Positions 1-64,000 of a stretch of DNA of 64,000 nt are shown here, piece after piece; position 1 is the stretch's first letter; the number at the start of each line of letters is the position of its first letter. Position numbers and translations under genes: made by a program. The DNA comes from an uncultured Candidatus Binatia bacterium (lineage in GTDB: Bacteria; Desulfobacterota; Binatia; UBA9968; JAJDTQ01), in contig OZ219754.1 in NCBI GenBank assembly GCA_964291295.2, forward strand, positions 512,001 through 576,000, given 5' to 3'. The notes under the pieces are model-generated. The model was not told the origin of the DNA. It did no database searches and saw only the letters and a program-made list of their open reading frames with translations.

Positions 1-400
1 GCATCAGGCGGTTCTTCAGGTAGATGTCGAAGGTCACGAGCGAGGACGGTTTCCAGCGGTGTTTCCGCCGCGAGCGGTAACGGGCGGCGAAGTCCCGGAA
101 CAGCGGCGCCTTCTCCTTGCGCGGCGGCGTCACGTCCTCGCCGCCCCACAGGCGGGCGAGCACGGCCGCGCCTTCCCGGCGGGCCGCGTCGAGAGGCAGT
201 TCGGGGAAGCGCCCGAGGGTGATCTTGCGCATGCGTCCTTTCACGCGGGTCTGGACGATCCAGGACCGGACGCCGGAGGGCTGCACCCTGACCCCGAAAT
301 GCGCCAGCAGACTGTCCCACAGGGTGTATTCCCGTTCCGCCGGCTTCGCGGCGGCGACGGCCTTCACGGTGAGCCGGATACGATGCCTGCTGCCGCTCAT
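1..400 (-). CDS. Tyrosine recombinase/integrase with arm-type DNA-binding N-terminus, running off the window edge
   Basis: Manual translation from ATG at 400: MSGSRHRIRLTVKAVAAAKPAEREYTLWDSLLAHFGVRVQPSGVRSWIVQTRVKGRMRKITLGRFPEL...WKPSS. Start overlaps the stop of the upstream integrase (ATGA). Confidence 0.85.
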   Translation of the reverse strand, partial: MSGSRHRIRLTVKAVAAAKPAEREYTLWDSLLAHFGVRVQPSGVRSWIVQTRVKGRMRKITLGRFPELPLDAARREGAAVLARLWGGEDVTPPRKEKAPLFRDFAARYRSRRKHRWKPSSLVTFDIYLKNRLM

Positions 401-1243
401 CGCCCGCTCCCCTTCCCGGTCATGGCCTCGTGAACGATGCCGGAGATGCGCCCGGCCGCCTCGCGGACATGTTCGTCGGCGAGATGGGCGTAGCGTTCGG
501 TGGAAGCGGCATCGGCATGGCCGAGCAGGCGGCCGACGGTGTAGAGGTCGAGACCGCTCATCACGGCATGGGCGGCGAGACCGCGCAGCTTCTGCCAGCG
601 GAAGCCGAGATCGGTCATCGGGCCGCCGCCCTTCCTGTTCGGGAAAATGAACCTTCCCTCGCGCGGCACTGTCCTGTAGCGCCGCATGTTGCGGCAGGGG
701 TTGTATCCCTGCGAGCGAAGGTCCCAGAGCTCCGCCTGCCGCATCATCACCGACAGCACCGGCAGGGTCCGGTTGGCGCTGCCGGGGGCTCCGCTGAGGG
801 AATCGAACCAGCGCCGCACATCGGCGCGGTCGATCCCGGCGACGTGCATCGCGCCGAAGAAGGGCACAAGGCGGCGCTCGATCAGGTGGGCGTTGCCCGT
901 CCTCGTGGAGGGCTTCCAGCGCCGCCCTTGGCGGCGCTGGAAGTAGGCCGCGAAATCGGCGAACAGCGGCCCGCTCTCGTGGTCGGCCCTGGCTTCGGTG
1001 ATGGCGGCAAGGGCCTTCTCCCTTGCCTCGGCGGCGGTCATGTCGTCGGCCGTGCCGAGGACGGTTCGGGACGCCGACGGGGCGCAGGGCCCGGACGAAG
1101 AAGGTCTTCGTCCCGTTCCTGGCGACGGTGAAGCCGAAGGCGGGCAGATCCCTGTCGATGACGGTCAGGCCGTATCGTCCGGGTTTCTTCTCCCTGAAGG
1201 TGCGGCGGACCGTCCGCTCGTTGATGGTGGCGTGGATGCGCAT
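397..1243 (-). pseudogene. Degenerate tyrosine integrase (frameshift plus in-frame deletions)
   Basis: N-terminus MRIHATINERTV...DRDLPAFGFTVARNGTKTFFVR from 1243 shifts frame near 1070 into ORF 397-1041. LLGH...TERYAH is kept, but the box I Arg and HxLRH regions are missing. Confidence 0.85.
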
Positions 1244-1613
1244 GGGCGTGTCTCCGTTGTCTGTTCCCTCGGGCGCCGTCCGTCCCGGGGGAACGGAACG
1301 ACACTTTTGAACCGACAACGCGACCCGCGCGGGGGACCGCGGCCAGAGGCCGAGTCAGGCCCAACCATCTGTCACGCAACGGAAAACTCCCGACCGATGC
1401 GGGCCGGCCCGGCCTCGCTCTCTGCATCAACGATGCGTGTGGTTGTGAGAACCACTGCGCCGCAGGGCATTCCAATCGCGATTCCTGACCGCTCAACCCG
1501 TCAGGCGATGCAAGCCGTTGTGCCATCGGCATTCCGTTTTCAGGCTCACTTTGCTTCGGACAAGACTCCGGATGGACTCCCCGGCGCCGGGACTGGTAAC
1601 ATGGGTCGGAAAG

Positions 1614-2744
1614 ATGGCCTTCTACCTGCACATCGACATGGACTCCTTCTACGTGTCCGTGGAGCGCGTCCTGGACCCTTCGCTGGAGGGCAGGCCGGTG
1701 ATGGTAGGCGGTGCCGGCCGCGGGGTGGTCACCTCCGCGTCCTACGAAGCCCGGCACTACGGCGTCCGGTCGGCCATGCCGGGATTCCAGGCGCGCCGGC
1801 TGTGCCCGGACGGGATCTTCGTTCCCGCCCAGCACAGGCGCTACAGCGAATTTTCCATAAAAGTGTTCGACCTGCTGCGGTGCTTTTCGCCGGACGTCCG
1901 GGCCTTTTCCATCGACGAGGCACTGGTGGACCTGACCGGAACGGAACGGCTCATGGGCCACCCCGTGCGCACGGCGCACAAGATCATCGAGCGCATCAAG
2001 GGCGATCTGGGACTGCCGTCGTCCGGCGGGCTGGCCACCCATCCGACTCTGGCGAAAATCGCCGCCACCGCGGTCAAACCCCGGGGCCTGCTCTACGTAC
2101 CACCGGGTTCCGAGGCGCGCTTCGTCGGCCCGCTGGACGTTGCCGTGGTCCCCGGCATCGGTCCCAAGGCGCGCCGTGAACTGGCGGACCGCGGCATCAA
2201 CACCGTGGGCCGGCTTCTCGCCCATCCCGGGCCGGGGCGGCGCTATCTCGATCTCGAACACCCGCCGCGGAGCGCCCGCGCCCAGGAGCACTCCATCGGA
2301 AGCGAGACCACGCCGTCACGGCCGTTCACCAATGCGGCGGACATGGAACAGGTGCTGGGCGGGCTCGTGGGAGAGGTGGCGGCCCGGCTGCGCCGCCAAG
2401 GCGGACGGGCCCGCCGCATCACCTTGAAGCTCCGCTACGCCGACTTCCGGACCGTCACCCGCTCGCGCACCCTGAAGGCGCCCACCTGCTTCGACGTGGA
2501 GATCTTCAAGGTCGCGCGGGAACTGCTGGCAAAGAACCGGGTGGCCGGCAGGCCGGTGCGGCTTGTCGGCATCAGCGCCAGCGGCATTGTCACCGGGGGA
2601 TGGCAAGAGTCCATCTTCGACCATCGGGAACAGGCGTCCATGGACCGGCTCTACAGGGATATCGACCGGCTGCGCCACAAGTACGGCGAGCAGGCCGTGA
2701 CTCTCGGGGCGGGGAAGCGCCGCTCCCACCGGATTCAGGCATGA
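1614..2744 (+). CDS. dinB: DNA polymerase IV (Y family)
   Basis: [27 protein letters not shown] and little-finger motif LKLRYADF. Confidence 0.93.
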
Positions 2745-3826
2745 CCGGCACGTCGTCACCGCACCCGTTCCTCGCCGCCTGCCGGCGCGGCAAGACCCTC
2801 TACACGCCGGTCTGGATCATGCGTCAGGCCGGGCGCTACATGAAAGAGTACCGCGACGTGCGCGCCAGGGTCGGCTTTCTCGAACTGTGCAAGACCCCGG
2901 ACCTGGTGGCGGAGGTGACGGTGACGCCGGTGGAGCGCCTCAACGTCGACGCCGCCATCCTCTTCGCCGACATCCTGCTGCTGCTGGAGCCCATGGGGGT
3001 GGGGCTGGAATACGCCGCAGGCGGGCCGGTGATCCATCGGCCGGTGAGGACCGGCAGCGACATCGACGGGCTGCGCGATCCGATGCCGGAAGCGTCTCTC
3101 TCGTATGTGTGCGATGCCGTTCGCCGCACCCGCACGGCGCTGGCCGGACGCGTGCCGCTGATCGGTTTCTGCGGCGCCCCCTTCACGCTGGCATCCTACC
3201 TCATCGAGGGCGGCGCCTCGCGCAACTACATCCACACCAAGCGGCTGTTCCACACCGACCCCGGCGCCTGGAACACGCTCATGGAGCGCCTCGTGGACGC
3301 CACCGTTTCTTATGTCAACGCGCAGATCAGGGCCGGCATCGACGCACTCCAGGTCTTCGACAGCTGGGTGGGCTGCCTTGCACCGGACGACTACCGCCAG
3401 CACGTCCTGCCGCACATGCGCCGGCTGATGGCCAAAATCGCGCCCGGCGTCCCCGTCATCCACTTCGGCACCGGCACCTGCGGCCTGCTGGAACTCATGC
3501 GGGAGGCCGGCAGCGACGTGCTCGGCGTGGACTGGCGCGTGGACCTGGACCAGGCCTGGGAACGCGTGGGCCATGACGTGGCCATCCAGGGCAATCTCGA
3601 CCCGGTGGCGCTGTTCGCGCCGCCCGCCGAGATCCGCCGCCGCGTCGGCGCCATCCTCCGGCAGGCGCAGGGCCGCCGCGGCCATATCTTCAACCTTGGC
3701 CACGGCATTCTCCCGGAAACCCCCGTGGACCACGTCAGGGCCATGGTGGACGCGGTGCACGAACTCAGCGAAAAACAACCGCCGGCGGCGGAAAGCGATG
3801 CCTTTCGCCATGAATCCGGGGCATGA
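2741..3826 (+). CDS. hemE: Uroporphyrinogen decarboxylase
   Basis: [34 protein letters not shown]; ATGA overlap with dinB. Confidence 0.96.
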
Positions 3827-3838
3827 CCCCGCGGCCGG

Positions 3839-5281
3839 GTGCAGTCCGTGGCGGGTGTGACCCGGGAGATCATCGTCATCGGCGGGGGTATCGCCGGCTT
3901 AGCCGCGGCGCATCGGCTGACGGAACTGGGCCGCGCCGGGGCGCTCAAACTCCGGGTCACGCTGCTGGAAGCCGCCGGCCGCCTCGGCGGCGTCATCGCC
4001 ACGGAGCATGCCCGGGGCCTGCTGCTGGAACTCGGTCCGGACTCCTGCATTACCGACAAACCGGCCGCGCTGCGCCTCTGCCAGCGGCTGGGCCTGACCG
4101 ATCGCCTCATCGCACCGCGGCACGCCGGTCTGAAGCTTTACACGGTACACCGGGGCCGCCTGGAGCCGCTGCCCGAAGGATTCCTGTTGATGGCTCCCAC
4201 ACGCGCGGCGCCGCTGCTGCGAAGCCCCCTGTTCTCCCTTGGCGGCAAGCTGCGCATGGCACTGGAGCCCCTGGTCCCGAGACGCGGCGACGACGGCGAC
4301 GAGAGCCTGGCGTCGTTCGTGCGCCGCCGGCTGGGCCGGGAAGTGCTGGAACGGGTGGCGCAGCCCCTCATCGGCGGCATCTACGCCTCCGACCCGGCGA
4401 CCCTGAGCCTGGCCGCCACCATGCCGCGCTTCCCGGACATGGAACGCAACCACGGCGGCGTGATCCTCGGCACCCGCCGGGCGCAGAAGCGCCGGGCACA
4501 GGCCGCCGGCGAGACCGGAGCGCGCTGGAGCCTCTTCATCAGCATCGACGGCGGCATGGAGGTGCTCGTGCACCGGATCCAGGAGGTCCTGGAGTCCAGC
4601 GACATCCGTCTTGGCGAAACGGTCCGGGAGCTGTCCTGGAACGGGGCCGCCCGCGGCTGGCGCGTGGAAACCGGCGGCACCGGCTTCGCGGCGGACGCCG
4701 TCATCTGTACGCTGCCGGCCTTCGCCGCGGCCGCCGCGGTGACAACGCTGGACCCGGAACTGGCCGGTGAGCTGCGGGCCATTCCCTTCTCGTCCACCGC
4801 CACGGTCAATCTGGCCTACCGCAGGAGAGACATCGCCCATCCCCTCGACGGATACGGTTTCGTGGTGCCGCACGTGGAAGGGCGAAAGATCATGGCCTGC
4901 ACCTTCAGCAGCGTGAAGTACGCCGGAAGGGCTCCGGAAGAGACCGCACTGCTGCGCTGCTTCGCCGGCGGCGCCCTGCGGCCCGAACTGCTGGAGCAGC
5001 CGGACAGCTCTCTCGAAGCCCGGGTGCGGAGCGACCTGGAAGACCTCCTCGGCATATCCGCCGCACCGGTGCTCTGCCGCACCACCCGCTATCCGCGGGC
5101 CATGCCCCAGTACCAGGTCGGCCACCTGGAGCGCATGGCGAGAATCGAAGCCCGGCTCGCGCGCTTTCCCACCCTCGCCCTGGCCGGCAAGAGCTACCGC
5201 GGCGTGGGCATGGCCGATTGCATCCACGGCGGCGAAACAGCCGCCGAGGGCATCGTGGAGCGGCTCACGCGGGGGGCGTGA
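3839..5281 (+). CDS. hemY: Protoporphyrinogen/coproporphyrinogen oxidase, HemY type
   Basis: GGGIAGL FAD motif, ELGPDS, MPQYQVGH, GVGMADC; start uncertain (3839 or 3857). Confidence 0.92.
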   Translation: MQSVAGVTREIIVIGGGIAGLAAAHRLTELGRAGALKLRVTLLEAAGRLGGVIATEHARGLLLELGPDSCITDKPAALRLCQRLGLTDRLIAPRHAGLKLYTVHRGRLEPLPEGFLLMAPTRAAPLLRSPLFSLGGKLRMALEPLVPRRGDDGDESLASFVRRRLGREVLERVAQPLIGGIYASDPATLSLAATMPRFPDMERNHGGVILGTRRAQKRRAQAAGETGARWSLFISIDGGMEVLVHRIQEVLESSDIRLGETVRELSWNGAARGWRVETGGTGFAADAVICTLPAFAAAAAVTTLDPELAGELRAIPFSSTATVNLAYRRRDIAHPLDGYGFVVPHVEGRKIMACTFSSVKYAGRAPEETALLRCFAGGALRPELLEQPDSSLEARVRSDLEDLLGISAAPVLCRTTRYPRAMPQYQVGHLERMARIEARLARFPTLALAGKSYRGVGMADCIHGGETAAEGIVERLTRGA

Positions 5282-5287
5282 AGGGGA

Positions 5288-5707
5288 TCATGCCGCCGTT
5301 CCGATCCGCTGTCGGCTCAGAGTCGGCTCGTAGAGCAGCTGGATGACCACACCGTCCGGGTCGGCGCAGTAGAAGGAGGCGCTGCCGTCGCGGTGACGCC
5401 GGAACGGCTTGATGATGGTGACGTCCCGGGCGCGAAACTCGCTCTCGAGTTCCTGGACGCGGTGGATGTCGGAGACGATGAAGCCCAAGTGGTCGAGGGA
5501 CGGGGCGTCGGCAGGCGCCCGGCCTTCAGGCGCTTCATGCAGGGCGAGGTTGTCCGCCCCGGAACTCAGATAGGCGTTCCGGGGGTCGGGTTGCCACACC
5601 ACCTCCATGCCCAGGACGTCCTGGTAGAAGGCCTTGGAGCGCTCGACGTCCTTGACGTTGAGGGCGATGTGGCGCATTCCCATCAAGCCGCTGAGGGCCC
5701 CGGGCAT
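5288..5707 (-). CDS. VOC/glyoxalase family protein
   Basis: RHIALNVKDVERSKAFY, LDHLGF, FYCADPDG. Confidence 0.88.
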   Translation of the reverse strand: MPGALSGLMGMRHIALNVKDVERSKAFYQDVLGMEVVWQPDPRNAYLSSGADNLALHEAPEGRAPADAPSLDHLGFIVSDIHRVQELESEFRARDVTIIKPFRRHRDGSASFYCADPDGVVIQLLYEPTLSRQRIGTAA

Positions 5708-5767
5708 GGCGTCGTCCTTGTGGGAGCCGCGGCGAGGCCGCCGCACTGCCGGCCTCGCCCGCGGGAA

Positions 5768-6625
5768 TCAGCCGTCGAGTGCGTCCTGGACGGCCCGGGC
5801 CGTGTGGAGCCGGGCCAGATGGGAACGGAACTCGCCGGACGCGTGGATGTCGTCGAGAGCCTCGACACCGTCCGCCACGCCGGCCGCGGCCGCGGCGATG
5901 GCGTCGGCCGTCAGCGCCTTGCCCCTGAGACGGTCTTCCACCGCGGTAGCCCGGAACGGGGTGCCGGCGAGGCCGGTGACACCGATGCCGATGTCGGTGC
6001 AGGTGCCGCCGTCCGTGCGCAGCCACACCGCAATCCCGACGATGGCGAAGCCGGAAGCCTTCTGCCTGACCTTGCGGTGGGCCATGCGGGTGCCGGCGGC
6101 GGGCACGGGAACCGCCAGTCCGGTCAGGATCTCCGCGGGCTCGATGGCGGTGGTCAGGGGGCCGAGGAAAAAGTCCCTGGCGGCCACCGGGCGCGAGCCC
6201 TCCCTGCTCGCCAGCGTCACCTCGGCGTCCAGGGCCAGCAGCGCCGCCGGCCAGTCCGCGGCCGGATCCCCGTGAACCACGCTGCCGCCGATGGTGCCGC
6301 GATTGCGTACCTGCGGGTCGCCGATGCTGCCGGCGGTCAGGGCCAGCAATCCGCAGTGGTCCTTCACGTCGCCGGAGACCGCCACCTGGTGATGCGTCAC
6401 CAGCGCGCCGATGTGAAGGATGCCGCCGTCCAACCGGATGCGGCGCAGCGAATCCAGCCGCTTGAGATCGATGACCACGGCCGGCTGAGCCAGCCGCAGC
6501 TTCATCATGGGCAGCAGGCTGTGCCCCCCGGCCATGACCTTGGCCTCGTCTCCGGCGTCCGCCAGACGGGCCGCCGCCTCCTCAAGGCTGTCCGGAACGA
6601 TGTAATCGAAAGCTGCAGGTATCAT
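5768..6625 (-). CDS. coxM: CoxM/CutM-like FAD subunit of a Mo-hydroxylase
   Basis: AGGHSLLPMMKLRLAQP, QVRNRGTIGGS. Confidence 0.9.
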   Translation of the reverse strand: MIPAAFDYIVPDSLEEAAARLADAGDEAKVMAGGHSLLPMMKLRLAQPAVVIDLKRLDSLRRIRLDGGILHIGALVTHHQVAVSGDVKDHCGLLALTAGSIGDPQVRNRGTIGGSVVHGDPAADWPAALLALDAEVTLASREGSRPVAARDFFLGPLTTAIEPAEILTGLAVPVPAAGTRMAHRKVRQKASGFAIVGIAVWLRTDGGTCTDIGIGVTGLAGTPFRATAVEDRLRGKALTADAIAAAAAGVADGVEALDDIHASGEFRSHLARLHTARAVQDALDG

Positions 6626-6637
6626 GATCGGCTCTCG

Positions 6638-8971
6638 CTAGCTGGTCTGCGGGCCGCCCTGGCAAAGGCGCCAGATCTTCTCGGGCTTGAGCGGCATGTC
6701 GATATGGGTGACGCCGAACGGGGCCAGCGCATCCACCACGGCGTTGACGATGGAGGGAGTGGAGCCGATGGTGCCGGCCTCGCCCACTCCCTTGACCCCC
6801 ATGGGATTCACCGGCGACGGGGTCTCCGTGCGGGCGAACTCCAGGGGCGGCAGATCTTCGGCCCGGGCCACCGCGTAGTCCATGAGGCTGCCGGTGACGA
6901 GTTGGCCGTCCTCGTCGTAGACCACCTCTTCCAGGAGCGCCTGGCCGAGCCCCTGGGCAATGCCGCCCTGCACCTGGCCGTCCACGATCAGCGGGTTGAT
7001 GACCTTGCCGCAGTCATCCACCGCGACGTACTTCCGGATCTCGATCTCGCCGCTCCGGGTGTCCACTTCCACCACGCAGATGTGCGTGCCGAAGGGGAAC
7101 GTGAAGTTCGACGGCTCGAACACCGAGGTCGCCTGAAGCCCCGGCTCCATGCCGGCGGGCAGCTTGGTGGCCACATGGGCCTGCAGGGCCACCTCCTGGA
7201 TGGTGATCCCCTTGTCGGGCACCCCCTTGACCGAGAATCTGCCGTCCTCGAACTCCAGGTCGTCGGTGCTGCATTCCAGCACATTGGCGGCGATGGCCTC
7301 GGCCTTCTCCCTGACCTTCTGCGTCGCCATGTACACCGCGGTGCCGCCCACGGAGATGCCGCGGCTCCCGAACGTGCCGATGCCGTTGGGCACCACGGCG
7401 GTGTCGCCGTGCAGCACGGCGATGTCCTCCACAGGAACCCCGAGCTCGTCCGAGACGATCTGCGCGAAGGTCGTCTCCTCTCCCTGGCCGTGGGGCGACA
7501 CGCCGGTGAGCACGGTGGTCTTGCCGGTGAAGTCCAGGCGGACGGTGCCGCTCTCCCAGCCTCCGGCCGGCAGCGCCGCGGACGGCCCCATGGCGCAGAT
7601 CTCGACGTAGGTGGAGAAGCCGATGCCGAGATAGCGCCCCTCCTCCCTCAGCCGCTTCTGCTGCGCGCGCAGCTCCTCGTAACCGACCATCTCCAGAGCC
7701 TTGTCCAGCGCCGCCTGATAATTGCCGCTGTCATAGGCCAGGCCCGTGGCCACCGGCAGCGGGAAATCGGCGGGCTGGGCGAAATTCTTCCGGCGCACCG
7801 CCACCGGATCCATGTCCAGCTCGCGGGCGATCAGGTCGAGGGTACGCTCGATCACCAGCGTGGCTTCGGGTCTGCCGGCGCCGCGGTAGGCGTCGGTGGC
7901 GACCTTGTTGGTGAAAGCGCCGGTGGAACGGAAGCGCAGGGTGGGAATCTTGTAGCAGCCGCTGATCATCAACCCCGTAAGCGGCGGCATTCCCGGGGTG
8001 AGGAGCTGGAGATAGGCGCCGGTGTCCAGCAGGCTGTCGTAGGTGACGCCCAGGATCGTGCCGTCCTTCTTCACCGCCGCTTCCACCGTGCCCACCTGTC
8101 CGCGTCCGTGTATCGTCGCCTGGATGTTCTCGCGCCGGCCTTCGATCCACTTCACCGTGCCCTTGAGCTTCATCGCCAAGTGGGCCAGCAGCGCCTCTTC
8201 CCGATAGACGTTCAGCTTGCATCCGAAGCCGCCGCCCACCTCCGGGGCGATGATCCGGATGCGGTGTTCCGGGAACCCCAGCATGAGCGCCAGCATGGCC
8301 CGGAGCAGATGCGGTATCTGGGTCGAGCTCCAGACGGTCAACTCGTCCTCACCCGGAAAGTACCGGGCCACCACGCCGCGGGTCTCCACCGGAATCGGCG
8401 CCAGCCGCTGGTGGACGAACTTCTGCCTGATGACGACGTCCGCCTCGGCGCGGGCCTTGTCCATGTCCCCGGTGCCGAGCTCGAAGGTGAAGGCCTGGTT
8501 GTCGGGCCACTGGGAATGGACGACAGGGGAGTCCGGCGCAAGCGCCTTTTCCAGGTCCGAGACCACGGGAAGCGGCTCGTAGTCCACCTCGATGAGGTCG
8601 AGGGCATCCCGGGCCGTGTAGGAATCCTCGGCCACCACCGCGGCCACGGGTTCTCCCACGTGCCGGACGTGTTCCCGGGCCAGCACCGGGTGCGGCGGGG
8701 TGCGCAAGGTGGGATTGGCGGCCGCACAGGGCACCGACCCCACGCTGTCGCCGATCTCCGCGCCGGTCACCACGCTGCGGACGCCGGGCAGGGCCCGCGC
8801 CGCGTCCGTGTGGATGCCGTTGATGCGGGCGTGCGCGTGGGGGCTGCGCAGGATCGCCGCGTGGAGGAGGTCCGCCATCCGCAGGTCGTCCACATAGTGC
8901 GAGAGCCCCTGTACCAGGCGAGGGTCTTCACGCCGCCTGACCCTGGTTCCAACAAGCTTGCTTACCGGCAT
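6638..8971 (-). CDS. CoxL-like (form II / xanthine dehydrogenase family) molybdopterin subunit
   Basis: VGGGFG, active-site loop AYRGAGR (form II type, not AYxCSFR), KGVGEAG. Confidence 0.92.
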
Positions 8972-8974
8972 GGC

Positions 8975-9457
8975 TTACGTCCCAGCTTTCATTTGTTCCG
9001 CGGCCTGCTTTACCGCGTCGACGATGTGCTTGTACCCGGTACAACGGCAGATGTTGCCTTCCAGCCCGTGGCGGATATCCTCTTCCGAGGGGCTCGGGTG
9101 CTCCTGGAGGAGTTGCCGCGTGGCCATGATCATGCCGGGAGTGCAAAAGCCGCACTGGAGGCCGTGACAGTCCCAGAAGGCTTCCTGTATCGGATGCAGC
9201 CCGTCGTCGGTGGCGAGGGATTCGATGGTTTCGACCTCGCACCCGTCCGCCTGCACGGCCAGCAGGGTGCAGGACTTCACCGCCGCCCCGTCCACCATGA
9301 CGGTGCAGGCACCGCACAGGCTGGTCTCGCAACCGATGTGCGTCCCGGTGAGACCGAGCACATCGCGCAGCCAGTGCACCAGCAACAGCCGTGGCTCCAC
9401 TTCCGCCGTCCGGCTCACACCGTTGACGCGAACTTCGATCGTGGTCTTCTTGCGCAT
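8975..9457 (-). CDS. coxS: CoxS-like 2x[2Fe-2S] subunit
   Basis: [28 protein letters not shown]. Confidence 0.93.
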
Positions 9458-9480
9458 GGTTCCTTGTCCTCGCTGAAGTC

Positions 9481-9510
9481 AGAATACACCCCGTTCAACC
9501 GCGAGGTCAA
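9481..9510 (-). promoter_or_regulatory. Putative sigma70 promoter of the coxS-L-M operon
   Basis: TTGACC-N18-TATTCT on the minus strand, upstream of an AGGA RBS. Confidence 0.5.
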
Positions 9511-9720
9511 CAAAATTATCGCGTCCGCGTCCGGGCCGCAGCCGACCTGCGCGGCGGCCTCCCGGACCTGCCCGATCCCGGCGACGCCGCCGACGCGGGC
9601 CGCGGCGTCAGGGCTTCTGGCGTTGACGCCGCGGCGGGACTCCGGGAGTTTGTGCCGCGGACGCTCGGGAGGTGGTGGAACGGCTCAGCCGCATCCCGAA
9701 GCCTGCTGCGGCATGCACGC

Positions 9721-10398
9721 CTACTCGGCGCGTCCCGCGGCCCGGCCTTCGAACCGCGCGAGGATCGCGTCGACGTCGACGCCCAGTGCGCGCCCTTCGC
9801 GGACCACGCCTTCCTTCTGGCTGCTCCAGCTCTGGACGAACATGTTCTCCAGAAACGCGCGGTTGCCGGTGTCCTCGGCGAAGCGCGCGAGCTTTGCCAT
9901 GACCATGTCCTCGTGGCCTTCTTCGTCGTCCACGATGTCCTTGGCGAGCTGCCGCACCACCGGATCGGGGGTGACGTCCCTCAGGTGCTCCATGAACACC
10001 ACCGCCGACTTCTCGGCGATGTTGCATAGCCGGAACGCACGCACGTCGCCGGCGAGGAACTGGCCGAAGTAGCCGTCGTAGGCTTCGGCGGGAATGTCGT
10101 CGGCCGCACCGCGGCCGTCGAGGTAGTCCTTGATCAGGGCATGGTGCCGGTACTCGTCGGCCGCCTGTTCGGCCACGTGGGCGCGTTCGTGCGGCTCCAG
10201 TTCGTCGTACTGCAGCAGCGCCCTGGTGAACGCCACCGCATGGGCCAGTTCCTTCTTCGCCTGCCGCTGCATCAGGCCCACGAACGCCGAGGTCCGCGGG
10301 TCCAGTTCCGCCAGCGCCTTGCGGATGGCGATGACAGGCCCTTCCAGCTCATCGTGGTATCGACTCCACAACGATTCGACGAATTCTCTTCCGGTCAT
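9721..10398 (-). CDS. Ferritin-like (di-iron four-helix) protein
   Basis: DEYRH and DEEGH ExxH motifs, helical; GGAGG RBS. Confidence 0.75.
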   Translation of the reverse strand: MTGREFVESLWSRYHDELEGPVIAIRKALAELDPRTSAFVGLMQRQAKKELAHAVAFTRALLQYDELEPHERAHVAEQAADEYRHHALIKDYLDGRGAADDIPAEAYDGYFGQFLAGDVRAFRLCNIAEKSAVVFMEHLRDVTPDPVVRQLAKDIVDDEEGHEDMVMAKLARFAEDTGNRAFLENMFVQSWSSQKEGVVREGRALGVDVDAILARFEGRAAGRAE

Positions 10399-10659
10399 TT
10401 CACCGTTCCTCCGTGTCAGCGCTGATCCAGACTAGCCACCGGGCGGTTGCGGTGTCAATTGCCGGTGTCCGAATTGCCCTTCCCTGCCTTCCCTGCGCCG
10501 GCGCGGGAGCGGCGCAGGGGGCGGGCGCCATCCCGAATTCATGAGGCGCTCCACGAAGGCGGCCTTTGCCGCATGGATACCTGCTGCTACAAGAGGCCCG
10601 AGGGGCGGCGACGGCGGTCCGCGTGGACACGCCGGCGCCGCCCGGAAAGGAGACGCGAC

Positions 10660-11034
10660 ATGGCGGACGACGCACGCAAGACATTCGAGGAAGTGTCCCT
10701 GGGCGCCGCGAACAAGGCTTACGACATCATCGCGAAGCTTGACCCCGAATACTCCCGCCACCTGACGGGGCTGTTCGTCGACGGGACTTTCGGGCGCGAG
10801 GGGGCGCTGGACCGAAAGACCAAGGAGTTGATCATGGTCGGCATCACCTGCGCCTTGAACCGACCCCGCGGCGTTCGACTTCACAGCGAACGGGCGCTCA
10901 AGGTCGGCGCCACGCCACGGCAGATTCTGGAGGCGGTGGAGGTGGCGGCCATACCGGGCGGGATGCCGGGACTGTGGCTCGGCGCCGAGACACTGGACGC
11001 CATCCTGCGCGAGCTGGGCCTGGAATTCAGATGA
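10660..11034 (+). CDS. Carboxymuconolactone decarboxylase/AhpD family protein
   Basis: GALDRKTKELIMVGITCAL...LHSERALKVGAT; AGGAG RBS. Confidence 0.88.
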   Translation: MADDARKTFEEVSLGAANKAYDIIAKLDPEYSRHLTGLFVDGTFGREGALDRKTKELIMVGITCALNRPRGVRLHSERALKVGATPRQILEAVEVAAIPGGMPGLWLGAETLDAILRELGLEFR

Positions 11035-11155
11035 CCCCGCAGGGCGGATGACCCCGCAGGGGTCGGTCATGACTCGACGATGGAACGGCTGATTCGCGGC
11101 GCGGGCCGGCTGCCGCGCGGGCCGGCTCGAACCCCGCCTGCTGCTTGAATCCCGC

Positions 11156-12208
11156 CTATGGATCGCCGGCGGGCTTTTCCGGGAAAAGCAGTTTGCGGAG
11201 GTGCACGATGATCTTCGGGTCCAGCGCGAACAGCCCCTTGACGGTTTCTTCGATGGACGCGCCGGTCACCGGGCGGACCTCCAACCCCCGGCTGTTGGCC
11301 TCGGCGACGAACGCCGGGTCGGCCACGGTGGCTGCAAACGCCTTGCGCAGCGCGGCCAGCCGCGTGCCGGCGGTCCCGGGAGGAAGCGCGTAGGCGCGCG
11401 CGATCTTCGCCGGGTCATGAACGCCGCTCATGAGGAGCATCCGGTCGTCCGGGGACTGGACCCGATCCAGGGCATTGGGCACCTCGGGCAGATCGGGGTG
11501 GGGCTCCGGCATGGCCTGCAGCACGACCTTGGCCTCTCTGGCGGCGAGCATCTTTCGCCACGCCGTCCTGACCGCCTGCCAGTACCCGCAGCCGCCTTCC
11601 ACCTCCTGGTTCCCGGCGGCCAGACGCACCTGGACCGGACCCCGGTATCCGTAGACAAGCTTGAGAGGCAGACCCAGGACCGCGCCGAGAACCCGCGCCA
11701 TGTTGGTGGTGGCGTCATCGCGGCCGATGCCGCCAAGCCGGACAGGCCGGTTGGCGCCGGCCCAAGCCGCCAGATCGTCGATACCGCTCGCCCTGGTCAG
11801 GACACAGACGGGATGCAGGGTCGAAACCGCACCCACCCAGCCGAAACGCCGGGTGTCGAGCCGGACTTCCCTGCCGCCGAATATCTGGTTGTGGATGATG
11901 TCGCCCGCCCAGTTGCCCACCGTCCGTCCGTCCGGTCTGGCTTCGCGGTAGAGGTACTCGGCGGCGACGACGCCGCCGCCGCCGACCATGTTCCGGACCA
12001 CCACCTCGGGGTGGCCCGGGAGATGGCGGCCAATGTGTCGGGACAGGACACGGGTGTGGTTGTCGAAGACGCTCCCGGCACCGGCGCCCACCACAAAGGT
12101 CAGGGTATGTGTCAGGGCATGTTCCCGTGCCGGGGCGTCCGCGCCGGAGACCGCCTGCAGCGCCAGCATCAGGGCCGCCGCGGAAAGACGGATGGGAAAC
12201 ATCGCCAC
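11156..12208 (-). CDS. Tripartite tricarboxylate transporter substrate-binding protein (Bug/TctC-like)
   Basis: Signal peptide, RHLPGHPEVVVRNMVGGGG, PDGRT, LPPGT. Confidence 0.85.
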   Translation of the reverse strand: MAMFPIRLSAAALMLALQAVSGADAPAREHALTHTLTFVVGAGAGSVFDNHTRVLSRHIGRHLPGHPEVVVRNMVGGGGVVAAEYLYREARPDGRTVGNWAGDIIHNQIFGGREVRLDTRRFGWVGAVSTLHPVCVLTRASGIDDLAAWAGANRPVRLGGIGRDDATTNMARVLGAVLGLPLKLVYGYRGPVQVRLAAGNQEVEGGCGYWQAVRTAWRKMLAAREAKVVLQAMPEPHPDLPEVPNALDRVQSPDDRMLLMSGVHDPAKIARAYALPPGTAGTRLAALRKAFAATVADPAFVAEANSRGLEVRPVTGASIEETVKGLFALDPKIIVHLRKLLFPEKPAGDP

Positions 12209-12271
12209 GGTGATCCGCCTCGCGCGTTGTGCAAGAAGGCTCGCTCGGGGGGACGCACGCGGTCTCTTCGG

Positions 12272-13414
12272 TCAGGCCCCGTTCAGCCTTGGCATGACCT
12301 CTTTGTGGAAGAGGTCCAGGGAGTCGATCACCTTGTCATGGGCCAGGTTGCCGATATGGAACATGCCCATGAAATGCTCGGCGCCGATCTGGCTCATCTG
12401 CTGGTTGACCTGCCGCGCCACCGTGTCCGGACTGCCGGCGATGACGAAACCGGTGTCCATGAGCTGCTCCCAACTCATGGGGTGGAAGTTGACCCGCGCC
12501 TCGTTGCCGGGACGGAAGTAGCTGGCGGATCTGGCGCTGACCATGGCCTCCTTGACCTTGCGCTGGTCAACGGCGATGTCCGTCCTGGCTTCGTTGAAGC
12601 CCCGATTCCACAAGGTGAAGAAATACCGCAACGGCGGCTCGGCCACCGCGCGCGCCTGTTGGTCCGTCTCGCCCACGTAGATGTGACGGCAGAGGATGAA
12701 CTTGTCGGGTCCGCTCTCCCGCCCGGCTTCCCCCGCCACCTTGCGGTAGTAGTTGAAGGTGTCCTCGATCTGGTCGACCGTCTGATACACCTGCGCGATG
12801 GGAACCTGACGTTTGACGCACCACTCGATGGATTCCGCGCTGCGCGCCGCCACCCAGATGGGCGGGTGCGGCTGCTGAACCGGTCGTGGCCAGATGGCGC
12901 AATTCTCGAACCGGAAGAACTCTCCCTCGTAGCTCCATACCGGTTCGGTCCAGGCGGTCATGATGACATCGAAGGCTTCGCCGAACCGACCGCGGGACTC
13001 CTGGGGCTTGACGTTGTACCAGAGATACTCCGAGGGAATGCCGCGGACGAACCCCGCAATCAGACGGCCCTCCGACAGACAGTCGATCATGGCGTACTCT
13101 TCCGCCACGCGCACGGGGTGCTGGCGCAGGGGCAGGATGTTGCCGAGCACGCCGATCTTGATGCGGCGGGTCTTCTGGCTCAGGGCGGCGGCGATGAGGT
13201 TCGGCGACGGCATGGTGCCGTAGGCGCTGTAGTGGTGCTCGTTGAACACCACGCCTTCGAACCCCAACTCTTCGCAATAGGCCATCTCCTCCAGGTGCTC
13301 GCGGTAGTTGCGCGAGCCCACCGGGGGATCGAAGTACGAACTCGGAACCGGCGTTCCGGGGACATCCTCCGGGACTTCCGGATAGGCCAACAGGTCGAAG
13401 TTGTAGACTTTCAT
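12272..13414 (-). CDS. LLM-class (luciferase-like) flavin-dependent oxidoreductase
   Basis: NEHHYS, PVRVAEEYAMID, PRPVQQPHPPIW, IAGSPDTV. Confidence 0.92.
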   Translation of the reverse strand: MKVYNFDLLAYPEVPEDVPGTPVPSSYFDPPVGSRNYREHLEEMAYCEELGFEGVVFNEHHYSAYGTMPSPNLIAAALSQKTRRIKIGVLGNILPLRQHPVRVAEEYAMIDCLSEGRLIAGFVRGIPSEYLWYNVKPQESRGRFGEAFDVIMTAWTEPVWSYEGEFFRFENCAIWPRPVQQPHPPIWVAARSAESIEWCVKRQVPIAQVYQTVDQIEDTFNYYRKVAGEAGRESGPDKFILCRHIYVGETDQQARAVAEPPLRYFFTLWNRGFNEARTDIAVDQRKVKEAMVSARSASYFRPGNEARVNFHPMSWEQLMDTGFVIAGSPDTVARQVNQQMSQIGAEHFMGMFHIGNLAHDKVIDSLDLFHKEVMPRLNGA

Positions 13415-13509
13415 CAGTATCCATCTCCTTCGCGAGCACGGCCCGGCCGGCGGATCGAAGGGCTCAAGCCTAGTCCCATCCCTCGGCCACTGTCAATCCA
13501 CGCGATGGA

Positions 13510-15522
13510 CTATCCCGTGAACACTTCGACCAGCGTTCCCGGCGGGAACGGAAGGCTCAGCGAATGGACGAAGATCGCGTGGAATCCGCCCCAGGCGAGG
13601 AGCGTCAGAAGGAGACTGACGAGCCATTTCTCTCCGGCCCCGACCTTGAGGAAGAGGAAGGTGCACAGCGGAACCGTGACCGGAAAGCCGAGCAGCCAGA
13701 TGGAGGCGAAGAAGCCGAGGATCCAGCCCACGATGGTCATCGTGCGCCGCACCACCACCGCGTCGGCTGCCGGGACGGCGATGCCGGCCCGCAGCAGTCC
13801 TTTCACGTCGATCCCCACTTGCGCCAGGGCGAGCACGATGCCGGGGAACCCGATGACCCAGGGGAACAGGCTGGCGCGGAATCCCCAGTCCCGGGCCTGC
13901 CACACGCCCCATGCGAATCCGGCCAGGATCACCACGGTGAAGGCGACATGCCAGCCCGTGACGGGCCTGGGCGCTTCGGCGGCCTCGCTCTCCGGTGCGG
14001 GCACGGCGACGGACGTGGACAGAGCTTCCCGTCTGGCATCGCGCCGCCGCTGGTACAACGGGTAGAGGATGCCCGCCAGAATGATCGCGCCGATGACCAA
14101 CACCCCCGGGAAGCCCACCCATGCCCAGCCGTAGTTGTCGGTGGCCAGGAACAGGTTCTTCTCGGCCAGCGAACCCAGCACCAGCCCCAGCAGCAGCGGC
14201 GGCCGCGGCCAGTCGAGCTGCACCATGACCCAGCCCACCAGACCGAAGGCCAGCACCACGATGAGATCCTCGAAGGCGTTGTTCTGGGCGAAGCCGCCCA
14301 GATAGATGAGCACCAGCAGGAACGGCAGCACCAGGCTGCCGCGCACTTCGGTGATGCGCGCGAGCTGTTTCAGGAAGATGAAACAGACCGAGACGGTGAT
14401 GATGTTCGAGACCACCACGATCCACACGAACGAAAACGTCAGATCGAGGTTTCCGCCCTGGCTGGCGGGCATCAGCATGGGCGGTCCCGGCACGAGACCC
14501 TGGATGATGAAGGCCCCCAGCAGGATGGCCATGGTGACGCTGCCCGGCACGCCGAAGGCGATGGTGGGCACCAGGGCGCCTCCGAGGTTCGAGTTGTTGG
14601 CGGCGCCCGGACCCAGCACGCCTTCCACCGCCCCCTTGCCGAAGCGCTCCTTGTCGGGGGAGGTCTGGACAGCGTGAGCGTAAGCGACCCACTGCGACAC
14701 CGCGCCGCCCATGCCCGGAATGATGCCGATGTAGGTACCGATGGCGCTGCAGCGCAGCACCAGGGCCCAGTGGCGAAAGGTATCCCTGACGCCGTCCATG
14801 ACGCCGCCCAGCTTCTCGATCTTCTTCTCCGAGATGCTCGAACCCTTGACCCAGAGTTCGACCACCTCCGGAATCGCGAACAAGCCCAGGGTCACGGGAA
14901 CCAGCTTGATGCCGTCCCAGAGATAGAGGCTGTCGAAGGTGAAGCGCTCGATGCTGGAAATCGGATCGAGTCCCACGGTGGCGAGCATGAGTCCGATGGC
15001 CGCGGCGGTGAGCCCCCTGATGATGGCCTCACCGCTCAGGGCAGCCAGAAAGGTGACCCCCAGCAGCGCCAGCATGAAGAACTCCGGCGATCCGATGGCA
15101 AGCACCAGCGGGCGGACGATGGGAATGGCCAGAGCCAGGGCAAAGGCGCCGAAGATGGCCCCCACCAGAGAACTCATGAGCGACGCCCCCAGAGCGCGCC
15201 CGGCCTCGCCCTTCTTGGCCATGGGATGACCGTCGACAATGGTGGACGCGGTAATGGCCTCGCCGGGAATGCCGAACAGGATGGAGGTGATGTCGCCGGT
15301 GGTTGCGGTAACGGCGGACATGCCGAGCAGGAAGGCGAAGGCTTCCACCGCCTCCATCTTGAAGATGAATGGCAGCATCAACGCCAGCGTGACGGGTCCG
15401 CCGAGTCCGGGAAGGATGCCCACGGCGAACCCGATCACGATACCCAGCATCATGAGCGTGAAGGTCGTGGCCGTGAAGACTTGTGCCAAGCCTCCGGCAA
15501 AGGCCTGAAGCATTTCACCCAT
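13510..15522 (-). CDS. tctA: TctA permease fused to a C-terminal TctB-like domain
   Basis: GILPGLG, DGHPMAKKGEAGRAL, ANNS, PTIAFGVPGS; extra four-TM tail ending LPFPPG. Confidence 0.9.
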   Translation of the reverse strand: MGEMLQAFAGGLAQVFTATTFTLMMLGIVIGFAVGILPGLGGPVTLALMLPFIFKMEAVEAFAFLLGMSAVTATTGDITSILFGIPGEAITASTIVDGHPMAKKGEAGRALGASLMSSLVGAIFGAFALALAIPIVRPLVLAIGSPEFFMLALLGVTFLAALSGEAIIRGLTAAAIGLMLATVGLDPISSIERFTFDSLYLWDGIKLVPVTLGLFAIPEVVELWVKGSSISEKKIEKLGGVMDGVRDTFRHWALVLRCSAIGTYIGIIPGMGGAVSQWVAYAHAVQTSPDKERFGKGAVEGVLGPGAANNSNLGGALVPTIAFGVPGSVTMAILLGAFIIQGLVPGPPMLMPASQGGNLDLTFSFVWIVVVSNIITVSVCFIFLKQLARITEVRGSLVLPFLLVLIYLGGFAQNNAFEDLIVVLAFGLVGWVMVQLDWPRPPLLLGLVLGSLAEKNLFLATDNYGWAWVGFPGVLVIGAIILAGILYPLYQRRRDARREALSTSVAVPAPESEAAEAPRPVTGWHVAFTVVILAGFAWGVWQARDWGFRASLFPWVIGFPGIVLALAQVGIDVKGLLRAGIAVPAADAVVVRRTMTIVGWILGFFASIWLLGFPVTVPLCTFLFLKVGAGEKWLVSLLLTLLAWGGFHAIFVHSLSLPFPPGTLVEVFTG

Positions 15523-15721
15523 GGTCGTCGGCTTTCAGTGGAGAGAGGTTCCCCGGGTCGGAGGTTCAACCGGGTCGGAACTTCGCCCGGGCGGTCGGGA
15601 AGGATCGATCAGGAACTCGCTTTCGAAACTTGAAATCGAAACCCGAAATAATGCGCGGTGACTTGGCGCGGTCACCAACGCGCCGTGACGAGCGGCGGCC
15701 TGCAATGCGCCGGCCGCGCAT

Positions 15722-15770
15722 GGAACCGTCCGCCGGCGCATGCGCCCGGGCGCGGCCGGGGGACGGTTCC
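15722..15770. terminator. Stem-loop downstream of tctC (terminator or mRNA stabiliser)
   Basis: GGAACCGTCC...GGACGGTTCC 10-bp inverted repeat; no clear U tract. Confidence 0.4.
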
Positions 15771-15797
15771 TCCATTCGATTCGCAACTGCTTCGCAA

Positions 15798-16856
15798 CTA
15801 CTTCTTCGCCAGGAGGACGTCCTTCAACAAGGACAGCGTGCTGTCATCCATGGCGTAGATGCCGTTCATCTTCTTCGCCACCCATTCGCCGCCGTGGGGG
15901 TTCACTTCCAGCTTCGACTTCTCGGCGTTGGCCAGCAACTCGGGGTCCGCCAAGGTGGCCATGAACGCCTTCTGAAGCGTCCTGACCCGGTCCGCGGGCA
16001 CTCCCGGCGGCAGGCTGTAGGGCCGTGCCACGGCGCGGTAGACATCGGCGGCCACTTCCAGGAGCTTCATGCCGGTTTCACCCTTGGCCAGACCGGTCGC
16101 CACGGGCACGTTCATGAGTTCCGGGTGTTTGTCGGGGCCCACCTGGAGAACCGGCTTGACATTGCCGCTCTCGATGCCCTGCCTCCAGGTCGGCTTGATC
16201 GACTGCCACGCCCAGCAGCCGCCGTCCAGTTCGCCCTTCTCCGCCGACACCCGTATGATCGCCGTACCGGAATAACCCTCGACGACCTTCATCGGCAGAC
16301 CCGTTGCCGCCTTGAGCAGCTTGGGCACGTCATCGGTGGTGGAGCCCGGTGCGGTGGCGCCGATCTTGATGGGCCTCTTGGAGTTGATCCAATCTTCGAT
16401 GCTGTTGATGCCGCTGGCCTTGGTGAGCGCGCACACGTTGTCGTCGGTGGACGGCACACCCAGCCAGTTGAACTTGCGGCCGTCGAACTGGACTCCCCTC
16501 TTGCCGAGAACGTGCTGCAGCACCAGCGGGCCGATCCAGTTGCCGACGGTCAGACCGTCCGGCTTGGCCTTGTTGTAGAGGTAGTTGGCGGCGATCAGGC
16601 TGCCCGCGCCGGTGCGGTTCTGAACCACCGTCCTGGGGTTGCCGGGAACGTGTTTGCCGAAGTGGCGGGCAATGAGGCGCGTGTAGGTATCGAAACCGCC
16701 ACCTGGCGAGAAGCCCACCACGAAACGAATGGTCTTGCCCTTGAAAAAGTCGTCCGCTCCCATGGAGAGCGACGGGACCAATGCAAGAACCAGCAACGCG
16801 AGCATGGCCCTGCACAAAAATCGACCGGACATTCGATCGAACATGACACTGAACAT
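15798..16856 (-). CDS. tctC: Tripartite tricarboxylate transporter substrate-binding protein
   Basis: FFKGKTIRFVVGFSPGGGFDTY, NRTGAGSLIAANY, KPDGLT; GGGAGG RBS before 16856. Confidence 0.9.
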   Translation of the reverse strand: MFSVMFDRMSGRFLCRAMLALLVLALVPSLSMGADDFFKGKTIRFVVGFSPGGGFDTYTRLIARHFGKHVPGNPRTVVQNRTGAGSLIAANYLYNKAKPDGLTVGNWIGPLVLQHVLGKRGVQFDGRKFNWLGVPSTDDNVCALTKASGINSIEDWINSKRPIKIGATAPGSTTDDVPKLLKAATGLPMKVVEGYSGTAIIRVSAEKGELDGGCWAWQSIKPTWRQGIESGNVKPVLQVGPDKHPELMNVPVATGLAKGETGMKLLEVAADVYRAVARPYSLPPGVPADRVRTLQKAFMATLADPELLANAEKSKLEVNPHGGEWVAKKMNGIYAMDDSTLSLLKDVLLAKK

Positions 16857-16989
16857 AACGAGCCTCCCATGCGTCGTCGGACGCCGCAATGACACCAAAC
16901 CTTCCCTTGTTTCACAAATCCGGGCCAAAGAAAAGGGCGAATGGGGAAAAATTTGCCAGGATGCGACCGCGTACCCATCCCCGGGGGGG

Positions 16990-17035
16990 TTGACCTCGGA
17001 GTGGACAGGCATTAAAGTGAGCGAACGCTCGTTTG
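16990..17035 (+). promoter_or_regulatory. sigma70 promoter with a TetR/PaaR-type operator at +1
   Basis: TTGACC(16990)-N17-TAAAGT(17013); CGAACGCTCGTTTG at 17022-17035; palindrome GAGCGAACGCTC at 17019-17030. Confidence 0.65.
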
Positions 17036-17122
17036 GTAGATTGCGAAAACGGAAACCGGTACTGACGAGGGAAACCGACAAGGGAATTGTCAAGAGAACT
17101 GGCGAGGGAAAAGGCGAGAGAG

Positions 17123-18223
17123 ATGACGAGAATATCGAATTTCGACGACTGGATCGACTGCTTCAGGGAATGGCAGCGGGACATCGGCTATGACGCCGAC
17201 CTGCTGGGCGGCTACAGGTTCGAGACGAAGCTGGGCGAGTTGCATGGCGACGATATCGAGTTCGGCGACTACCAGGGCAAGGCCAAGTGGGAGCGGGTGG
17301 GCCAGATACCGAACCAGTCCATCCGGGACGCCCTGCTCACCCTCATCGTCTATCAGGGCGACACCGAGTTCGCCTCCGTCGAGCAGCAGAAGAACCTGCT
17401 CGACAACGCTCCCACCGAATACGATCGCCAGGCGCTGATACGCATCAACAGCGACGAGATGCGGCACGGCTGGCAGATGTGTTACCTGCTGATCAAATAT
17501 TTCGGCGACACCGGCAAACTGGAGGCGCGCAAGCTTCTGGAGCGCCGGGCCAGCGAGCGGAAGCGCCTGCTGGGGTCGTTCAACCAGCCGGTGCACAACT
17601 GGCTGGACTTCTTCACCTACACCCAGTTCGTGGACCGGGACGGCAAGTTCCAGCTCACCATGCTCAGCCACTCCGCCTTTGCGCCGCTGGCGCGCAGCGT
17701 CTCGGCCATGCTGAAGGAGGAGTTCTTCCACATGTTCACCGGAAACACCGGCCTCACCCGCATCGTCAGGGCGAACCGGATCCCGCCGCGGATCATTCAG
17801 AAGTATTTCAACAAGTGGCTGTCCACCGCCTATGACCTCTTCGGCACCGACGACTCCTCGTCGGCGCATTGGGCCTACGTCTGGGGCCTCAAGGGCCGCT
17901 TTGACGAGGCCACCGCCGGCGAGCCCGCGGACAAGGCAAGGCTCAACGAGCTGGCTCGCCATCGATATCTCGACGAGTGCCGGGGGTTGGTGGACAATCT
18001 CAACCGCTTCCTGCCCGACGGCGCACCCGGCCTCCGGGTTCCGGACGTCAGGTTCAACCGCTCCATCGGCGACCACGCCGGCATGCCCTACAGCGTTGAC
18101 GGCGACTTGCTCTCCGAAACGGAATATGAGAAACACCTTCTCGAGGTGCTTCCCGGCACCGAGGACGATTTCGTCCTGAACGAGATATTCAAGGACAAGG
18201 ACTGGGTTCTTCAGATGAACTAG
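17123..18223 (+). CDS. BoxB-like / PaaA-family di-iron aryl-CoA ring epoxidase (short form)
   Basis: QGDTEFASVEQQ, DEMRH, RLLGSFN, DRDGKFQL, EEFFH match BoxB di-iron ligand segments. Confidence 0.85.
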   Translation: MTRISNFDDWIDCFREWQRDIGYDADLLGGYRFETKLGELHGDDIEFGDYQGKAKWERVGQIPNQSIRDALLTLIVYQGDTEFASVEQQKNLLDNAPTEYDRQALIRINSDEMRHGWQMCYLLIKYFGDTGKLEARKLLERRASERKRLLGSFNQPVHNWLDFFTYTQFVDRDGKFQLTMLSHSAFAPLARSVSAMLKEEFFHMFTGNTGLTRIVRANRIPPRIIQKYFNKWLSTAYDLFGTDDSSSAHWAYVWGLKGRFDEATAGEPADKARLNELARHRYLDECRGLVDNLNRFLPDGAPGLRVPDVRFNRSIGDHAGMPYSVDGDLLSETEYEKHLLEVLPGTEDDFVLNEIFKDKDWVLQMN

Positions 18224-18246
18224 CCGTTACGACCCGGTCGCCGCGA

Positions 18247-18278
18247 ACGGGTTGCCTCATCGACGGGTTGCCTCATCG
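18247..18278. repeat. Perfect 16-bp tandem duplication
   Basis: ACGGGTTGCCTCATCG x2. Confidence 0.9.
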
Positions 18279-18364
18279 TCCTGGACGAAGAATCCCGTGA
18301 AAGACCCGTGGCTGCCGTGCGGTCTCCGTGCGGTTCTTGTCCCGTCCCGAGCAAGGAGAACCCC

Positions 18365-18688
18365 GTGAATCGTTTTTGCCTCGTCTGTCAGAATGTCGAC
18401 TGCAAGAGTCGAGGCTCCGAAGAGTTGATGCAGGAGCTGCAGGAACGGGTGGCGGCCAAGGGGCTGGACGACGTGGAGGTGCGTTCGTACATGTGTTTCG
18501 GTGCCTGCCAGGACGGCCCCAACCTGGTCATCTATCCGGACAAGTGCTGGTACGCCGGGGCCACGAAAGCGGATGTCGATGACATCGTCGAACACCTGGC
18601 CGGCGGCCCGCCCGTGGAGCGGCTGGACAAGGTCGACCCTTCGCTCAAGGAACTCATCTACCAATTGCTCGACACCGGGGTCTTTTAG
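18365..18688 (+). CDS. Thioredoxin-fold [2Fe-2S] ferredoxin (NuoE-like domain)
   Basis: CQNVDC...CFGACQDGPNLVIYPD; GTG start after AAGGAG. Confidence 0.88.
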   Translation: MNRFCLVCQNVDCKSRGSEELMQELQERVAAKGLDDVEVRSYMCFGACQDGPNLVIYPDKCWYAGATKADVDDIVEHLAGGPPVERLDKVDPSLKELIYQLLDTGVF

Positions 18689-18693
18689 CCGCC

Positions 18694-19926
18694 ATGGAAG
18701 GCATCCTGTTGCCGGGAGGCGTGGCCCAGGGACTCGAGGGGCTTGACGCCTATCGCTCCAGGGGCGGTTACGAGGCCGTCAGCCGACTGGCGCAACTGTC
18801 CCCTCGGGACGTCATCGCCATGGTGGAGGCCTCCGGCCTGCGCGGCAGGGGAGGCGCCGGCTTCCCCACGGGCAGAAAGCTGTCACTTACCCTGGAATGC
18901 CCCGACACGCCCCACTACGTGGTCATGAACGGGGGCGAAGATGAGCCCGGCAGCCACAAGGACCGCGTGCTCATCGAGAATGTCCCCCACCTCGTCCTTG
19001 AGGGAGTCCTTCTCGCGGCCTACGCGGTGAAGGCGGAGAAGGCTTACCTCTACATCAACCACGGATACGAGCGGGCGATGGCGGCTGCGGAGACCGCCAT
19101 GCGGGACGCCCGGGATGCGGGCTACTGGGGCAGGAACATCGCCGGCTCCGGTTTCAGTCTGGAACTGGTGACCGTCCCCGCACCGTCCAGCTACGTGGCC
19201 GGAGAGGACACCGCCGCCCTGGAGGTCATCGAGGGCAAGGAGCCGCTGCCGCGGCAAAAGCCCCCGTTCCCGGTCACGGCCGGACTGTTCGGCAGGCCCA
19301 GCCTGGTCAACAACGTGGAGACGCTGGCCAATATCGCGCCCATCGTCGCCAGGGGACCCGAGTGGTTCCGCTCCTTCGGCACCGGCGAGAACCCCGGAAC
19401 CATGCTCTTCTCGCTAGGCGACGAGATGGAGCGGCCCGGCGTCTACGAGCTGCCCCTGGGGACCCCGCTGCGCTACCTGCTGGAAGAGTGCGGCGGCGGA
19501 TTGAAGGGCGGCAGGCGCATCAAGGCCCTGCTTCCGGGAGGGCCGTCATCGGGATTTCTGCTGTCCGATCACCTCGACATCCCCTTGGACCGCGACGCCT
19601 TGCGCGAGGCCGGCTCTTCCATCGGATGCGGCGCCGTCAAGGTTCTCGCCGAAGACGACTCGGTGGTGGACGAGGTGGTGCGGATCGCGGAATTCTTCGC
19701 CAGAGAGTCCTGCGGCCAATGTCCGGCATGCCGCATGGAAACGAACATGCTGGTGGCGCTGCTCAAGAAGGTTCAGCAGGGCGGGGGGAACGATGCGATC
19801 GTGGAGCAGCTGGAGAAAGTGATCACCTTCAACCGGGGAAAAGGGTTCTGCAGCCTGATCAACATGCCTGGCCCGCCCATCGAGAGCGCCGTCCGGCTTT
19901 TTCCGGAAGAGTTCCGCGGCGCCTGA
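18694..19926 (+). CDS. Stand-alone NuoF/HoxF-like NADH-binding FMN/[4Fe-4S] protein
   Basis: SGLRGRGGAGFPTG, EPGSHKDR, GEDTA, KPPFP, NNVETLAN, ESCGQCPACR...FC. Confidence 0.92.
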   Translation: MEGILLPGGVAQGLEGLDAYRSRGGYEAVSRLAQLSPRDVIAMVEASGLRGRGGAGFPTGRKLSLTLECPDTPHYVVMNGGEDEPGSHKDRVLIENVPHLVLEGVLLAAYAVKAEKAYLYINHGYERAMAAAETAMRDARDAGYWGRNIAGSGFSLELVTVPAPSSYVAGEDTAALEVIEGKEPLPRQKPPFPVTAGLFGRPSLVNNVETLANIAPIVARGPEWFRSFGTGENPGTMLFSLGDEMERPGVYELPLGTPLRYLLEECGGGLKGGRRIKALLPGGPSSGFLLSDHLDIPLDRDALREAGSSIGCGAVKVLAEDDSVVDEVVRIAEFFARESCGQCPACRMETNMLVALLKKVQQGGGNDAIVEQLEKVITFNRGKGFCSLINMPGPPIESAVRLFPEEFRGA

Positions 19927-19938
19927 CAGGCCATCACC

Positions 19939-20124
19939 TCACAGATCGAGGTTCTTCTTCGGCACGTTGAAGACCACCCCCTCGCCGTTCCGCACCAGGC
20001 ACATGTCGTTGCTCCACTCCTTGACCACTTCCAGTTCGTCTCCCGGCGAAAAACTCGCTTCCTCGATGCCGGAATTCTTGGTTGACTGATATTTGCAGTT
20101 GAACGCTTCCTTGACCGTGGCCAT
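19939..20124 (-). CDS. Small 61-aa protein with a putative SH3-like fold
   Basis: Strong GGGAGG RBS, high-GC3 codon use; SFSPGDELEVVKEW...G...VPKKNL. Confidence 0.7.
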   Translation of the reverse strand: MATVKEAFNCKYQSTKNSGIEEASFSPGDELEVVKEWSNDMCLVRNGEGVVFNVPKKNLDL

Positions 20125-20202
20125 CCCCGGCCCCTCCCTTCTTTTCCGTTCCGTGTGCCGGCTTTCAGGATTCGCGGGCGACGGGCGGAATCGAAACCCG
20201 TC

Positions 20203-20904
20203 CTACAAGTCGTCCCGCCCGCCGTTCTCCCGCCACTTTCCACGGCGGGTCGGGTAGCGCAATGCCTCCTGGAGACACTTCAGGAAGGCCCTTCGGGACA
20301 CCTCCCGGGCACCGAGACTGCATATATGAGAGGTTGTAACCTGCGCATCGATGAAATGAAAGTCCCAGCCTTCCAGCCGGTGGACCAGCGCCGCCAGCGC
20401 CACCTTCGACGCGTCCGTCTCACGGTGAAACATCGATTCGCCGAAGAAACCCCTGCCCAGGGCAATGCCGTAGATACCGCCGGCAAGGTCCGTCCCGAGC
20501 CAGCTCTCCACCGAGTGAGCCAGCCCCGCTTCGTGGAGCCGCACATACGCCTGTTCCATTTCCGGCGTGATCCACGTGCCGCTTTGCCCCGCCCGCTCGA
20601 CGGCCGCGCATGCCCCGATCACGCCGCGAAAGTCCTCATCGAAGGTAACCCGGAACTTCCTCCGGTTCAGGACGCGCCGCAGCCGCCGGGAGACGTGGAA
20701 GTCTTCGAGCTTGAGGATGCACCGGGGGTCCGGCGACCACCAGAGGATCGGCTGACCCTCGCTGTACCAGGGAAAGATGCCCATGGAGTAGGCCAGCACA
20801 AGGCGAGCGCTGCCGAGGTCGCCTCCCACCGCCAACAACCCGTCGGGTTCCGCCTCGTGCGGGGAAGGAAAAGCGAGCTCGCGGCTCAAGCGATGGACCG
20901 GCAT
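20203..20904 (-). CDS. aat: Leucyl/phenylalanyl-tRNA--protein transferase
   Basis: GLLAVGGDL, GIFPWY, WWSPDPR, TWIT, FFGESMF, ASKVAL. Confidence 0.95.
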   Translation of the reverse strand: MPVHRLSRELAFPSPHEAEPDGLLAVGGDLGSARLVLAYSMGIFPWYSEGQPILWWSPDPRCILKLEDFHVSRRLRRVLNRRKFRVTFDEDFRGVIGACAAVERAGQSGTWITPEMEQAYVRLHEAGLAHSVESWLGTDLAGGIYGIALGRGFFGESMFHRETDASKVALAALVHRLEGWDFHFIDAQVTTSHICSLGAREVSRRAFLKCLQEALRYPTRRGKWRENGGRDDL

Positions 20905-21194
20905 GGAGAGGACCATGGTGCGGAATCCGTCCGGTGGATGCAAGGAATGAACGACTTGCCGCCGGTTTCGCTGCCGCGCTCGTGTCCGGCGAGGGCCGAC
21001 GCGGGCAGGTCCGGCGCTCCATTCGGGAGCGGACTCGGTTGTCGACAGGCCGGGGCGGGGTTTCGTCCTCGGGGAACCACCGTCAACCGTTCACGACACC
21101 ACGGCGGTCAAATCGTCGCCGCCGGCGGCACCGGTCCGGAACTCCAGGGACATCGGACGGAAATCGTGCTATAAGCCAAGGCAGCGAGAACGCC

Positions 21195-21563
21195 ATGTTC
21201 AGGAGAATCGACCATGTGGCGCTCCATGTCGCGGACCTGGATCGCACCACCACCTTCTACGAGGAACACTTCGGCTTCCGGACGTACTTTCGACACCGGA
21301 CCGACGCCGGGATGCAGATCGCGTACCTCAGGCTGGGGGACACCGTGCTGGAGTTGACCCACAAGAGCGACGGCTCCATGACGGGCTTTCACTTGTGCCT
21401 GGAGACGGACAGCTTCGACGAGACCGTGGCGGAGCTGCAACGACGAGGCGTCCCGCTCCTGCGGGCGCCCCACGGCACCGCCGCCCGGGAGCCGCGCGAA
21501 AAGGGCTGGCGCCGGGTCGTCTTCGGCGGCCCGGACGGCGAGCAGATCGAACTGCGCGGCTAG
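21195..21563 (+). CDS. VOC/glyoxalase family protein
   Basis: IDHVALHVADL, FHLCL, GPDGEQIEL. Confidence 0.88.
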   Translation: MFRRIDHVALHVADLDRTTTFYEEHFGFRTYFRHRTDAGMQIAYLRLGDTVLELTHKSDGSMTGFHLCLETDSFDETVAELQRRGVPLLRAPHGTAAREPREKGWRRVVFGGPDGEQIELRG

Positions 21564-21597
21564 CGGGCTGTCCGGCCGCAGCGCGGAAGGAGACCTC

Positions 21598-21906
21598 ATG
21601 CCGGACCCGCAAGCCGCGACCCTCAAGCTCGCTTGTCCCTGCTGCGGCGCGACCCTGATCGTGGACCCCGCGCTGGCGGTGGTGCTGCGGCACGAGGTAC
21701 CGCCACCCCGACACAAGGCGCCGGACCTCAAGGACGCCGACCGCCTGCTTCGGAACGAGGCGACACAGCGCGATCAGAAATACCGCGACATCCTCGACGC
21801 CGAAAAGGACAAGGGAAAAGTACTCGACCGCAAGTTCCAGGAGCTTTTCAAAAAGGCCAGGGACGAGCCCATCGAGAAGCCCCTCAAGGACATCGACCTG
21901 GACTGA
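21598..21906 (+). CDS. Hypothetical protein with N-terminal Zn-ribbon-like CPCC and coiled-coil tail
   Basis: AGGAG RBS; CPCCGATL; charged helical C-terminus. Confidence 0.75.
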   Translation: MPDPQAATLKLACPCCGATLIVDPALAVVLRHEVPPPRHKAPDLKDADRLLRNEATQRDQKYRDILDAEKDKGKVLDRKFQELFKKARDEPIEKPLKDIDLD

Positions 21907-21935
21907 CCGGCTCGGCACTGCCCGGGTCGAACCCG

Positions 21936-22550
21936 TTACGGCGGACCCGCGGGCACCGCCTCGCGGCCCGCCGCCTCGTAGCCGTATGCGAGTTCGAGCA
22001 ACTGCTTGACCATGCGTGCCGTGGCCCCCCGGATGTCCCACTCCTGGTAGCGAAAATGGTAGATGGGTCCGGACCTCCCGGACCGGTGGTGGTCCAGGGT
22101 CGGGGCCTCCTGGCACAGCAGCGCGGCCACCGGCACGGAGAACACCGCAGCGGTTTCGCGCGGGTCGGGACGGAACTCGTACGGATGGGGAATGATCCCC
22201 ACGAAAGGGGTGACCCGGAAGTTGTAGCCCGCCATGACTTGGTCGAGCTGGCCCAGGACGCGCACATGGCCGGGATCGACACCGATCTCTTCCCGGGTCT
22301 CCCGCAACGCCGTGGCCAGCGCGCTGCCGTCCTCCGGATCGGTGCTCCCGCCCGGAAACGCCACCTGCCCACCGTGGGAACTCAGATGCTGCGCCCGCAG
22401 GGTGAGGATCAGGCTGTCGCCGTCCGGACGTTCCTGGATGGGCACCAGGACGGCGGCCGGCCGGAAGTCATCTCCGGCCGCGGCCAAGGGCGTCCTGGTC
22501 CGCAGGATCTCGAATCTTTCGGAGCAGACAAACACCTCTGCCACTGTCAT
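21936..22550 (-). CDS. Nudix CoA pyrophosphatase
   Basis: AAVLVP, LTLRAQHLSSHGGQVAFPGG, ALRETREEIG, IRGATA. Confidence 0.9.
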   Translation of the reverse strand: MTVAEVFVCSERFEILRTRTPLAAAGDDFRPAAVLVPIQERPDGDSLILTLRAQHLSSHGGQVAFPGGSTDPEDGSALATALRETREEIGVDPGHVRVLGQLDQVMAGYNFRVTPFVGIIPHPYEFRPDPRETAAVFSVPVAALLCQEAPTLDHHRSGRSGPIYHFRYQEWDIRGATARMVKQLLELAYGYEAAGREAVPAGPP

Positions 22551-22597
22551 TGAACGGCCGGCGCGGCGGCAGGGTGGCGTTGCCGCCCCGGCCCACG

Positions 22598-22927
22598 CTA
22601 GTTCTCCGGCTTCAGCGACTCGGGAAAGTAGCGTGACGGGAACCAGACCTGGGCATCGAAGTTCGTACACCCGAGAATCCGCAACTCGCGCATGACCCGG
22701 ATGTAGTCCTGCGACTCGATGTAGTGCTCCCACGCCTGGAGACTCTCGAATTCGATCATGATGGCGACCTGGGGGCTGACCTCCAGCGGGTTGCGGAGAT
22801 TGCGGATCTCCCTGACCCCGGGAGCCGCCAGCGTCATCGGCAGCCAGTCGTTCTTGGCCTTGTTGCTGTAGATGGTCAGGTTGGCCTTCTGATCCGGCAG
22901 GTCCCACTGGATGATGTAATGTACCAT
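22598..22927 (-). CDS. Small dimeric alpha-beta barrel (EthD/DUF1330-like) protein
   Basis: AGGAGG RBS; PGVRE...IEFESLQAW pattern. Confidence 0.65.
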   Translation of the reverse strand: MVHYIIQWDLPDQKANLTIYSNKAKNDWLPMTLAAPGVREIRNLRNPLEVSPQVAIMIEFESLQAWEHYIESQDYIRVMRELRILGCTNFDAQVWFPSRYFPESLKPEN

Positions 22928-22968
22928 GGCTCCCTCCTTTTCGTGTCCGCCCCCCGTGCGGGGCCGCC

Positions 22969-23760
22969 CTACATGAGCGTCCTGACCAGACCCCCGTCGA
23001 TCAGGAGCGCCGTCCCGGTAATGTAGCTCGCCCGCTCCGACCCGAGAAAGACAACCAGGTCCGCCACTTCCTCGGACTGCCCGAAGCGGCCCAGGGCAAT
23101 CTCGGCCTTGCTCTGTTCCTGGACCTTCTCCAGTGGCAGGTTGAGCCGCCTGGCCCGGGCCACGTTGAGGTTGTGGTGGCGCTCGGTGTCGATGCGCCCC
23201 GGCATGACCGTGTTGATGAGAATGTTGTCGGCCGCCAGCTCGCGCGACAGCGTCTTGGTCCAGCCCACCACGCCGGTGCGGAACGTGTTGGACAGGATCA
23301 GTCCGGGTATGGGCTCCTTGATGCCGTAGGAGGTGATATTGATGATGCGTCCCGCGCCCGCCTTCTTCATGTGCGGCACCGCCTCCCGCGTAAGCCGGAC
23401 CGTGCCCATCAGGCTCAGATTGTAGGCCGCGGCCCAGTCTTCCTCGCTCAACGCGTCGAACGCTCCGAACGGAGGCCCGCCGGCGTTGTTCACGACCACA
23501 TCCACCCGGCCGAAGGCCTCGACGCTCCTGTCCACGAAATTTCGTATGTCGTCATACTTCGACATGTCCGCCACTGTGGCAACGACCTCTCCCCCCGTGG
23601 TCTCGCGAATCTCCCGTGCGGCGCGCTCCAGCGCCTCGCCGCCTCTGGCGCAGATGCCGACCTTCGCGCCCTCGGCGGCGAAACCGCTGGCGATGGCCCG
23701 CCCCATCCCCTGACTCGCACCACCCACCAACGCCACCTTGCCTGCCAGTCCCAGATCCAT
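22969..23760 (-). CDS. SDR family oxidoreductase
   Basis: GASQGMG, NNAGGP, PGRIDT, SYITG. Confidence 0.92.
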   Translation of the reverse strand: MDLGLAGKVALVGGASQGMGRAIASGFAAEGAKVGICARGGEALERAAREIRETTGGEVVATVADMSKYDDIRNFVDRSVEAFGRVDVVVNNAGGPPFGAFDALSEEDWAAAYNLSLMGTVRLTREAVPHMKKAGAGRIINITSYGIKEPIPGLILSNTFRTGVVGWTKTLSRELAADNILINTVMPGRIDTERHHNLNVARARRLNLPLEKVQEQSKAEIALGRFGQSEEVADLVVFLGSERASYITGTALLIDGGLVRTLM

Positions 23761-23790
23761 CCGAACTCCTCTCCGGGCTGCCGGAGCCCC

Positions 23791-23815
23791 GGTGCCCGCC
23801 TGCGGGGCGGGCACC
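23791..23815. terminator. GC-rich intergenic hairpin
   Basis: GGTGCCCGCC-tgcgg-GGCGGGCACC. Confidence 0.45.
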
Positions 23816-23820
23816 CGCCC

Positions 23821-24066
23821 TCACTTCTGCGTCCAATAGATATTGTCGTCGAACTCCGGGTCCAGCCGCATCAGGTAGAGCGCCAGCATGCCGTGAGCGC
23901 CCAGTGGCCGCAGTTGCCGCGGATCCCGCATCCTGATGGCGGCGGCCTCCTCCGCGCTCAGTTCGTAGTCCGACAAGGTTTTCTCCAGATCCGTCCGCGC
24001 CCGACTCAAGGTGTCGGGTTTCATCTTCAGGTCGAAAAGAAAGCGGTTCAGGTGGTAGCGGCTCAT
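23821..24066 (-). CDS. LigA-like small subunit of an extradiol dioxygenase
   Basis: MSRYHLNRFLF...YELSAEE...LGAHGML; adjacent to a LigB-like gene. Confidence 0.75.
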   Translation of the reverse strand: MSRYHLNRFLFDLKMKPDTLSRARTDLEKTLSDYELSAEEAAAIRMRDPRQLRPLGAHGMLALYLMRLDPEFDDNIYWTQK

Positions 24067-24117
24067 GCGATGCTCCGGTGGACCCGCGCAGGTGGACGCC
24101 GGCGCAGCGTGCCCGGG

Positions 24118-24981
24118 TCAGATCTTCCAGCTGGCAAAGCCCCACCCGGTTGCGACGTGGTCGGGCATGTAGAAGGTTGCGGAAGCCGGGGAGTCGCTCA
24201 CCGCCCCGATGGCCACCATCCAGTTCAGGAACTCGGAGTTGCCCGACTGCCGCAACTGTTCGAGCGTCAGCTCCGCCAGGGCAGGCCCCTCGCCGGCACG
24301 CATCCGTTGAAGCAGCCCTTCGTCGAAGCGGGTTTCGATCTCGCCGATGCGCGGGGACCCGGGAAAGTGCGACAGGCCGCCGGTGGCGAGGATGGCGACC
24401 CGGTCGGCGGCGGCGTCCGCCACCCCGCGAACCAGGTTTCCCAGCGCATAACACCGCGCGGGAGTGGGCAACGGGTCGATCCAGGTGTTGACGAAGAGGG
24501 GCAGGATGGGGATCCGCGGTTCCGGCAGAAGGAAATGCAGCGGCACCAGCTGGGTGTGCTGCAACTCGATGTCCTCGCCAAAGGAGAGATCCAGGCCCGC
24601 AGCCACGCCGGCCTCCAGAATGGCCCGTCCCAGCGCCGGCTGATTCCGGTAATGGAACCGGTAGCGCGTGAACCGGCCGTGGAGCTCCTCCGCCAACGTC
24701 ACGAAGAATGTCGGTATGTTGTCGAAGAAAAAATTCACGAACTGGTCGTTGGCCACGACCACCAGCACGTCGGGTCTGGCGGCCTGCAGGTCGGAGCGGA
24801 GCACGGCGAAGGCATCCTCGGCGTCCCGGCGCAACCTCCGCTGCACCTCCAGCGAGGGCCGGGTACCGGCCGCCTGCGGCGCCATGCGGTAGTGGAGCTT
24901 CATGAACTCTTCCCACTCGGCGCCCGGATCGAGCAGAATGTTGGGGGCGTGGCTCGCGGCCAGCGCGGCGACCAGCGGCAT
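24118..24981 (-). CDS. LigB-family (class III) extradiol ring-cleavage dioxygenase
   Basis: ASHAP, RPDVLVVVANDQFVNFF, TGGLSH, GNSEFLNW. Confidence 0.88.
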   Translation of the reverse strand: MPLVAALAASHAPNILLDPGAEWEEFMKLHYRMAPQAAGTRPSLEVQRRLRRDAEDAFAVLRSDLQAARPDVLVVVANDQFVNFFFDNIPTFFVTLAEELHGRFTRYRFHYRNQPALGRAILEAGVAAGLDLSFGEDIELQHTQLVPLHFLLPEPRIPILPLFVNTWIDPLPTPARCYALGNLVRGVADAAADRVAILATGGLSHFPGSPRIGEIETRFDEGLLQRMRAGEGPALAELTLEQLRQSGNSEFLNWMVAIGAVSDSPASATFYMPDHVATGWGFASWKI

Positions 24982-25026
24982 TCACGGTCCTTTCGCAGCA
25001 TCCTGGCTGAACGACGTGCACGAAAG

Positions 25027-25055
25027 ATGTTATAGTCCGGCCTCGCGCATTTCAA
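25027..25055 (-). promoter_or_regulatory. Putative sigma70 promoter of the ligB-like operon
   Basis: TTGAAA-N17-TAACAT. Confidence 0.45.
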
Positions 25056-25144
25056 CCGTCTTCACGAACAGGAGCCGGCACCGGACAGTTCACGGGGCCG
25101 GGCCAGGCGGGATATCCATGATCGGAACCATCTCATCAGGGTGT

Positions 25145-26167
25145 ATGCCGAGGGCGGTGTCTCTCGGTGTGCTGATGCTCGTCGGGCCGGCGGTGGCCGG
25201 GCCGCCCGCCGCGGCATACGAATGGCGGCCCGCCGCCACCGTCTTCGAGTATCGCGAGGCCCCGGAAGCCGGTGCGGACCCGCGCTCCGCCGCCACCGTC
25301 ATCGGCATCCCCGGTGTACACGTGGCCAGCCACAGGGACACCCTGCTCGACATTGCCCGCCTGCATCATCTGGGATACCGGGAACTGCTCCAGGCCAACC
25401 CCGGGACGGACCCTTGGCGGCCGGGCGAAGGCGCGTGGATCACTCTCCCCTCCCAGTGGATTCTTCCCGACGCGCCGCGCCAAGGGCTCGTTCTCAACAT
25501 GCCCGAGATGAGGCTCTACCACTACCTGCCCGGCTCCAGGGTCCGGACCTTTCCGTTGGGGGTGGGACAGGAAGGTCAGGAGACGCCGGCCGGATATTTC
25601 CGCATCGGACAGAAGCGCACGGACCCCGTATGGTACGTGCCCGTCTCGATCCAGAAGGAGATGGAGAATCCGCGCAAGACGGTCCCTCCGGGGCCGGACA
25701 ACCCGCTGGGCCGATACTGGATGCGGTTGTCCCGGACCACCTACGGGATTCACGGCACCAACAATCCCTGGGCCATCGGCCGCCGGGTGACCCACGGCTG
25801 CATCCGGCTGTATCCCGAGGACATCGCCTTTCTGTACCCCCGGGTGCCCAAGGGTACGCCCGTGCAGGTGATCTATCAGCACGCCAAGGTCGGCGTGCGG
25901 GATGGCAGGGCCTACTTTCAGATCTACCGCGATGGCCGCGCGACGGACAACGAACTCATGGCGGACCTGATCCGGCAGATCACGAAACGGGGACTGGCCG
26001 TCGATCTGCGGCAGTTGCGAAGCCTGCTGCCGGAACTGCCCGACGGGGTCATGATCCCTCTTCCGCCGAGGAACCCGCGCCTGTCCGGTATTGCTCGTCC
26101 AGAGCGTACTTTTCCTCAAGCCCCACGATCTCGTGAAACTCGTCGAACGGCAACAGCCGATCCATGA
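25145..26167 (+). CDS. L,D-transpeptidase (ErfK/YcfS family)
   Basis: ANPGTDPW, PPGPDNPLG, YGIHGTN, THGCIRL; start uncertain (25118 or 25145). Confidence 0.92.
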   Translation: MPRAVSLGVLMLVGPAVAGPPAAAYEWRPAATVFEYREAPEAGADPRSAATVIGIPGVHVASHRDTLLDIARLHHLGYRELLQANPGTDPWRPGEGAWITLPSQWILPDAPRQGLVLNMPEMRLYHYLPGSRVRTFPLGVGQEGQETPAGYFRIGQKRTDPVWYVPVSIQKEMENPRKTVPPGPDNPLGRYWMRLSRTTYGIHGTNNPWAIGRRVTHGCIRLYPEDIAFLYPRVPKGTPVQVIYQHAKVGVRDGRAYFQIYRDGRATDNELMADLIRQITKRGLAVDLRQLRSLLPELPDGVMIPLPPRNPRLSGIARPERTFPQAPRSRETRRTATADP

Positions 26168-26933
26168 ACGCCTCGGCCGTGCCCTGTTCCCTGAGATTGG
26201 AATAGTAGCTCTTGAGCGCCATGGCCGCGGAATAGAGCGGCCCCACCGGCCAGACGATCAGCGCGAAGCCCAACTCCCCCAGTTCCGCCGGGGTCATGAG
26301 CGGCGTGACGCCGCGCTCGATCATGTTGGCCACCAGCGGCCCCGGGACATTGCGGGCGATCTCGCGCATCTCCTCGCGCGTCTCCGGCGCCTCGATGAAC
26401 ACGGCGTCCGCACCGTTCTCCTTGAAGGCGATGCCGCGCCGGATGGCCTCGTCGAGGCCGAGGGCCTGGCGCGCATCCGTCCGCGCCACGAGGAAGAGAT
26501 CCCCGTCACCCCTTGCCGCGGCCGCGGCGTTGAGCTTCCCGAGATACTCATCCAGGGGCACCACCTGCTTGCCCCGCATGTGGCCGCAGCGCTTGGGCCA
26601 GACCTGGTCCTCCAGGAACATGCCGGCGGCCCCCGCCCGCATCAACTCGGTGACGGTGCGGACCACGTTCACCGCGTTGCCGTAACCGGTGTCGGCATCC
26701 ACGATGACGGGCGTCTTCACGGCGCCGCAGACGCGGTAGATGGTGCTCAGCATCTCGCTCTGCGTGAGGATGCCGAAGTCCGGCTCCCCCAGCAGCGTCG
26801 CCGAGATACCGTAGCCGGTGGTGAAAATGACGTCGAAGCCGGCGCGGTCCGCGATACGGGCGCTCAGGGCGTCGTACACCCCGGGCATCACCAGGCTTCC
26901 CTTGCGGTCGAGAGCTTCCTTGACTCTGCTCAT
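26049..26933 (-). CDS. Isocitrate lyase/PEP mutase family protein (PrpB-like)
   Basis: PGVYDALSA, DADTGYG, EDQVWPKRCGH, ARTDA. Confidence 0.92.
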   Translation of the reverse strand: MSRVKEALDRKGSLVMPGVYDALSARIADRAGFDVIFTTGYGISATLLGEPDFGILTQSEMLSTIYRVCGAVKTPVIVDADTGYGNAVNVVRTVTELMRAGAAGMFLEDQVWPKRCGHMRGKQVVPLDEYLGKLNAAAAARGDGDLFLVARTDARQALGLDEAIRRGIAFKENGADAVFIEAPETREEMREIARNVPGPLVANMIERGVTPLMTPAELGELGFALIVWPVGPLYSAAMALKSYYSNLREQGTAEAFMDRLLPFDEFHEIVGLEEKYALDEQYRTGAGSSAEEGS

Positions 26934-27020
26934 CCGGGCCTCCCGTCCGAACTCGTTGCGAAAGCGGCGCCCGCAGCCTTTCACCGCGGCGCGAGCAGGG
27001 TCCGTGCGAACGGGGGTCCG

Positions 27021-27305
27021 CTACTCGCCGGGAATCTCCACGATCACGTCACCGAGCACCGCGGCCACGCAACCCAAGCGGTCCGCGCCATCCGATTCCA
27101 GCATCGACAACGTCAACTCTTCGTTGTCGTCCATGGGGCTCAGATTGTTCCCGCCGGACAGGATCCTCACCCTGTCGGTGCCGCAGATGGCCTCGGTGCA
27201 GTCGTGTGGCAGCTTGACGCCGTTGCGAATCGCCGCCACCAGGATGGTGGTGCCGTCCTCCACCTCGAAGGTCTGTCCCAACGGCATGAAGGTGATTCTG
27301 GGCAT
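27021..27305 (-). CDS. [2Fe-2S] ferredoxin-like protein
   Basis: HDCTEAICGTD...RLGC; third Cys position is Asp. Confidence 0.8.
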   Translation of the reverse strand: MPRITFMPLGQTFEVEDGTTILVAAIRNGVKLPHDCTEAICGTDRVRILSGGNNLSPMDDNEELTLSMLESDGADRLGCVAAVLGDVIVEIPGE

Positions 27306-27472
27306 GGCGGGTTTGTAGGAGACGCCCGGCGCGATGTCAAGGTGCCGCAGCCCGGTCCGGTATGGCCCATAAAGCCTGAATAATAGTTGATTACTGCCGA
27401 TTCTCAGAACGGAGACAAGCGGCGATCTCGCTGGAAAGCAAATCCTCAGCACGTCTCCGCACCCGTCCGCGC

Positions 27473-28270
27473 TCAATCGGCACCCGGACGCCTCCGATAC
27501 GCGGCCAAGTCCTCTGCGGTGAGTTCGTTTGGCTCCACGAGCTTGTAGTGCCGCTCCGACAGCACCTTGACCTCGCCGTCAGTCTTCTCGAAAGAGAAAA
27601 ATGCAATCACCTGGTCGCGTATGAACTGCACGGCCACGGGAAGGCAGATCAGATCCGAAAACCTGGATTCGCACAACGCCGTGTCTTGCTCGATCTGAAC
27701 GATGTTCAACTCGTCGCGCCCGCCCTTGGCCTGCACCGGCAGGACGTACTGGCGTCCCCATTTGTCGACTCCCACGTACAGTTCGTCCGTCTCAACCTGT
27801 CCGATGTCGGGCACTGATGTCCGTAGGTGGTTCTGCAGCGATTAGCAGGTGATGCCCGTAAAGATATCGATCAAGCGGTTGTACCGCACTCGCGCCAGAA
27901 GGGCTTGCTCGTCTCCGAGCGCGTACATCGCGACGACGCCGGGCGTGGCGTCCGGAACTTTGGTGGCTCCCATCCGTTCATTGGGCACCAGCGGAATCGG
28001 TCGGACCAGGACGAACCTGTATCGGCTCGGTCCTCTACCGCGAATAATCCACTCGCAGCCCTCGGGTGCGGTGGCCCGCACGGAATCCGGCAGATTCCTC
28101 CGGTACCGGGAACTATAGAGGATGTCACCAACGTTCTTCGGACACCGTACGCCTACCCGATCAGCCGCGACCGTGAGGTCGGACCGCTCGAAATCGACCT
28201 CCGTCATTCCCGTCTTGAATCGCGTGGTGAAGACCTCGTCGATGATCGCAGCATACCTTGACTTGGCCAT
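27473..28270 (-). pseudogene. Putative type II restriction endonuclease interrupted by an in-frame TAA
   Basis: ORFs 27842-28270 and 27473-27814 are in frame (GITC*SLQNHLRTSVPDIGQVETDELYVG...VQAKG, PD-(D/E)xK-like); lies downstream of an MTase. Confidence 0.75.
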
Positions 28271-28296
28271 GACGAGTGCCTTCGCCCCGATCGAAG

Positions 28297-29642
28297 TCAC
28301 CCGGTCCAGCGGAGCCGTACGACCTCTTCGCGCAGGTACTGTCGGCTGGCAGTGGCGAGTCGCGTCCGAAACAGGTCAATGCCGGCCAGTTCGTAACCGA
28401 GACTCTGAGCGAGTTCGCCGAGGATCTGCCCGGTCCTGATCATGACTCTGAGGTACGATGCCTGGTCTCCAACGACGTACGCAAGCCTCGCACCCGGACG
28501 CAGCCGACTCCTGAGGCTCGCCAGATGTCGGACCATTCCTCCAAAGTACAGTTTCGTGACTCTCGCGTACTGGCGTTCGAACCCTGACGTCTTGCCCTGC
28601 TCAACTCGGCGGGCTTCGATCAGTTCAGCGATTCGCTGAATACCCTCGTGTCCGGCGACCAGGGCATCGTCAGTATCCGCCTTGTACACGCTTCGCGTAT
28701 TCGATCGGATGAGTCCCTGCTTCAGGCATCGCAGATCCTGTTTGTCCCGGAAAAAGCCGAGCACACACCCTCAAGGCGCGTCGTCCGCGTGTAGTCCTTC
28801 TCGTTTGGGTATGGCGGGGAGGTGATGACGACATCGATGGACGACGGCTCCAGGTAGTCCTCCAACCGACGGGCATCCCCAAGGTGGACTTTGGCGTCCG
28901 TTCCGTCTCGTTGCCGCAACGCCGCGAGGTCATCGGCCATCGTCGTGACGCGGCTCAGCCATGGCCCGACCACCGGAGCGTCCTCCTGAAGTCGCCCAAC
29001 GCCGACTTCCGGACCGAAATGCAGCTTGCCGATTCCCGAGATGAGCGCCGCTGCGAGCGCGAGTCGCTCGTGAGAGCAGAACGCGTCTTGGCGGTGCTGG
29101 TCGAGAATATCCAGCAACAGCAGCGTCTTGTGAAGCGGTAGCGGGCTGATCGAGTTCTTTGGCAGAAGCTTCAGCTTGTCGGGAGGTAACGTCTGGAGGT
29201 GGACCGTCGGGGTGACGTTCGCCGGGAACAGTGGTGCCATCCCGAAGTCGTCGATTCCTTGATGCCGAAGCAGATCGAGCGCTCGGGCGGCTGCCTCCTT
29301 GGCGTGGGATACGAGCGTGTCAGGGTCGACGCTCCAATCGATTTTGGTGCGGCTCGCGAACCCAGCCATCGGGTTGCGTTCGATCCCGACGCTCGGGATC
29401 CCAAGCTTTTTGCACTCGACCAGCGTCGTCCCGGTGCCGCAGAACGGGTCCAGTACCCGCTGCCTTGAATCGACGCAAAACGTGTCGAGGTAGTCGCGCA
29501 CGAGGTGCGACGGGAATGAGAGAACAAAGCGGTACCAGTTGTGAACGGCACGATCTTCAGGCCTGAGCCGATTCCGCTCCGGGGTTTTTCTTGCACTGGT
29601 TTCGGGAGCGGTTGTCACGGCCGGACTGCTGGTGTCAGTCAT
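28297..29642 (-). pseudogene. N4-cytosine-type DNA methyltransferase, frameshifted
   Basis: DPFCGTGTT and TSPPY; frame change near 28765 in a GTGTGTG run, continuing LGFFRDK...YVVGDQ...LREEVV. Confidence 0.85.
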
Positions 29643-29764
29643 TCGTGACCTCGTGGTTCCGTTCGTGTCACGTGGTGGGCGAATGCCTGCACCTGCCGCG
29701 ATGTCGGATTGGAGTCCACCACAGTCCGGACTTGACGGTACGCTCCCGTCGTTGACTCAAGAGA

Positions 29765-30112
29765 TCAGCGGCCGGCATCCTTGGCAGCCTTTTCGATCCA
29801 GTCCCCCATGTTGTGATAACCGTCGTCACGATTCCAGTAGTAGAAGTTGCAACCCTCCGGGACCCGGCCGCAACGCTCAGATTTGTCCTTGTCTAAATCC
29901 TTGATCTTGCTGACATCGATCCCCAACAAACCGTTGCCTCGGGCCTTGCTCTGGTCAATCTCGTACTGAACATACCGGCTGTCGCAAGTGTGAGACCCTA
30001 CCAGTACGACCGTCACGGAGGTCCCATAAAGCTGATTCAGCCGGAACGAGTCGGTGGCGAGGCGGTTGACGATCCCTTGGATGAACTCCAAGTGCTTGAG
30101 CTTCGCTTCCAT
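29765..30112 (-). pseudogene. Chimeric remnant: small membrane-protein N-terminus fused to a ThsB-like TIR C-terminal half
   Basis: MEAKLKHLEFIQGIVNRLATDSFRL joined to GTSVTVVLVG...SRYVQYEI...GNGLLGI...YYWNRDDGYHNMGDWIEKAA. Confidence 0.7.
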
Positions 30113-30559
30113 CACTCGTTCAGGGCCGACCGAGCCCGTCAAGAATCCCTGATCGCGGCCAGAGGTGAATTCCTCGACCCATCGGTCGGCTCACCCGGTC
30201 GATCCCGGAGAGGAGACTTCACTCGGCAACTGGCAAGGATCGTACTATAGGACCGACGATTGTACCACAGGCCCGACATCGGGACGACCCGGCAACCCTG
30301 GGTGATGGTGGCCCGAGGTCGGGCCACCAGTCTGATGGGAAGACAGCGGAGCGGTGCCAAGCTCGTGCGTGGATGGTCCGGGTTCATCATCAAACCGCGC
30401 ACTCAGTCCGCTGGAGTCCGCCGCAGAACGAGGGATACAGCGAGGGGAACAAACCGGCTGGAGCTGGACAAGCACCTTATTATCAGCAGGTTACATAACC
30501 TGGGCATCGGCAGCCCCGCCTCTCCTGCCCCCCGGTCTCCCGGGGCGCCTTCCCGGCGG

Positions 30560-31282
30560 TCAGATCTCCAGCACCAGCCCGTCGTCCGCGGTGTCCACCG
30601 GCAGCGATGCGCGCCGGGCCAGCATCGCCTCGCCCATGTGCGTCAGGATCAGCCGCCGGCACTCCAGCCGTTGCCGGCGCGCGGCGATCTCCAGGTAGTT
30701 CATGTGCGAGGGAGACGGGGCGTCGTAGTGGCAGCACTCGCAGATGAACAGATCGGCGCCCCGGCTGTGGATGAGGAACTGGTCCGTCCAACTCGAATCA
30801 CCGGAAAAGAGCACGGTCCGCCCGCCCACCGTGACCCTGAGCCCGAGCGAGACCGCATCCGCCTGGTGCGGCACCCGGAAGCCCAGCACCCGGGCGCCGG
30901 CCACGGCGGTGACGGTGTCCGGTTCCAGCACCACGAAGACCAGGAAGGGCAGCTTCTTCTCGCCGTACATGAGCCGCATGAGGCCGCGCACGCGCTCCTC
31001 GGTCCCCGGCGGCCCGGCCACCACCAGCGGACGGCGCCGGGGCTTGTCGTACAGGTAGTGGATGAAGAAGAAGGGCAGGCCGCCGAAATGGTCGCCGTGC
31101 AGGTGGCTCAGGATCACCGCGTCCAGCGCCGCCGGGTCCAGACCGGCGCGCCTGAGCGCCGGCAGCGTCGACGGCCCGCAGTCCAGAAGATGGCCGTGCG
31201 AACCGTGCTCCAGCAGACAGGCGGTCTGGTTCCTGCCGCCACTGCCGAAGGCGTCCCCGGTTCCGAGAAAGTGGACTTTCAC
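30560..31282 (-). CDS. MBL-fold metallo-hydrolase (RNase Z-like)
   Basis: FLGTGDAFGSGGR, LDCG, SHLHGDHFGG, FSGDS, LTHM. Confidence 0.9.
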   Translation of the reverse strand: MKVHFLGTGDAFGSGGRNQTACLLEHGSHGHLLDCGPSTLPALRRAGLDPAALDAVILSHLHGDHFGGLPFFFIHYLYDKPRRRPLVVAGPPGTEERVRGLMRLMYGEKKLPFLVFVVLEPDTVTAVAGARVLGFRVPHQADAVSLGLRVTVGGRTVLFSGDSSWTDQFLIHSRGADLFICECCHYDAPSPSHMNYLEIAARRQRLECRRLILTHMGEAMLARRASLPVDTADDGLVLEI

Positions 31283-31406
31283 CCCATCGACACTACAGCG
31301 CCGGATCGACCTTGGCAACGCGCGCGCGGTCTGCCAGATTGCGTGGGCGGACAACCGCCGCCCCGGACGAAATGAACAGCGTTTCCATGAACCGCGCATC
31401 GCCACG

Positions 31407-34400
31407 ATGAACATCGTTCTCGGTCCCTGCCACCCCCAACTGGAAACCGCCCTGGCGGAGGAGGTGCGGTCGTACGACCCGCTCGCTCCGCTCCTTCTCG
31501 TGGTGCCATCGGAGACCCTGAGCCGGCGCGTGAAGGTCCTGCTGGCCAAGGAGCACGGCCTTCATCTGTTGAATGTCCACATCCGCACCTTCTTCCAGCT
31601 CGGCCTGGATCTGTTCCACGAAGTGCACGGCTCGGCGGAGCCGGTGTTGCGCGGCGAGACCTTCATGGAAGAGGCGCTGCGGCAGGTGGTTCCGGCCCAT
31701 GGTCGGTTTGCCCGGATCATGGACAACGACAGCGCCTGCGCCGCGCTGTGGCAAAGCCTGCGAGATCTCAAGGACGGCATGCTGGAGCCCGAGTCCGCGC
31801 TGGAGGCGCTGCGGGAGGGGCTCTTCGACAACCGGGACCGGGCCGCGCTGGGCGACCTCTTCGAGCTGTACCGGGAGGTGAAACGCCGTTTCCCGGAGTG
31901 GCAGGCGCAGGACCGCCAGGACCTCGCCGCGGCGGCGGCGCGGTACGCGCCCGTCTCGGCCCACCTGGGGCGGTTCCAGCACATCTGCTACTACGGCTTC
32001 TACGACCTGACCCAGAGCCAGCTGGAACTCTTTCGGACCATCGCCGGCAACTACCCGATGACCCTGTTCTACCCGCTCGTCCAAGGCGATCCGGACTGGT
32101 CCTTTGCCCGGGACTTCTACGACCGCTACCTCCGAGGCCTGGCCGGGACCGGCGAAGTCGTGGACCTGGCCGGCAACGGCACGGCAACCGGCATCTCGCC
32201 CGGGGACACCTCACCCGGGCCGCCGGTGGACCCGCGGCCCCGCCCCGAGATCGTCAGTTGCGCCGGACCCGGGGACGAGGTGCGCACCGTGGCCAAGAAC
32301 ATCCTCCGGCTGGTGGAACAGGATGGGTTCGACTTCCAGCAGGTGGGGGTGGTGGCGCGCACCCTGGGCCCCTGGCTGTCGTGGTTCCAGGAGATCTTTC
32401 CCGAGCACGGCATCCCCTTCCACACCCCCGCCCAGGAACCCCTGTGCCGCTTCAACCGCGTCAGGGGGCTGCTGACGCTGCTGGACCTGCCGGTGCGGAA
32501 CTATCCCCGGGCCGACGTCATCGATCTACTCGCCTCCCACGACTTCCGTTTCGAGAACGTGCCGGACGCCGGCACCGAGCCCAGGCCGGACCTCTGGGAC
32601 ATGGCCACCCGCTCCCTGCGCATCACCCGCGGCATGGCCGAATGGCACCGCCTGGAAAGCTACCTCGGCAAGGGCGTCCGACTGAGCTTCGTGGACGAGG
32701 AAGGCGGCGGCCGCCTGCTCATACGAGCGGACCAGGTCGCCGCGCTGCTCAAGATCGTCGACACCCTGCACGCGCACTTGAGCGCATTGCCCGCGGAGGG
32801 AACGTGGTCGGACCTGGCCGCCCGCTGGCAGGCGGTGGTCGATCGGTTTCTCAACCACGGTTCGGACGAAGCGGCGCCCCGGGTGGCAAAGGCCATCGAC
32901 CAGACTTTCGCCGGGCTGGCGGCACTGGAGGCAATCACGCCCACCGTGCCGCTCGAAACCTTCGCCCGGACCCTGCGCCACAGCCTGGACCGGGCCACGG
33001 TGCCGCTGGCCGAGGAGGTCGTGCCGGGAGTCCAGGTTCTGGATGCCGGGTCGGCCCGGGGCATTCCCTTCCGGGCACTCTTCCTGGTGGGCATGAACGA
33101 GGGCGTGTTCCCGCGCGCCGTCCGCGAAGACCCGTTCCTGCGGGACCGCGCGCGCCAGGTGCTGGAGACGGACCTGGGCTTCAAGGTCTCTTCCAGGCTG
33201 TCCGGATTCGACGAGGAAAAGCTGCTGTTCGCAATGCTCCGGGGCTCGGTCACCGATCGCCTCCTTTGCAGCTATCAACGCGCGGACGCGGCCGAGCGCC
33301 CGCTGGCGCCCTCCTGGTACCTCCGCGCCGCGGCCCCCGCCGCCGACACCGCGATTCCCAGAAGCGTCCTGGGCAAGCGCGGCATCCCTCCCTTCGACAA
33401 CGAGCGCTGGCTCCTGCCGGAGGAGCTTGCGGTGCGGCAGGCCCTGGAAGGAGCGGATCCGACCCCCTTGGTGCGCGCGGGCGGGGGCTCGGTGGAGAGC
33501 TTCCGCAAGAGCGCGGCGGCGCTCTGCGCACTGGACGACGCCGCCGGAACAGCCGGGCCGTTCGACGGCATCACCGGCCCTCTGGAGCCGGTGTGGAACG
33601 GGATCGTCGAAAACGCGGTCTCCGCCACCACCCTGGAGGCGTACGGCCGCTGCCCGTTCCAGTACTTCGCCCGCAACATACTCAAGCTGGAACGGCTGGA
33701 GCGCCCGGAAACGGCGGCGCCGGTCCAGGCCCTGGAATGGGGGGAACTCTGCCACGAGATCCTGCAGCGCTTCTACCAGGAACCCGACCGCGCCCGGGGG
33801 GACGGCTGGATCGCATGGCTCTACAGCGCCGCCGACGAGGTTCTGTCCACCTTCGAGGCAGAGGGCGCCACCGGATACCCGGCGGCATGGCAGGCGGCTC
33901 GCGCCGAGCTTATGGGCGTGCTGCTGGAGGCGGTTGAGGCGGACATGTCGGAGATGGAGAAATCGGGCTTCCGTCCGGCGGAGTTGGAAAGCTGGCTGAC
34001 CACCCGGCTCGACGAGACATGGCCCCCGGACATCCGGGGCCTGACCGTGCACGGACGCCTCGACCGCATCGACCGCCACGAAACGGCCGCCCGCTACCGC
34101 GTCATCGACTACAAGTACAAGACCGGCAGGCAACCCAGCGACATGGAACACCGGCCCAGGGACGCAGCAGTCAGAGGGCGCAAGCTGCAACTGCCCGTCT
34201 ATCTGCTGCTGGCCCGGGAATACACCGGTGCGCAAGGGCCCGGAGCGGACACCGCGGTTGAAGCGGCCTGGTACTACTTCATCGCCCGCCGCTGGAGCAA
34301 AGGCCCCCTGGTTCGGTGCTCCTTCCCGGCGGACGCCTGGGAGGAGATCTCCGGCGCGGCGATCCGGAACGTGATCATCCGGCGCCTGCGCGGTATCCGC

Positions 34401-34532
34401 GCCGGGGAATTCCACATCAAACCCGGCTCCCATTGCCGCTTCTGCGAGGTGTCGGAGATCTGCCGCAAGGACCATTTCCCCTCCCTCACGAGAGCCGCGC
34501 GACACGAGCCCGCGGGAACGGCTCCTCCATGA
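31407..34532 (+). CDS. addB: AddB-like inactive helicase / PD-(D/E)xK nuclease subunit
   Basis: YGFYDLT, GMNEGVFP, CPFQYF, GRLDRID...IDYK, QLPVY, CRFCEVSEIC (Fe-S staple). Confidence 0.88.
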   Translation: MNIVLGPCHPQLETALAEEVRSYDPLAPLLLVVPSETLSRRVKVLLAKEHGLHLLNVHIRTFFQLGLDLFHEVHGSAEPVLRGETFMEEALRQVVPAHGRFARIMDNDSACAALWQSLRDLKDGMLEPESALEALREGLFDNRDRAALGDLFELYREVKRRFPEWQAQDRQDLAAAAARYAPVSAHLGRFQHICYYGFYDLTQSQLELFRTIAGNYPMTLFYPLVQGDPDWSFARDFYDRYLRGLAGTGEVVDLAGNGTATGISPGDTSPGPPVDPRPRPEIVSCAGPGDEVRTVAKNILRLVEQDGFDFQQVGVVARTLGPWLSWFQEIFPEHGIPFHTPAQEPLCRFNRVRGLLTLLDLPVRNYPRADVIDLLASHDFRFENVPDAGTEPRPDLWDMATRSLRITRGMAEWHRLESYLGKGVRLSFVDEEGGGRLLIRADQVAALLKIVDTLHAHLSALPAEGTWSDLAARWQAVVDRFLNHGSDEAAPRVAKAIDQTFAGLAALEAITPTVPLETFARTLRHSLDRATVPLAEEVVPGVQVLDAGSARGIPFRALFLVGMNEGVFPRAVREDPFLRDRARQVLETDLGFKVSSRLSGFDEEKLLFAMLRGSVTDRLLCSYQRADAAERPLAPSWYLRAAAPAADTAIPRSVLGKRGIPPFDNERWLLPEELAVRQALEGADPTPLVRAGGGSVESFRKSAAALCALDDAAGTAGPFDGITGPLEPVWNGIVENAVSATTLEAYGRCPFQYFARNILKLERLERPETAAPVQALEWGELCHEILQRFYQEPDRARGDGWIAWLYSAADEVLSTFEAEGATGYPAAWQAARAELMGVLLEAVEADMSEMEKSGFRPAELESWLTTRLDETWPPDIRGLTVHGRLDRIDRHETAARYRVIDYKYKTGRQPSDMEHRPRDAAVRGRKLQLPVYLLLAREYTGAQGPGADTAVEAAWYYFIARRWSKGPLVRCSFPADAWEEISGAAIRNVIIRRLRGIRAGEFHIKPGSHCRFCEVSEICRKDHFPSLTRAARHEPAGTAPP

Positions 34533-37500
34533 ACCAGCCTCCCCCGGACGAACTGGAACGGCAACAGGCCACAACCACCTTCGACCGCAATGTGGTGGTG
34601 ACCGCGGGCGCGGGAACCGGCAAGACCACCCTGCTGGTGGAGCGGTGCGTCAACCTGCTCATGCGCGAGCCGCACCCGGTGCAGGTGACGGAACTGGTGG
34701 CCCTGACCTTTACCAACAAGGCGGCCAACGACATGAAGGCGCGCCTGCGGCAGGAGCTTGACGTCCTGGCCGCGGCGGCAACCGAGCGCAGCGGCGCCGT
34801 CGGCGAGCGCTACCGCCTCACCGAGGACGAGGTGCAGGGCCGGGCCCGGGAAGCGCTGCGGAACCTCGAGCGGGCACAGATCGGCACCATCCACAGCTTC
34901 GCCGCGTCGCTGCTTCGGCTCCATCCGCTGGAGGCCGGACTCGACCCGGGGTTCCAGGAAGACGACGGCAGCCTGCGGAAGAAACACTTCGAGACCTGGT
35001 GGGGGCGGTGGCTCGACGAGGAACTGGCCGACACCGGCGCCCGCAAGAAGGAATGGATGCACCTCCTTGGCCGCTTCCCGCTGGAACGGCTCCGGGACCT
35101 TGCCCTGGCCCTTTGTGCCGAGGACGTGGACCTGGACCAACTGCGGCTCACGAGCCCGCCCGGCGACACGGTCGGCGCGTGGTTGCGCGGCCTGGACGAA
35201 ACCGCGGCGGACCTCATCGAGCGTCACCCGGAGGACCGGAAGATCGAGCAGATGCTGCCGGTGGCCCGGAAGATCGTACGGTCCTTCCTCACCGGCGGCC
35301 CCGCCGCCGGCGCCGAGGCTGTCGAGGCCTGGGAACGGGTCCTGTTGAAGGAAAAGCCCAATCAGGTGAAGGGATGGTCCGACGACGATTTCAGGCTCGC
35401 CCGCAAACTCATCGCCAACGGGGACGCGCTGGCCCAGGTGGATTCGGCGGAGGTGGAACGGCTGTGCGCACTGCTGGCGCCGTTCGTCCGACAGTGCCGC
35501 GAGGAGTTCACCCGCCATGGCCTGGTGACCTTCGACGGCCTGCTGGTGCGGGCCCGGGACCTGCTGCGCGGCCATCCGCGAATCCGGGAAGAGTTGAAGG
35601 CGCGTTTCAAGGCCATCCTGGTGGACGAATTCCAGGACACCGATCCGTTACAGTACGAGATTCTGCTGTGGCTGTGCGAGGAGCGCTCCCAGGGAGCCCG
35701 AGACTGGCGCGAAATCCGCCTGGTCCCCGGCAAGCTGTTCGTGGTGGGGGATCCCAAGCAGTCCATTTACGGGTTCCGGAGCGCCGACATGGAGGCCTAC
35801 CTGAACGTCGTCCAGGAGGTGATCGAGGCCCAGGATGGAGTCCAGTACCGGCTCACTGCCAACTTCCGCAGCGACCGCCGGATCCTCGACGTGGTCAACG
35901 GTCTCTTCGAGCAGCTGATCCAGGAGCAGCCCGGCCTCCAGCCCGAGTACATCGCCCTCCAGCCCGGTCTCCACCGGACCGACGAGGAGCCGCCGCATCC
36001 GGAACCCGGGGAAGCGCCGCCGGAGCGGAGACGGAGTCCGGTCCGCGTCCGCCGGGTATCCAGCACGGACGAGACGGAGGATGCCGCCTCGATGCGCCGT
36101 CTGGAGGCGGAATCGCTGGCGCGGTGGCTCGAAGTGGAGGTGCCGGGCCAAACCTTCCTCGACGCCAGAACCGGTCAGCGGACGCCCCTCCAGCCGGGCC
36201 ACGTCGCCCTTCTCATGCGCGCGCTCACCAACGCCCCGGTCTACCTGGAAGCGCTGCGCCGGCACGGCATCCGCTACGTGGTGGAAGGGGCGCGGAACTT
36301 CTACGCCACTCGGGAAGTCACCGACGCCATCAATCTGCTCCGGGCCATCGACAACCCCTACGACCGGCTTGCGCTGGCGGGGGTGCTCCGCTCGCCCCTG
36401 GGCGGCAACGACGATGCCGCCCTCTTCCATCTCCACCGGCAGGGACTGCTGGACTACCGCTCGGTGGCGGGGGTTCGGCGGGCGGACCTGCCCGGGGAGG
36501 TCCTGGATCTGTACCGCCGTCTCTTCCAGCTGCACAGGGAGGTGCGTTTCCTGGAAGCCGGAAGGGCGGTGGAGCGGGTGTTCAAGGCATTGCCGCTGTC
36601 GGTGCTGGCGGCCAGCGGGAACTCGGGGCAACAGGCCGTGGCCAACCTGGAGAAGGTGCGCCAGGTGGCCCGGGACGCGGGCGCGGGCGGCAGCGGCACC
36701 CTCAAGGAGGTGGTGGCCGAACTGGAACGCCGCGTCCGGGAGCAGGATGACGAGTCCGAGAACGCGCTGGAGGAGGAGACCCTGGATGCCGTGCGGATCA
36801 TGAGCATCCACCGTGCCAAGGGACTCGAGTTCCCGGTGGTGGTGCTGGTGGACGCTTCAGGCGGACCGAACAGGGGGGCGTCCCCGCCGGTGGAGATATC
36901 GCAGGACTGGTCCACCGGCCTCACCGGCATCCACATGGACGACCTGTGGAGCCTGACCGGCGTCTTTCTCCGTGCGAAACAGCGGGAGCGGGAAGCCTGC
37001 GAACAGCGCCGCCTGCTGTACGTGGCCATGACCCGGCCCCGCCAGCAACTCGTCATCTCCTTTGCCGACAAGAAGAACCGGGACGGCGACAGCCTGGCCT
37101 GCATGATCGGCGAGGCGGCCGGCGTCGAGCTTCTGGAAGCCCATTGGGAGCCCATTACCTGCGGCACCGGCGAGATGGAGGCGGAGGTGGTGCTGGAAAC
37201 ACCGGGGGAGGACGAAGATGAGGAAAGCAGCCCCCGGCGGCCGCCGCCTCCGGACACCCGGGACTGGTCCGGGTACGAAGAAGGATGGCGCCGGCGTTGG
37301 GACGAATACGACAACCGGCGCCGCACTTCGCTTTTCGCCAGCCCCACGCGGCTCACCCCCCCCGGCGAGGCGCCCGGGGCGCGCCGGCCTACCCAAGGCC
37401 TCCAGCGCGGTGCCGCCCTCGAACTGGGGACGCTGGCCCACAGGGTGCTCCAGTATTGGGACTTTCATACCCCTCGCCCCGACCAGGATCTGGAGGAAGC

Positions 37501-37906
37501 CATCGCCCGCCACGCCCCCGCGGTGCCGGCGGCGCAGCGGGACGCCGTCGTGCGGGAACTGAAGGCCATCTGGGCCATCCTGATCGACTCGCCGGTGTAC
37601 GAAGAGTTGCGGAGTGCCCGGATACTGGGCCGGGAGATGCCTTTCGTCCTGCCGTGGCACGAGGACCGGGTCATGGAAGGCGTCATCGACGTGGTCTACG
37701 AGCGGCAGGGGCGGCTGTACATCGCCGACTACAAGACCGACCGGGAGACCGAAGAGATCATGCACAAGTACGGTCACCAGGCGCGGATCTACACCGAGGC
37801 CGTCCGCCGCGGTCTGAACCGGGAGGTGGCCGGCTTCAGGTGGATCCTCCTGCGGCTGGGCCGCGCCATCGACCTGCCCGTGGAAGTGGACGGCGGAAAG
37901 CCGTGA
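34529..37906 (+). CDS. addA: AddA-like UvrD helicase-nuclease
   Basis: AGAGTGKT, LTFTNKAA, DEFQD, VGDPKQSIY, SIHRAKGLEF, LYVAMTR, GVID...DYKT. Confidence 0.92.
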   Translation: MNQPPPDELERQQATTTFDRNVVVTAGAGTGKTTLLVERCVNLLMREPHPVQVTELVALTFTNKAANDMKARLRQELDVLAAAATERSGAVGERYRLTEDEVQGRAREALRNLERAQIGTIHSFAASLLRLHPLEAGLDPGFQEDDGSLRKKHFETWWGRWLDEELADTGARKKEWMHLLGRFPLERLRDLALALCAEDVDLDQLRLTSPPGDTVGAWLRGLDETAADLIERHPEDRKIEQMLPVARKIVRSFLTGGPAAGAEAVEAWERVLLKEKPNQVKGWSDDDFRLARKLIANGDALAQVDSAEVERLCALLAPFVRQCREEFTRHGLVTFDGLLVRARDLLRGHPRIREELKARFKAILVDEFQDTDPLQYEILLWLCEERSQGARDWREIRLVPGKLFVVGDPKQSIYGFRSADMEAYLNVVQEVIEAQDGVQYRLTANFRSDRRILDVVNGLFEQLIQEQPGLQPEYIALQPGLHRTDEEPPHPEPGEAPPERRRSPVRVRRVSSTDETEDAASMRRLEAESLARWLEVEVPGQTFLDARTGQRTPLQPGHVALLMRALTNAPVYLEALRRHGIRYVVEGARNFYATREVTDAINLLRAIDNPYDRLALAGVLRSPLGGNDDAALFHLHRQGLLDYRSVAGVRRADLPGEVLDLYRRLFQLHREVRFLEAGRAVERVFKALPLSVLAASGNSGQQAVANLEKVRQVARDAGAGGSGTLKEVVAELERRVREQDDESENALEEETLDAVRIMSIHRAKGLEFPVVVLVDASGGPNRGASPPVEISQDWSTGLTGIHMDDLWSLTGVFLRAKQREREACEQRRLLYVAMTRPRQQLVISFADKKNRDGDSLACMIGEAAGVELLEAHWEPITCGTGEMEAEVVLETPGEDEDEESSPRRPPPPDTRDWSGYEEGWRRRWDEYDNRRRTSLFASPTRLTPPGEAPGARRPTQGLQRGAALELGTLAHRVLQYWDFHTPRPDQDLEEAIARHAPAVPAAQRDAVVRELKAIWAILIDSPVYEELRSARILGREMPFVLPWHEDRVMEGVIDVVYERQGRLYIADYKTDRETEEIMHKYGHQARIYTEAVRRGLNREVAGFRWILLRLGRAIDLPVEVDGGKP

Positions 37907-38637
37907 GAAGCGAACCCCACCTCACCGCCGAGAAACTGCTGTCCCGGTTGGGCGTCGGACCGGGAGCCCTCGGGCAGATCGCGCTGGTGTCCGGCCCCCG
38001 GGACCGCGCCGCGCGGCTGCGGCGCGTACTGGCCCATCCGCGCAGGCTCCTTGCCTTCCAGGACTACGAGATGCACACGGGCGCGTTGGGCGCCCGGTCC
38101 GTCACCGTCGGCAACGGCGGGCGCTATTCGGCCGACACCGCCATCACCACGGAGTTGCTGTGCGCCGGCGGCGTCGAGACCCTGGTGCGGGTCGGGAGCT
38201 GCGGCTCGCTGCGGGAAACGGTGCGGCTCGGTGATATCGTCATCGCCGACGGCGCGGTACGCGGCGACGGCGCCAGCCCCCGTTACGTCCCGGAAAACTT
38301 CGCCACCCTGCCTCACCCGCGGGTGGTGGATGCGTTGGCGCGGGCGGCCGACAGCCTGGGGGTGCCGGTGCACCATGGCCGGGTGTTTACCACCGACGCG
38401 CTGTTCCGGGAAACGCCGGAACTGCTGGCCGAACTGGAGCGGCAGCAGATCACCGCCATCGACATGGTGACCGCGGCCTTCCTGACCGTGGCCCAGGTCC
38501 GGAAGGCCGCGGCCGGGGCGATCCTGGCGGTCTCGGATGAATGGCTCACCGGCAGGCTGGGCTTTCGGGACCCCGCCTTCCTTCAGGCCGAGGAACAGAT
38601 CCTGGAGATCGCCGCCAAGGCGGTGGAGTGGCTCTGA
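37903..38637 (+). CDS. Nucleoside (uridine/purine) phosphorylase family protein
   Basis: SGPRDRA, VRVGSCGSL, GAVRGDG, TTDALFRE, IDMVTA; GTGA overlap with addA. Confidence 0.82.
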   Translation: MRSEPHLTAEKLLSRLGVGPGALGQIALVSGPRDRAARLRRVLAHPRRLLAFQDYEMHTGALGARSVTVGNGGRYSADTAITTELLCAGGVETLVRVGSCGSLRETVRLGDIVIADGAVRGDGASPRYVPENFATLPHPRVVDALARAADSLGVPVHHGRVFTTDALFRETPELLAELERQQITAIDMVTAAFLTVAQVRKAAAGAILAVSDEWLTGRLGFRDPAFLQAEEQILEIAAKAVEWL

Positions 38638-38787
38638 TCGCCTGTTTGGCCAACGGCGGCTTTCATACTACAAGAGCGGGAGACGGAACGTTCGCGGGGC
38701 GCGGACGCTGTGGAAGAGAGCGGTGAACGAGGGCGGTGGAATCGCGCGGGCTGTGGAACCCGGCACTCGGCAAAGGAGGATGGCATC

Positions 38788-39546
38788 ATGCGTTTGGACG
38801 GAAAGGTCGCGATCGTGACAGGCGGCGGCGTGGGCATCGGCCGCGCCTACTCCAAGGGGCTGGCGCGGGAAGGCGCCAAGGTCGCCGTGGCCGACATCCA
38901 GGTGGAGGCGGCCAGCCAGGTGGCGGAGGAGATCCGGAAGGACGGCGGCCAGGCGATTCCGGTGGCGGTGGACGTCGCCTCCCCGGAGAAGACCCGGGAG
39001 ATGGCGGACGCGGTGCTTGAGGCCTACGGCCGCATCGACATCCTGGTGAACAACGCGGCCCTGTACACGGCACTCACGAAGAAGTCCTTCATGGAAATCT
39101 CCGAAGAAGAATGGGACCGGGTCATGGCGGTGAACATCAAGGGCCTGCACCTGTGCGTGCAGGCGGTCTATCCGGCGATGAAGGCACAGGGCGGGGGCAA
39201 GATCATCAACATCTCCTCGGGCACCATCCTGGGCGGCACGCCGATGTTCCTGCACTACGTCACGTCCAAGGCCGGCGTGCTGGGATTCACCCGGGCACTG
39301 GCGCGGGAGATCGGCTCCGACGGGATCTGCGTCAACTCCATCATGCCCGGTCTGACCGTGTCGGGCGACAACCAGGGCGGCGTCACCACCCCCCAGCAAC
39401 TGGAGAACCGGCGCCGCAGCCGGGCGTTCCAGCGGGACCAGTACCCGGACGACCTGGTCGGCACCGTCATCTTCCTGTCCTCGGACGACAGCGACTTCAT
39501 CACCGGTCAGTCCATCAGCGTGGACGGCGGCCAGCACATGCACTGA
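38788..39546 (+). CDS. SDR family oxidoreductase
   Basis: TGGGVGIG, NNAA, YVTSK, FITGQ. Confidence 0.93.
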   Translation: MRLDGKVAIVTGGGVGIGRAYSKGLAREGAKVAVADIQVEAASQVAEEIRKDGGQAIPVAVDVASPEKTREMADAVLEAYGRIDILVNNAALYTALTKKSFMEISEEEWDRVMAVNIKGLHLCVQAVYPAMKAQGGGKIINISSGTILGGTPMFLHYVTSKAGVLGFTRALAREIGSDGICVNSIMPGLTVSGDNQGGVTTPQQLENRRRSRAFQRDQYPDDLVGTVIFLSSDDSDFITGQSISVDGGQHMH

Positions 39547-39681
39547 CGCGCGGCGGCGCCCCGTGCCCGGAGCCGGTCCGGGGTCTTGAACCGCCGGGTG
39601 ACGCGTGCGCAAGGCCCGATCCGGCCGGCGTCCTTCAGCGTCCAGAAGGCAGACACCGGAGGGCTGGCGGCGGCGGACACC

Positions 39682-40755
39682 CTACTCCGGATACAGCGGC
39701 GCGCTGTACACGGTTCCCGGCACGACCACACCGCCGGCCGGCCGTTCCCCTTCCTTGAGATGGGCGAAACGGTGGCGAAAGGCCGGGGGCAGCGGCCGCC
39801 CTCCGGGGGTGCCGAGCCAGAGGCGCAGCAGGTTGCGGCGGCGCTCCGGCTCGGGGTAGTCCGCGAAGGCGGTGCGCGAATGCGCGGTGACATGGTTGTG
39901 CAGAAGCTGCACGTCTCCCCGCAGAAATTCCATGTCGTATGACAGTTCGTCACAGAGATCGGCGCAGAGCGTCAACGCCTCCGTGAGCGCCTCCGAGTGG
40001 CGCGGCAGTTCCTCGAACCGCTGGGCCGACCCGATGTAGGAGCCCCCCACGCTTGCGGTCAGGTAGCCTTCGTGAAAGTTGAAGACCGGGAGCTGCCACC
40101 ACGGCTCCTTGCCCTCCGGAATCTCACCGCGCCGGTCGCGGTAGATGGGGCCGGCCAACTCCGCCACCAGTTCGGGGCGCCTTTTCAGCATTTCATTGTA
40201 GACGTTGAGGGAGCTGGTGAAGCGGCTCGAGCCGCCGGACCTGGCCGGGTGCAGGCACATCAGCGCGACCACGTCGCAGGCATCGCAGTGAAAGGGCAAC
40301 ATGTCATGGGTCTGATAGCCGCGATGCTTCGGATTCTCGAGGGAGTGACCGCCGAGATCCGCCACGTGCCCGAGAAGATGTCCCTTGGAGTTCTGGGACA
40401 CCGGCACACCGACGAAGAGGCCGATGCCCCAGAACGCGATGGCGGACTGCAGGCGGCTGTAGCGTTCCACCGGCACACCCCGTATGAGCGCCAGGCCGCG
40501 ACCGTGAATCACGTCGGCGGCGACCTTGTCGAGCCGCTCCCCCAGGGTCGCGAGCGCGAAGTCCTCCCGGGTGATGTCCAGGATGTCGAGCCCGCGTTCC
40601 TCCACCCGCGCCACCGCCTCGTCCAGTTCCGCGATGTCGCTGGCGGTCAGCGGGTGGATCCAGCTCTGGTCGGCCGCCAGCTCCTCTGCGGTCCAGGCCG
40701 CGGGATCCACCACGGGCCGATTCGGCACGGCCGGCTGTCTGTCCACTTTCAGCAT
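39682..40755 (-). CDS. TauD/TfdA-family Fe(II)/2OG dioxygenase
   Basis: FHCD, NHVTAHSRT, LLRLWL. Confidence 0.9.
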   Translation of the reverse strand: MLKVDRQPAVPNRPVVDPAAWTAEELAADQSWIHPLTASDIAELDEAVARVEERGLDILDITREDFALATLGERLDKVAADVIHGRGLALIRGVPVERYSRLQSAIAFWGIGLFVGVPVSQNSKGHLLGHVADLGGHSLENPKHRGYQTHDMLPFHCDACDVVALMCLHPARSGGSSRFTSSLNVYNEMLKRRPELVAELAGPIYRDRRGEIPEGKEPWWQLPVFNFHEGYLTASVGGSYIGSAQRFEELPRHSEALTEALTLCADLCDELSYDMEFLRGDVQLLHNHVTAHSRTAFADYPEPERRRNLLRLWLGTPGGRPLPPAFRHRFAHLKEGERPAGGVVVPGTVYSAPLYPE

Positions 40756-40789
40756 GGCGGTTCCTCCGAAGCTTGCCCCCGGTTCACGT

Positions 40790-42937
40790 TCACGGGGACT
40801 CGACCCGGGCGATCCGGCACGGCAACCCGCGCGTGTCCGCCGAGCCGGTGACCGGATCCCACGGGCCGTCATAGCGCATGGCCGCGTTGATGTTCACATC
40901 CAGAGCGCCGCGGTGGGGAGCGTCGGCCTCCGGGTACCACCAGCCCATGCCGGTGCGCACCACGTCGGGCAGCGTGGCCTCGGTGACACGGACCTTCAGG
41001 CGGCAGCGGCCCGGGCCGCCGGCGGTCTCCACCCAGACCCAGTCGTCCTCGACCAAACCATGACGCGCCGCCGTATCCGGGTGCAGCTGGAGCCACGGGT
41101 CGGGCGAGACCTTGCGCGCCCAGCCCTGGTCGCGGAAGCGCGAGTGGTGGTAGGTACGCTCCCGCACCCCGGTGAGGAGCGTCAACGGGTAGGCGTCGCG
41201 CACCGCGGGCGTGGTGCGCTCCCGCCGGGTCGGCGTGTAGTCCGGCAGTGGATCCAGACCCAACTCGGCAAGGCGCTCGGAATAGAGTTCCACCCGGCCG
41301 GTGCGGGTGCGGAAGCCGGCCTTCTCGAAGTCCCCGTACCTGAACGGGAAGGTCGCGTAGCCCTTCTCCCGCATCTGCTCCACGGTGACGCCGCAGTCGC
41401 CCAGCAGGAAATCGTTGAACTCGCGCTTGGTCTCCCAGGGAATGAAACGGCGCGCCTCCGTGATCCCCCGGGCTTCCATGCGCCGGGCCAGGTCGCGCGC
41501 AATGCGGAAGTCGCCGCGCGCCTCGCCCCGGGGTTCCACCACCGGCTGGACCAGGCTCAGACACGGCCCGGAGCCTTCCAGCGACACCTCTTCGTCCTCC
41601 AGGCCCGTGGTCTTGGGCAACACGAGGTCCGCGCATTCCGCGGTGGGATTCATCATGTGGGTCGCCACCGCGAGAAAGTCCAGGGACTCGAGCGCCGCCA
41701 GGGTCTTCGGCGTGTCGGGATAGGTCACCACGATGTTCACGCCGCTGGCGTACAGGGCGCGCACCGGATAGGGCTTCCCCGTCAGCATCGCCTCGATGAC
41801 CGAGGGATTGTGGCACGCCGTCTGCCAGCCCTCGGGTCCGGCCCAGAGCGGGAACCGGTGGGCCCCGAGGGTCCGTCTCTCCACCTCCGGCGGCAGCCGA
41901 AACTCCGGCTTGTGAAGCACTTCGATGTAGTTGGTGAACCCCGCCGGCTTCTTGACGCGCCGGTTGCCGCCCTCACGGTCCAGATTGCCGCTGATGGCCA
42001 CCAGGCAATGGAAGGCGCGAAAGGTCTGCACCCCGGCGCTGAATGCGTCGATGCCGTGTCCACTGACGAAACAGGAGGGGCCATCGGCATAGAACGCCGC
42101 GGCCCGCTCGATGGCCGCCCGCGGCACTCCGGTGAGCTCCGCCGCGCGCGCCGCCGGGTATTGCGCCGCCCGCTCGGCCAGCGCATCGAAACCGTGGCAC
42201 CAGCGCTCCACGAACGCACGGTCGTAACGCCCGTGCTCCACCAGCCAGTGGATCATTGCCAGCCCGATGGCGGCATCCGTGCCCGGGCGGGGCCGCAGCC
42301 ACAGGTCTGCCATGGTCGCCGCCGGCGTCTCTCCCGGATCGATGACCACGATGCACGCACCCCTGGCCCGGGCCCGCTTCAGCGCCTGCCATTGCGGCGG
42401 GTCCGCCGCATGGGGATTGCGCCCCACCACCAGTGCGCACCGGGTGTGGTCGATATCCTCGCCCTTGCCGATGGCCAGACCGGTGATCCGGTCGCTGAGG
42501 GCCCGGCACCCCCCGCACAGATCCTGATTCATCATCCAGTTGGGCGAGCCGAAAGCGCGCAAGAGCAGCGCCAGCATCACCCCCCGGCTGAAATGGGCGT
42601 TGCTCACCGCACCGCACAACGCCGCGGGACCGTACCGTGCGCGCACCGCCAGCATCGCCTCCGCCATCTGGTTCAGCGCGTCGTCCCACGACACCCGCTC
42701 CCACTGCCCTCCGCCCCGCGGCCCCTTGCGCCTCATGGGATGGAGCAGCCGGTCCGGATGGCCGGTCAGCTCCGGCAACCCCCGGATCCCCTTCACGCAG
42801 AACGCCCCCAGCGACGCCGGATGCTCCGGGTACGGCGACACCCGGGTCACCCGCCCGTCCTCGACGGCGACCCGCGACCCGCAGTGGGCGCTGCATTCCC
42901 AGCAGGTGCTCGGGATGATGGTTCTGCCGCGGTTCAT
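40790..42937 (-). CDS. Cytoplasmic DMSO-reductase-family Mo/W-bisPGD oxidoreductase (acetylene-hydratase-like group)
   Basis: CWECSAHC...FCVKG, DRLLHPMRR, PGTDAA, ADLVLP, HHSRFR; no Tat leader. Confidence 0.9.
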   Translation of the reverse strand: MNRGRTIIPSTCWECSAHCGSRVAVEDGRVTRVSPYPEHPASLGAFCVKGIRGLPELTGHPDRLLHPMRRKGPRGGGQWERVSWDDALNQMAEAMLAVRARYGPAALCGAVSNAHFSRGVMLALLLRAFGSPNWMMNQDLCGGCRALSDRITGLAIGKGEDIDHTRCALVVGRNPHAADPPQWQALKRARARGACIVVIDPGETPAATMADLWLRPRPGTDAAIGLAMIHWLVEHGRYDRAFVERWCHGFDALAERAAQYPAARAAELTGVPRAAIERAAAFYADGPSCFVSGHGIDAFSAGVQTFRAFHCLVAISGNLDREGGNRRVKKPAGFTNYIEVLHKPEFRLPPEVERRTLGAHRFPLWAGPEGWQTACHNPSVIEAMLTGKPYPVRALYASGVNIVVTYPDTPKTLAALESLDFLAVATHMMNPTAECADLVLPKTTGLEDEEVSLEGSGPCLSLVQPVVEPRGEARGDFRIARDLARRMEARGITEARRFIPWETKREFNDFLLGDCGVTVEQMREKGYATFPFRYGDFEKAGFRTRTGRVELYSERLAELGLDPLPDYTPTRRERTTPAVRDAYPLTLLTGVRERTYHHSRFRDQGWARKVSPDPWLQLHPDTAARHGLVEDDWVWVETAGGPGRCRLKVRVTEATLPDVVRTGMGWWYPEADAPHRGALDVNINAAMRYDGPWDPVTGSADTRGLPCRIARVESP

Positions 42938-42990
42938 GACATGAGATAGCCGACCCGGGCGCCGGCGCGCGCCGGCACGGCAACCGCCGA

Positions 42991-43020
42991 ATGGTATCCA
43001 GGGGGCTGACCCGGTGTCAA
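42991..43020 (-). promoter_or_regulatory. Putative sigma70 promoter of the Mo enzyme/TauD operon
   Basis: TTGACA-N18-TACCAT. Confidence 0.5.
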
Positions 43021-43412
43021 GAAGCAGTCTTGTCCAATGCAAAGTGGGCCTGAAAACATGAAGCGATTCCAACGCAGAGTGAGCCTGAAGCCGTGGCGCC
43101 GGGGATCATCAGGAGATGAGCGTGACACTTCGAACGGAACCTCAAAGGACCAGAAGCCTGTGCTGCAGAAAATTTTCGTGGGACAGAGATCCACCAGAGG
43201 CCCACTTGGCACCCAATTCATGTCCAATAATGGGACAAGACTACACGGTTCTGACATTTTGGACGAAAATCCGGACATGCTTCCCACCAGTCACCTGCCG
43301 AAGCATCCTGCGACACAGGCTCCCAAGCGGGAGATAGCGCGAACTTGCGTCCAAATGGTACCTGTTTGGCACCCGGAATGAGCCGGCGCAGGGCGAAGCG
43401 AGGAGCCCTCAA

Positions 43413-43572
43413 ATGCCGAAACTCACCAAACGTGTTGTCGATGCCTTGAAGCCGGAAGCGTCCGGAATCGTCCATTGGGACGACGCCATCCAGGGCTTCG
43501 GCGTTCAAGTGTGGCCTACCGGTCGAAAGTCCTGCATCGTCAAATGCCGCTGCCGTGGTCGCCAGATCAAGA
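43413..43572 (+). pseudogene. Integrase arm-binding N-terminal fragment
   Basis: MPKLTKRVVDALKP...WDDAIQGFGVQVWPTGRKS; GGAG RBS. Confidence 0.8.
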
Positions 43573-44055
43573 TTCAACGCCATGGCACCCGCTGCCGCGC
43601 AGGGATGCCGCCCGAGGACAAGGATCCGGTGGCCCGTCACGCGCCGACGTGCCAATCCGCCGCCTGCTTCGGCGCGGTGAGTTTGTGCAGCGGCAAGTTC
43701 GTCCACACTTTTTCGCCGGTGTTCAATGCGCTCACGTTCGGGACCTTCCTGAAGAGCCTGCTACGCCGCCGCCCGCGCAACAAAATGATGCTTGTGGTTC
43801 TCGACAATGCGCGCTACCACCACGCCAAACTCCTCAGACCCCTGCTGGGCACCCATCGGGCGCATCTGGAATTGTTGTTCCTGACGCCCTGCAGCCCGCA
43901 GCTCGCTCCTATCGAAAGGGTCTGGAAGCTCACCCGGCGCCGCGCCACCCGCAACCTCTGCTTTGGCAGTCTCCACGAGCTGCTCTCCGCCGTCGAAACC
44001 TGTTTCGCTCAGTGGCGAAAACCCAATGTCCCATTGCAACGACTGTGCCGCATGG
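43573..44055 (+). mobile_element. IS630-family transposase C-terminal fragment
   Basis: FGAV, VVLDNARYH, LFLTPCSPQLAPIERVW; fused in frame to the integrase stub. Confidence 0.85.
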
Positions 44056-44056
44056 C

Positions 44057-44619
44057 TCACGTCGTTGTGTATGACAACGACGTGATGTTCTCGGTTTCAG
44101 TGAGTTGGCTGAGGATGAAGCCGCGAGACTCTTTCAGATGTCGGTCAGAAATCGCGCCGATCAGGCTGACTGCCACTTTGGCCCGATCCGATGCCGTGAA
44201 GGGAACGCCTTCATCCTCGTCGGTCTTGATGACCGCCCATGTTGGCTCAAGCTCCTCGGCGACCGTGAGTCGGACACGCAACGCATCTTCCAGGCGACTG
44301 GATCATCGGCCCGGGTCGACGTCTCCGCGTTCCAAGCGCAGAGCGAATGACCGTACTTTTCAAGGTAGCGGAACGCATTGGGCAGATCACCCAAAACCAC
44401 TTCTATCGTAATCGGGCTTTCCGGCTTGCATGGGTGGAAGTCGGCGTCATCGAATGACAGGTTCCACTGCGGATGAGAAATGCGTCGCAGCGCGTCGAGG
44501 ATCGTGGACTTTGTAGAATCGCCCCGCCTTGCAAGACACATGACATTGCGGTCAGGCACTGGCCAGTCGAGTTCGCGAATACCTCGGAAATTTCTCACTG
44601 AAATATGGCGGATCCGCAT
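44057..44619 (-). pseudogene. OLD-family ATP-dependent endonuclease N-terminal fragment
   Basis: MRIRHISVRNFRGI...RRGDSTKSTILDAL...DADF; frameshift near 44300; truncated. Confidence 0.75.
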
Positions 44620-44625
44620 AATGGC

Positions 44626-45004
44626 TCACCTCCGCTTCCGCAACTTCGGCTCGGTTGCTTTGCGGGCGGCCGCTGCAGCCGGCATCAAGAAGACCTCGAG
44701 TGCGCCAATGACATCGCCAAGCGATCCTGGATCCATCGCCACATCTCGCTTGAAGGCTTCCTACTGTTTAGCCAAGCAGATCGAGATCGCGTGTGCCGCG
44801 AAACGGCTCGTCGAACCAGGTCATCAGAAGCATCGCCCCCTTGAGCACAAAGCGATCAGCGTACTGTGATTGCGCCAGCCGGTAGAGCAGCCGTTCGATG
44901 GCGTATCGCGTGAGGACCAACTCGAAATTCTGGCCCTTCTCCTTGCTGATCCGAAGGAGACGGGCTCGGACGGATGCGCCGAGGTTCTTGATCTCCTTAG
45001 CCAT
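44626..45004 (-). pseudogene. abiEii: AbiEii nucleotidyltransferase toxin with a large internal deletion
   Basis: ASVRARLL...YAIERLLYRL...FVLKGAML...RGTRDLDLLG*, then C-terminal stub KQ*EAFKRD...FLMP. Confidence 0.82.
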
Positions 45005-45614
45005 TGGCGGTCAGCGCCTCCAGATAGGGTCGCATGACGGTGGAAACGCCGCCGCGTTCGGCGTGCCGGGCGATCTCGGCAGGGGTCGCCTTGCGCTGCC
45101 GAAGCGCTTCTTGCAGCCCTTCGAGTGCGATAGAGGGACCGACGGTTCGGCGATGCCGGAAACAGTCGGCGATTGTCTTGGCCACGCCAAAAACCTTCAC
45201 CGACACCCCCTCGATCTGCACGGTGATGACATCGTCAGCGAGGAGCGTGTCGGTGAACCGCACAATCTGGATTGACGGGCTCACTTCCTGCGGCGCCCAA
45301 TCTTTCGTACCGATCGCCATCCAGACGGCGCGTGGCAGTTGATCCGTCAGCTCATGGAATGAGAGCGCCGAGATCAGGCAGACTACGCCCTTGGGAACGC
45401 GCTTGGCCGCCTCCGCCAGACTGTGGTTGGCGCCGACCGGCGCATCCGGCATTTGGTAAAGCCCCCGCGCAAGCCGAATGACATCGCCGGCCTCGACCAT
45501 GCGGCTGATGGTGGCGGCCGTTATCCCGGCCTCCCTGAGCTCGGACAGGCGCACGATCCCCTTTTTTCGCAGGAGGTTGGTCGCTTGATCGCGCTGGGTG
45601 CCCGGCTTCGGCAT
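44997..45614 (-). CDS. abiEi: Type IV TA antitoxin AbiEi (HTH transcriptional regulator)
   Basis: RLARGLY, VCLISALSFHELTDQLP, AKTIADCFRHR, RPYLEAL. Confidence 0.9.
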   Translation of the reverse strand: MPKPGTQRDQATNLLRKKGIVRLSELREAGITAATISRMVEAGDVIRLARGLYQMPDAPVGANHSLAEAAKRVPKGVVCLISALSFHELTDQLPRAVWMAIGTKDWAPQEVSPSIQIVRFTDTLLADDVITVQIEGVSVKVFGVAKTIADCFRHRRTVGPSIALEGLQEALRQRKATPAEIARHAERGGVSTVMRPYLEALTANG

Positions 45615-45663
45615 TGATACAAAACCATGTAACTGCGGATCTGAGTTCCGAGATTTTGTATCA
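45615..45663. promoter_or_regulatory. Inverted repeat operator upstream of abiEi
   Basis: TGATACAAAA-N29-TTTTGTATCA abutting the start codon. Confidence 0.7.
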
Positions 45664-45868
45664 TCCTGTCCTGGCTGGGTAAGGCAGGGGAATTACATAC
45701 TTGACTACCCAAGCCCGACATCGTCGCGGCGCCTGTTGAACTCCTGATCTGTCAGATCCCGTCCATCGAGAAGGTCTGACCTCCCAGGATTCCGGGCACA
45801 TTTCTGTACTTTGCTCTCCTTGACCAACTTGTTGAGCATTCCCCGGACCATACCGTCGTTACCGCTCT

Positions 45869-46249
45869 TCATCGCCGCTCTTCATCGCGTATCCCGACTC
45901 CGGAATATTCCAGCCCTCTTGACAATTTCGGCCGCGCCAATAAAGTGGTGGGCGAAACGCGGGTGAATGTTGCGAGGCTCCAAAACCATATTGATGAGTG
46001 AGACAGACCCCTCCAATTCGGAAAGCCCACCGGAGCCCGTGCGGTCAGACCTGCTGTTGATGACAAAATCACCAGGTCTGACACGTCGGTCTTGGCTGCC
46101 GTCTCAAGCTGAGGGACAATTCCGTTCTTCGTCACCGATAACGGTGGAAGATCTCGATCACTGACCTTTTCTTTTCGTCTGCGGAAAAACTGGCTTGGCC
46201 GTTTTGAGGCCCATTCTTTCGGTGCGTGTTCGAGCATGATTTCCGTCAT
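45869..46249 (-). pseudogene. hsdS: Type I RM specificity subunit N-terminal fragment
   Basis: PKEW...KEKVSDRDLPPLSVTKNGIVPQLETAAKTD directly downstream of an hsdM tail. Confidence 0.65.
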
Positions 46250-46262
46250 GCCGCGACCTCCT

Positions 46263-46490
46263 TCAACAGTCCGTGATCTCGGCCTCAAGCTGCTTCAGTT
46301 CCTCTTCGATCACTTCCAGCGGCCGCGGCGGGACGTATTTGTAGAAGCAATGGTTGAAGTTGATCTCGTAGCCAACGCGCCCGACCTCGCCGTCCCGCGT
46401 ATCGACCCAGGTCTCGTCAATCCAGGCGTCGGGCACGAAGGGGATGACTTCCCGCGCGACGTAGTTGCGCCAGTTCTCTCTCAGCGGAAA
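46263..46490 (-). pseudogene. hsdM: Type I RM methyltransferase C-terminal fragment
   Basis: YVAREVIPFVPDAWID...VGYEINFNHCFYKYVPPRPLEVIEEELKQLE. Confidence 0.82.
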
Positions 46491-46503
46491 CGACGGAGGC
46501 GTC

Positions 46504-47037
46504 ATGAAGTTCACCGGGCTCATTCTGCTGGCCATGCTCGCCGGCTCCGCGTACGCGGGCGATCTGGTGGAAGTCGTCCTGGTGGATCGCCTGGACGACC
46601 CGCGGGGGTTCTGCCTGGACATCCGCGGCCACAAGCAGCGGGCCAGGCCGAACCGGGGGCTTCAGGCACACAGTTGCTACAGCTACCAGGGACAGATCGG
46701 CGTCGACCAGGGGTTCGACAGCGACGCCATCAAGGCGGGGCGGTTCCACATGCCCGGCTTCGACGTGTGCATGACCGCGCCGGGCGAGGCCGGCGCCCGG
46801 CTGGGGTTGGCCCAATGTGACGGCTCCCCGGGGCAGGCGTTCTCGATGACGCCCAACGGCGCGATCGTCGCCGGGAGCGCTCCGACGCTCTGCGTGACAG
46901 TGGCGGGTGGCGAGTCGCGGCAGGGAGGCGGCGGCCAGCCGGTGCATCTCATACGGGGGCTGACGCTGGAAGAATGCGACCAGGCCCGGACCCGGTACCA
47001 ACGCTGGCGCGTGCGCGCCGCGGCCGACGGGATGTAG
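46504..47037 (+). CDS. Secreted ricin-B (beta-trefoil) lectin-like protein
   Basis: Signal peptide; GFCLDI, CMTA, LAQCDGSPGQAF, LCVTV, ECD...QRW; GGAGG RBS. Confidence 0.78.
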   Translation: MKFTGLILLAMLAGSAYAGDLVEVVLVDRLDDPRGFCLDIRGHKQRARPNRGLQAHSCYSYQGQIGVDQGFDSDAIKAGRFHMPGFDVCMTAPGEAGARLGLAQCDGSPGQAFSMTPNGAIVAGSAPTLCVTVAGGESRQGGGGQPVHLIRGLTLEECDQARTRYQRWRVRAAADGM

Positions 47038-47134
47038 CAGGAGCCGGCGGCCTCCACCGGGCTCCCGCCCGGCGTGAGGAGGCTGCGGAGCGTCCGACCC
47101 GGTCCCGGTAGCGCGGCCGGGCCGGTTCCCGCAA

Positions 47135-48211
47135 CTACTGAAGCGCGAACAGCGTCTTCGGATTCTCGGCGATGATCTTCTCGTACTGGGGCGCGGTGAT
47201 GCCGCCCGAATCCTTGAGGTTGCGCAGCGCCTCGATCTCGGTGGACTGGTCGTTGTGGCCGTAGTCGGTGCCGATGACGATGTTGTCCTCTCCCGAATAC
47301 CTGAAGATGTAGTCCACGTCGTCGTCCGTCTGGCATGACACGTACTGCCGGTATTCCTTGAGGGGATTGTCCGGGAAGTCCTTTCCCCGGGCGGCCCAGC
47401 GGCGCCTCAGATCCTTGACCACGTAAGGCACCCACAGCGCCGCGGCCTCGGCCCAATGGAAGCGGAGCCTGGGAAACAGCTGCGGCACCTCTCCCATGAT
47501 CACCGAATGAAACGCACCGATGACCGGTATGCGGAACTTCCAGAAGCTGCCGCCGCCGTTGTACTGGGAGACGAGGTCCAGCTCCCGGGGGTTGCCGTTG
47601 CCGACGTGGACGCCCACGGCCATGTCGAGTTCGCTCATCTTCTCGTACAGGGGATGGAAGTAGGGATCGGTGAGCAGCCGATGTCCCTCGATGCCGCGCA
47701 TGAAGACGCCGCAGGCGCCATTCCGCTTGCAGAACGCCAACTCCTCCAGGGCCGCGCTCATGTCGAGCAACGGCAGCACGCAGATCCACCGCAGCCGCCC
47801 CCGGCCTTGCCGGTGAATGTCGGCCAGCCAGCGGTTGTAGCCCTTGCTGATGGCCACCTCCCACTCGGGCTTTTCGGATATCTGCTCGATGAAGATGGTC
47901 GGATAGAGCACCTGGATGTCGACGCCGAGCTCATCCATGTGCTTGAGCCGCGCCTCCACGTTCTCCATCTCGCGGGTTTCCCTGGGCGTGAACATCACGC
48001 GGCCGGTACGGCCGGCGACTTCATCAAGTTCCCGGGCGGTCATGACGATGCGCACCAGCCCCCGGATCTTGCCGTCGATGAACCAGTATTCCGCTCCCCC
48101 TTCGCCGCTCGGCTTGACGACGATGGGGCGATACTTCCGGTCGGCCGGATCCATGTAGTCCCAAGTCTGTTCGGACTCGACCACATGGGCATCGGAATCG
48201 ATGGTGGGCAT
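47135..48211 (-). CDS. Amidohydrolase_2 family protein
   Basis: IDSDAHV, RLKHMDELGVDIQVLYPT, VHVG, GTDYGH. Confidence 0.9.
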   Translation of the reverse strand: MPTIDSDAHVVESEQTWDYMDPADRKYRPIVVKPSGEGGAEYWFIDGKIRGLVRIVMTARELDEVAGRTGRVMFTPRETREMENVEARLKHMDELGVDIQVLYPTIFIEQISEKPEWEVAISKGYNRWLADIHRQGRGRLRWICVLPLLDMSAALEELAFCKRNGACGVFMRGIEGHRLLTDPYFHPLYEKMSELDMAVGVHVGNGNPRELDLVSQYNGGGSFWKFRIPVIGAFHSVIMGEVPQLFPRLRFHWAEAAALWVPYVVKDLRRRWAARGKDFPDNPLKEYRQYVSCQTDDDVDYIFRYSGEDNIVIGTDYGHNDQSTEIEALRNLKDSGGITAPQYEKIIAENPKTLFALQ

Positions 48212-48423
48212 GGTCCCTACCTCCTGAGCGGAACCGAGGTCCGCGCGCGTGATGCATCCACGGCCTGACTACCACCTTTTCCACCGCGGAACCAGCGGAA
48301 ACGACGGCGTCCGGCGCCTTGACAAACCACCGTCCGGCCACTACTCACGAAACACGAAATGGCACCGCCGCCGAGCCGGGCGGCGCCATGGCCCGCGGGC
48401 CGCCTGACGGAAAGGAGTACGCC

Positions 48424-49521
48424 ATGCCGACGAAGTCCCGGGCCGCAATCCTGGTCGAATCACGCAAACCCCTGGTGGTGGACGAGGTCACGTTTCCGGA
48501 CCCGGCACCCGACCAGGTCCTGGTAAAAATCTACGCCAGCGGCATCTGCCACTCCCAACTCCACCAGATCCAGCGCGCCCCCGAGGAACAGCGCTCCCGG
48601 CTGCCGGCACTCCTGGGGCACGAATCCACCGGGGAGGTGGTGGCCCGGGGCCGCGGCGTCACCCACGTCAAGGAGGGCGACCGGGTCTTCACCACCTGGA
48701 TCGACCGCAATGCCCCGGAGTCGCCGCTGCCGCCGGTGTCCCATGCCCTCAACATGAGGCCGCCCATCCCGGCCGTCTGGCGCGGCGAATCGATCTGGGC
48801 CTCGGCGTCCACCTGGGCCGAGCATCTGGTGGCCTCCGAACGGGTGGTGCTGCCGATGGACGACGACGTGGACACCGAGGTCACGTCCATCGTCGGCTGC
48901 GCGGTCACCACCGGTGCGGGAGCCATCATCAACACGTTGCAGGTGCGGCCGGGGCAATCGGTGGCCGTCTACGGCGCGGGCGGCATCGGCATGTGCGCCA
49001 TCTCGGCCGCCGCTGTGGTGGACGCCTGGCCCCTGATCGCGGTGGACCTGGACGACGGGAAGCTGGAATTCGCCAAGGGCTTCGGCGCGACGCACGGCAT
49101 CAACGCCAGCAAGGTGGACCCCGTCGAGGCCATCACCGAACTCACCGGCGGCGGCGCGGACTACGCCCTGGATGCGGTGGGGCATCCCACCACCCAGGAA
49201 CAGATACTGCGCTCCGTACGCACCGGCGCTCCCGGGCTCGAGCGCGGCGGCACCGCCCTTCTCATCGGCCTGCCGCCCCCGGGCACAACGCCGCTGATCA
49301 ACACCCAGCTCTTCGCCGGCGGGCGCTGCTTCACCCGCACCCACGCCGGCGACTGCCTCCCGGACCGCGACTTCCCCACCTTTGTCCGCTGGTACCGCGA
49401 AGGCAAGTTGAAGCTCGACGACCTGGTGACCCGCCGTTACACCCTGGACCAGGTCAACGAGGCCGTAGCCGACCTGGAGGAAGGCCATATCCTGGGACGT
49501 GCGATCTTCACCTGTTCATGA
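48424..49521 (+). CDS. Zn-dependent alcohol dehydrogenase (MDR family)
   Basis: SGICHS, LGHESTG, GCAVTTG, GAGGIG. Confidence 0.92.
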   Translation: MPTKSRAAILVESRKPLVVDEVTFPDPAPDQVLVKIYASGICHSQLHQIQRAPEEQRSRLPALLGHESTGEVVARGRGVTHVKEGDRVFTTWIDRNAPESPLPPVSHALNMRPPIPAVWRGESIWASASTWAEHLVASERVVLPMDDDVDTEVTSIVGCAVTTGAGAIINTLQVRPGQSVAVYGAGGIGMCAISAAAVVDAWPLIAVDLDDGKLEFAKGFGATHGINASKVDPVEAITELTGGGADYALDAVGHPTTQEQILRSVRTGAPGLERGGTALLIGLPPPGTTPLINTQLFAGGRCFTRTHAGDCLPDRDFPTFVRWYREGKLKLDDLVTRRYTLDQVNEAVADLEEGHILGRAIFTCS

Positions 49522-49545
49522 CGGCGTCATGACGGAGGCCCGCGG

Positions 49546-50583
49546 ATGTACATCGATTGCGACACCCACTATTTCCCGGTGAGATTCCTGGAGGGGATCA
49601 GCGACCGGTATCCGGAATCGCCGCGGGTGGTGCGCGACGGCGACGAGGTCAAGTCGGTGCTGCCGGACGGTACCCTCATCAAGAACCAGGCACCCAAGGG
49701 GCGCTGGGATCTGGACACCCGGGTGGCACAAGCCGACTTCGAAGGCTTCGACAAGCACGTGCTCATCCCGGAAAACCGCGAACTGCTTTACACTTGGGAC
49801 CGGGACCTGGGGTGCGAACTGGCCCGCCGTTACAACGACGCGGTGGCCCGGGACCTCGCCGAATGCGCCCATCCCGAACGCTACATCGGCGTCGGCTGGG
49901 TGTTCCTGCCGGACGTGGAGGCGTCCTGCAAGGAGCTGGACCGCATGGTGAACCGGCTCGGGCTCAAGGCCGTGAAGCTCATGGGCGGATTCGAGGACGC
50001 CAACCTCGGCGCCGAGCGGCTGTGGCCGTTCTACGACAAGGTGTGCCAACTCGACGTCCCGATCCTGGTGCACGACACGGCGTCGGACCGCCAGGGCCAC
50101 CCCAACCCGGCCCTGGTGGGCATCGAGCAGCTCTTTCTGGAGGCCGACAACAACGCCCTGCCCTTCCTGCTGGCGTTCCCGTTCCGTTACATCGTCGACA
50201 TGGGAAGCCTGATCCTGCGCGGTGCGCTCAAGGAGTTCCCCGCACTCCGCATCTGCTTCGTGGAGGGCTCGGCCGCCTTCGTGCCTTGGCTCATGAACCG
50301 CCTGGACATGGACCCCGACGCCCGCAGGAAGCTCGGCAAGGCTCCCAGCGCCTTCTTCAACCAGATCTGGGTGTCGGCCTTCGCCGCCGAGACCTCCATC
50401 CGCTACGCCTGCGACTTCTGGAAGGATCATAACCTCACGGTGGGCAGCGACTACCCGCACAACGATCCGTCGGGCACCTGGAAGGAAGGCACGGTGCGGA
50501 TGGTGCGCGAACTGGAAGGAATCCCGGACCAGGACAAGGAGAAGATCCTGGGCGGCAACGCCATGCGGCTGTTCGGGATGTAG
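49546..50583 (+). CDS. Amidohydrolase_2 family protein (ACMSD-like)
   Basis: IDCDTH, LWPFY...ILVH, GSDYPH, ILGGNA. Confidence 0.9.
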   Translation: MYIDCDTHYFPVRFLEGISDRYPESPRVVRDGDEVKSVLPDGTLIKNQAPKGRWDLDTRVAQADFEGFDKHVLIPENRELLYTWDRDLGCELARRYNDAVARDLAECAHPERYIGVGWVFLPDVEASCKELDRMVNRLGLKAVKLMGGFEDANLGAERLWPFYDKVCQLDVPILVHDTASDRQGHPNPALVGIEQLFLEADNNALPFLLAFPFRYIVDMGSLILRGALKEFPALRICFVEGSAAFVPWLMNRLDMDPDARRKLGKAPSAFFNQIWVSAFAAETSIRYACDFWKDHNLTVGSDYPHNDPSGTWKEGTVRMVRELEGIPDQDKEKILGGNAMRLFGM

Positions 50584-50596
50584 CCGTTGACGAACC

Positions 50597-51598
50597 ATGC
50601 GCTTTTCGATTCACGGACCCGCCCGCAACGCCCACCAGATCACCCGCCGCGCCGCCGCCGCGGAGGCCTTGGGCTTCCATGCCCTGTTCTTTGCCGACGG
50701 TCATCTGAACAACCTGGACGGATTCCAGGCCATGACCGCGTGCGCGCTGCGAACCGAACGGCTTCGCTTCGGCACCGCCGTCACCACCATGGCCTATCGC
50801 GACCCCACGGCCCTGGCGTCATCCGCGGCCACGGCCAACGAGTTCTCCGGAGGGCGGGCGATACTCGGACTCGGAACCGGCGACGGCTCCACCTATCGGC
50901 TGGGACGCAGGGCCACGCCCCTCGCCGACTTCGGGGCCGGACTCGCCACCATCCGTGAACTGCTTCAGGGGCGTTCCATCGAAGTACCCCCCGGCAAGGA
51001 AGGCGCCGGCGCGGTCTCCCTCAACGCCGGCAGGATTCCGGTGCCGATCTACGTGGCCGCGGTGGGGCCCCGGAGCCTGCGGGTGGCCGGGCGCCATGCC
51101 GACGGCGTCATCCTGGGTACCGGGTTCGACCTGGACGTGCTGGCGTGGGCGCGGGCGCGCATCGCCGCCGGCGCCAGCGAGGGCGGCCGCGAGCCGTCCG
51201 CCATCGATATCGCACTGGCGGGGATGATCTGCGTGCATGAGGACGGCGACCGCGCCCGCGACCTGGTGCGCGTGCGCCTGGCCAACCGCGCCCACCACAA
51301 CTTCCGCTTCACCATGGAGACCGTGCCGTTGCGGGAGCGCGACGGCGTCCGGCGGTTCATGTCCGCCTTCGACATCAGCAGGCCGCTGGAGGAACGGGCG
51401 GACCCGGCGCTGATCACGGACTACCTGCTGCGGCGCTTCGCCATCGCCGGCACGCCGCGGGAATGCGCCGCCCGCATCCGGAAGCTGGCCGAGGCCGGCG
51501 TCTCCCACGTGCTGCTGACACCCCCCATGCGCGTGTTCGACGAAGTCGTGGAACTCTGGGGGCGCGAGGTCCTGCCGGCCTGCGCCGACACACCGTAA
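50597..51598 (+). CDS. LLM-class flavin/F420-dependent oxidoreductase
   Basis: TERLRFGTAVT, GRAILGLGTGD, IYVAAVGPR, AIAGTP. Confidence 0.9.
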   Translation: MRFSIHGPARNAHQITRRAAAAEALGFHALFFADGHLNNLDGFQAMTACALRTERLRFGTAVTTMAYRDPTALASSAATANEFSGGRAILGLGTGDGSTYRLGRRATPLADFGAGLATIRELLQGRSIEVPPGKEGAGAVSLNAGRIPVPIYVAAVGPRSLRVAGRHADGVILGTGFDLDVLAWARARIAAGASEGGREPSAIDIALAGMICVHEDGDRARDLVRVRLANRAHHNFRFTMETVPLRERDGVRRFMSAFDISRPLEERADPALITDYLLRRFAIAGTPRECAARIRKLAEAGVSHVLLTPPMRVFDEVVELWGREVLPACADTP

Positions 51599-51740
51599 GC
51601 CGACACCAGGGGGAAAGGCCCGTGCCGGACCCGGACCCCGCACCCGCGCGGACCTGGTGCGCACGTGGTGCCGCCCGCTTGTCGGATACCATGCCACGGG
51701 GCGGACGGTACGGTTCGCCAAGGCCCGATGCGGCGTCCCG

Positions 51741-51985
51741 TCACGAGTCGAGGCTGGCGGCGTTCCGCCACGGCCAGGAGAACAGCGCGGTGGCGGCGAC
51801 GGCACCGAGAAGCTGTGCGACAAGGAAAGCCGGCACGCTGTCCGGTGCGATGCCGGAAAAGGTATCGGTCAACGAACGTGCGCGGGTGACGGCCGGATTG
51901 GCGAAGGATGTCGAGGAAGTGAACCGGTATCCGGCGGCAATGAACAGACCCACCGCGCAGGGCACGACGGAAGGGCGCACTCCGC
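51741..51985 (-). pseudogene. Aquaporin/MIP-family C-terminal remnant
   Basis: AVGLFIAAGYRFTSSTSFANPAVTRARSLTDTFSGIAP...FLVAQLLGA. Confidence 0.78.
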
Positions 51986-52047
51986 CCTCACCGAGCGCGA
52001 TTCCGGCGCACCCGCGGATACGCCCGGCAACAGCCGGGGCACGGAGC

Positions 52048-53030
52048 CTACCGGCCGTTGCCGGCGCCCTCCCCGCTCGCCGCATGGGGGCCGTAGAGGT
52101 CCGTCTCCATGAGCTCCGCGGCGGCGGCGCCGGCGTCGGTGAGACGCAGGGTGCAGCGCGACTCCAGCATCCAGGCGCCATAGCCCTGGGGCACGTTCTC
52201 GGACGGGCCGTGATGCAGGACGCCCTTGGGGACGCAGGTCAACGTGCCCGGCTCGTTCACGCCGCCCCAGGCACCCGGTCCCTCGAAGTAGTAGATCAGT
52301 TCGTCGTAGTCCACGTTGTTGTGGATGGGCGGGCGGCGGCGGTGACGCGCGCTCAGATTGTAGAACAGTTCGTCCCGGCCGGGCGACGACATGAACTGCA
52401 CCGGCGGACCGTTGTCATCGGTGGGGACATCCCCGAGAGCCAGCTTCCACACCGGGCTGGGACCGTCCACAAGGGCCTGGGTGGCCAGCGGATTCGTCGG
52501 CTTGACGTACCGGGTCACGCCGTCAAACGACCTGAGCAGCCACACCGTCTCCACATCCTCGGCTTCACCCTCGCCGATGGTCGCGCGACGGAGTCCGGCA
52601 CCGAAGGTCGGCGACGGATCGAAACGGAGCGCACCCGGGGTCTCGACGATGACCGACAGACTGGACCCCGTCAGGGGCCGGACGCGGTAGGGGATGCCGC
52701 GGGGAATCACCACGAAGTCGCCCGGTGCCCCGGTAATCGTGCCGTAGGCGGTGCGGAATTCCAGCTCCCCCTCCTGCACGAAGTGCACCTCGTCAGCCTC
52801 GACGTTGGACACCACGAAGGGCATGGCGCGGGCGCGCCCGGAGACGCTGAGCCGGACGCCCGTGCGCCCGGCGTGGAAGACCACGGGCAGCGCCTCCGCC
52901 GCATCGCGTTCCGGCAGCGCCACGGCCGCCACATGGAGCCGGTGCGGCACATGCGGCCCCGTAACCGAGATGTAGTCCGGGCTGTGATGCATGCGGGTGA
53001 CGTTCACGCCGGTCCCGGCGAACCCGCCCC
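52048..53030 (-). CDS. Homogentisate 1,2-dioxygenase-like cupin, probably 5'-truncated
   Basis: NVEADEVHFV, GDFVVIPRG, PPIHNNVDYDE, HHGP; frame extends upstream of the GTG (RGGFAG) into an unrelated remnant. Confidence 0.7.
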
Positions 53031-53044
53031 GTGCTCCCGGCGGT

Positions 53045-53345
53045 GTGCATGGGGATGAAACCGTTGATGCCGCACACGGTCACCGTGCTCTGCCCGGGCC
53101 TGTAGCCCCGGCTGACGTGCCAGGGCTCCCAGGGACTCTTCTCCTCGTTCTCGCCAAAGCAGAAACTGTACTTGCCGGGCCAGCCGAAGGTGGCGCGGTC
53201 AGTGTCCCCCGGGTAGCCGCCGCCGATGGTGATGAGGATCAATCGGATGGCGCGGCCGATGGTCGCGTTGGCCCGGTGGCCGGGGCCGAATGCGCCGGCG
53301 TCGCTGTGGATGCCGAGAACGTTGCGGACCGGGCCGTTGACCAGC
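53045..53345 (-). pseudogene. Internal fragment of a conserved hypothetical protein (UGSC-associated type)
   Basis: LVNGPVR...FGPGHRANATIGRAIRLIL...FGWPGKYSFCFGENEEKSPWEP. Confidence 0.65.
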
Positions 53346-53562
53346 TCGAAAGAAGCGAACCAGGCCGTCGTATCGCCCGGACCGGCATCCGGGCTGCAAG
53401 AGATCCGTCAGCCCTTCATCACCTCGCGCAAAAACCCGTCCCTGACCAGCCGCTCGCGGTGAACACGCGTCAACTCGCCGGAGCGGAAGACCCGTGCCCT
53501 CGCTCCCGGAGCCTCCGGAGCTGCGCCAGCGACGCAGCCAGCTTCTCATTCGGTGTGGCCAT
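53346..53562 (-). pseudogene. Fic-family protein N-terminal remnant
   Basis: MATPNEKLAASL...[frameshift]RVFRSGELTRVHRERLVRDGFLREVMKG*...GDTTAWFASF. Confidence 0.7.
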
Positions 53563-53585
53563 GCCTGACTATCCGCGTGCTTTCA

Positions 53586-53681
53586 CAAGTTCAACGCGCC
53601 GCATCATTGCAAGTATAGGGTGCCGTAACCTGTCAAGTCCATGATGCCGTACATATACAAGTAAATTGCGATGTAGCACCA
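53586..53681. repeat. Degenerate 24-bp-period repeat array, 4 units
   Basis: CAAGT at 53586, 53610, 53634, 53658; YGCCGYA at offset +11 in three units. Confidence 0.8.
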
Positions 53682-53880
53682 CGTCTTTGCTGCAGAGCGA
53701 CGCCCGCGGGAAGCGTGAATTGCGGACGCCCCCAAGGGTAGGAATTACCAGTCTGGCAAGCTAAGATTGCCGCCGGACCCGATGCACGGCGGCGGCACAG
53801 CGGTGGAGACCGGATCGCCGGCGCCAGCCTTGGCTTCCGGAACCTTGACTTCCGGAAGTATCGCGGAAGAGTCGCAATCC

Positions 53881-56337
53881 ATGGACGCCCGACACATCCA
53901 GTTTCTGGATCTACTGGACGGACAGGTTCAGTACGTGGTGCCGCGCTGGCAACGCCGCTACCGCTGGGGCGAATCCGACATCGAACGGCTGGTCGCTGAT
54001 CTCTTGACGATTGCCGCTGCCGATTCCAGTGCGACGCACTACGGCGGCACCCTGCTCACCTTCCCGGACCCCGGCGCGGCCGGCGTGGTGAGGGCCATCC
54101 GGGTCGTCGACGGCCAGCAGCGGCTGACCACGGTGAGCATTCTGCTCGCCTCCATCGCGGCCGAACTCGGTTCCGGGGGCGACTGCGACGGCTGGACCCG
54201 GCAGATCATTCTCGACGACCGTTTGACCAATCCCGGCAAGCCACCGGAGAAACGCCGCAAGCTGCGGCTGCAGGACGGAGACGAGGAGGAGTACCGCCTC
54301 GGCCTTGAAGGTGCTCCGGCCGGTCTCGGCGCGGTTTCTCAAGCCTGGAGGATCGCCCGCCGTCTGGTGGCCGGAAACGACGTGGGCCTTCTGCTCAAGG
54401 GCCTCGGACGGCTGCGAGTGGTCAGCATCGGCCTCGACGACAGGGATGATCCACAGCAGATATTCGAGAGCCTGAACGCCACCGGCCGGCCGCTGACGGA
54501 GAGCGAGAAGGTCAAGAACTGGCTGCTCATGGGACTTCCCGATGCGGAGCAGCAGGACCTTCACGACAATGGGTGGCTGCGGATCGAGCGTCTTCTGGAC
54601 GCCAGGCATGCAAGCGAACGCACGGACATGTTCCTGCGGGATTTTCTTCGATGGCAGACGGGCCAGACCCACGGCATCGACCGTGTCTACGACGGGGTCC
54701 GCAGGTGGGCTTTGCAACATGGGCGGGACCGTGACCGGCCGGTGCTGTGCCGTGATCTCGCGCGTCTTGCCGGTCTCTACGGAATGATCACCGGCACGGC
54801 GCAGGGCCATGAGAACGTCAAGGTCGAACGGGAACTCCGGCATCTGCGCGAACTCGGAATTGATGTCCACCGGCCATTGACGCTGCGGCTGCTGAACGAC
54901 GCCGACGAGGACGACTTTGCGGGCGGCGGGGATGCGGCGCTCGCGAAGACGCTTGCCGGGATCGGCACGTGGATGACGCGGATGTGGCTGGCGGATCGCA
55001 AGACCGCCGGGACGAACACGGCGATTGCGGAACTCGCGCGTGAAACCGGACCCGATGGGGGCGCGGATCCTGCGGCGCACTGGCTCGAACGAATCGACCG
55101 GCTGCGGAACAGGCGCGCCGGGGTGCCGGGTGACGAGGACGTTCGGGAGGGCATGCGCACGCGGAAAGCCTACGGCGGAAGCGCGACCCGGAGCACGTTG
55201 GCGGTGCTGTGCGAATTGATGGAAGCCGAACACCGTGAAGAGGCGCCGGCGCGAGGCCGTCTGACCATCGAACACGTGATGCCGCAGAAGCTGACCGACG
55301 AGTGGAAACGCCATCTGGGAGACGACGCGGAAGCAATGCATGGGCGGTGGCGTGACCGCCTTGCGAATCTGACGCTGAGCGGGGACGCCACCAACTCGGG
55401 GATGGGCGCGAACACGTTTGACGCGAAGCGGGAGGTTTACCGCAACAGTTCCATCGGCATGACGCGGTTCATCGCCAACGAGAGCGAATGGAACGAGGCC
55501 GCGCTCGAGCGGCGCGCCGAAGACCTGGTGCGGCGGGGGCTCGCGCGCTGGCCATGGACCAGCCTGCCGGCGCGGCGTGCGGCGGCGAGGCCCCGTTGGC
55601 GGGTCGGGGACGGCCCCTGGCGGAGCGAAGCGGCGGCGAGCCAGATGGTTTTGAATGTCGCGGCGGAATTGCTGAACCGGGATCCTGCCAATGCGCGGAA
55701 ACTGTCGGGGCAGGCGATCATATCGAACATCCATCCGGCCGGACAGTATCCGCCGGGGACAACGGCAAACTCGATCACCACGCGCATGCGCGGCGTGCCG
55801 GGACACGAAGCGTATATGCTCTATCCCTACGGATCCCTACCGCGCCTAGCGCAACGATGCCGGGATATGGGCAGCCGATGCGGGGTCGCGGTGGAGGTCC
55901 AATTCGACGAGGACAGCACCACCCGGGAATTTTGGAAATTCCTCAAGGACCACGCGGGCGGCGTTCCGGGACAAAAGGATGATTGGCAAGGCCCCGTGCA
56001 GTGGTCGGTTCGAGAGGGCGGGCCGAGCGACTGTGTCGGAATCCATGTCGGCAACCCGGAGTTGCTGTGGCTCTGCATCAGATCGGGCGAGAGCCAGGCG
56101 TCCGGGGAAAGAGCGGCTCGAATGACCCGTTACTCCTGGATCATCCGCGAAAGCATGGGCGACCAGCAGATCGGAGACGACCTGGACGGGAACAGTGAGA
56201 AGGGCAGGAGCATAGCGGTCCGGAGGCCCTGGGTGGGCGATGACGAAGGCGAATGGCCCGATGCCGCCCAATGGATCCGGGAGCAATGCGACAGATTGCA
56301 CGGGATTGTGAGTGACAGCCGCGGCCATGCGTCATGA
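53881..56337 (+). CDS. GmrSD-like (DUF262-DUF1524) modification-dependent restriction protein with C-terminal extension
   Basis: VPRWQRRYRW, DGQQRLTT, IFESLNATGRPL, TIEHVMPQ...LANLTL...N; DUF4268-like tail. Confidence 0.9.
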   Translation: MDARHIQFLDLLDGQVQYVVPRWQRRYRWGESDIERLVADLLTIAAADSSATHYGGTLLTFPDPGAAGVVRAIRVVDGQQRLTTVSILLASIAAELGSGGDCDGWTRQIILDDRLTNPGKPPEKRRKLRLQDGDEEEYRLGLEGAPAGLGAVSQAWRIARRLVAGNDVGLLLKGLGRLRVVSIGLDDRDDPQQIFESLNATGRPLTESEKVKNWLLMGLPDAEQQDLHDNGWLRIERLLDARHASERTDMFLRDFLRWQTGQTHGIDRVYDGVRRWALQHGRDRDRPVLCRDLARLAGLYGMITGTAQGHENVKVERELRHLRELGIDVHRPLTLRLLNDADEDDFAGGGDAALAKTLAGIGTWMTRMWLADRKTAGTNTAIAELARETGPDGGADPAAHWLERIDRLRNRRAGVPGDEDVREGMRTRKAYGGSATRSTLAVLCELMEAEHREEAPARGRLTIEHVMPQKLTDEWKRHLGDDAEAMHGRWRDRLANLTLSGDATNSGMGANTFDAKREVYRNSSIGMTRFIANESEWNEAALERRAEDLVRRGLARWPWTSLPARRAAARPRWRVGDGPWRSEAAASQMVLNVAAELLNRDPANARKLSGQAIISNIHPAGQYPPGTTANSITTRMRGVPGHEAYMLYPYGSLPRLAQRCRDMGSRCGVAVEVQFDEDSTTREFWKFLKDHAGGVPGQKDDWQGPVQWSVREGGPSDCVGIHVGNPELLWLCIRSGESQASGERAARMTRYSWIIRESMGDQQIGDDLDGNSEKGRSIAVRRPWVGDDEGEWPDAAQWIREQCDRLHGIVSDSRGHAS

Positions 56338-56599
56338 AGCGGGGCGCTTCGATTCAAGGCGCGGAGTTCGAGGAACCGGATCCATGCGCGGGAGAACGGA
56401 GTTCGGCTGTCCAGGCGGCGTCATCCAGGTGGCTTCATGTCCGGACTCTTCCGACGCCACCCGGACGTGCCCGCCCGACGATGGCCGCATCAACTTCCGA
56501 TGAAGCCGAAAGAGAAATCGGCGGCCGGGAGAAGCCTCGGAAGCGGAGTGGACGAAGGGGTGGAAGAAACTTCAGGATCACAGCCGGGGGCAGGAATCC

Positions 56600-57469
56600 A
56601 TGGACTACTTTGAACCCAGGACCGTGAGCGAGGCGCTGTCGCTGCTGGAGCAGCGCGGCGGCCGGGCGGAGGTCATCGCCGGCGGCACCGACGTGATGGT
56701 GGACCTCAAGTACAAGGACGAGCCGGGATGTCTCGTGAACATCAAGCGGATCCCGGACCTGAATGCCATCCGCGCGGACACGGACGGCGTCCGCATCGGC
56801 CCGTTGGCCACCATCCACGAACTTGAGGAGAGCGACCTCGTGCGTGAGCGGCTGCCGCTTCTGTGGCAGGCCGCGCATCAGTTCGCCTCGCTGCAGATCC
56901 GGAACACGGCCACCATCGGCGGCAACATCTGCCGGGCCTCTCCTTCCGGCGAGACCCTGGCACCGCTGCTGGTGCTGGAGGCGGAGGCCGAGACGACCTT
57001 CTCCGACGGCGTCCGCACCGAGCCGTTCGACGCCTTCTTCCGGGGGCCGGGCGAGACGAGCCTCGGCTCCAGGGGGCTGTTGACGGACATCGCGGTGCCG
57101 TTCCCCGCCGCCGGAAGCCATGCCGTGTACCTCAAGCACGCGGTGCGCGGCCCCATGGACATCGCCATGGTGGGGGTGGCGGTGATGGCCACCGCCAATG
57201 CGGACAAGACCGCGCTGGACGACGTGCGCATCGGACTCGGGGCGGTGGCGCCAACGCCCATCCGCGCCGGCAGGACCGAGGCGCTGGTGAGCGGCAAGGC
57301 GCTGGACGCCGCCCTGCTGAAGGAAGCGGGGGCCTGCGCGGCTTCGGAATCGAGCCCCATTACCGATCAACGCAGCAGCGGCGAGTACCGCGGCTGGATC
57401 GTCGAAGCGCTGACACGGCGCGGGCTGGAACAGTGCTGGCAAGCTTTGACCGGCAAGGAGGTGGCGTGA
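56600..57469 (+). CDS. Xanthine dehydrogenase family FAD subunit
   Basis: AGGTD, QIRNTATIGGN, GAVAPTP. Confidence 0.92.
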   Translation: MDYFEPRTVSEALSLLEQRGGRAEVIAGGTDVMVDLKYKDEPGCLVNIKRIPDLNAIRADTDGVRIGPLATIHELEESDLVRERLPLLWQAAHQFASLQIRNTATIGGNICRASPSGETLAPLLVLEAEAETTFSDGVRTEPFDAFFRGPGETSLGSRGLLTDIAVPFPAAGSHAVYLKHAVRGPMDIAMVGVAVMATANADKTALDDVRIGLGAVAPTPIRAGRTEALVSGKALDAALLKEAGACAASESSPITDQRSSGEYRGWIVEALTRRGLEQCWQALTGKEVA

Positions 57470-57936
57470 TGAGCCTTGAGATCACACTGACGGTAAACGG
57501 CCGTTCCCATACGGCCGAACTGGAGCCGTCCACCGCGCTGGTGGACTTCCTGCGCGACACGCTGGGCTACAAGGGCGTCAAGCTCTGCTGCAACACGGGC
57601 GAGTGCGGCGCCTGCACCATTCTCATGAACGGCAAGCCGGTGAACTCCTGCGTGGTGCCGGGAGCGGACGCGGACGGAGCCGACCTGGTGACCGTGGAGG
57701 GCATCGCCGACGGCGACGCGCTCCACCCGGTCCAGCAGGCCTTCATCGACACCGGCGCGGTACAGTGCGGCTATTGTACCCCGGGTTTCATCGTCTCCCT
57801 CAAGGCGCTGCTCGACCGCACCGCGAACCCGACGGCGGAGGAGGTGGAGGAAGCCATCTCGGGCAACATCTGCCGGTGCACGGGCTACACCAAGATATTC
57901 GACGCCGTGGAGCTCGCGGCCAGGCGGATGGCGTGA
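57469..57936 (+). CDS. Xanthine dehydrogenase family [2Fe-2S] subunit
   Basis: [26 protein letters not shown]. Confidence 0.93.
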   Translation: MSLEITLTVNGRSHTAELEPSTALVDFLRDTLGYKGVKLCCNTGECGACTILMNGKPVNSCVVPGADADGADLVTVEGIADGDALHPVQQAFIDTGAVQCGYCTPGFIVSLKALLDRTANPTAEEVEEAISGNICRCTGYTKIFDAVELAARRMA

Positions 57937-57969
57937 ATCGCCGTCAACGGACGGGAAGGAGTCAGGCCC

Positions 57970-60255
57970 ATGGCAAAGGCTGAATACACGGTCCTGGGAA
58001 CCGACATGCCCCGCATGGGCGGGGTCGAGCGGGTGGTGGGCAAGGGCATCTACGGCATCGACCTGAACCTGCCCGACGCCCTGCGCGGCGGCGTGTTGCG
58101 GAGCGCGTACGCCCACGCGAAGATCGTCCGCATCGAAACCCGCGCGGCCCGGGCCATTGCCGGCGTGCGCGCGGTGGTGACCGCGGCGGACGCACCGGAC
58201 AAGCGCTACGGCCGGTCCCTTATCGACCGTTACATCCTCGCCAGGGACAAGGTCCGCTACATGGGCGACCCGGTGGCGGCGGTGGCGGCGGACAGCCCGG
58301 CGCTGGTCAAGGAAGCCCTTGGCAAGATCGAGGTGACCTACGAGCCGCTGCCGGTGGTGGTGGATCCCGAAGCGGCGATGCGAGAGTCCGCGCCCACCCT
58401 TCACGAGGACATGCCGCTGCCCGGGAACCTGCCGGAAGGCGTCCAGATCAAGAACGTCTGCGGCTACACCGGGGTGAACATCGGCGACGCCGAGGCGGCC
58501 ATGGCGGAAGCCGATGTGGTGGTGGACGAGGTCTACGAGACCCGGATGATCCATCCCCAATACCTGGAGCCGCGCATTGCCGCGGCCCGGCCCGAAGCGG
58601 ACGGCCGCATCACCGTCTGGGCCAACGCCCAGGCGCCGTTCCCGGTGCGCACGGAGGTCGCCAGCCTGACCGGACTGCCCCTGAACCGCGTGCGCGTCCT
58701 TTCCACCGATATCGGCGGCGGCTTCGGCGGCAAGGGCAGCGGGGTCACCTCCAGTGCCGGGCTCGAACCCATCTGCGCGCTGCTGGCGCTGACCGCCGGG
58801 CAGCCGGTGATGATGGTGCTGGACAAGGCCGAGGAGACCATCTCCACCACCATCCGCTCGGGCTGCAAGATCTGGATCAAGAGCGGTGCCAGAAAGGACG
58901 GCACGCTGGTGGCGCGCCAGGGCAAGGTGGTGTACGACGCCGGCGGATACTCGGGCTTCGGCAACCAGGCCGGAGGGCGGTGCACCCAGATGGTGGGCGG
59001 CTGGTACCGCCTGCCCAACATCCACATGGACGGCTTCACCGTCTACACCAACAAGCAGGTGTGCGGGCCGGTGCGTGGGCCGGGCGGCCCGCAGGCCGCC
59101 TTTGCCCTGGAATCCCACATGGACTCCATCGCCGCCGAACTGGGCATGGACCCCGTCGAATTCCGCTTGAAGAACGCCCCCGAAAAGGGCGACAGCGTCG
59201 TCGGCGTCCCCAAGCTGCGCGACAGCTCGCTGGCGGAGACCCTGAACATCGCCAGGGAGAAGATCGGCTGGGGCAAGGTCCGGCTCGGCAGGAATCAGGG
59301 TATCGGGTTCGCCACCGGCGCCTGGATCGAGGGCGCCGGCCCCGGCGGCGGCGCGGTGGTGAAGGTCAACGAGGACGGCTCCGCCACGGTGCACATCGGC
59401 AAGGTGGACTACGGCACCGCCGCCCGGTTCGGCATCCCCATGATCGTCGCCGAGGTGCTGGGTATCCGCACCGACGACGTGACGGTGCTGAACGTGGACA
59501 CCGACGCCAGCCCCTGGGACGCGGGCACGGTGGGCAGCCGCTCGATGCTGGTGTCCGGCAATGCCGTCAAGCTGGCGGCGGAGGACGCCCGCAAACAGAT
59601 CCTGCGCATGGCCGCGGGACAGCTCGAAGCGAGCGCGGAGGATCTGGAGATCGTCGACAGGCAGATCCGGGTCAAGGGCGCGCCCTCCCGGTCGGTGTCG
59701 CTGGCGTCGGTGTGCAACGCGGGGCACAACGAAATCGGGGACGTCATCGGGCGGGGCTATTTCGACTCCAAGGCTTCCCAGGCCGACGAGCGCGAGCGCG
59801 GCAGCTCCCAGCCCTTCACCACCCACGCCGCAATGGTGGAAGTGGACACCGACACCGGCAATGTGAAGGTGCTGAAGTACGTGGCGGTGCACGATGTCGG
59901 CTTCGTGGTCCACCCCAAGGCGGTGGAAGGCCAGATCGAGGGCGCCGCCGCCATGAGCCTGGGGCAGGCGTTGTGCGAGCAGGTGGTCCACGACGACCAG
60001 GGGCGCACCCTGAATCCGACCTTCGTCGACTACCTGATGCCGACCATCAACATGCTCCCGCGCATTGAGGCCATTACCGTGTCCGGCTACCCCGGGGCCG
60101 GCCCCTACGGCACCAAGGGTGCCGGCGAGATCGGCTCCGTGCCGCCCATGGCCTGCATCGCCAACGCCATCTGCCACGCCACCGGGGTGCGCGTCCGCAG
60201 GCTTCCGCTGAGTCCCGAGAACGTGCTGCGGGCGTTGCGGGAAGCCGGCAAATAG
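57970..60255 (+). CDS. Xanthine dehydrogenase family molybdopterin subunit
   Basis: IGGGFGGK, VRGPGGPQ, EGQIEG, KGAGE. Confidence 0.93.
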   Translation: MAKAEYTVLGTDMPRMGGVERVVGKGIYGIDLNLPDALRGGVLRSAYAHAKIVRIETRAARAIAGVRAVVTAADAPDKRYGRSLIDRYILARDKVRYMGDPVAAVAADSPALVKEALGKIEVTYEPLPVVVDPEAAMRESAPTLHEDMPLPGNLPEGVQIKNVCGYTGVNIGDAEAAMAEADVVVDEVYETRMIHPQYLEPRIAAARPEADGRITVWANAQAPFPVRTEVASLTGLPLNRVRVLSTDIGGGFGGKGSGVTSSAGLEPICALLALTAGQPVMMVLDKAEETISTTIRSGCKIWIKSGARKDGTLVARQGKVVYDAGGYSGFGNQAGGRCTQMVGGWYRLPNIHMDGFTVYTNKQVCGPVRGPGGPQAAFALESHMDSIAAELGMDPVEFRLKNAPEKGDSVVGVPKLRDSSLAETLNIAREKIGWGKVRLGRNQGIGFATGAWIEGAGPGGGAVVKVNEDGSATVHIGKVDYGTAARFGIPMIVAEVLGIRTDDVTVLNVDTDASPWDAGTVGSRSMLVSGNAVKLAAEDARKQILRMAAGQLEASAEDLEIVDRQIRVKGAPSRSVSLASVCNAGHNEIGDVIGRGYFDSKASQADERERGSSQPFTTHAAMVEVDTDTGNVKVLKYVAVHDVGFVVHPKAVEGQIEGAAAMSLGQALCEQVVHDDQGRTLNPTFVDYLMPTINMLPRIEAITVSGYPGAGPYGTKGAGEIGSVPPMACIANAICHATGVRVRRLPLSPENVLRALREAGK

Positions 60256-60268
60256 CCCGACTCCGGAT

Positions 60269-60313
60269 CGGGCGGCCGGTCGCATCCGGCAGTGAACCGC
60301 GACCGGCCGCCCG
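60269..60313. terminator. 15-bp-stem hairpin after the Mo-hydroxylase operon
   Basis: CGGGCGGCCGGTCGC...GCGACCGGCCGCCCG. Confidence 0.55.
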
Positions 60314-60327
60314 GCGGGTGAATCCGC

Positions 60328-61617
60328 TTGCTCCCGATCAAGAGTCTTCGCCGACGCCTGTCGGGACTCTACCACGGCTGGCGGATGGTGGGGCGGGCGG
60401 CCCTCATCCGGACCATCGGAGGCGGACTCCACAGCTTCGGCTTCACGGTCTACTTCATTCCCATCCGGCAGGAACTGGGGATCAGCGCCGCGGCCACCTC
60501 GCTGGCCTTCTCCCTGGCCCGCGCCGAGGGCGCCATCGAGGGACCGCTGACCGGCTGGCTCATCGACCGCTTCGGCCCCGGACCCGTGATATTGACCGCG
60601 GCGATCCTGTGCGGCATCGGCTATGTTCTCTTTTCCACCGTCGACAGCTACGCCAGCTTCCTGATCATCTACGTCGGGATCATCTCCCTGACCTTTACGG
60701 CCGGCTTCGTGCACGCTCCGGCGGTGCTTGCCGTCAACTGGTTCCGGCGCTATCGTGCGCGGGCGCTGACCTGCCTGAGCGCTGCCATGCCGGTCGGTGG
60801 AACCTTCGTCACGCTCCTGCTCGCGGTGGCCGTCCACGCCTGGGGCTGGCGCACGGCCGCGTTCCTGGCAGGATGCGTGTTCCTGTTCGTGGCCGCTCCA
60901 TTGACCCTGCGGATTCGCCGGTCACCGGAGAGCATGGGCCTGCAGATCGACACGGGGACGGCGTCCACCCCGGCGTCACCGGACGGGCTGGACGATGGCG
61001 GCGCGGCGCCGTCCGGCGAGTCCGACCACGGCGCCGGCCAGGCCATGCGTACCCCGGTCTACTGGCTCTTCGTGCTGTGGATGACCACCCGCAGCGCCGC
61101 CTACACGGTCGTCCTCACGCACTTCATCCCGTTGATGGTGTGGAAGGGCCTGACGTTCCTCACCGGGGGACTGGTGCTGTCGTGGTTCAACTTCGTGAAC
61201 ATCGCCGCCCACTTCATCATGGGGTGGATCGCCGACCAGACCCACAAGGTACGCCTCGCGGCCCTGTGCATGGCGCTTGCCTTCGTCTCGGTCCTCATCC
61301 TGATGTGGAGCGACACGGTCGTGGGCTTGCTGCTGTTCGCCACGCTGTTCAGCGTGCTGGACGCCTCGATACCGGTCTTGTGGGCGGCGGTGGGGGACTA
61401 TTTCGGGCGGCGGCGCTTCGGTACCATCCGCGGCAGCATGAGCTTCTTCTACATGTGGGGAGGCGTGCTGGGTCCCTGGCTGGCCGGCAGCATGGTCGAT
61501 CGTTTCCACAGCTACGCCCATGTATTGTGGCTCCTCCTGGGGCTGGTAGGGGCGGCCGGGGCCGCGGCGGCCCTGCTCATCAGACCCTGGAGCCGGGCCG
61601 TCGGGCGCAACGGCTGA
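60328..61617 (+). CDS. MFS transporter
   Basis: GWLIDRFGP, NWFRRYRARA, DYFGRRRFGTIRG; about 12 TM segments; start uncertain. Confidence 0.9.
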   Translation: MLPIKSLRRRLSGLYHGWRMVGRAALIRTIGGGLHSFGFTVYFIPIRQELGISAAATSLAFSLARAEGAIEGPLTGWLIDRFGPGPVILTAAILCGIGYVLFSTVDSYASFLIIYVGIISLTFTAGFVHAPAVLAVNWFRRYRARALTCLSAAMPVGGTFVTLLLAVAVHAWGWRTAAFLAGCVFLFVAAPLTLRIRRSPESMGLQIDTGTASTPASPDGLDDGGAAPSGESDHGAGQAMRTPVYWLFVLWMTTRSAAYTVVLTHFIPLMVWKGLTFLTGGLVLSWFNFVNIAAHFIMGWIADQTHKVRLAALCMALAFVSVLILMWSDTVVGLLLFATLFSVLDASIPVLWAAVGDYFGRRRFGTIRGSMSFFYMWGGVLGPWLAGSMVDRFHSYAHVLWLLLGLVGAAGAAAALLIRPWSRAVGRNG

Positions 61618-61951
61618 CGCCGCCGCAGCGGTCCCGGAGCACGGGAACGACCCGTACACGCCGCCGCCCCCGGAGCGGCCGCCGCCGGGCGACGTCATCG
61701 CGGGCAACCACCCCGGAAGCACATCCGACAGGCAGATCCCGGGACTTCACGGGACATGTCCTTTGCGAAGACGGCGTGCCGTTTACCGCGGTGTGCCGTC
61801 TCATCTATAGTCACTGCAAGGAAAGAGCCCGGGGACGGGACCGGGGACGGGAATTCCGGGCGAACGCTTCCCGCGGAATGAATCGTACATGCCGCAGGGT
61901 GGTCGCCTCCCGCACGCACGTCCCGTCCACGTCTCCAGGTGCCACACCGGC

Positions 61952-62614
61952 ATGAATCGACAAAAGCGCACGGCCATCTACCGCCGGCTCCGGGAACGCA
62001 ACCCCAGCCCCTCCACCGAGCTGGACTGGGTGGACCCGTTCGAACTGCTGGTGGCGGTTGTATTGTCGGCCCAGGCCACCGACGTGAGCGTCAACAAGTG
62101 CACCGCCGCGCTGTTCCCGGTGGCCAACACCCCCGAAAAGATCCTTCGCCTGGGCACCAACCGGCTCAAGCGCTACATCCGCACCATCGGCCTGTTCAAC
62201 AGCAAGGCCGACAACCTCATCAAGACCTGCAGCCTCCTCATCGACGAGCACGGAGGAGAGGTGCCGCGCACCCGGGAGGCGCTGGAAAAGCTCCCCGGCG
62301 TCGGCCGCAAGACCGCCAACGTCATCCTCAACACCGCCTTCGGCGAACCCGCCATCGCGGTGGACACACACATCTTCCGCGTCGCCAACCGCACGCGCAT
62401 GGCCAAGGGGAAGAACCCCCTGGAGGTGGAGACCCGCCTCACCCGGCTGACGCCTCCGGAGTTCCGCAAGGACGCCCACCACTGGCTGATCCTGCACGGC
62501 CGCTACGTCTGCAAGGCGCGCAAACCCGAGTGCCCGACCTGCGCCATCGCCGACCTTTGCGAGTTTCCGGACAAGACTCCCGCCTCGCCCACTGCCGCCT
62601 CACCCACTTCATGA
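61952..62614 (+). CDS. nth: Endonuclease III
   Basis: LSAQATD, LPGVGRKTAN, VDTH, CKARKPECPTC...C. Confidence 0.96.
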   Translation: MNRQKRTAIYRRLRERNPSPSTELDWVDPFELLVAVVLSAQATDVSVNKCTAALFPVANTPEKILRLGTNRLKRYIRTIGLFNSKADNLIKTCSLLIDEHGGEVPRTREALEKLPGVGRKTANVILNTAFGEPAIAVDTHIFRVANRTRMAKGKNPLEVETRLTRLTPPEFRKDAHHWLILHGRYVCKARKPECPTCAIADLCEFPDKTPASPTAASPTS

Positions 62615-62875
62615 CCGGATGGGGCTCACCTTCCCGAGTCGGATTGACAACATGGGCGTGTTGCCGCATACCTTTCGGCACCAGACCCGCAAGAGACACC
62701 GCCGGCGGCGCGGGGGCGGGCACCTGTTCCGTGGAGCGCGGATGCCGGCTCCTCGACATCGACCCGGGCAGGGTTCTGGAACCGTCGGGCACGGTTCCGG
62801 TCGCCATCAAGCCGTGTTCCCGTTTCAGGCACGGGTGGCCCACCGGCCCGTGTCCATCCCGCACCCGGAGAACCC

Positions 62876-63640
62876 ATGGCAGCCATCGTTCTGGAAAAGA
62901 CCGGCCGCGTGGCCTCCATCGTCATCGACCGTCCGCCGTTGAACGTGCTCGACCTGGCAAGGCTGCGGGAACTGCGCACGGTGCTCGACGACATGGACGG
63001 GGACGAGACGGTGGACCTCGTGGAGATTCGCGGCGCGGGCAACAGGGCCTTTTCGGCCGGCGTGGACGTGAAGGACCACACCCGGGCTCAGGTGCCCGAG
63101 ATGCTTGATCTTGTGCACGGCGTGATCCGGAAGCTGATGGGTCTCCGGCAACCCACCATCGCGGTCGTGGACGGCGTCTGTCTGGGCGGGGGCTGCGAGT
63201 TGGCTTCGTCCTGCGACCTGGTCCTTGCCTCCGAAGACAGCCTGTTCGCCACTCCGGAGATCACCGTCGGCTGTTTCCCGCCAGTGGCGCTGGCGCGGTT
63301 CGCCTCGCAGATCGGCTACCACCGGGCTGCCGAGATGATCCTCACGGGCCGCCGCCTGTCGGCACGGGAGGCCGCCGCCATCGGACTGGTGAACCGCGTG
63401 GTGCCGCGGGACCGACTCGGCGAGACACTGCAGACACTTCGAGACGAATTGCTGGACAAGAGCCGGGCGGTGCTGCGCATCACCCTCAAGGGTCTGCGGG
63501 AAATCGGACTCAAGGAAATCGCCGCCGCGCTGGCGCGTTCCGAAGAGATCTATCTCAAGGAGCTGCTGGATACCGAAGACGTCGAGGAAGGCGTCCGGGC
63601 GTTCCTGGAGAAACGCGAGCCAAGGTGGCTGCACCGATAG
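62876..63640 (+). CDS. Enoyl-CoA hydratase/isomerase family protein
   Basis: PPLNVL, FSAGVDV, LGGGCEL, PEITVG. Confidence 0.92.
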
Positions 63641-63677
63641 CCGCGGGGCCGCCTCCACCGTCGGGCGGGTTGGCTGG

Positions 63678-63950
63678 CCAGACAGCTTCGATGATCCGTT
63701 CCCGATCGGGAACAAAGCTGCGCTCGAGCGGCGGCGCGCACGGCACGGGGATGTTGGAAGCGGCGACCGGAGGATGGGGCTGTCGAGGTGGTAGAGCGCC
63801 TGCTCCTGGATCCGGGCGGCGATTTCCGCGCCCCCCCGCCTCGTGCACCACGATCAACCGTGACGTCTTTCTGACCGACGCCACCAAGGTGTCGACGTCC
63901 AGCGGCACAAGGCTGCGGAGATCCAGGACCTCCACGGAGACCTGCCCGCC
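63678..63950 (-). pseudogene. 2-oxoacid dehydrogenase E1 beta C-terminal remnant
   Basis: [12 protein letters not shown]...[15 protein letters not shown]...LDSPI/PVP...LE with two frameshifts. Confidence 0.8.
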
Positions 63951-64000
63951 AGCGCCGCGCCGATGGCCGCGCCCATTCATGCGCCGGCTCCCGCTGGTTG

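Follow-up and report, generated by a model that had tools for sequence, protein, structure and literature searches.

The 'hybrid' aerobic benzoate and phenylacetate routes are entered through di-iron aryl-CoA epoxidases, and to our knowledge only two reductase solutions serve these enzymes, BoxA and PaaE. Toluene 4-monooxygenase-type systems use a Rieske-type ferredoxin, an FNR-type reductase and an effector protein. Bifurcating HydB bears a C-terminal ferredoxin domain, and the BamB-I class II benzoyl-CoA reductase, a large bifurcating complex with a tungsten enzyme and NuoEFG-like BamGHI, performs anaerobic ring reduction. In the sections of PMC4498308 that deal with the epoxidase reductases, BoxA is an NADPH-specific reductase of the [4Fe-4S]x2/FAD type and PaaE is a class IA FAD/[2Fe-2S] fusion reductase.

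In the window, the 64-kb stretch of DNA analysed here, three co-oriented genes occupy positions 17123-19926 (+), in the order di-iron oxygenase, ferredoxin and NuoF-like flavoprotein (Table 1). Judged from their sequences, and with moderate confidence, their products would form a self-contained, O2-dependent di-iron oxygenase of three components that likely acts in aryl-CoA ring epoxidation.

Table 1. Genes, gap and candidate signals of the oxygenase locus in the window.
Feature	Position	Strand	Details
Sigma-70-like promoter candidate, 5' of di-iron gene	16990..17018	+	TTGACC-17 nt-TAAAGT, 9/12 positions
Di-iron oxygenase gene, compact BoxB family	17123..18223	+	ATG start 17123, 366 aa
Intergenic gap, oxygenase-ferredoxin	18224..18364	.	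141 bp
Thioredoxin-like [2Fe-2S] ferredoxin gene	18365..18688	+	GTG start, 107 aa
NuoF-like FMN/[4Fe-4S] flavoprotein gene	18694..19926	+	ATG start, 410 aa
Weak terminator-like hairpin, 3' of flavoprotein gene	19936..19952	+	5-bp stem

An earlier note on this DNA had given the same gene layout and gaps (141 bp, and 5 bp between ferredoxin and flavoprotein), and the motifs that it listed (DTE, DEMRH, DRDG, EEFFH, NGGEDEPG and YVAGED) are all seen in the translations. It had also placed the three genes behind one promoter. Their shared orientation stands; the promoter site, one sigma-70-like match in 16700-20300 against 0.5 expected from shuffles, is weak evidence of a true promoter. In the gap between oxygenase and ferredoxin, a 16-nt sequence is perfectly duplicated in tandem (18247-18278), and the terminator scan found no terminator-like site there. 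AAGGAGA lies 6 nt 5' of the ferredoxin start codon. Terminator-like hairpins in the scanned region (3 found, 3.0 expected) are not significant.

Eighty related loci were compared with this one. Twenty-eight form the triplet clade, in which the di-iron protein is at least 71% identical to that of the window, and 52 carry 'solo' paralogues, which are 58-63% identical to the triplet clade and have no adjacent reductase gene.

The oxygenase matched PaaA_PaaC (PF05138) at 7e-16 in the profile search, the BoxB structure PDB 3PER at 3e-53 (phmmer) and the boxB model TIGR03225 in three stretches at E 1e-67, its 229 bits lying below the equivalog cut-off of 499.1. The six di-iron ligands and the benzoyl-pocket residues of BoxB were taken from the part of PMC5489048 that names them. 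BoxB E120, E150, H153, D211, E240 and H243 align to E82, E112, H115, D171, E200 and H203, the predicted iron ligands of the window oxygenase, and the alignment conserves all six in every triplet row (24/24) and every solo row (18/18), 42/42 short-family rows together. The AF2 model (pLDDT 95.2) retrieved BoxB chains as all of its top ten Foldseek matches (E about 1e-24, query-normalised TM 0.88-0.90), the best of them with a TM of 0.90 normalised to the query and 0.70 normalised to the target. The fold predicted across the whole query is thus that of BoxAB benzoyl-CoA 2,3-epoxidase from Azoarcus evansii (PDB 3PM5, 3PER, 3Q1G). With ligands and pocket placed by alignment and the fold by the AF2 model, the window oxygenase is, as predicted, a genuine BoxB-fold di-iron protein, and the BoxB-type ligand segments proposed in the earlier note are borne out.

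It is, however, a compact version of BoxB, with 366 residues against about 473. About 107 BoxB residues are missing, and the segments without counterpart comprise ~41 N-terminal residues, about 20 at 256-277, about 24 at 327-354 and about 23 at the C terminus. In the phylogeny, the short family splits from BoxB-length sequences (SH-aLRT 98), and within it the triplet loci group as a monophyletic clade (SH-aLRT 99). PaaABC(D)E phenylacetyl-CoA epoxidase, likewise a di-iron aryl-CoA epoxidase, has Pfam family PF05138 in common with the window protein, but PaaA is a far weaker match than BoxB (49.3 bits against a cut-off of 280 for TIGR02156; TM about 0.55), and PaaB, PaaC and PaaD are absent at the window locus.

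In the second shell of the BoxB benzoyl pocket, 5/7 residues are identical in the window oxygenase (Q116, T119, S123, F193 and F203). The other two positions, F206 and T210, are changed throughout the short family, and the exact substrate may therefore differ from that of BoxB. F206 is replaced by Tyr in 42/42 short-family rows, the window oxygenase included, whereas BoxB-length rows have Phe in 18/19; T210 is replaced by Val or Ile in 42/42 rows (Val in the window oxygenase), against Thr in 17/19 BoxB-length rows.

Gene context of the solo paralogues supports an aryl-CoA substrate for the family, since many of them lie among CoA-pathway, 4-hydroxybenzoyl-CoA reductase and BzdR/BoxR-type regulator genes. 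Enoyl-CoA hydratase occurs at 22 of the 52 solo loci, 3-hydroxyacyl-CoA dehydrogenase at 13, aldehyde dehydrogenase at 11 and a 3-oxoadipyl-CoA-type thiolase at 4; TetR is found at 15 and an Hcr-like Mo-hydroxylase at 7, and the large subunit at L034 passes the 4-hydroxybenzoyl-CoA reductase alpha cut-off (1006 against 995 bits). In five fused proteins, the oxygenase domain is linked to an enoyl-CoA hydratase, aldehyde dehydrogenase or AMP-binding ligase domain. At two loci of the clade sister to the triplet clade (L031 and L077), a divergent gene encodes an HTH + shikimate-kinase regulator that passes the 'anaerobic benzoate catabolism transcriptional regulator' model NF006015 (315 bits, cut-off 204). 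This is the architecture of BzdR, which is described in the relevant part of PMC3602430 as sensing benzoyl-CoA. BoxAB clusters likewise hold a hydratase, aldehyde dehydrogenase, thiolase and BzdR/BoxR-type regulator.

For the triplet clade itself, an aryl-CoA substrate would follow by analogy with these paralogues. A triad working as proposed on a different CoA thioester (substituted aryl or non-aromatic) or another substrate, or in a constitutive role such as epoxide deoxygenation, detoxification or biosynthetic hydroxylation, is the less probable reading, although several observations agree with it. Enoyl-CoA hydratase, aldehyde dehydrogenase, hydroxyacyl-CoA dehydrogenase and thiolase neighbours were found at 0/28 triplet loci, no CoA ligase was found in the 32 scanned of 66 further triplet-neighbour ORFs, and the genes around these loci are of a housekeeping or variable kind (PtsP, radical SAM, aat, glyoxalase). 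Two genomes encode both paralogues (OZ244617.1, with L004 and L048; OZ220710.1, with L002 and L053), which suggests a division of labour. The F206Y and T210V pocket changes and the score below the BoxB cut-off point the same way, and PMC5489048 considers that BoxB may also act as a deoxygenase. Against this, the Y/V pocket signature is common to solo paralogues in aryl-CoA-type clusters, so it cannot separate the two clades; the equivalents of the other five pocket residues are all kept; and the identity between triplet and solo proteins remains within the range given above. Aryl-CoA ring epoxidation is the preferred reading.

The second gene encodes a thioredoxin-fold [2Fe-2S] protein, as the earlier note had stated: it matches 2Fe-2S_thioredx (PF01257) at 5.6e-8, its 33.2 bits passing the gathering score of 24.8, and Cys8, Cys13, Cys44 and Cys48, in a Cx4C...Cx3C pattern, are invariant in 30 alignment rows. 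The C-terminal tail is also conserved, and GTG is the start codon at 27/28 clade loci. The match spans profile positions 68-144 of 145 only and, beginning at position 68, indicates that the N-terminal helical domain of NuoE is lacking. NuoE identity was rejected on this ground and by the NuoE model TIGR01958 (32.5 bits, cut-off 142.4). The small protein that the note had called NuoE-type has the cysteine spacing of NuoE and HydB but a different architecture and aligns best with the HydB N-terminal domain (7q4v_B, 1.5e-13), Aquifex Fd4 (1f37, 2.6e-13) being the other best solved relative.

The flavoprotein has all three domains of NuoF (Complex1_51K, SLBB and NADH_4Fe-4S), with the FMN glycine loop and N3 cysteines seen in NuoF/NuoE, HydB, HoxF, FdsB and NfnB. 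Its score against TIGR01959 NuoF is 409.6 bits (cut-off 558.65), and it lies under every NuoF model cut-off; among solved structures it matches NuoF down to 1e-100 and NfnB and HydB at 1e-92 to 1e-94. Being about equally like all three, it does not bear out the 'repurposed complex I module' of the earlier note. The FMN loop GLRGRGGAGFPTG and the four cysteines predicted as cluster ligands (Cys340, 343, 346 and 386) are invariant in the alignment, where the invariant residues include G48, G51, G53, G54, A55, F57, C340, C343, C346 and C386.

The NADExEPG and GAGAYICGEE residues of NuoF, which we take to be nucleotide-site motifs, are altered, as the earlier note had observed. Compared with Nqo1 of T. 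thermophilus and NuoF of M. smegmatis, NGGEDEPG stands in place of NADESEPG, APxxY in place of GAGAY and YVAGED in place of YICGEE; in the window protein D94 corresponds to G81, GAGAY to APSSY, C182 to A169 and E185 to D172. Neither the GAGAY loop nor the Asp in the ADE motif of NuoF is present, which may bear on flavin or nucleotide binding; equivalents of E97, Y180, E184, K202 and F205 are kept. NGGEDEPGS and YVAGEDTA form a clade signature present in 28/28 alignment rows, and database relatives carry NGGEDEPG in 117/119 and YVAGEDT in 112/119 cases. The protein stops directly after the N3 cluster domain. Because the extra ferredoxin domain that ends bifurcating HydB is absent, this fits a simple, non-bifurcating diaphorase, in agreement with the argument of the earlier note.

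In the proposed reaction, the NuoF-like flavoprotein would transfer hydride from NAD(P)H onto FMN and send electrons one at a time through its [4Fe-4S] cluster to the small thioredoxin-like [2Fe-2S] protein, which in turn would reduce the di-iron centre of the compact BoxB-family enzyme. Once reduced, this centre would activate O2 and most likely epoxidise the ring of benzoyl-CoA or a close aryl-CoA. We infer the feeding of the oxygenase by the redox pair, the order of carriers, the nucleotide used and the substrate of the triplet clade. In PaaABC(D)E, too, electrons from NAD(P)H reach the di-iron centre by way of flavin and [2Fe-2S]. The BoxA of BoxAB would be replaced here by an FMN/[4Fe-4S] NuoF-like protein and a separate [2Fe-2S] ferredoxin. 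Multicomponent soluble di-iron monooxygenases have the same three parts (NAD(P)H flavoprotein, small [2Fe-2S] shuttle and di-iron hydroxylase), but their hydroxylase belongs to another family and their effector protein is absent here. BamB-I offers a precedent for NuoF-like modules in the benzoyl-CoA metabolism of deltaproteobacteria-like anaerobes; it reduces the ring anaerobically, whereas the window system is a predicted O2-dependent di-iron oxygenase.

The neighbourhood survey proposed in the earlier note identified the three genes as a conserved unit, beyond chance. The ferredoxin gene is next downstream at 28/28 triplet-clade loci and the NuoF-like gene follows it at 27/27 loci with enough contig (one contig, L003, ends at the ferredoxin), with a ferredoxin-flavoprotein gap of 3-9 bp at 25/27, while the flanks change: the upstream neighbour is PtsP at 19 loci and TctC-like at 6, and downstream there are at least seven different genes. 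Relatives have an oxygenase-ferredoxin gap of 16-371 bp, the median being about 60 bp, and the three proteins diverge in step, their pairwise identities correlating at r = 0.70-0.86. A single lineage, Binatia, is probably the source of most triplet loci, so part of this conservation reflects shared descent; odd phylum labels among them may be binning errors. Of the variant aryl-CoA epoxidation system fed by a complex I NADH module that the note had proposed, the conserved unit and the BoxB fold are supported; the NuoE type is not, and the similarity searches give no support for a complex I origin.

The redox pair could instead mainly serve another client, as a general soluble diaphorase of the NAD(P)H:ferredoxin type that lies beside the oxygenase through synteny inherited within one lineage; the oxygenase would then be fed by a BoxA-like or other reductase encoded elsewhere. 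We consider this improbable. The 52/80 relatives without an adjacent reductase agree with it and show that the oxygenase can evidently use other electron donors; of 98 neighbour ORFs around solo loci, the 86 scanned contained no domain of the FNR or BoxA type, and most triplet loci are Binatia-like and have PtsP-triplet synteny in common. However, the triplet persists when both flanks change, and the 3-9 bp spacing and short first gap suggest a single transcript. In the sister clade, L031 and L077 still have the ferredoxin alone directly 3' of the oxygenase (26-bp gap), and L033 retains broken remnants of both redox genes near its solo oxygenase. The clade-specific flavoprotein signature, found in 117/119 relatives, also speaks against a general diaphorase. 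It is very improbable that functionally unrelated genes lie together here by accident or through an annotation error: the 141-bp gap could hold a separate promoter, and the promoter and terminator scans were not significant, but the arrangement is kept at 27/27 testable loci with variable flanks and co-varying divergence. A dedicated redox pair for the oxygenase remains the favoured interpretation.

Elsewhere in the window, about 55 further ORFs were scanned with Pfam or NCBIfam. In line with the earlier note, none of them is a boxA, boxC, paaBCDE, nuo, hox or hyd gene, and the 64-kb stretch holds no other reductase gene, FNR-type included. BoxA- or BoxC-like genes are likewise absent from the 28 triplet loci and nuo genes from the related loci, and none of the other subunits of complex I, hydrogenase or formate dehydrogenase lies near the window triplet. 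The note's 'no fdh' is essentially right, as a MopB-type molybdoenzyme encoded at 40790-43072(-) comes closest to Fdh-alpha but scores 278 bits, under the cut-off of 666.

A di-iron enzyme of the BoxB kind is already known; what appears new, judging by the genes, is a compact branch of BoxB enzymes served by a dedicated reductase of a novel kind. A BoxB-like oxygenase paired with a NuoF-type flavoprotein and ferredoxin has, as far as we know, not been described before, and the pairing persists across a whole group of uncultured soil bacteria. We give about even weight to a joint reading in which the redox pair is a previously unrecognised dedicated oxygenase reductase class for a compact, widespread BoxB branch, with the triad ancestral to that branch and possibly serving solo paralogues in trans; in the sister clade, just the ferredoxin or broken remnants are retained. 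A third reductase solution, NuoF-type flavoprotein plus thioredoxin-like ferredoxin, would widen the electron-transfer repertoire of oxygenases and mean that the complex I / hydrogenase NADH module has been put to a new use. If the joint reading is true, abundant uncultured soil bacteria have taken the NADH-input module known from respiratory, hydrogenase and formate dehydrogenase complexes into service for O2 activation on aromatic CoA esters as well.

The compact BoxB family is large: species-representative genomes gave 599 pattern matches, 544 of which were confirmed as relatives, and >5000 protein clusters matched at E <= 1e-5. Automatic annotation presently labels the oxygenase 'benzoyl-CoA 2,3-dioxygenase component B' and the flavoprotein 'NADH-quinone oxidoreductase subunit F'. 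Such labels would mislead aromatic-carbon metabolic reconstructions and complex I inventories for Binatia and Acidobacteriota MAGs.

The three genes at 17123-19926 are co-oriented on the forward strand and encode, in order, a BoxB-family di-iron oxygenase, a thioredoxin-like [2Fe-2S] ferredoxin and a NuoF-like FMN/[4Fe-4S] flavoprotein (see table). This arrangement had been described in an earlier note from the sequence alone; the gene layout and the family matches agree with it, and every motif quoted there was found in the translations. The window has a G+C content of ~67%, and its nearest relatives are uncultured Binatia genomes. A weak promoter-like site was detected at 16990-17018, and no terminator-like site was found in the 141-bp gap that separates the oxygenase gene from the ferredoxin gene; both scans performed at chance level and carry little weight. 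The gap contains a perfect 16-nt tandem duplication (18247-18278), which partly explains why it exceeds the median of ~60 bp seen in related triplet loci. An Rfam scan of the whole window returned no family at its gathering score.

Features of the triplet, its flanks and the neighbouring candidate island
Feature	Position	Strand	Remark
TctC-like binding protein (431 aa, weak Pfam match), fused TctA/TctB permease, luciferase-like monooxygenase, second TctC-like protein	11156-17093	-	divergent from triplet
Di-iron oxygenase, 366 aa	17123-18223	+	ORF translation
Oxygenase-ferredoxin gap, 141 bp	18224-18364	.	between ORFs
Ferredoxin, 107 aa	GTG start 18365	+	AAGGAGA before start
NuoF-like flavoprotein, 410 aa	18694-19926	+	begins 5 bp past ferredoxin gene
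aat (Leu/Phe-tRNA protein transferase)	within 20203-24981	-	downstream synteny
Glyoxalase-fold protein	20934-21563		downstream synteny
NUDIX protein, SDR	within 20203-24981		downstream synteny
LigB-type extradiol dioxygenase	24118-24981		downstream synteny
DNA methylase	28722-29642		island ~27000-56400
ThsB-TIR-like gene	29765-30142		island ~27000-56400
AddAB-like nuclease/helicase pair	31059-37906		island ~27000-56400
TauD-family dioxygenase ORF	39682-40893		after MopB-family gene
MopB-family molybdopterin oxidoreductase, N-terminal Fe4S4 domain	40790-43072	-	
DDE transposase	43413-44411		island ~27000-56400
AbiEi	44997-45614		island ~27000-56400
GmrSD	53767-56337		island ~27000-56400

The oxygenase matches PaaA_PaaC, and its best curated family is BoxB (1e-67; 229 bits against a cut-off of 499). 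Among solved structures, phmmer placed BoxB first (3e-53), followed by Sulfolobus 4MUD (5e-20) and PaaA (~1e-9). An AlphaFold2 model built from a 66-row alignment (pLDDT 95.2) also had BoxB as its top match in Foldseek (E ~1e-24; TM 0.90 query-normalised, 0.70 BoxB-normalised), with 4MUD and PaaA far behind (TM ~0.5). Ligand and pocket residues, as named in PMC5489048, were mapped through the phmmer BoxB alignment, whose numbering agrees with that source. All six BoxB ligands (E120, E150, H153, D211, E240 and H243) align with oxygenase residues E82, E112, H115, D171, E200 and H203. Because BoxB leads both searches and the ligands align, the first protein of the triplet is, as judged from sequence and model, a trimmed BoxB; compared with BoxB, it lacks ~41 N-terminal, two internal (~20 and ~24) and ~23 C-terminal residues. 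Around the benzoyl ring, five of seven second-shell residues are retained (Q116, T119, S123, F193 and F203), and two are changed (F206 to Tyr166, T210 to Val170). The resulting Tyr plus Val/Ile pair is present in 42 of 42 short-family rows of the 66-row alignment, against Phe in 18 and Thr in 17 of the 19 BoxB-length rows. The short proteins also separate from BoxB-length sequences (SH-aLRT 98) in a 43-row tree that included 30 of the 80 surveyed loci and 12 database representatives.

The oxygenase family is large, with more than 5000 protein clusters at E <= 1e-5; all of the best 120 fall within 340-375 aa and 73-100% identity. In species-representative genomes, 544 of 599 pattern matches were confirmed as relatives, and 80 loci were surveyed with 8-kb flanks. 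At 28 of these (L001-L027 and L067), the oxygenase is at least 71% identical to that of the window; these loci form a monophyletic triplet clade (SH-aLRT 99). The ferredoxin gene directly follows the oxygenase gene at all 28, and the NuoF-like gene comes after it at 27 of the 27 whose contig continues. At 25 of these 27, 3-9 bp separate the ferredoxin and flavoprotein genes. Neighbouring ORFs came from a GC3-based picker that missed some genes: it called the NuoF-like gene at 24 of the 28 loci, and tblastn found it at 27. The three proteins diverge in step with one another (r = 0.70-0.86), a correlation to which relatedness alone contributes.

The flanks of the triplet vary. Downstream neighbours comprise at least seven different genes across loci, and the synteny at 20203-24981 is common to the window and its closest relatives. 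Upstream, PtsP occurs at 19 loci and a TctC-like gene at six. The TTT transporter and the luciferase-like monooxygenase were considered as parts of the system and rejected, since only the six nearest relatives (L001-L006) have this block beside the triplet, and PtsP replaces it at the 19 others. Contigs of the triplet clade are mostly Binatia. Near-identical proteins occur on five contigs (L014, L018, L020, L024 and L025) labelled Verrucomicrobiia, Eisenbacteria, Udaeobacter or Limnocylindrales; wherever upstream sequence is present, these share the rSAM-PtsP-triplet arrangement of Binatia contigs. The taxonomic breadth of the triplet may therefore be overstated, and binning, rather than a wide distribution, may account for the labels. 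The oxygenase gene of L067 (8001-9105) is split near 8795/8803 into two frames, with 80% and then 51% identity, as a result of either a frameshift or misassembly.

The flavoprotein contains the three NuoF domains (410 bits against a NuoF cut-off of 559). Its E-values are 1e-98 to 1e-100 against structures of complex I NuoF and nearly as low against NfnB and HydB (1e-92 to 1e-94). Among 28 orthologues, neither the FMN loop nor any of the four cluster cysteines varies, and two unusual stretches, NGGEDEPGS and YVAGEDTA, are likewise invariant; a flavoprotein-centred search recovered the first signature in 117 and the second in 112 of 119 relatives. Relative to Thermus thermophilus Nqo1, Gly replaces D94, APSSY the GAGAY loop, Ala C182 and Asp E185, whereas the equivalents of E97, Y180, E184, K202 and F205 are retained. 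Bifurcating HydB carries a C-terminal ferredoxin domain; the flavoprotein ends directly after its cluster domain and therefore lacks one.

The match of the ferredoxin to PF01257 is confined to the thioredoxin-like half (profile positions 68-144 of 145). It has four invariant cysteines, spaced Cx4C...Cx3C, and its C-terminal tail is conserved. Among solved structures, the HydB N-terminal domain and Aquifex ferredoxin 4 are nearest, with NuoE homologues at E ~2e-3 at best; the N-terminal domain of NuoE is absent. Taken together, the ferredoxin and flavoprotein resemble a minimal HydB core in split form, not NuoEF. The earlier interpretation is supported in part. Its conserved triad and BoxB-like chemistry stand, but its wording was imprecise: "NuoE" does not suit the ferredoxin, and "repurposed complex I module" was rejected as phrased, as the flavoprotein is about equally near NuoF, NfnB and HydB.

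At the other 52 loci, the oxygenase is a "solo" paralogue (58-63% identity) and the NuoF-like gene is absent. A scan of 86 of their 98 neighbour ORFs, leaving aside twelve very long or very short ones, detected neither FNR- nor BoxA-type domains. Genes of CoA-thioester metabolism surround many of these oxygenases; the neighbours include enoyl-CoA hydratase (22/52), TetR (15/52), 3-hydroxyacyl-CoA dehydrogenase (13/52), aldehyde dehydrogenase (11/52) and a 3-oxoadipyl-CoA-type thiolase (4/52). An Hcr-like molybdenum hydroxylase is adjacent at seven of the 52; its large subunit at L034 exceeds the 4-hydroxybenzoyl-CoA reductase alpha cut-off (1006 against 995 bits), and representatives of the beta and gamma subunits fall below theirs. 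CoA-transferase genes occur at three further loci. In five long proteins, the oxygenase domain is fused to hydratase, aldehyde dehydrogenase or AMP-binding ligase domains; no oxygenase-reductase fusion was found among them. A Mug/UDG-family DNA glycosylase gene lies between hydratase genes by the oxygenase at 13 of the 52 loci (Mug-like, for instance, at L034, L043 and L079), and a MutY-like gene directly follows the oxygenase at four (L045, L064, L068 and L076).

Two solo loci, L031 and L077, belong to the sister group of the triplet clade; they have a ferredoxin directly downstream of the oxygenase and a divergent regulator combining HTH and shikimate-kinase domains, which exceeds the cut-off of the "anaerobic benzoate catabolism transcriptional regulator" model (315 against 204 bits). 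This is the architecture of BzdR, which binds benzoyl-CoA according to PMC3602430. At L033, 1.7 kb downstream of the solo oxygenase and past a GlpC-like gene, broken ferredoxin and NuoF-like remnants remain (10750-11531), the latter as fragments with an in-frame stop codon. These remnants suggest that the triad predates the triplet clade and hint that the reductase was lost in the sister clade. Triplet and solo copies occur together in two complete genomes (OZ244617.1 and OZ220710.1).

The component genes and their conservation were observed directly; the following electron path, nucleotide specificity and substrate are proposed for the triplet clade. NAD(P)H would reduce the FMN of the NuoF-like protein, from which electrons would travel singly via the [4Fe-4S] cluster of that protein to the [2Fe-2S] ferredoxin and on to the di-iron site of the oxygenase. 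The di-ferrous site would then react with O2 to epoxidise an aryl-CoA; benzoyl-CoA or a close analogue is the likeliest substrate. As a whole, this mechanism is favoured on balance, with modest confidence. The substrate is inferred from the paralogues: CoA-pathway neighbours (hydratase, aldehyde dehydrogenase, hydroxyacyl-CoA dehydrogenase, thiolase type) are found at none of the 28 triplet loci, where a further scan of 32 of 66 candidate ORFs, those dropped being mostly short singletons, detected no CoA ligase. The known reductases are described in PMC4498308 as containing two [4Fe-4S] clusters and FAD and using NADPH (BoxA), or as containing FAD and a [2Fe-2S] cluster (PaaE). In contrast to both, the proposed donor is a NuoF-type FMN/[4Fe-4S] protein with a ferredoxin, and a literature search found no paper on a NuoF-type donor for a BoxB-like di-iron enzyme. 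Benzoyl-CoA pathway annotations are numerous in Binatota and Acidobacteriota MAGs, according to 10.1101/2025.11.25.690425.

Elsewhere in the window, two gene sets encode xanthine-dehydrogenase-family molybdenum hydroxylases, at 5768-9478 (reverse strand) and 56600-60255 (forward strand). The first is nearest to glyceraldehyde or CO dehydrogenase models, under their cut-offs; the large subunit of the second best matches 4-hydroxybenzoyl-CoA reductase alpha (516 bits against a cut-off of 995). For the MopB-family protein, the best curated match is formate dehydrogenase alpha (278 bits against a cut-off of 666). The region ~27000-56400 resembles a defence or mobile island, with the GC content falling to 0.605 (28-30 kb) and to 0.586 (44-46 kb).
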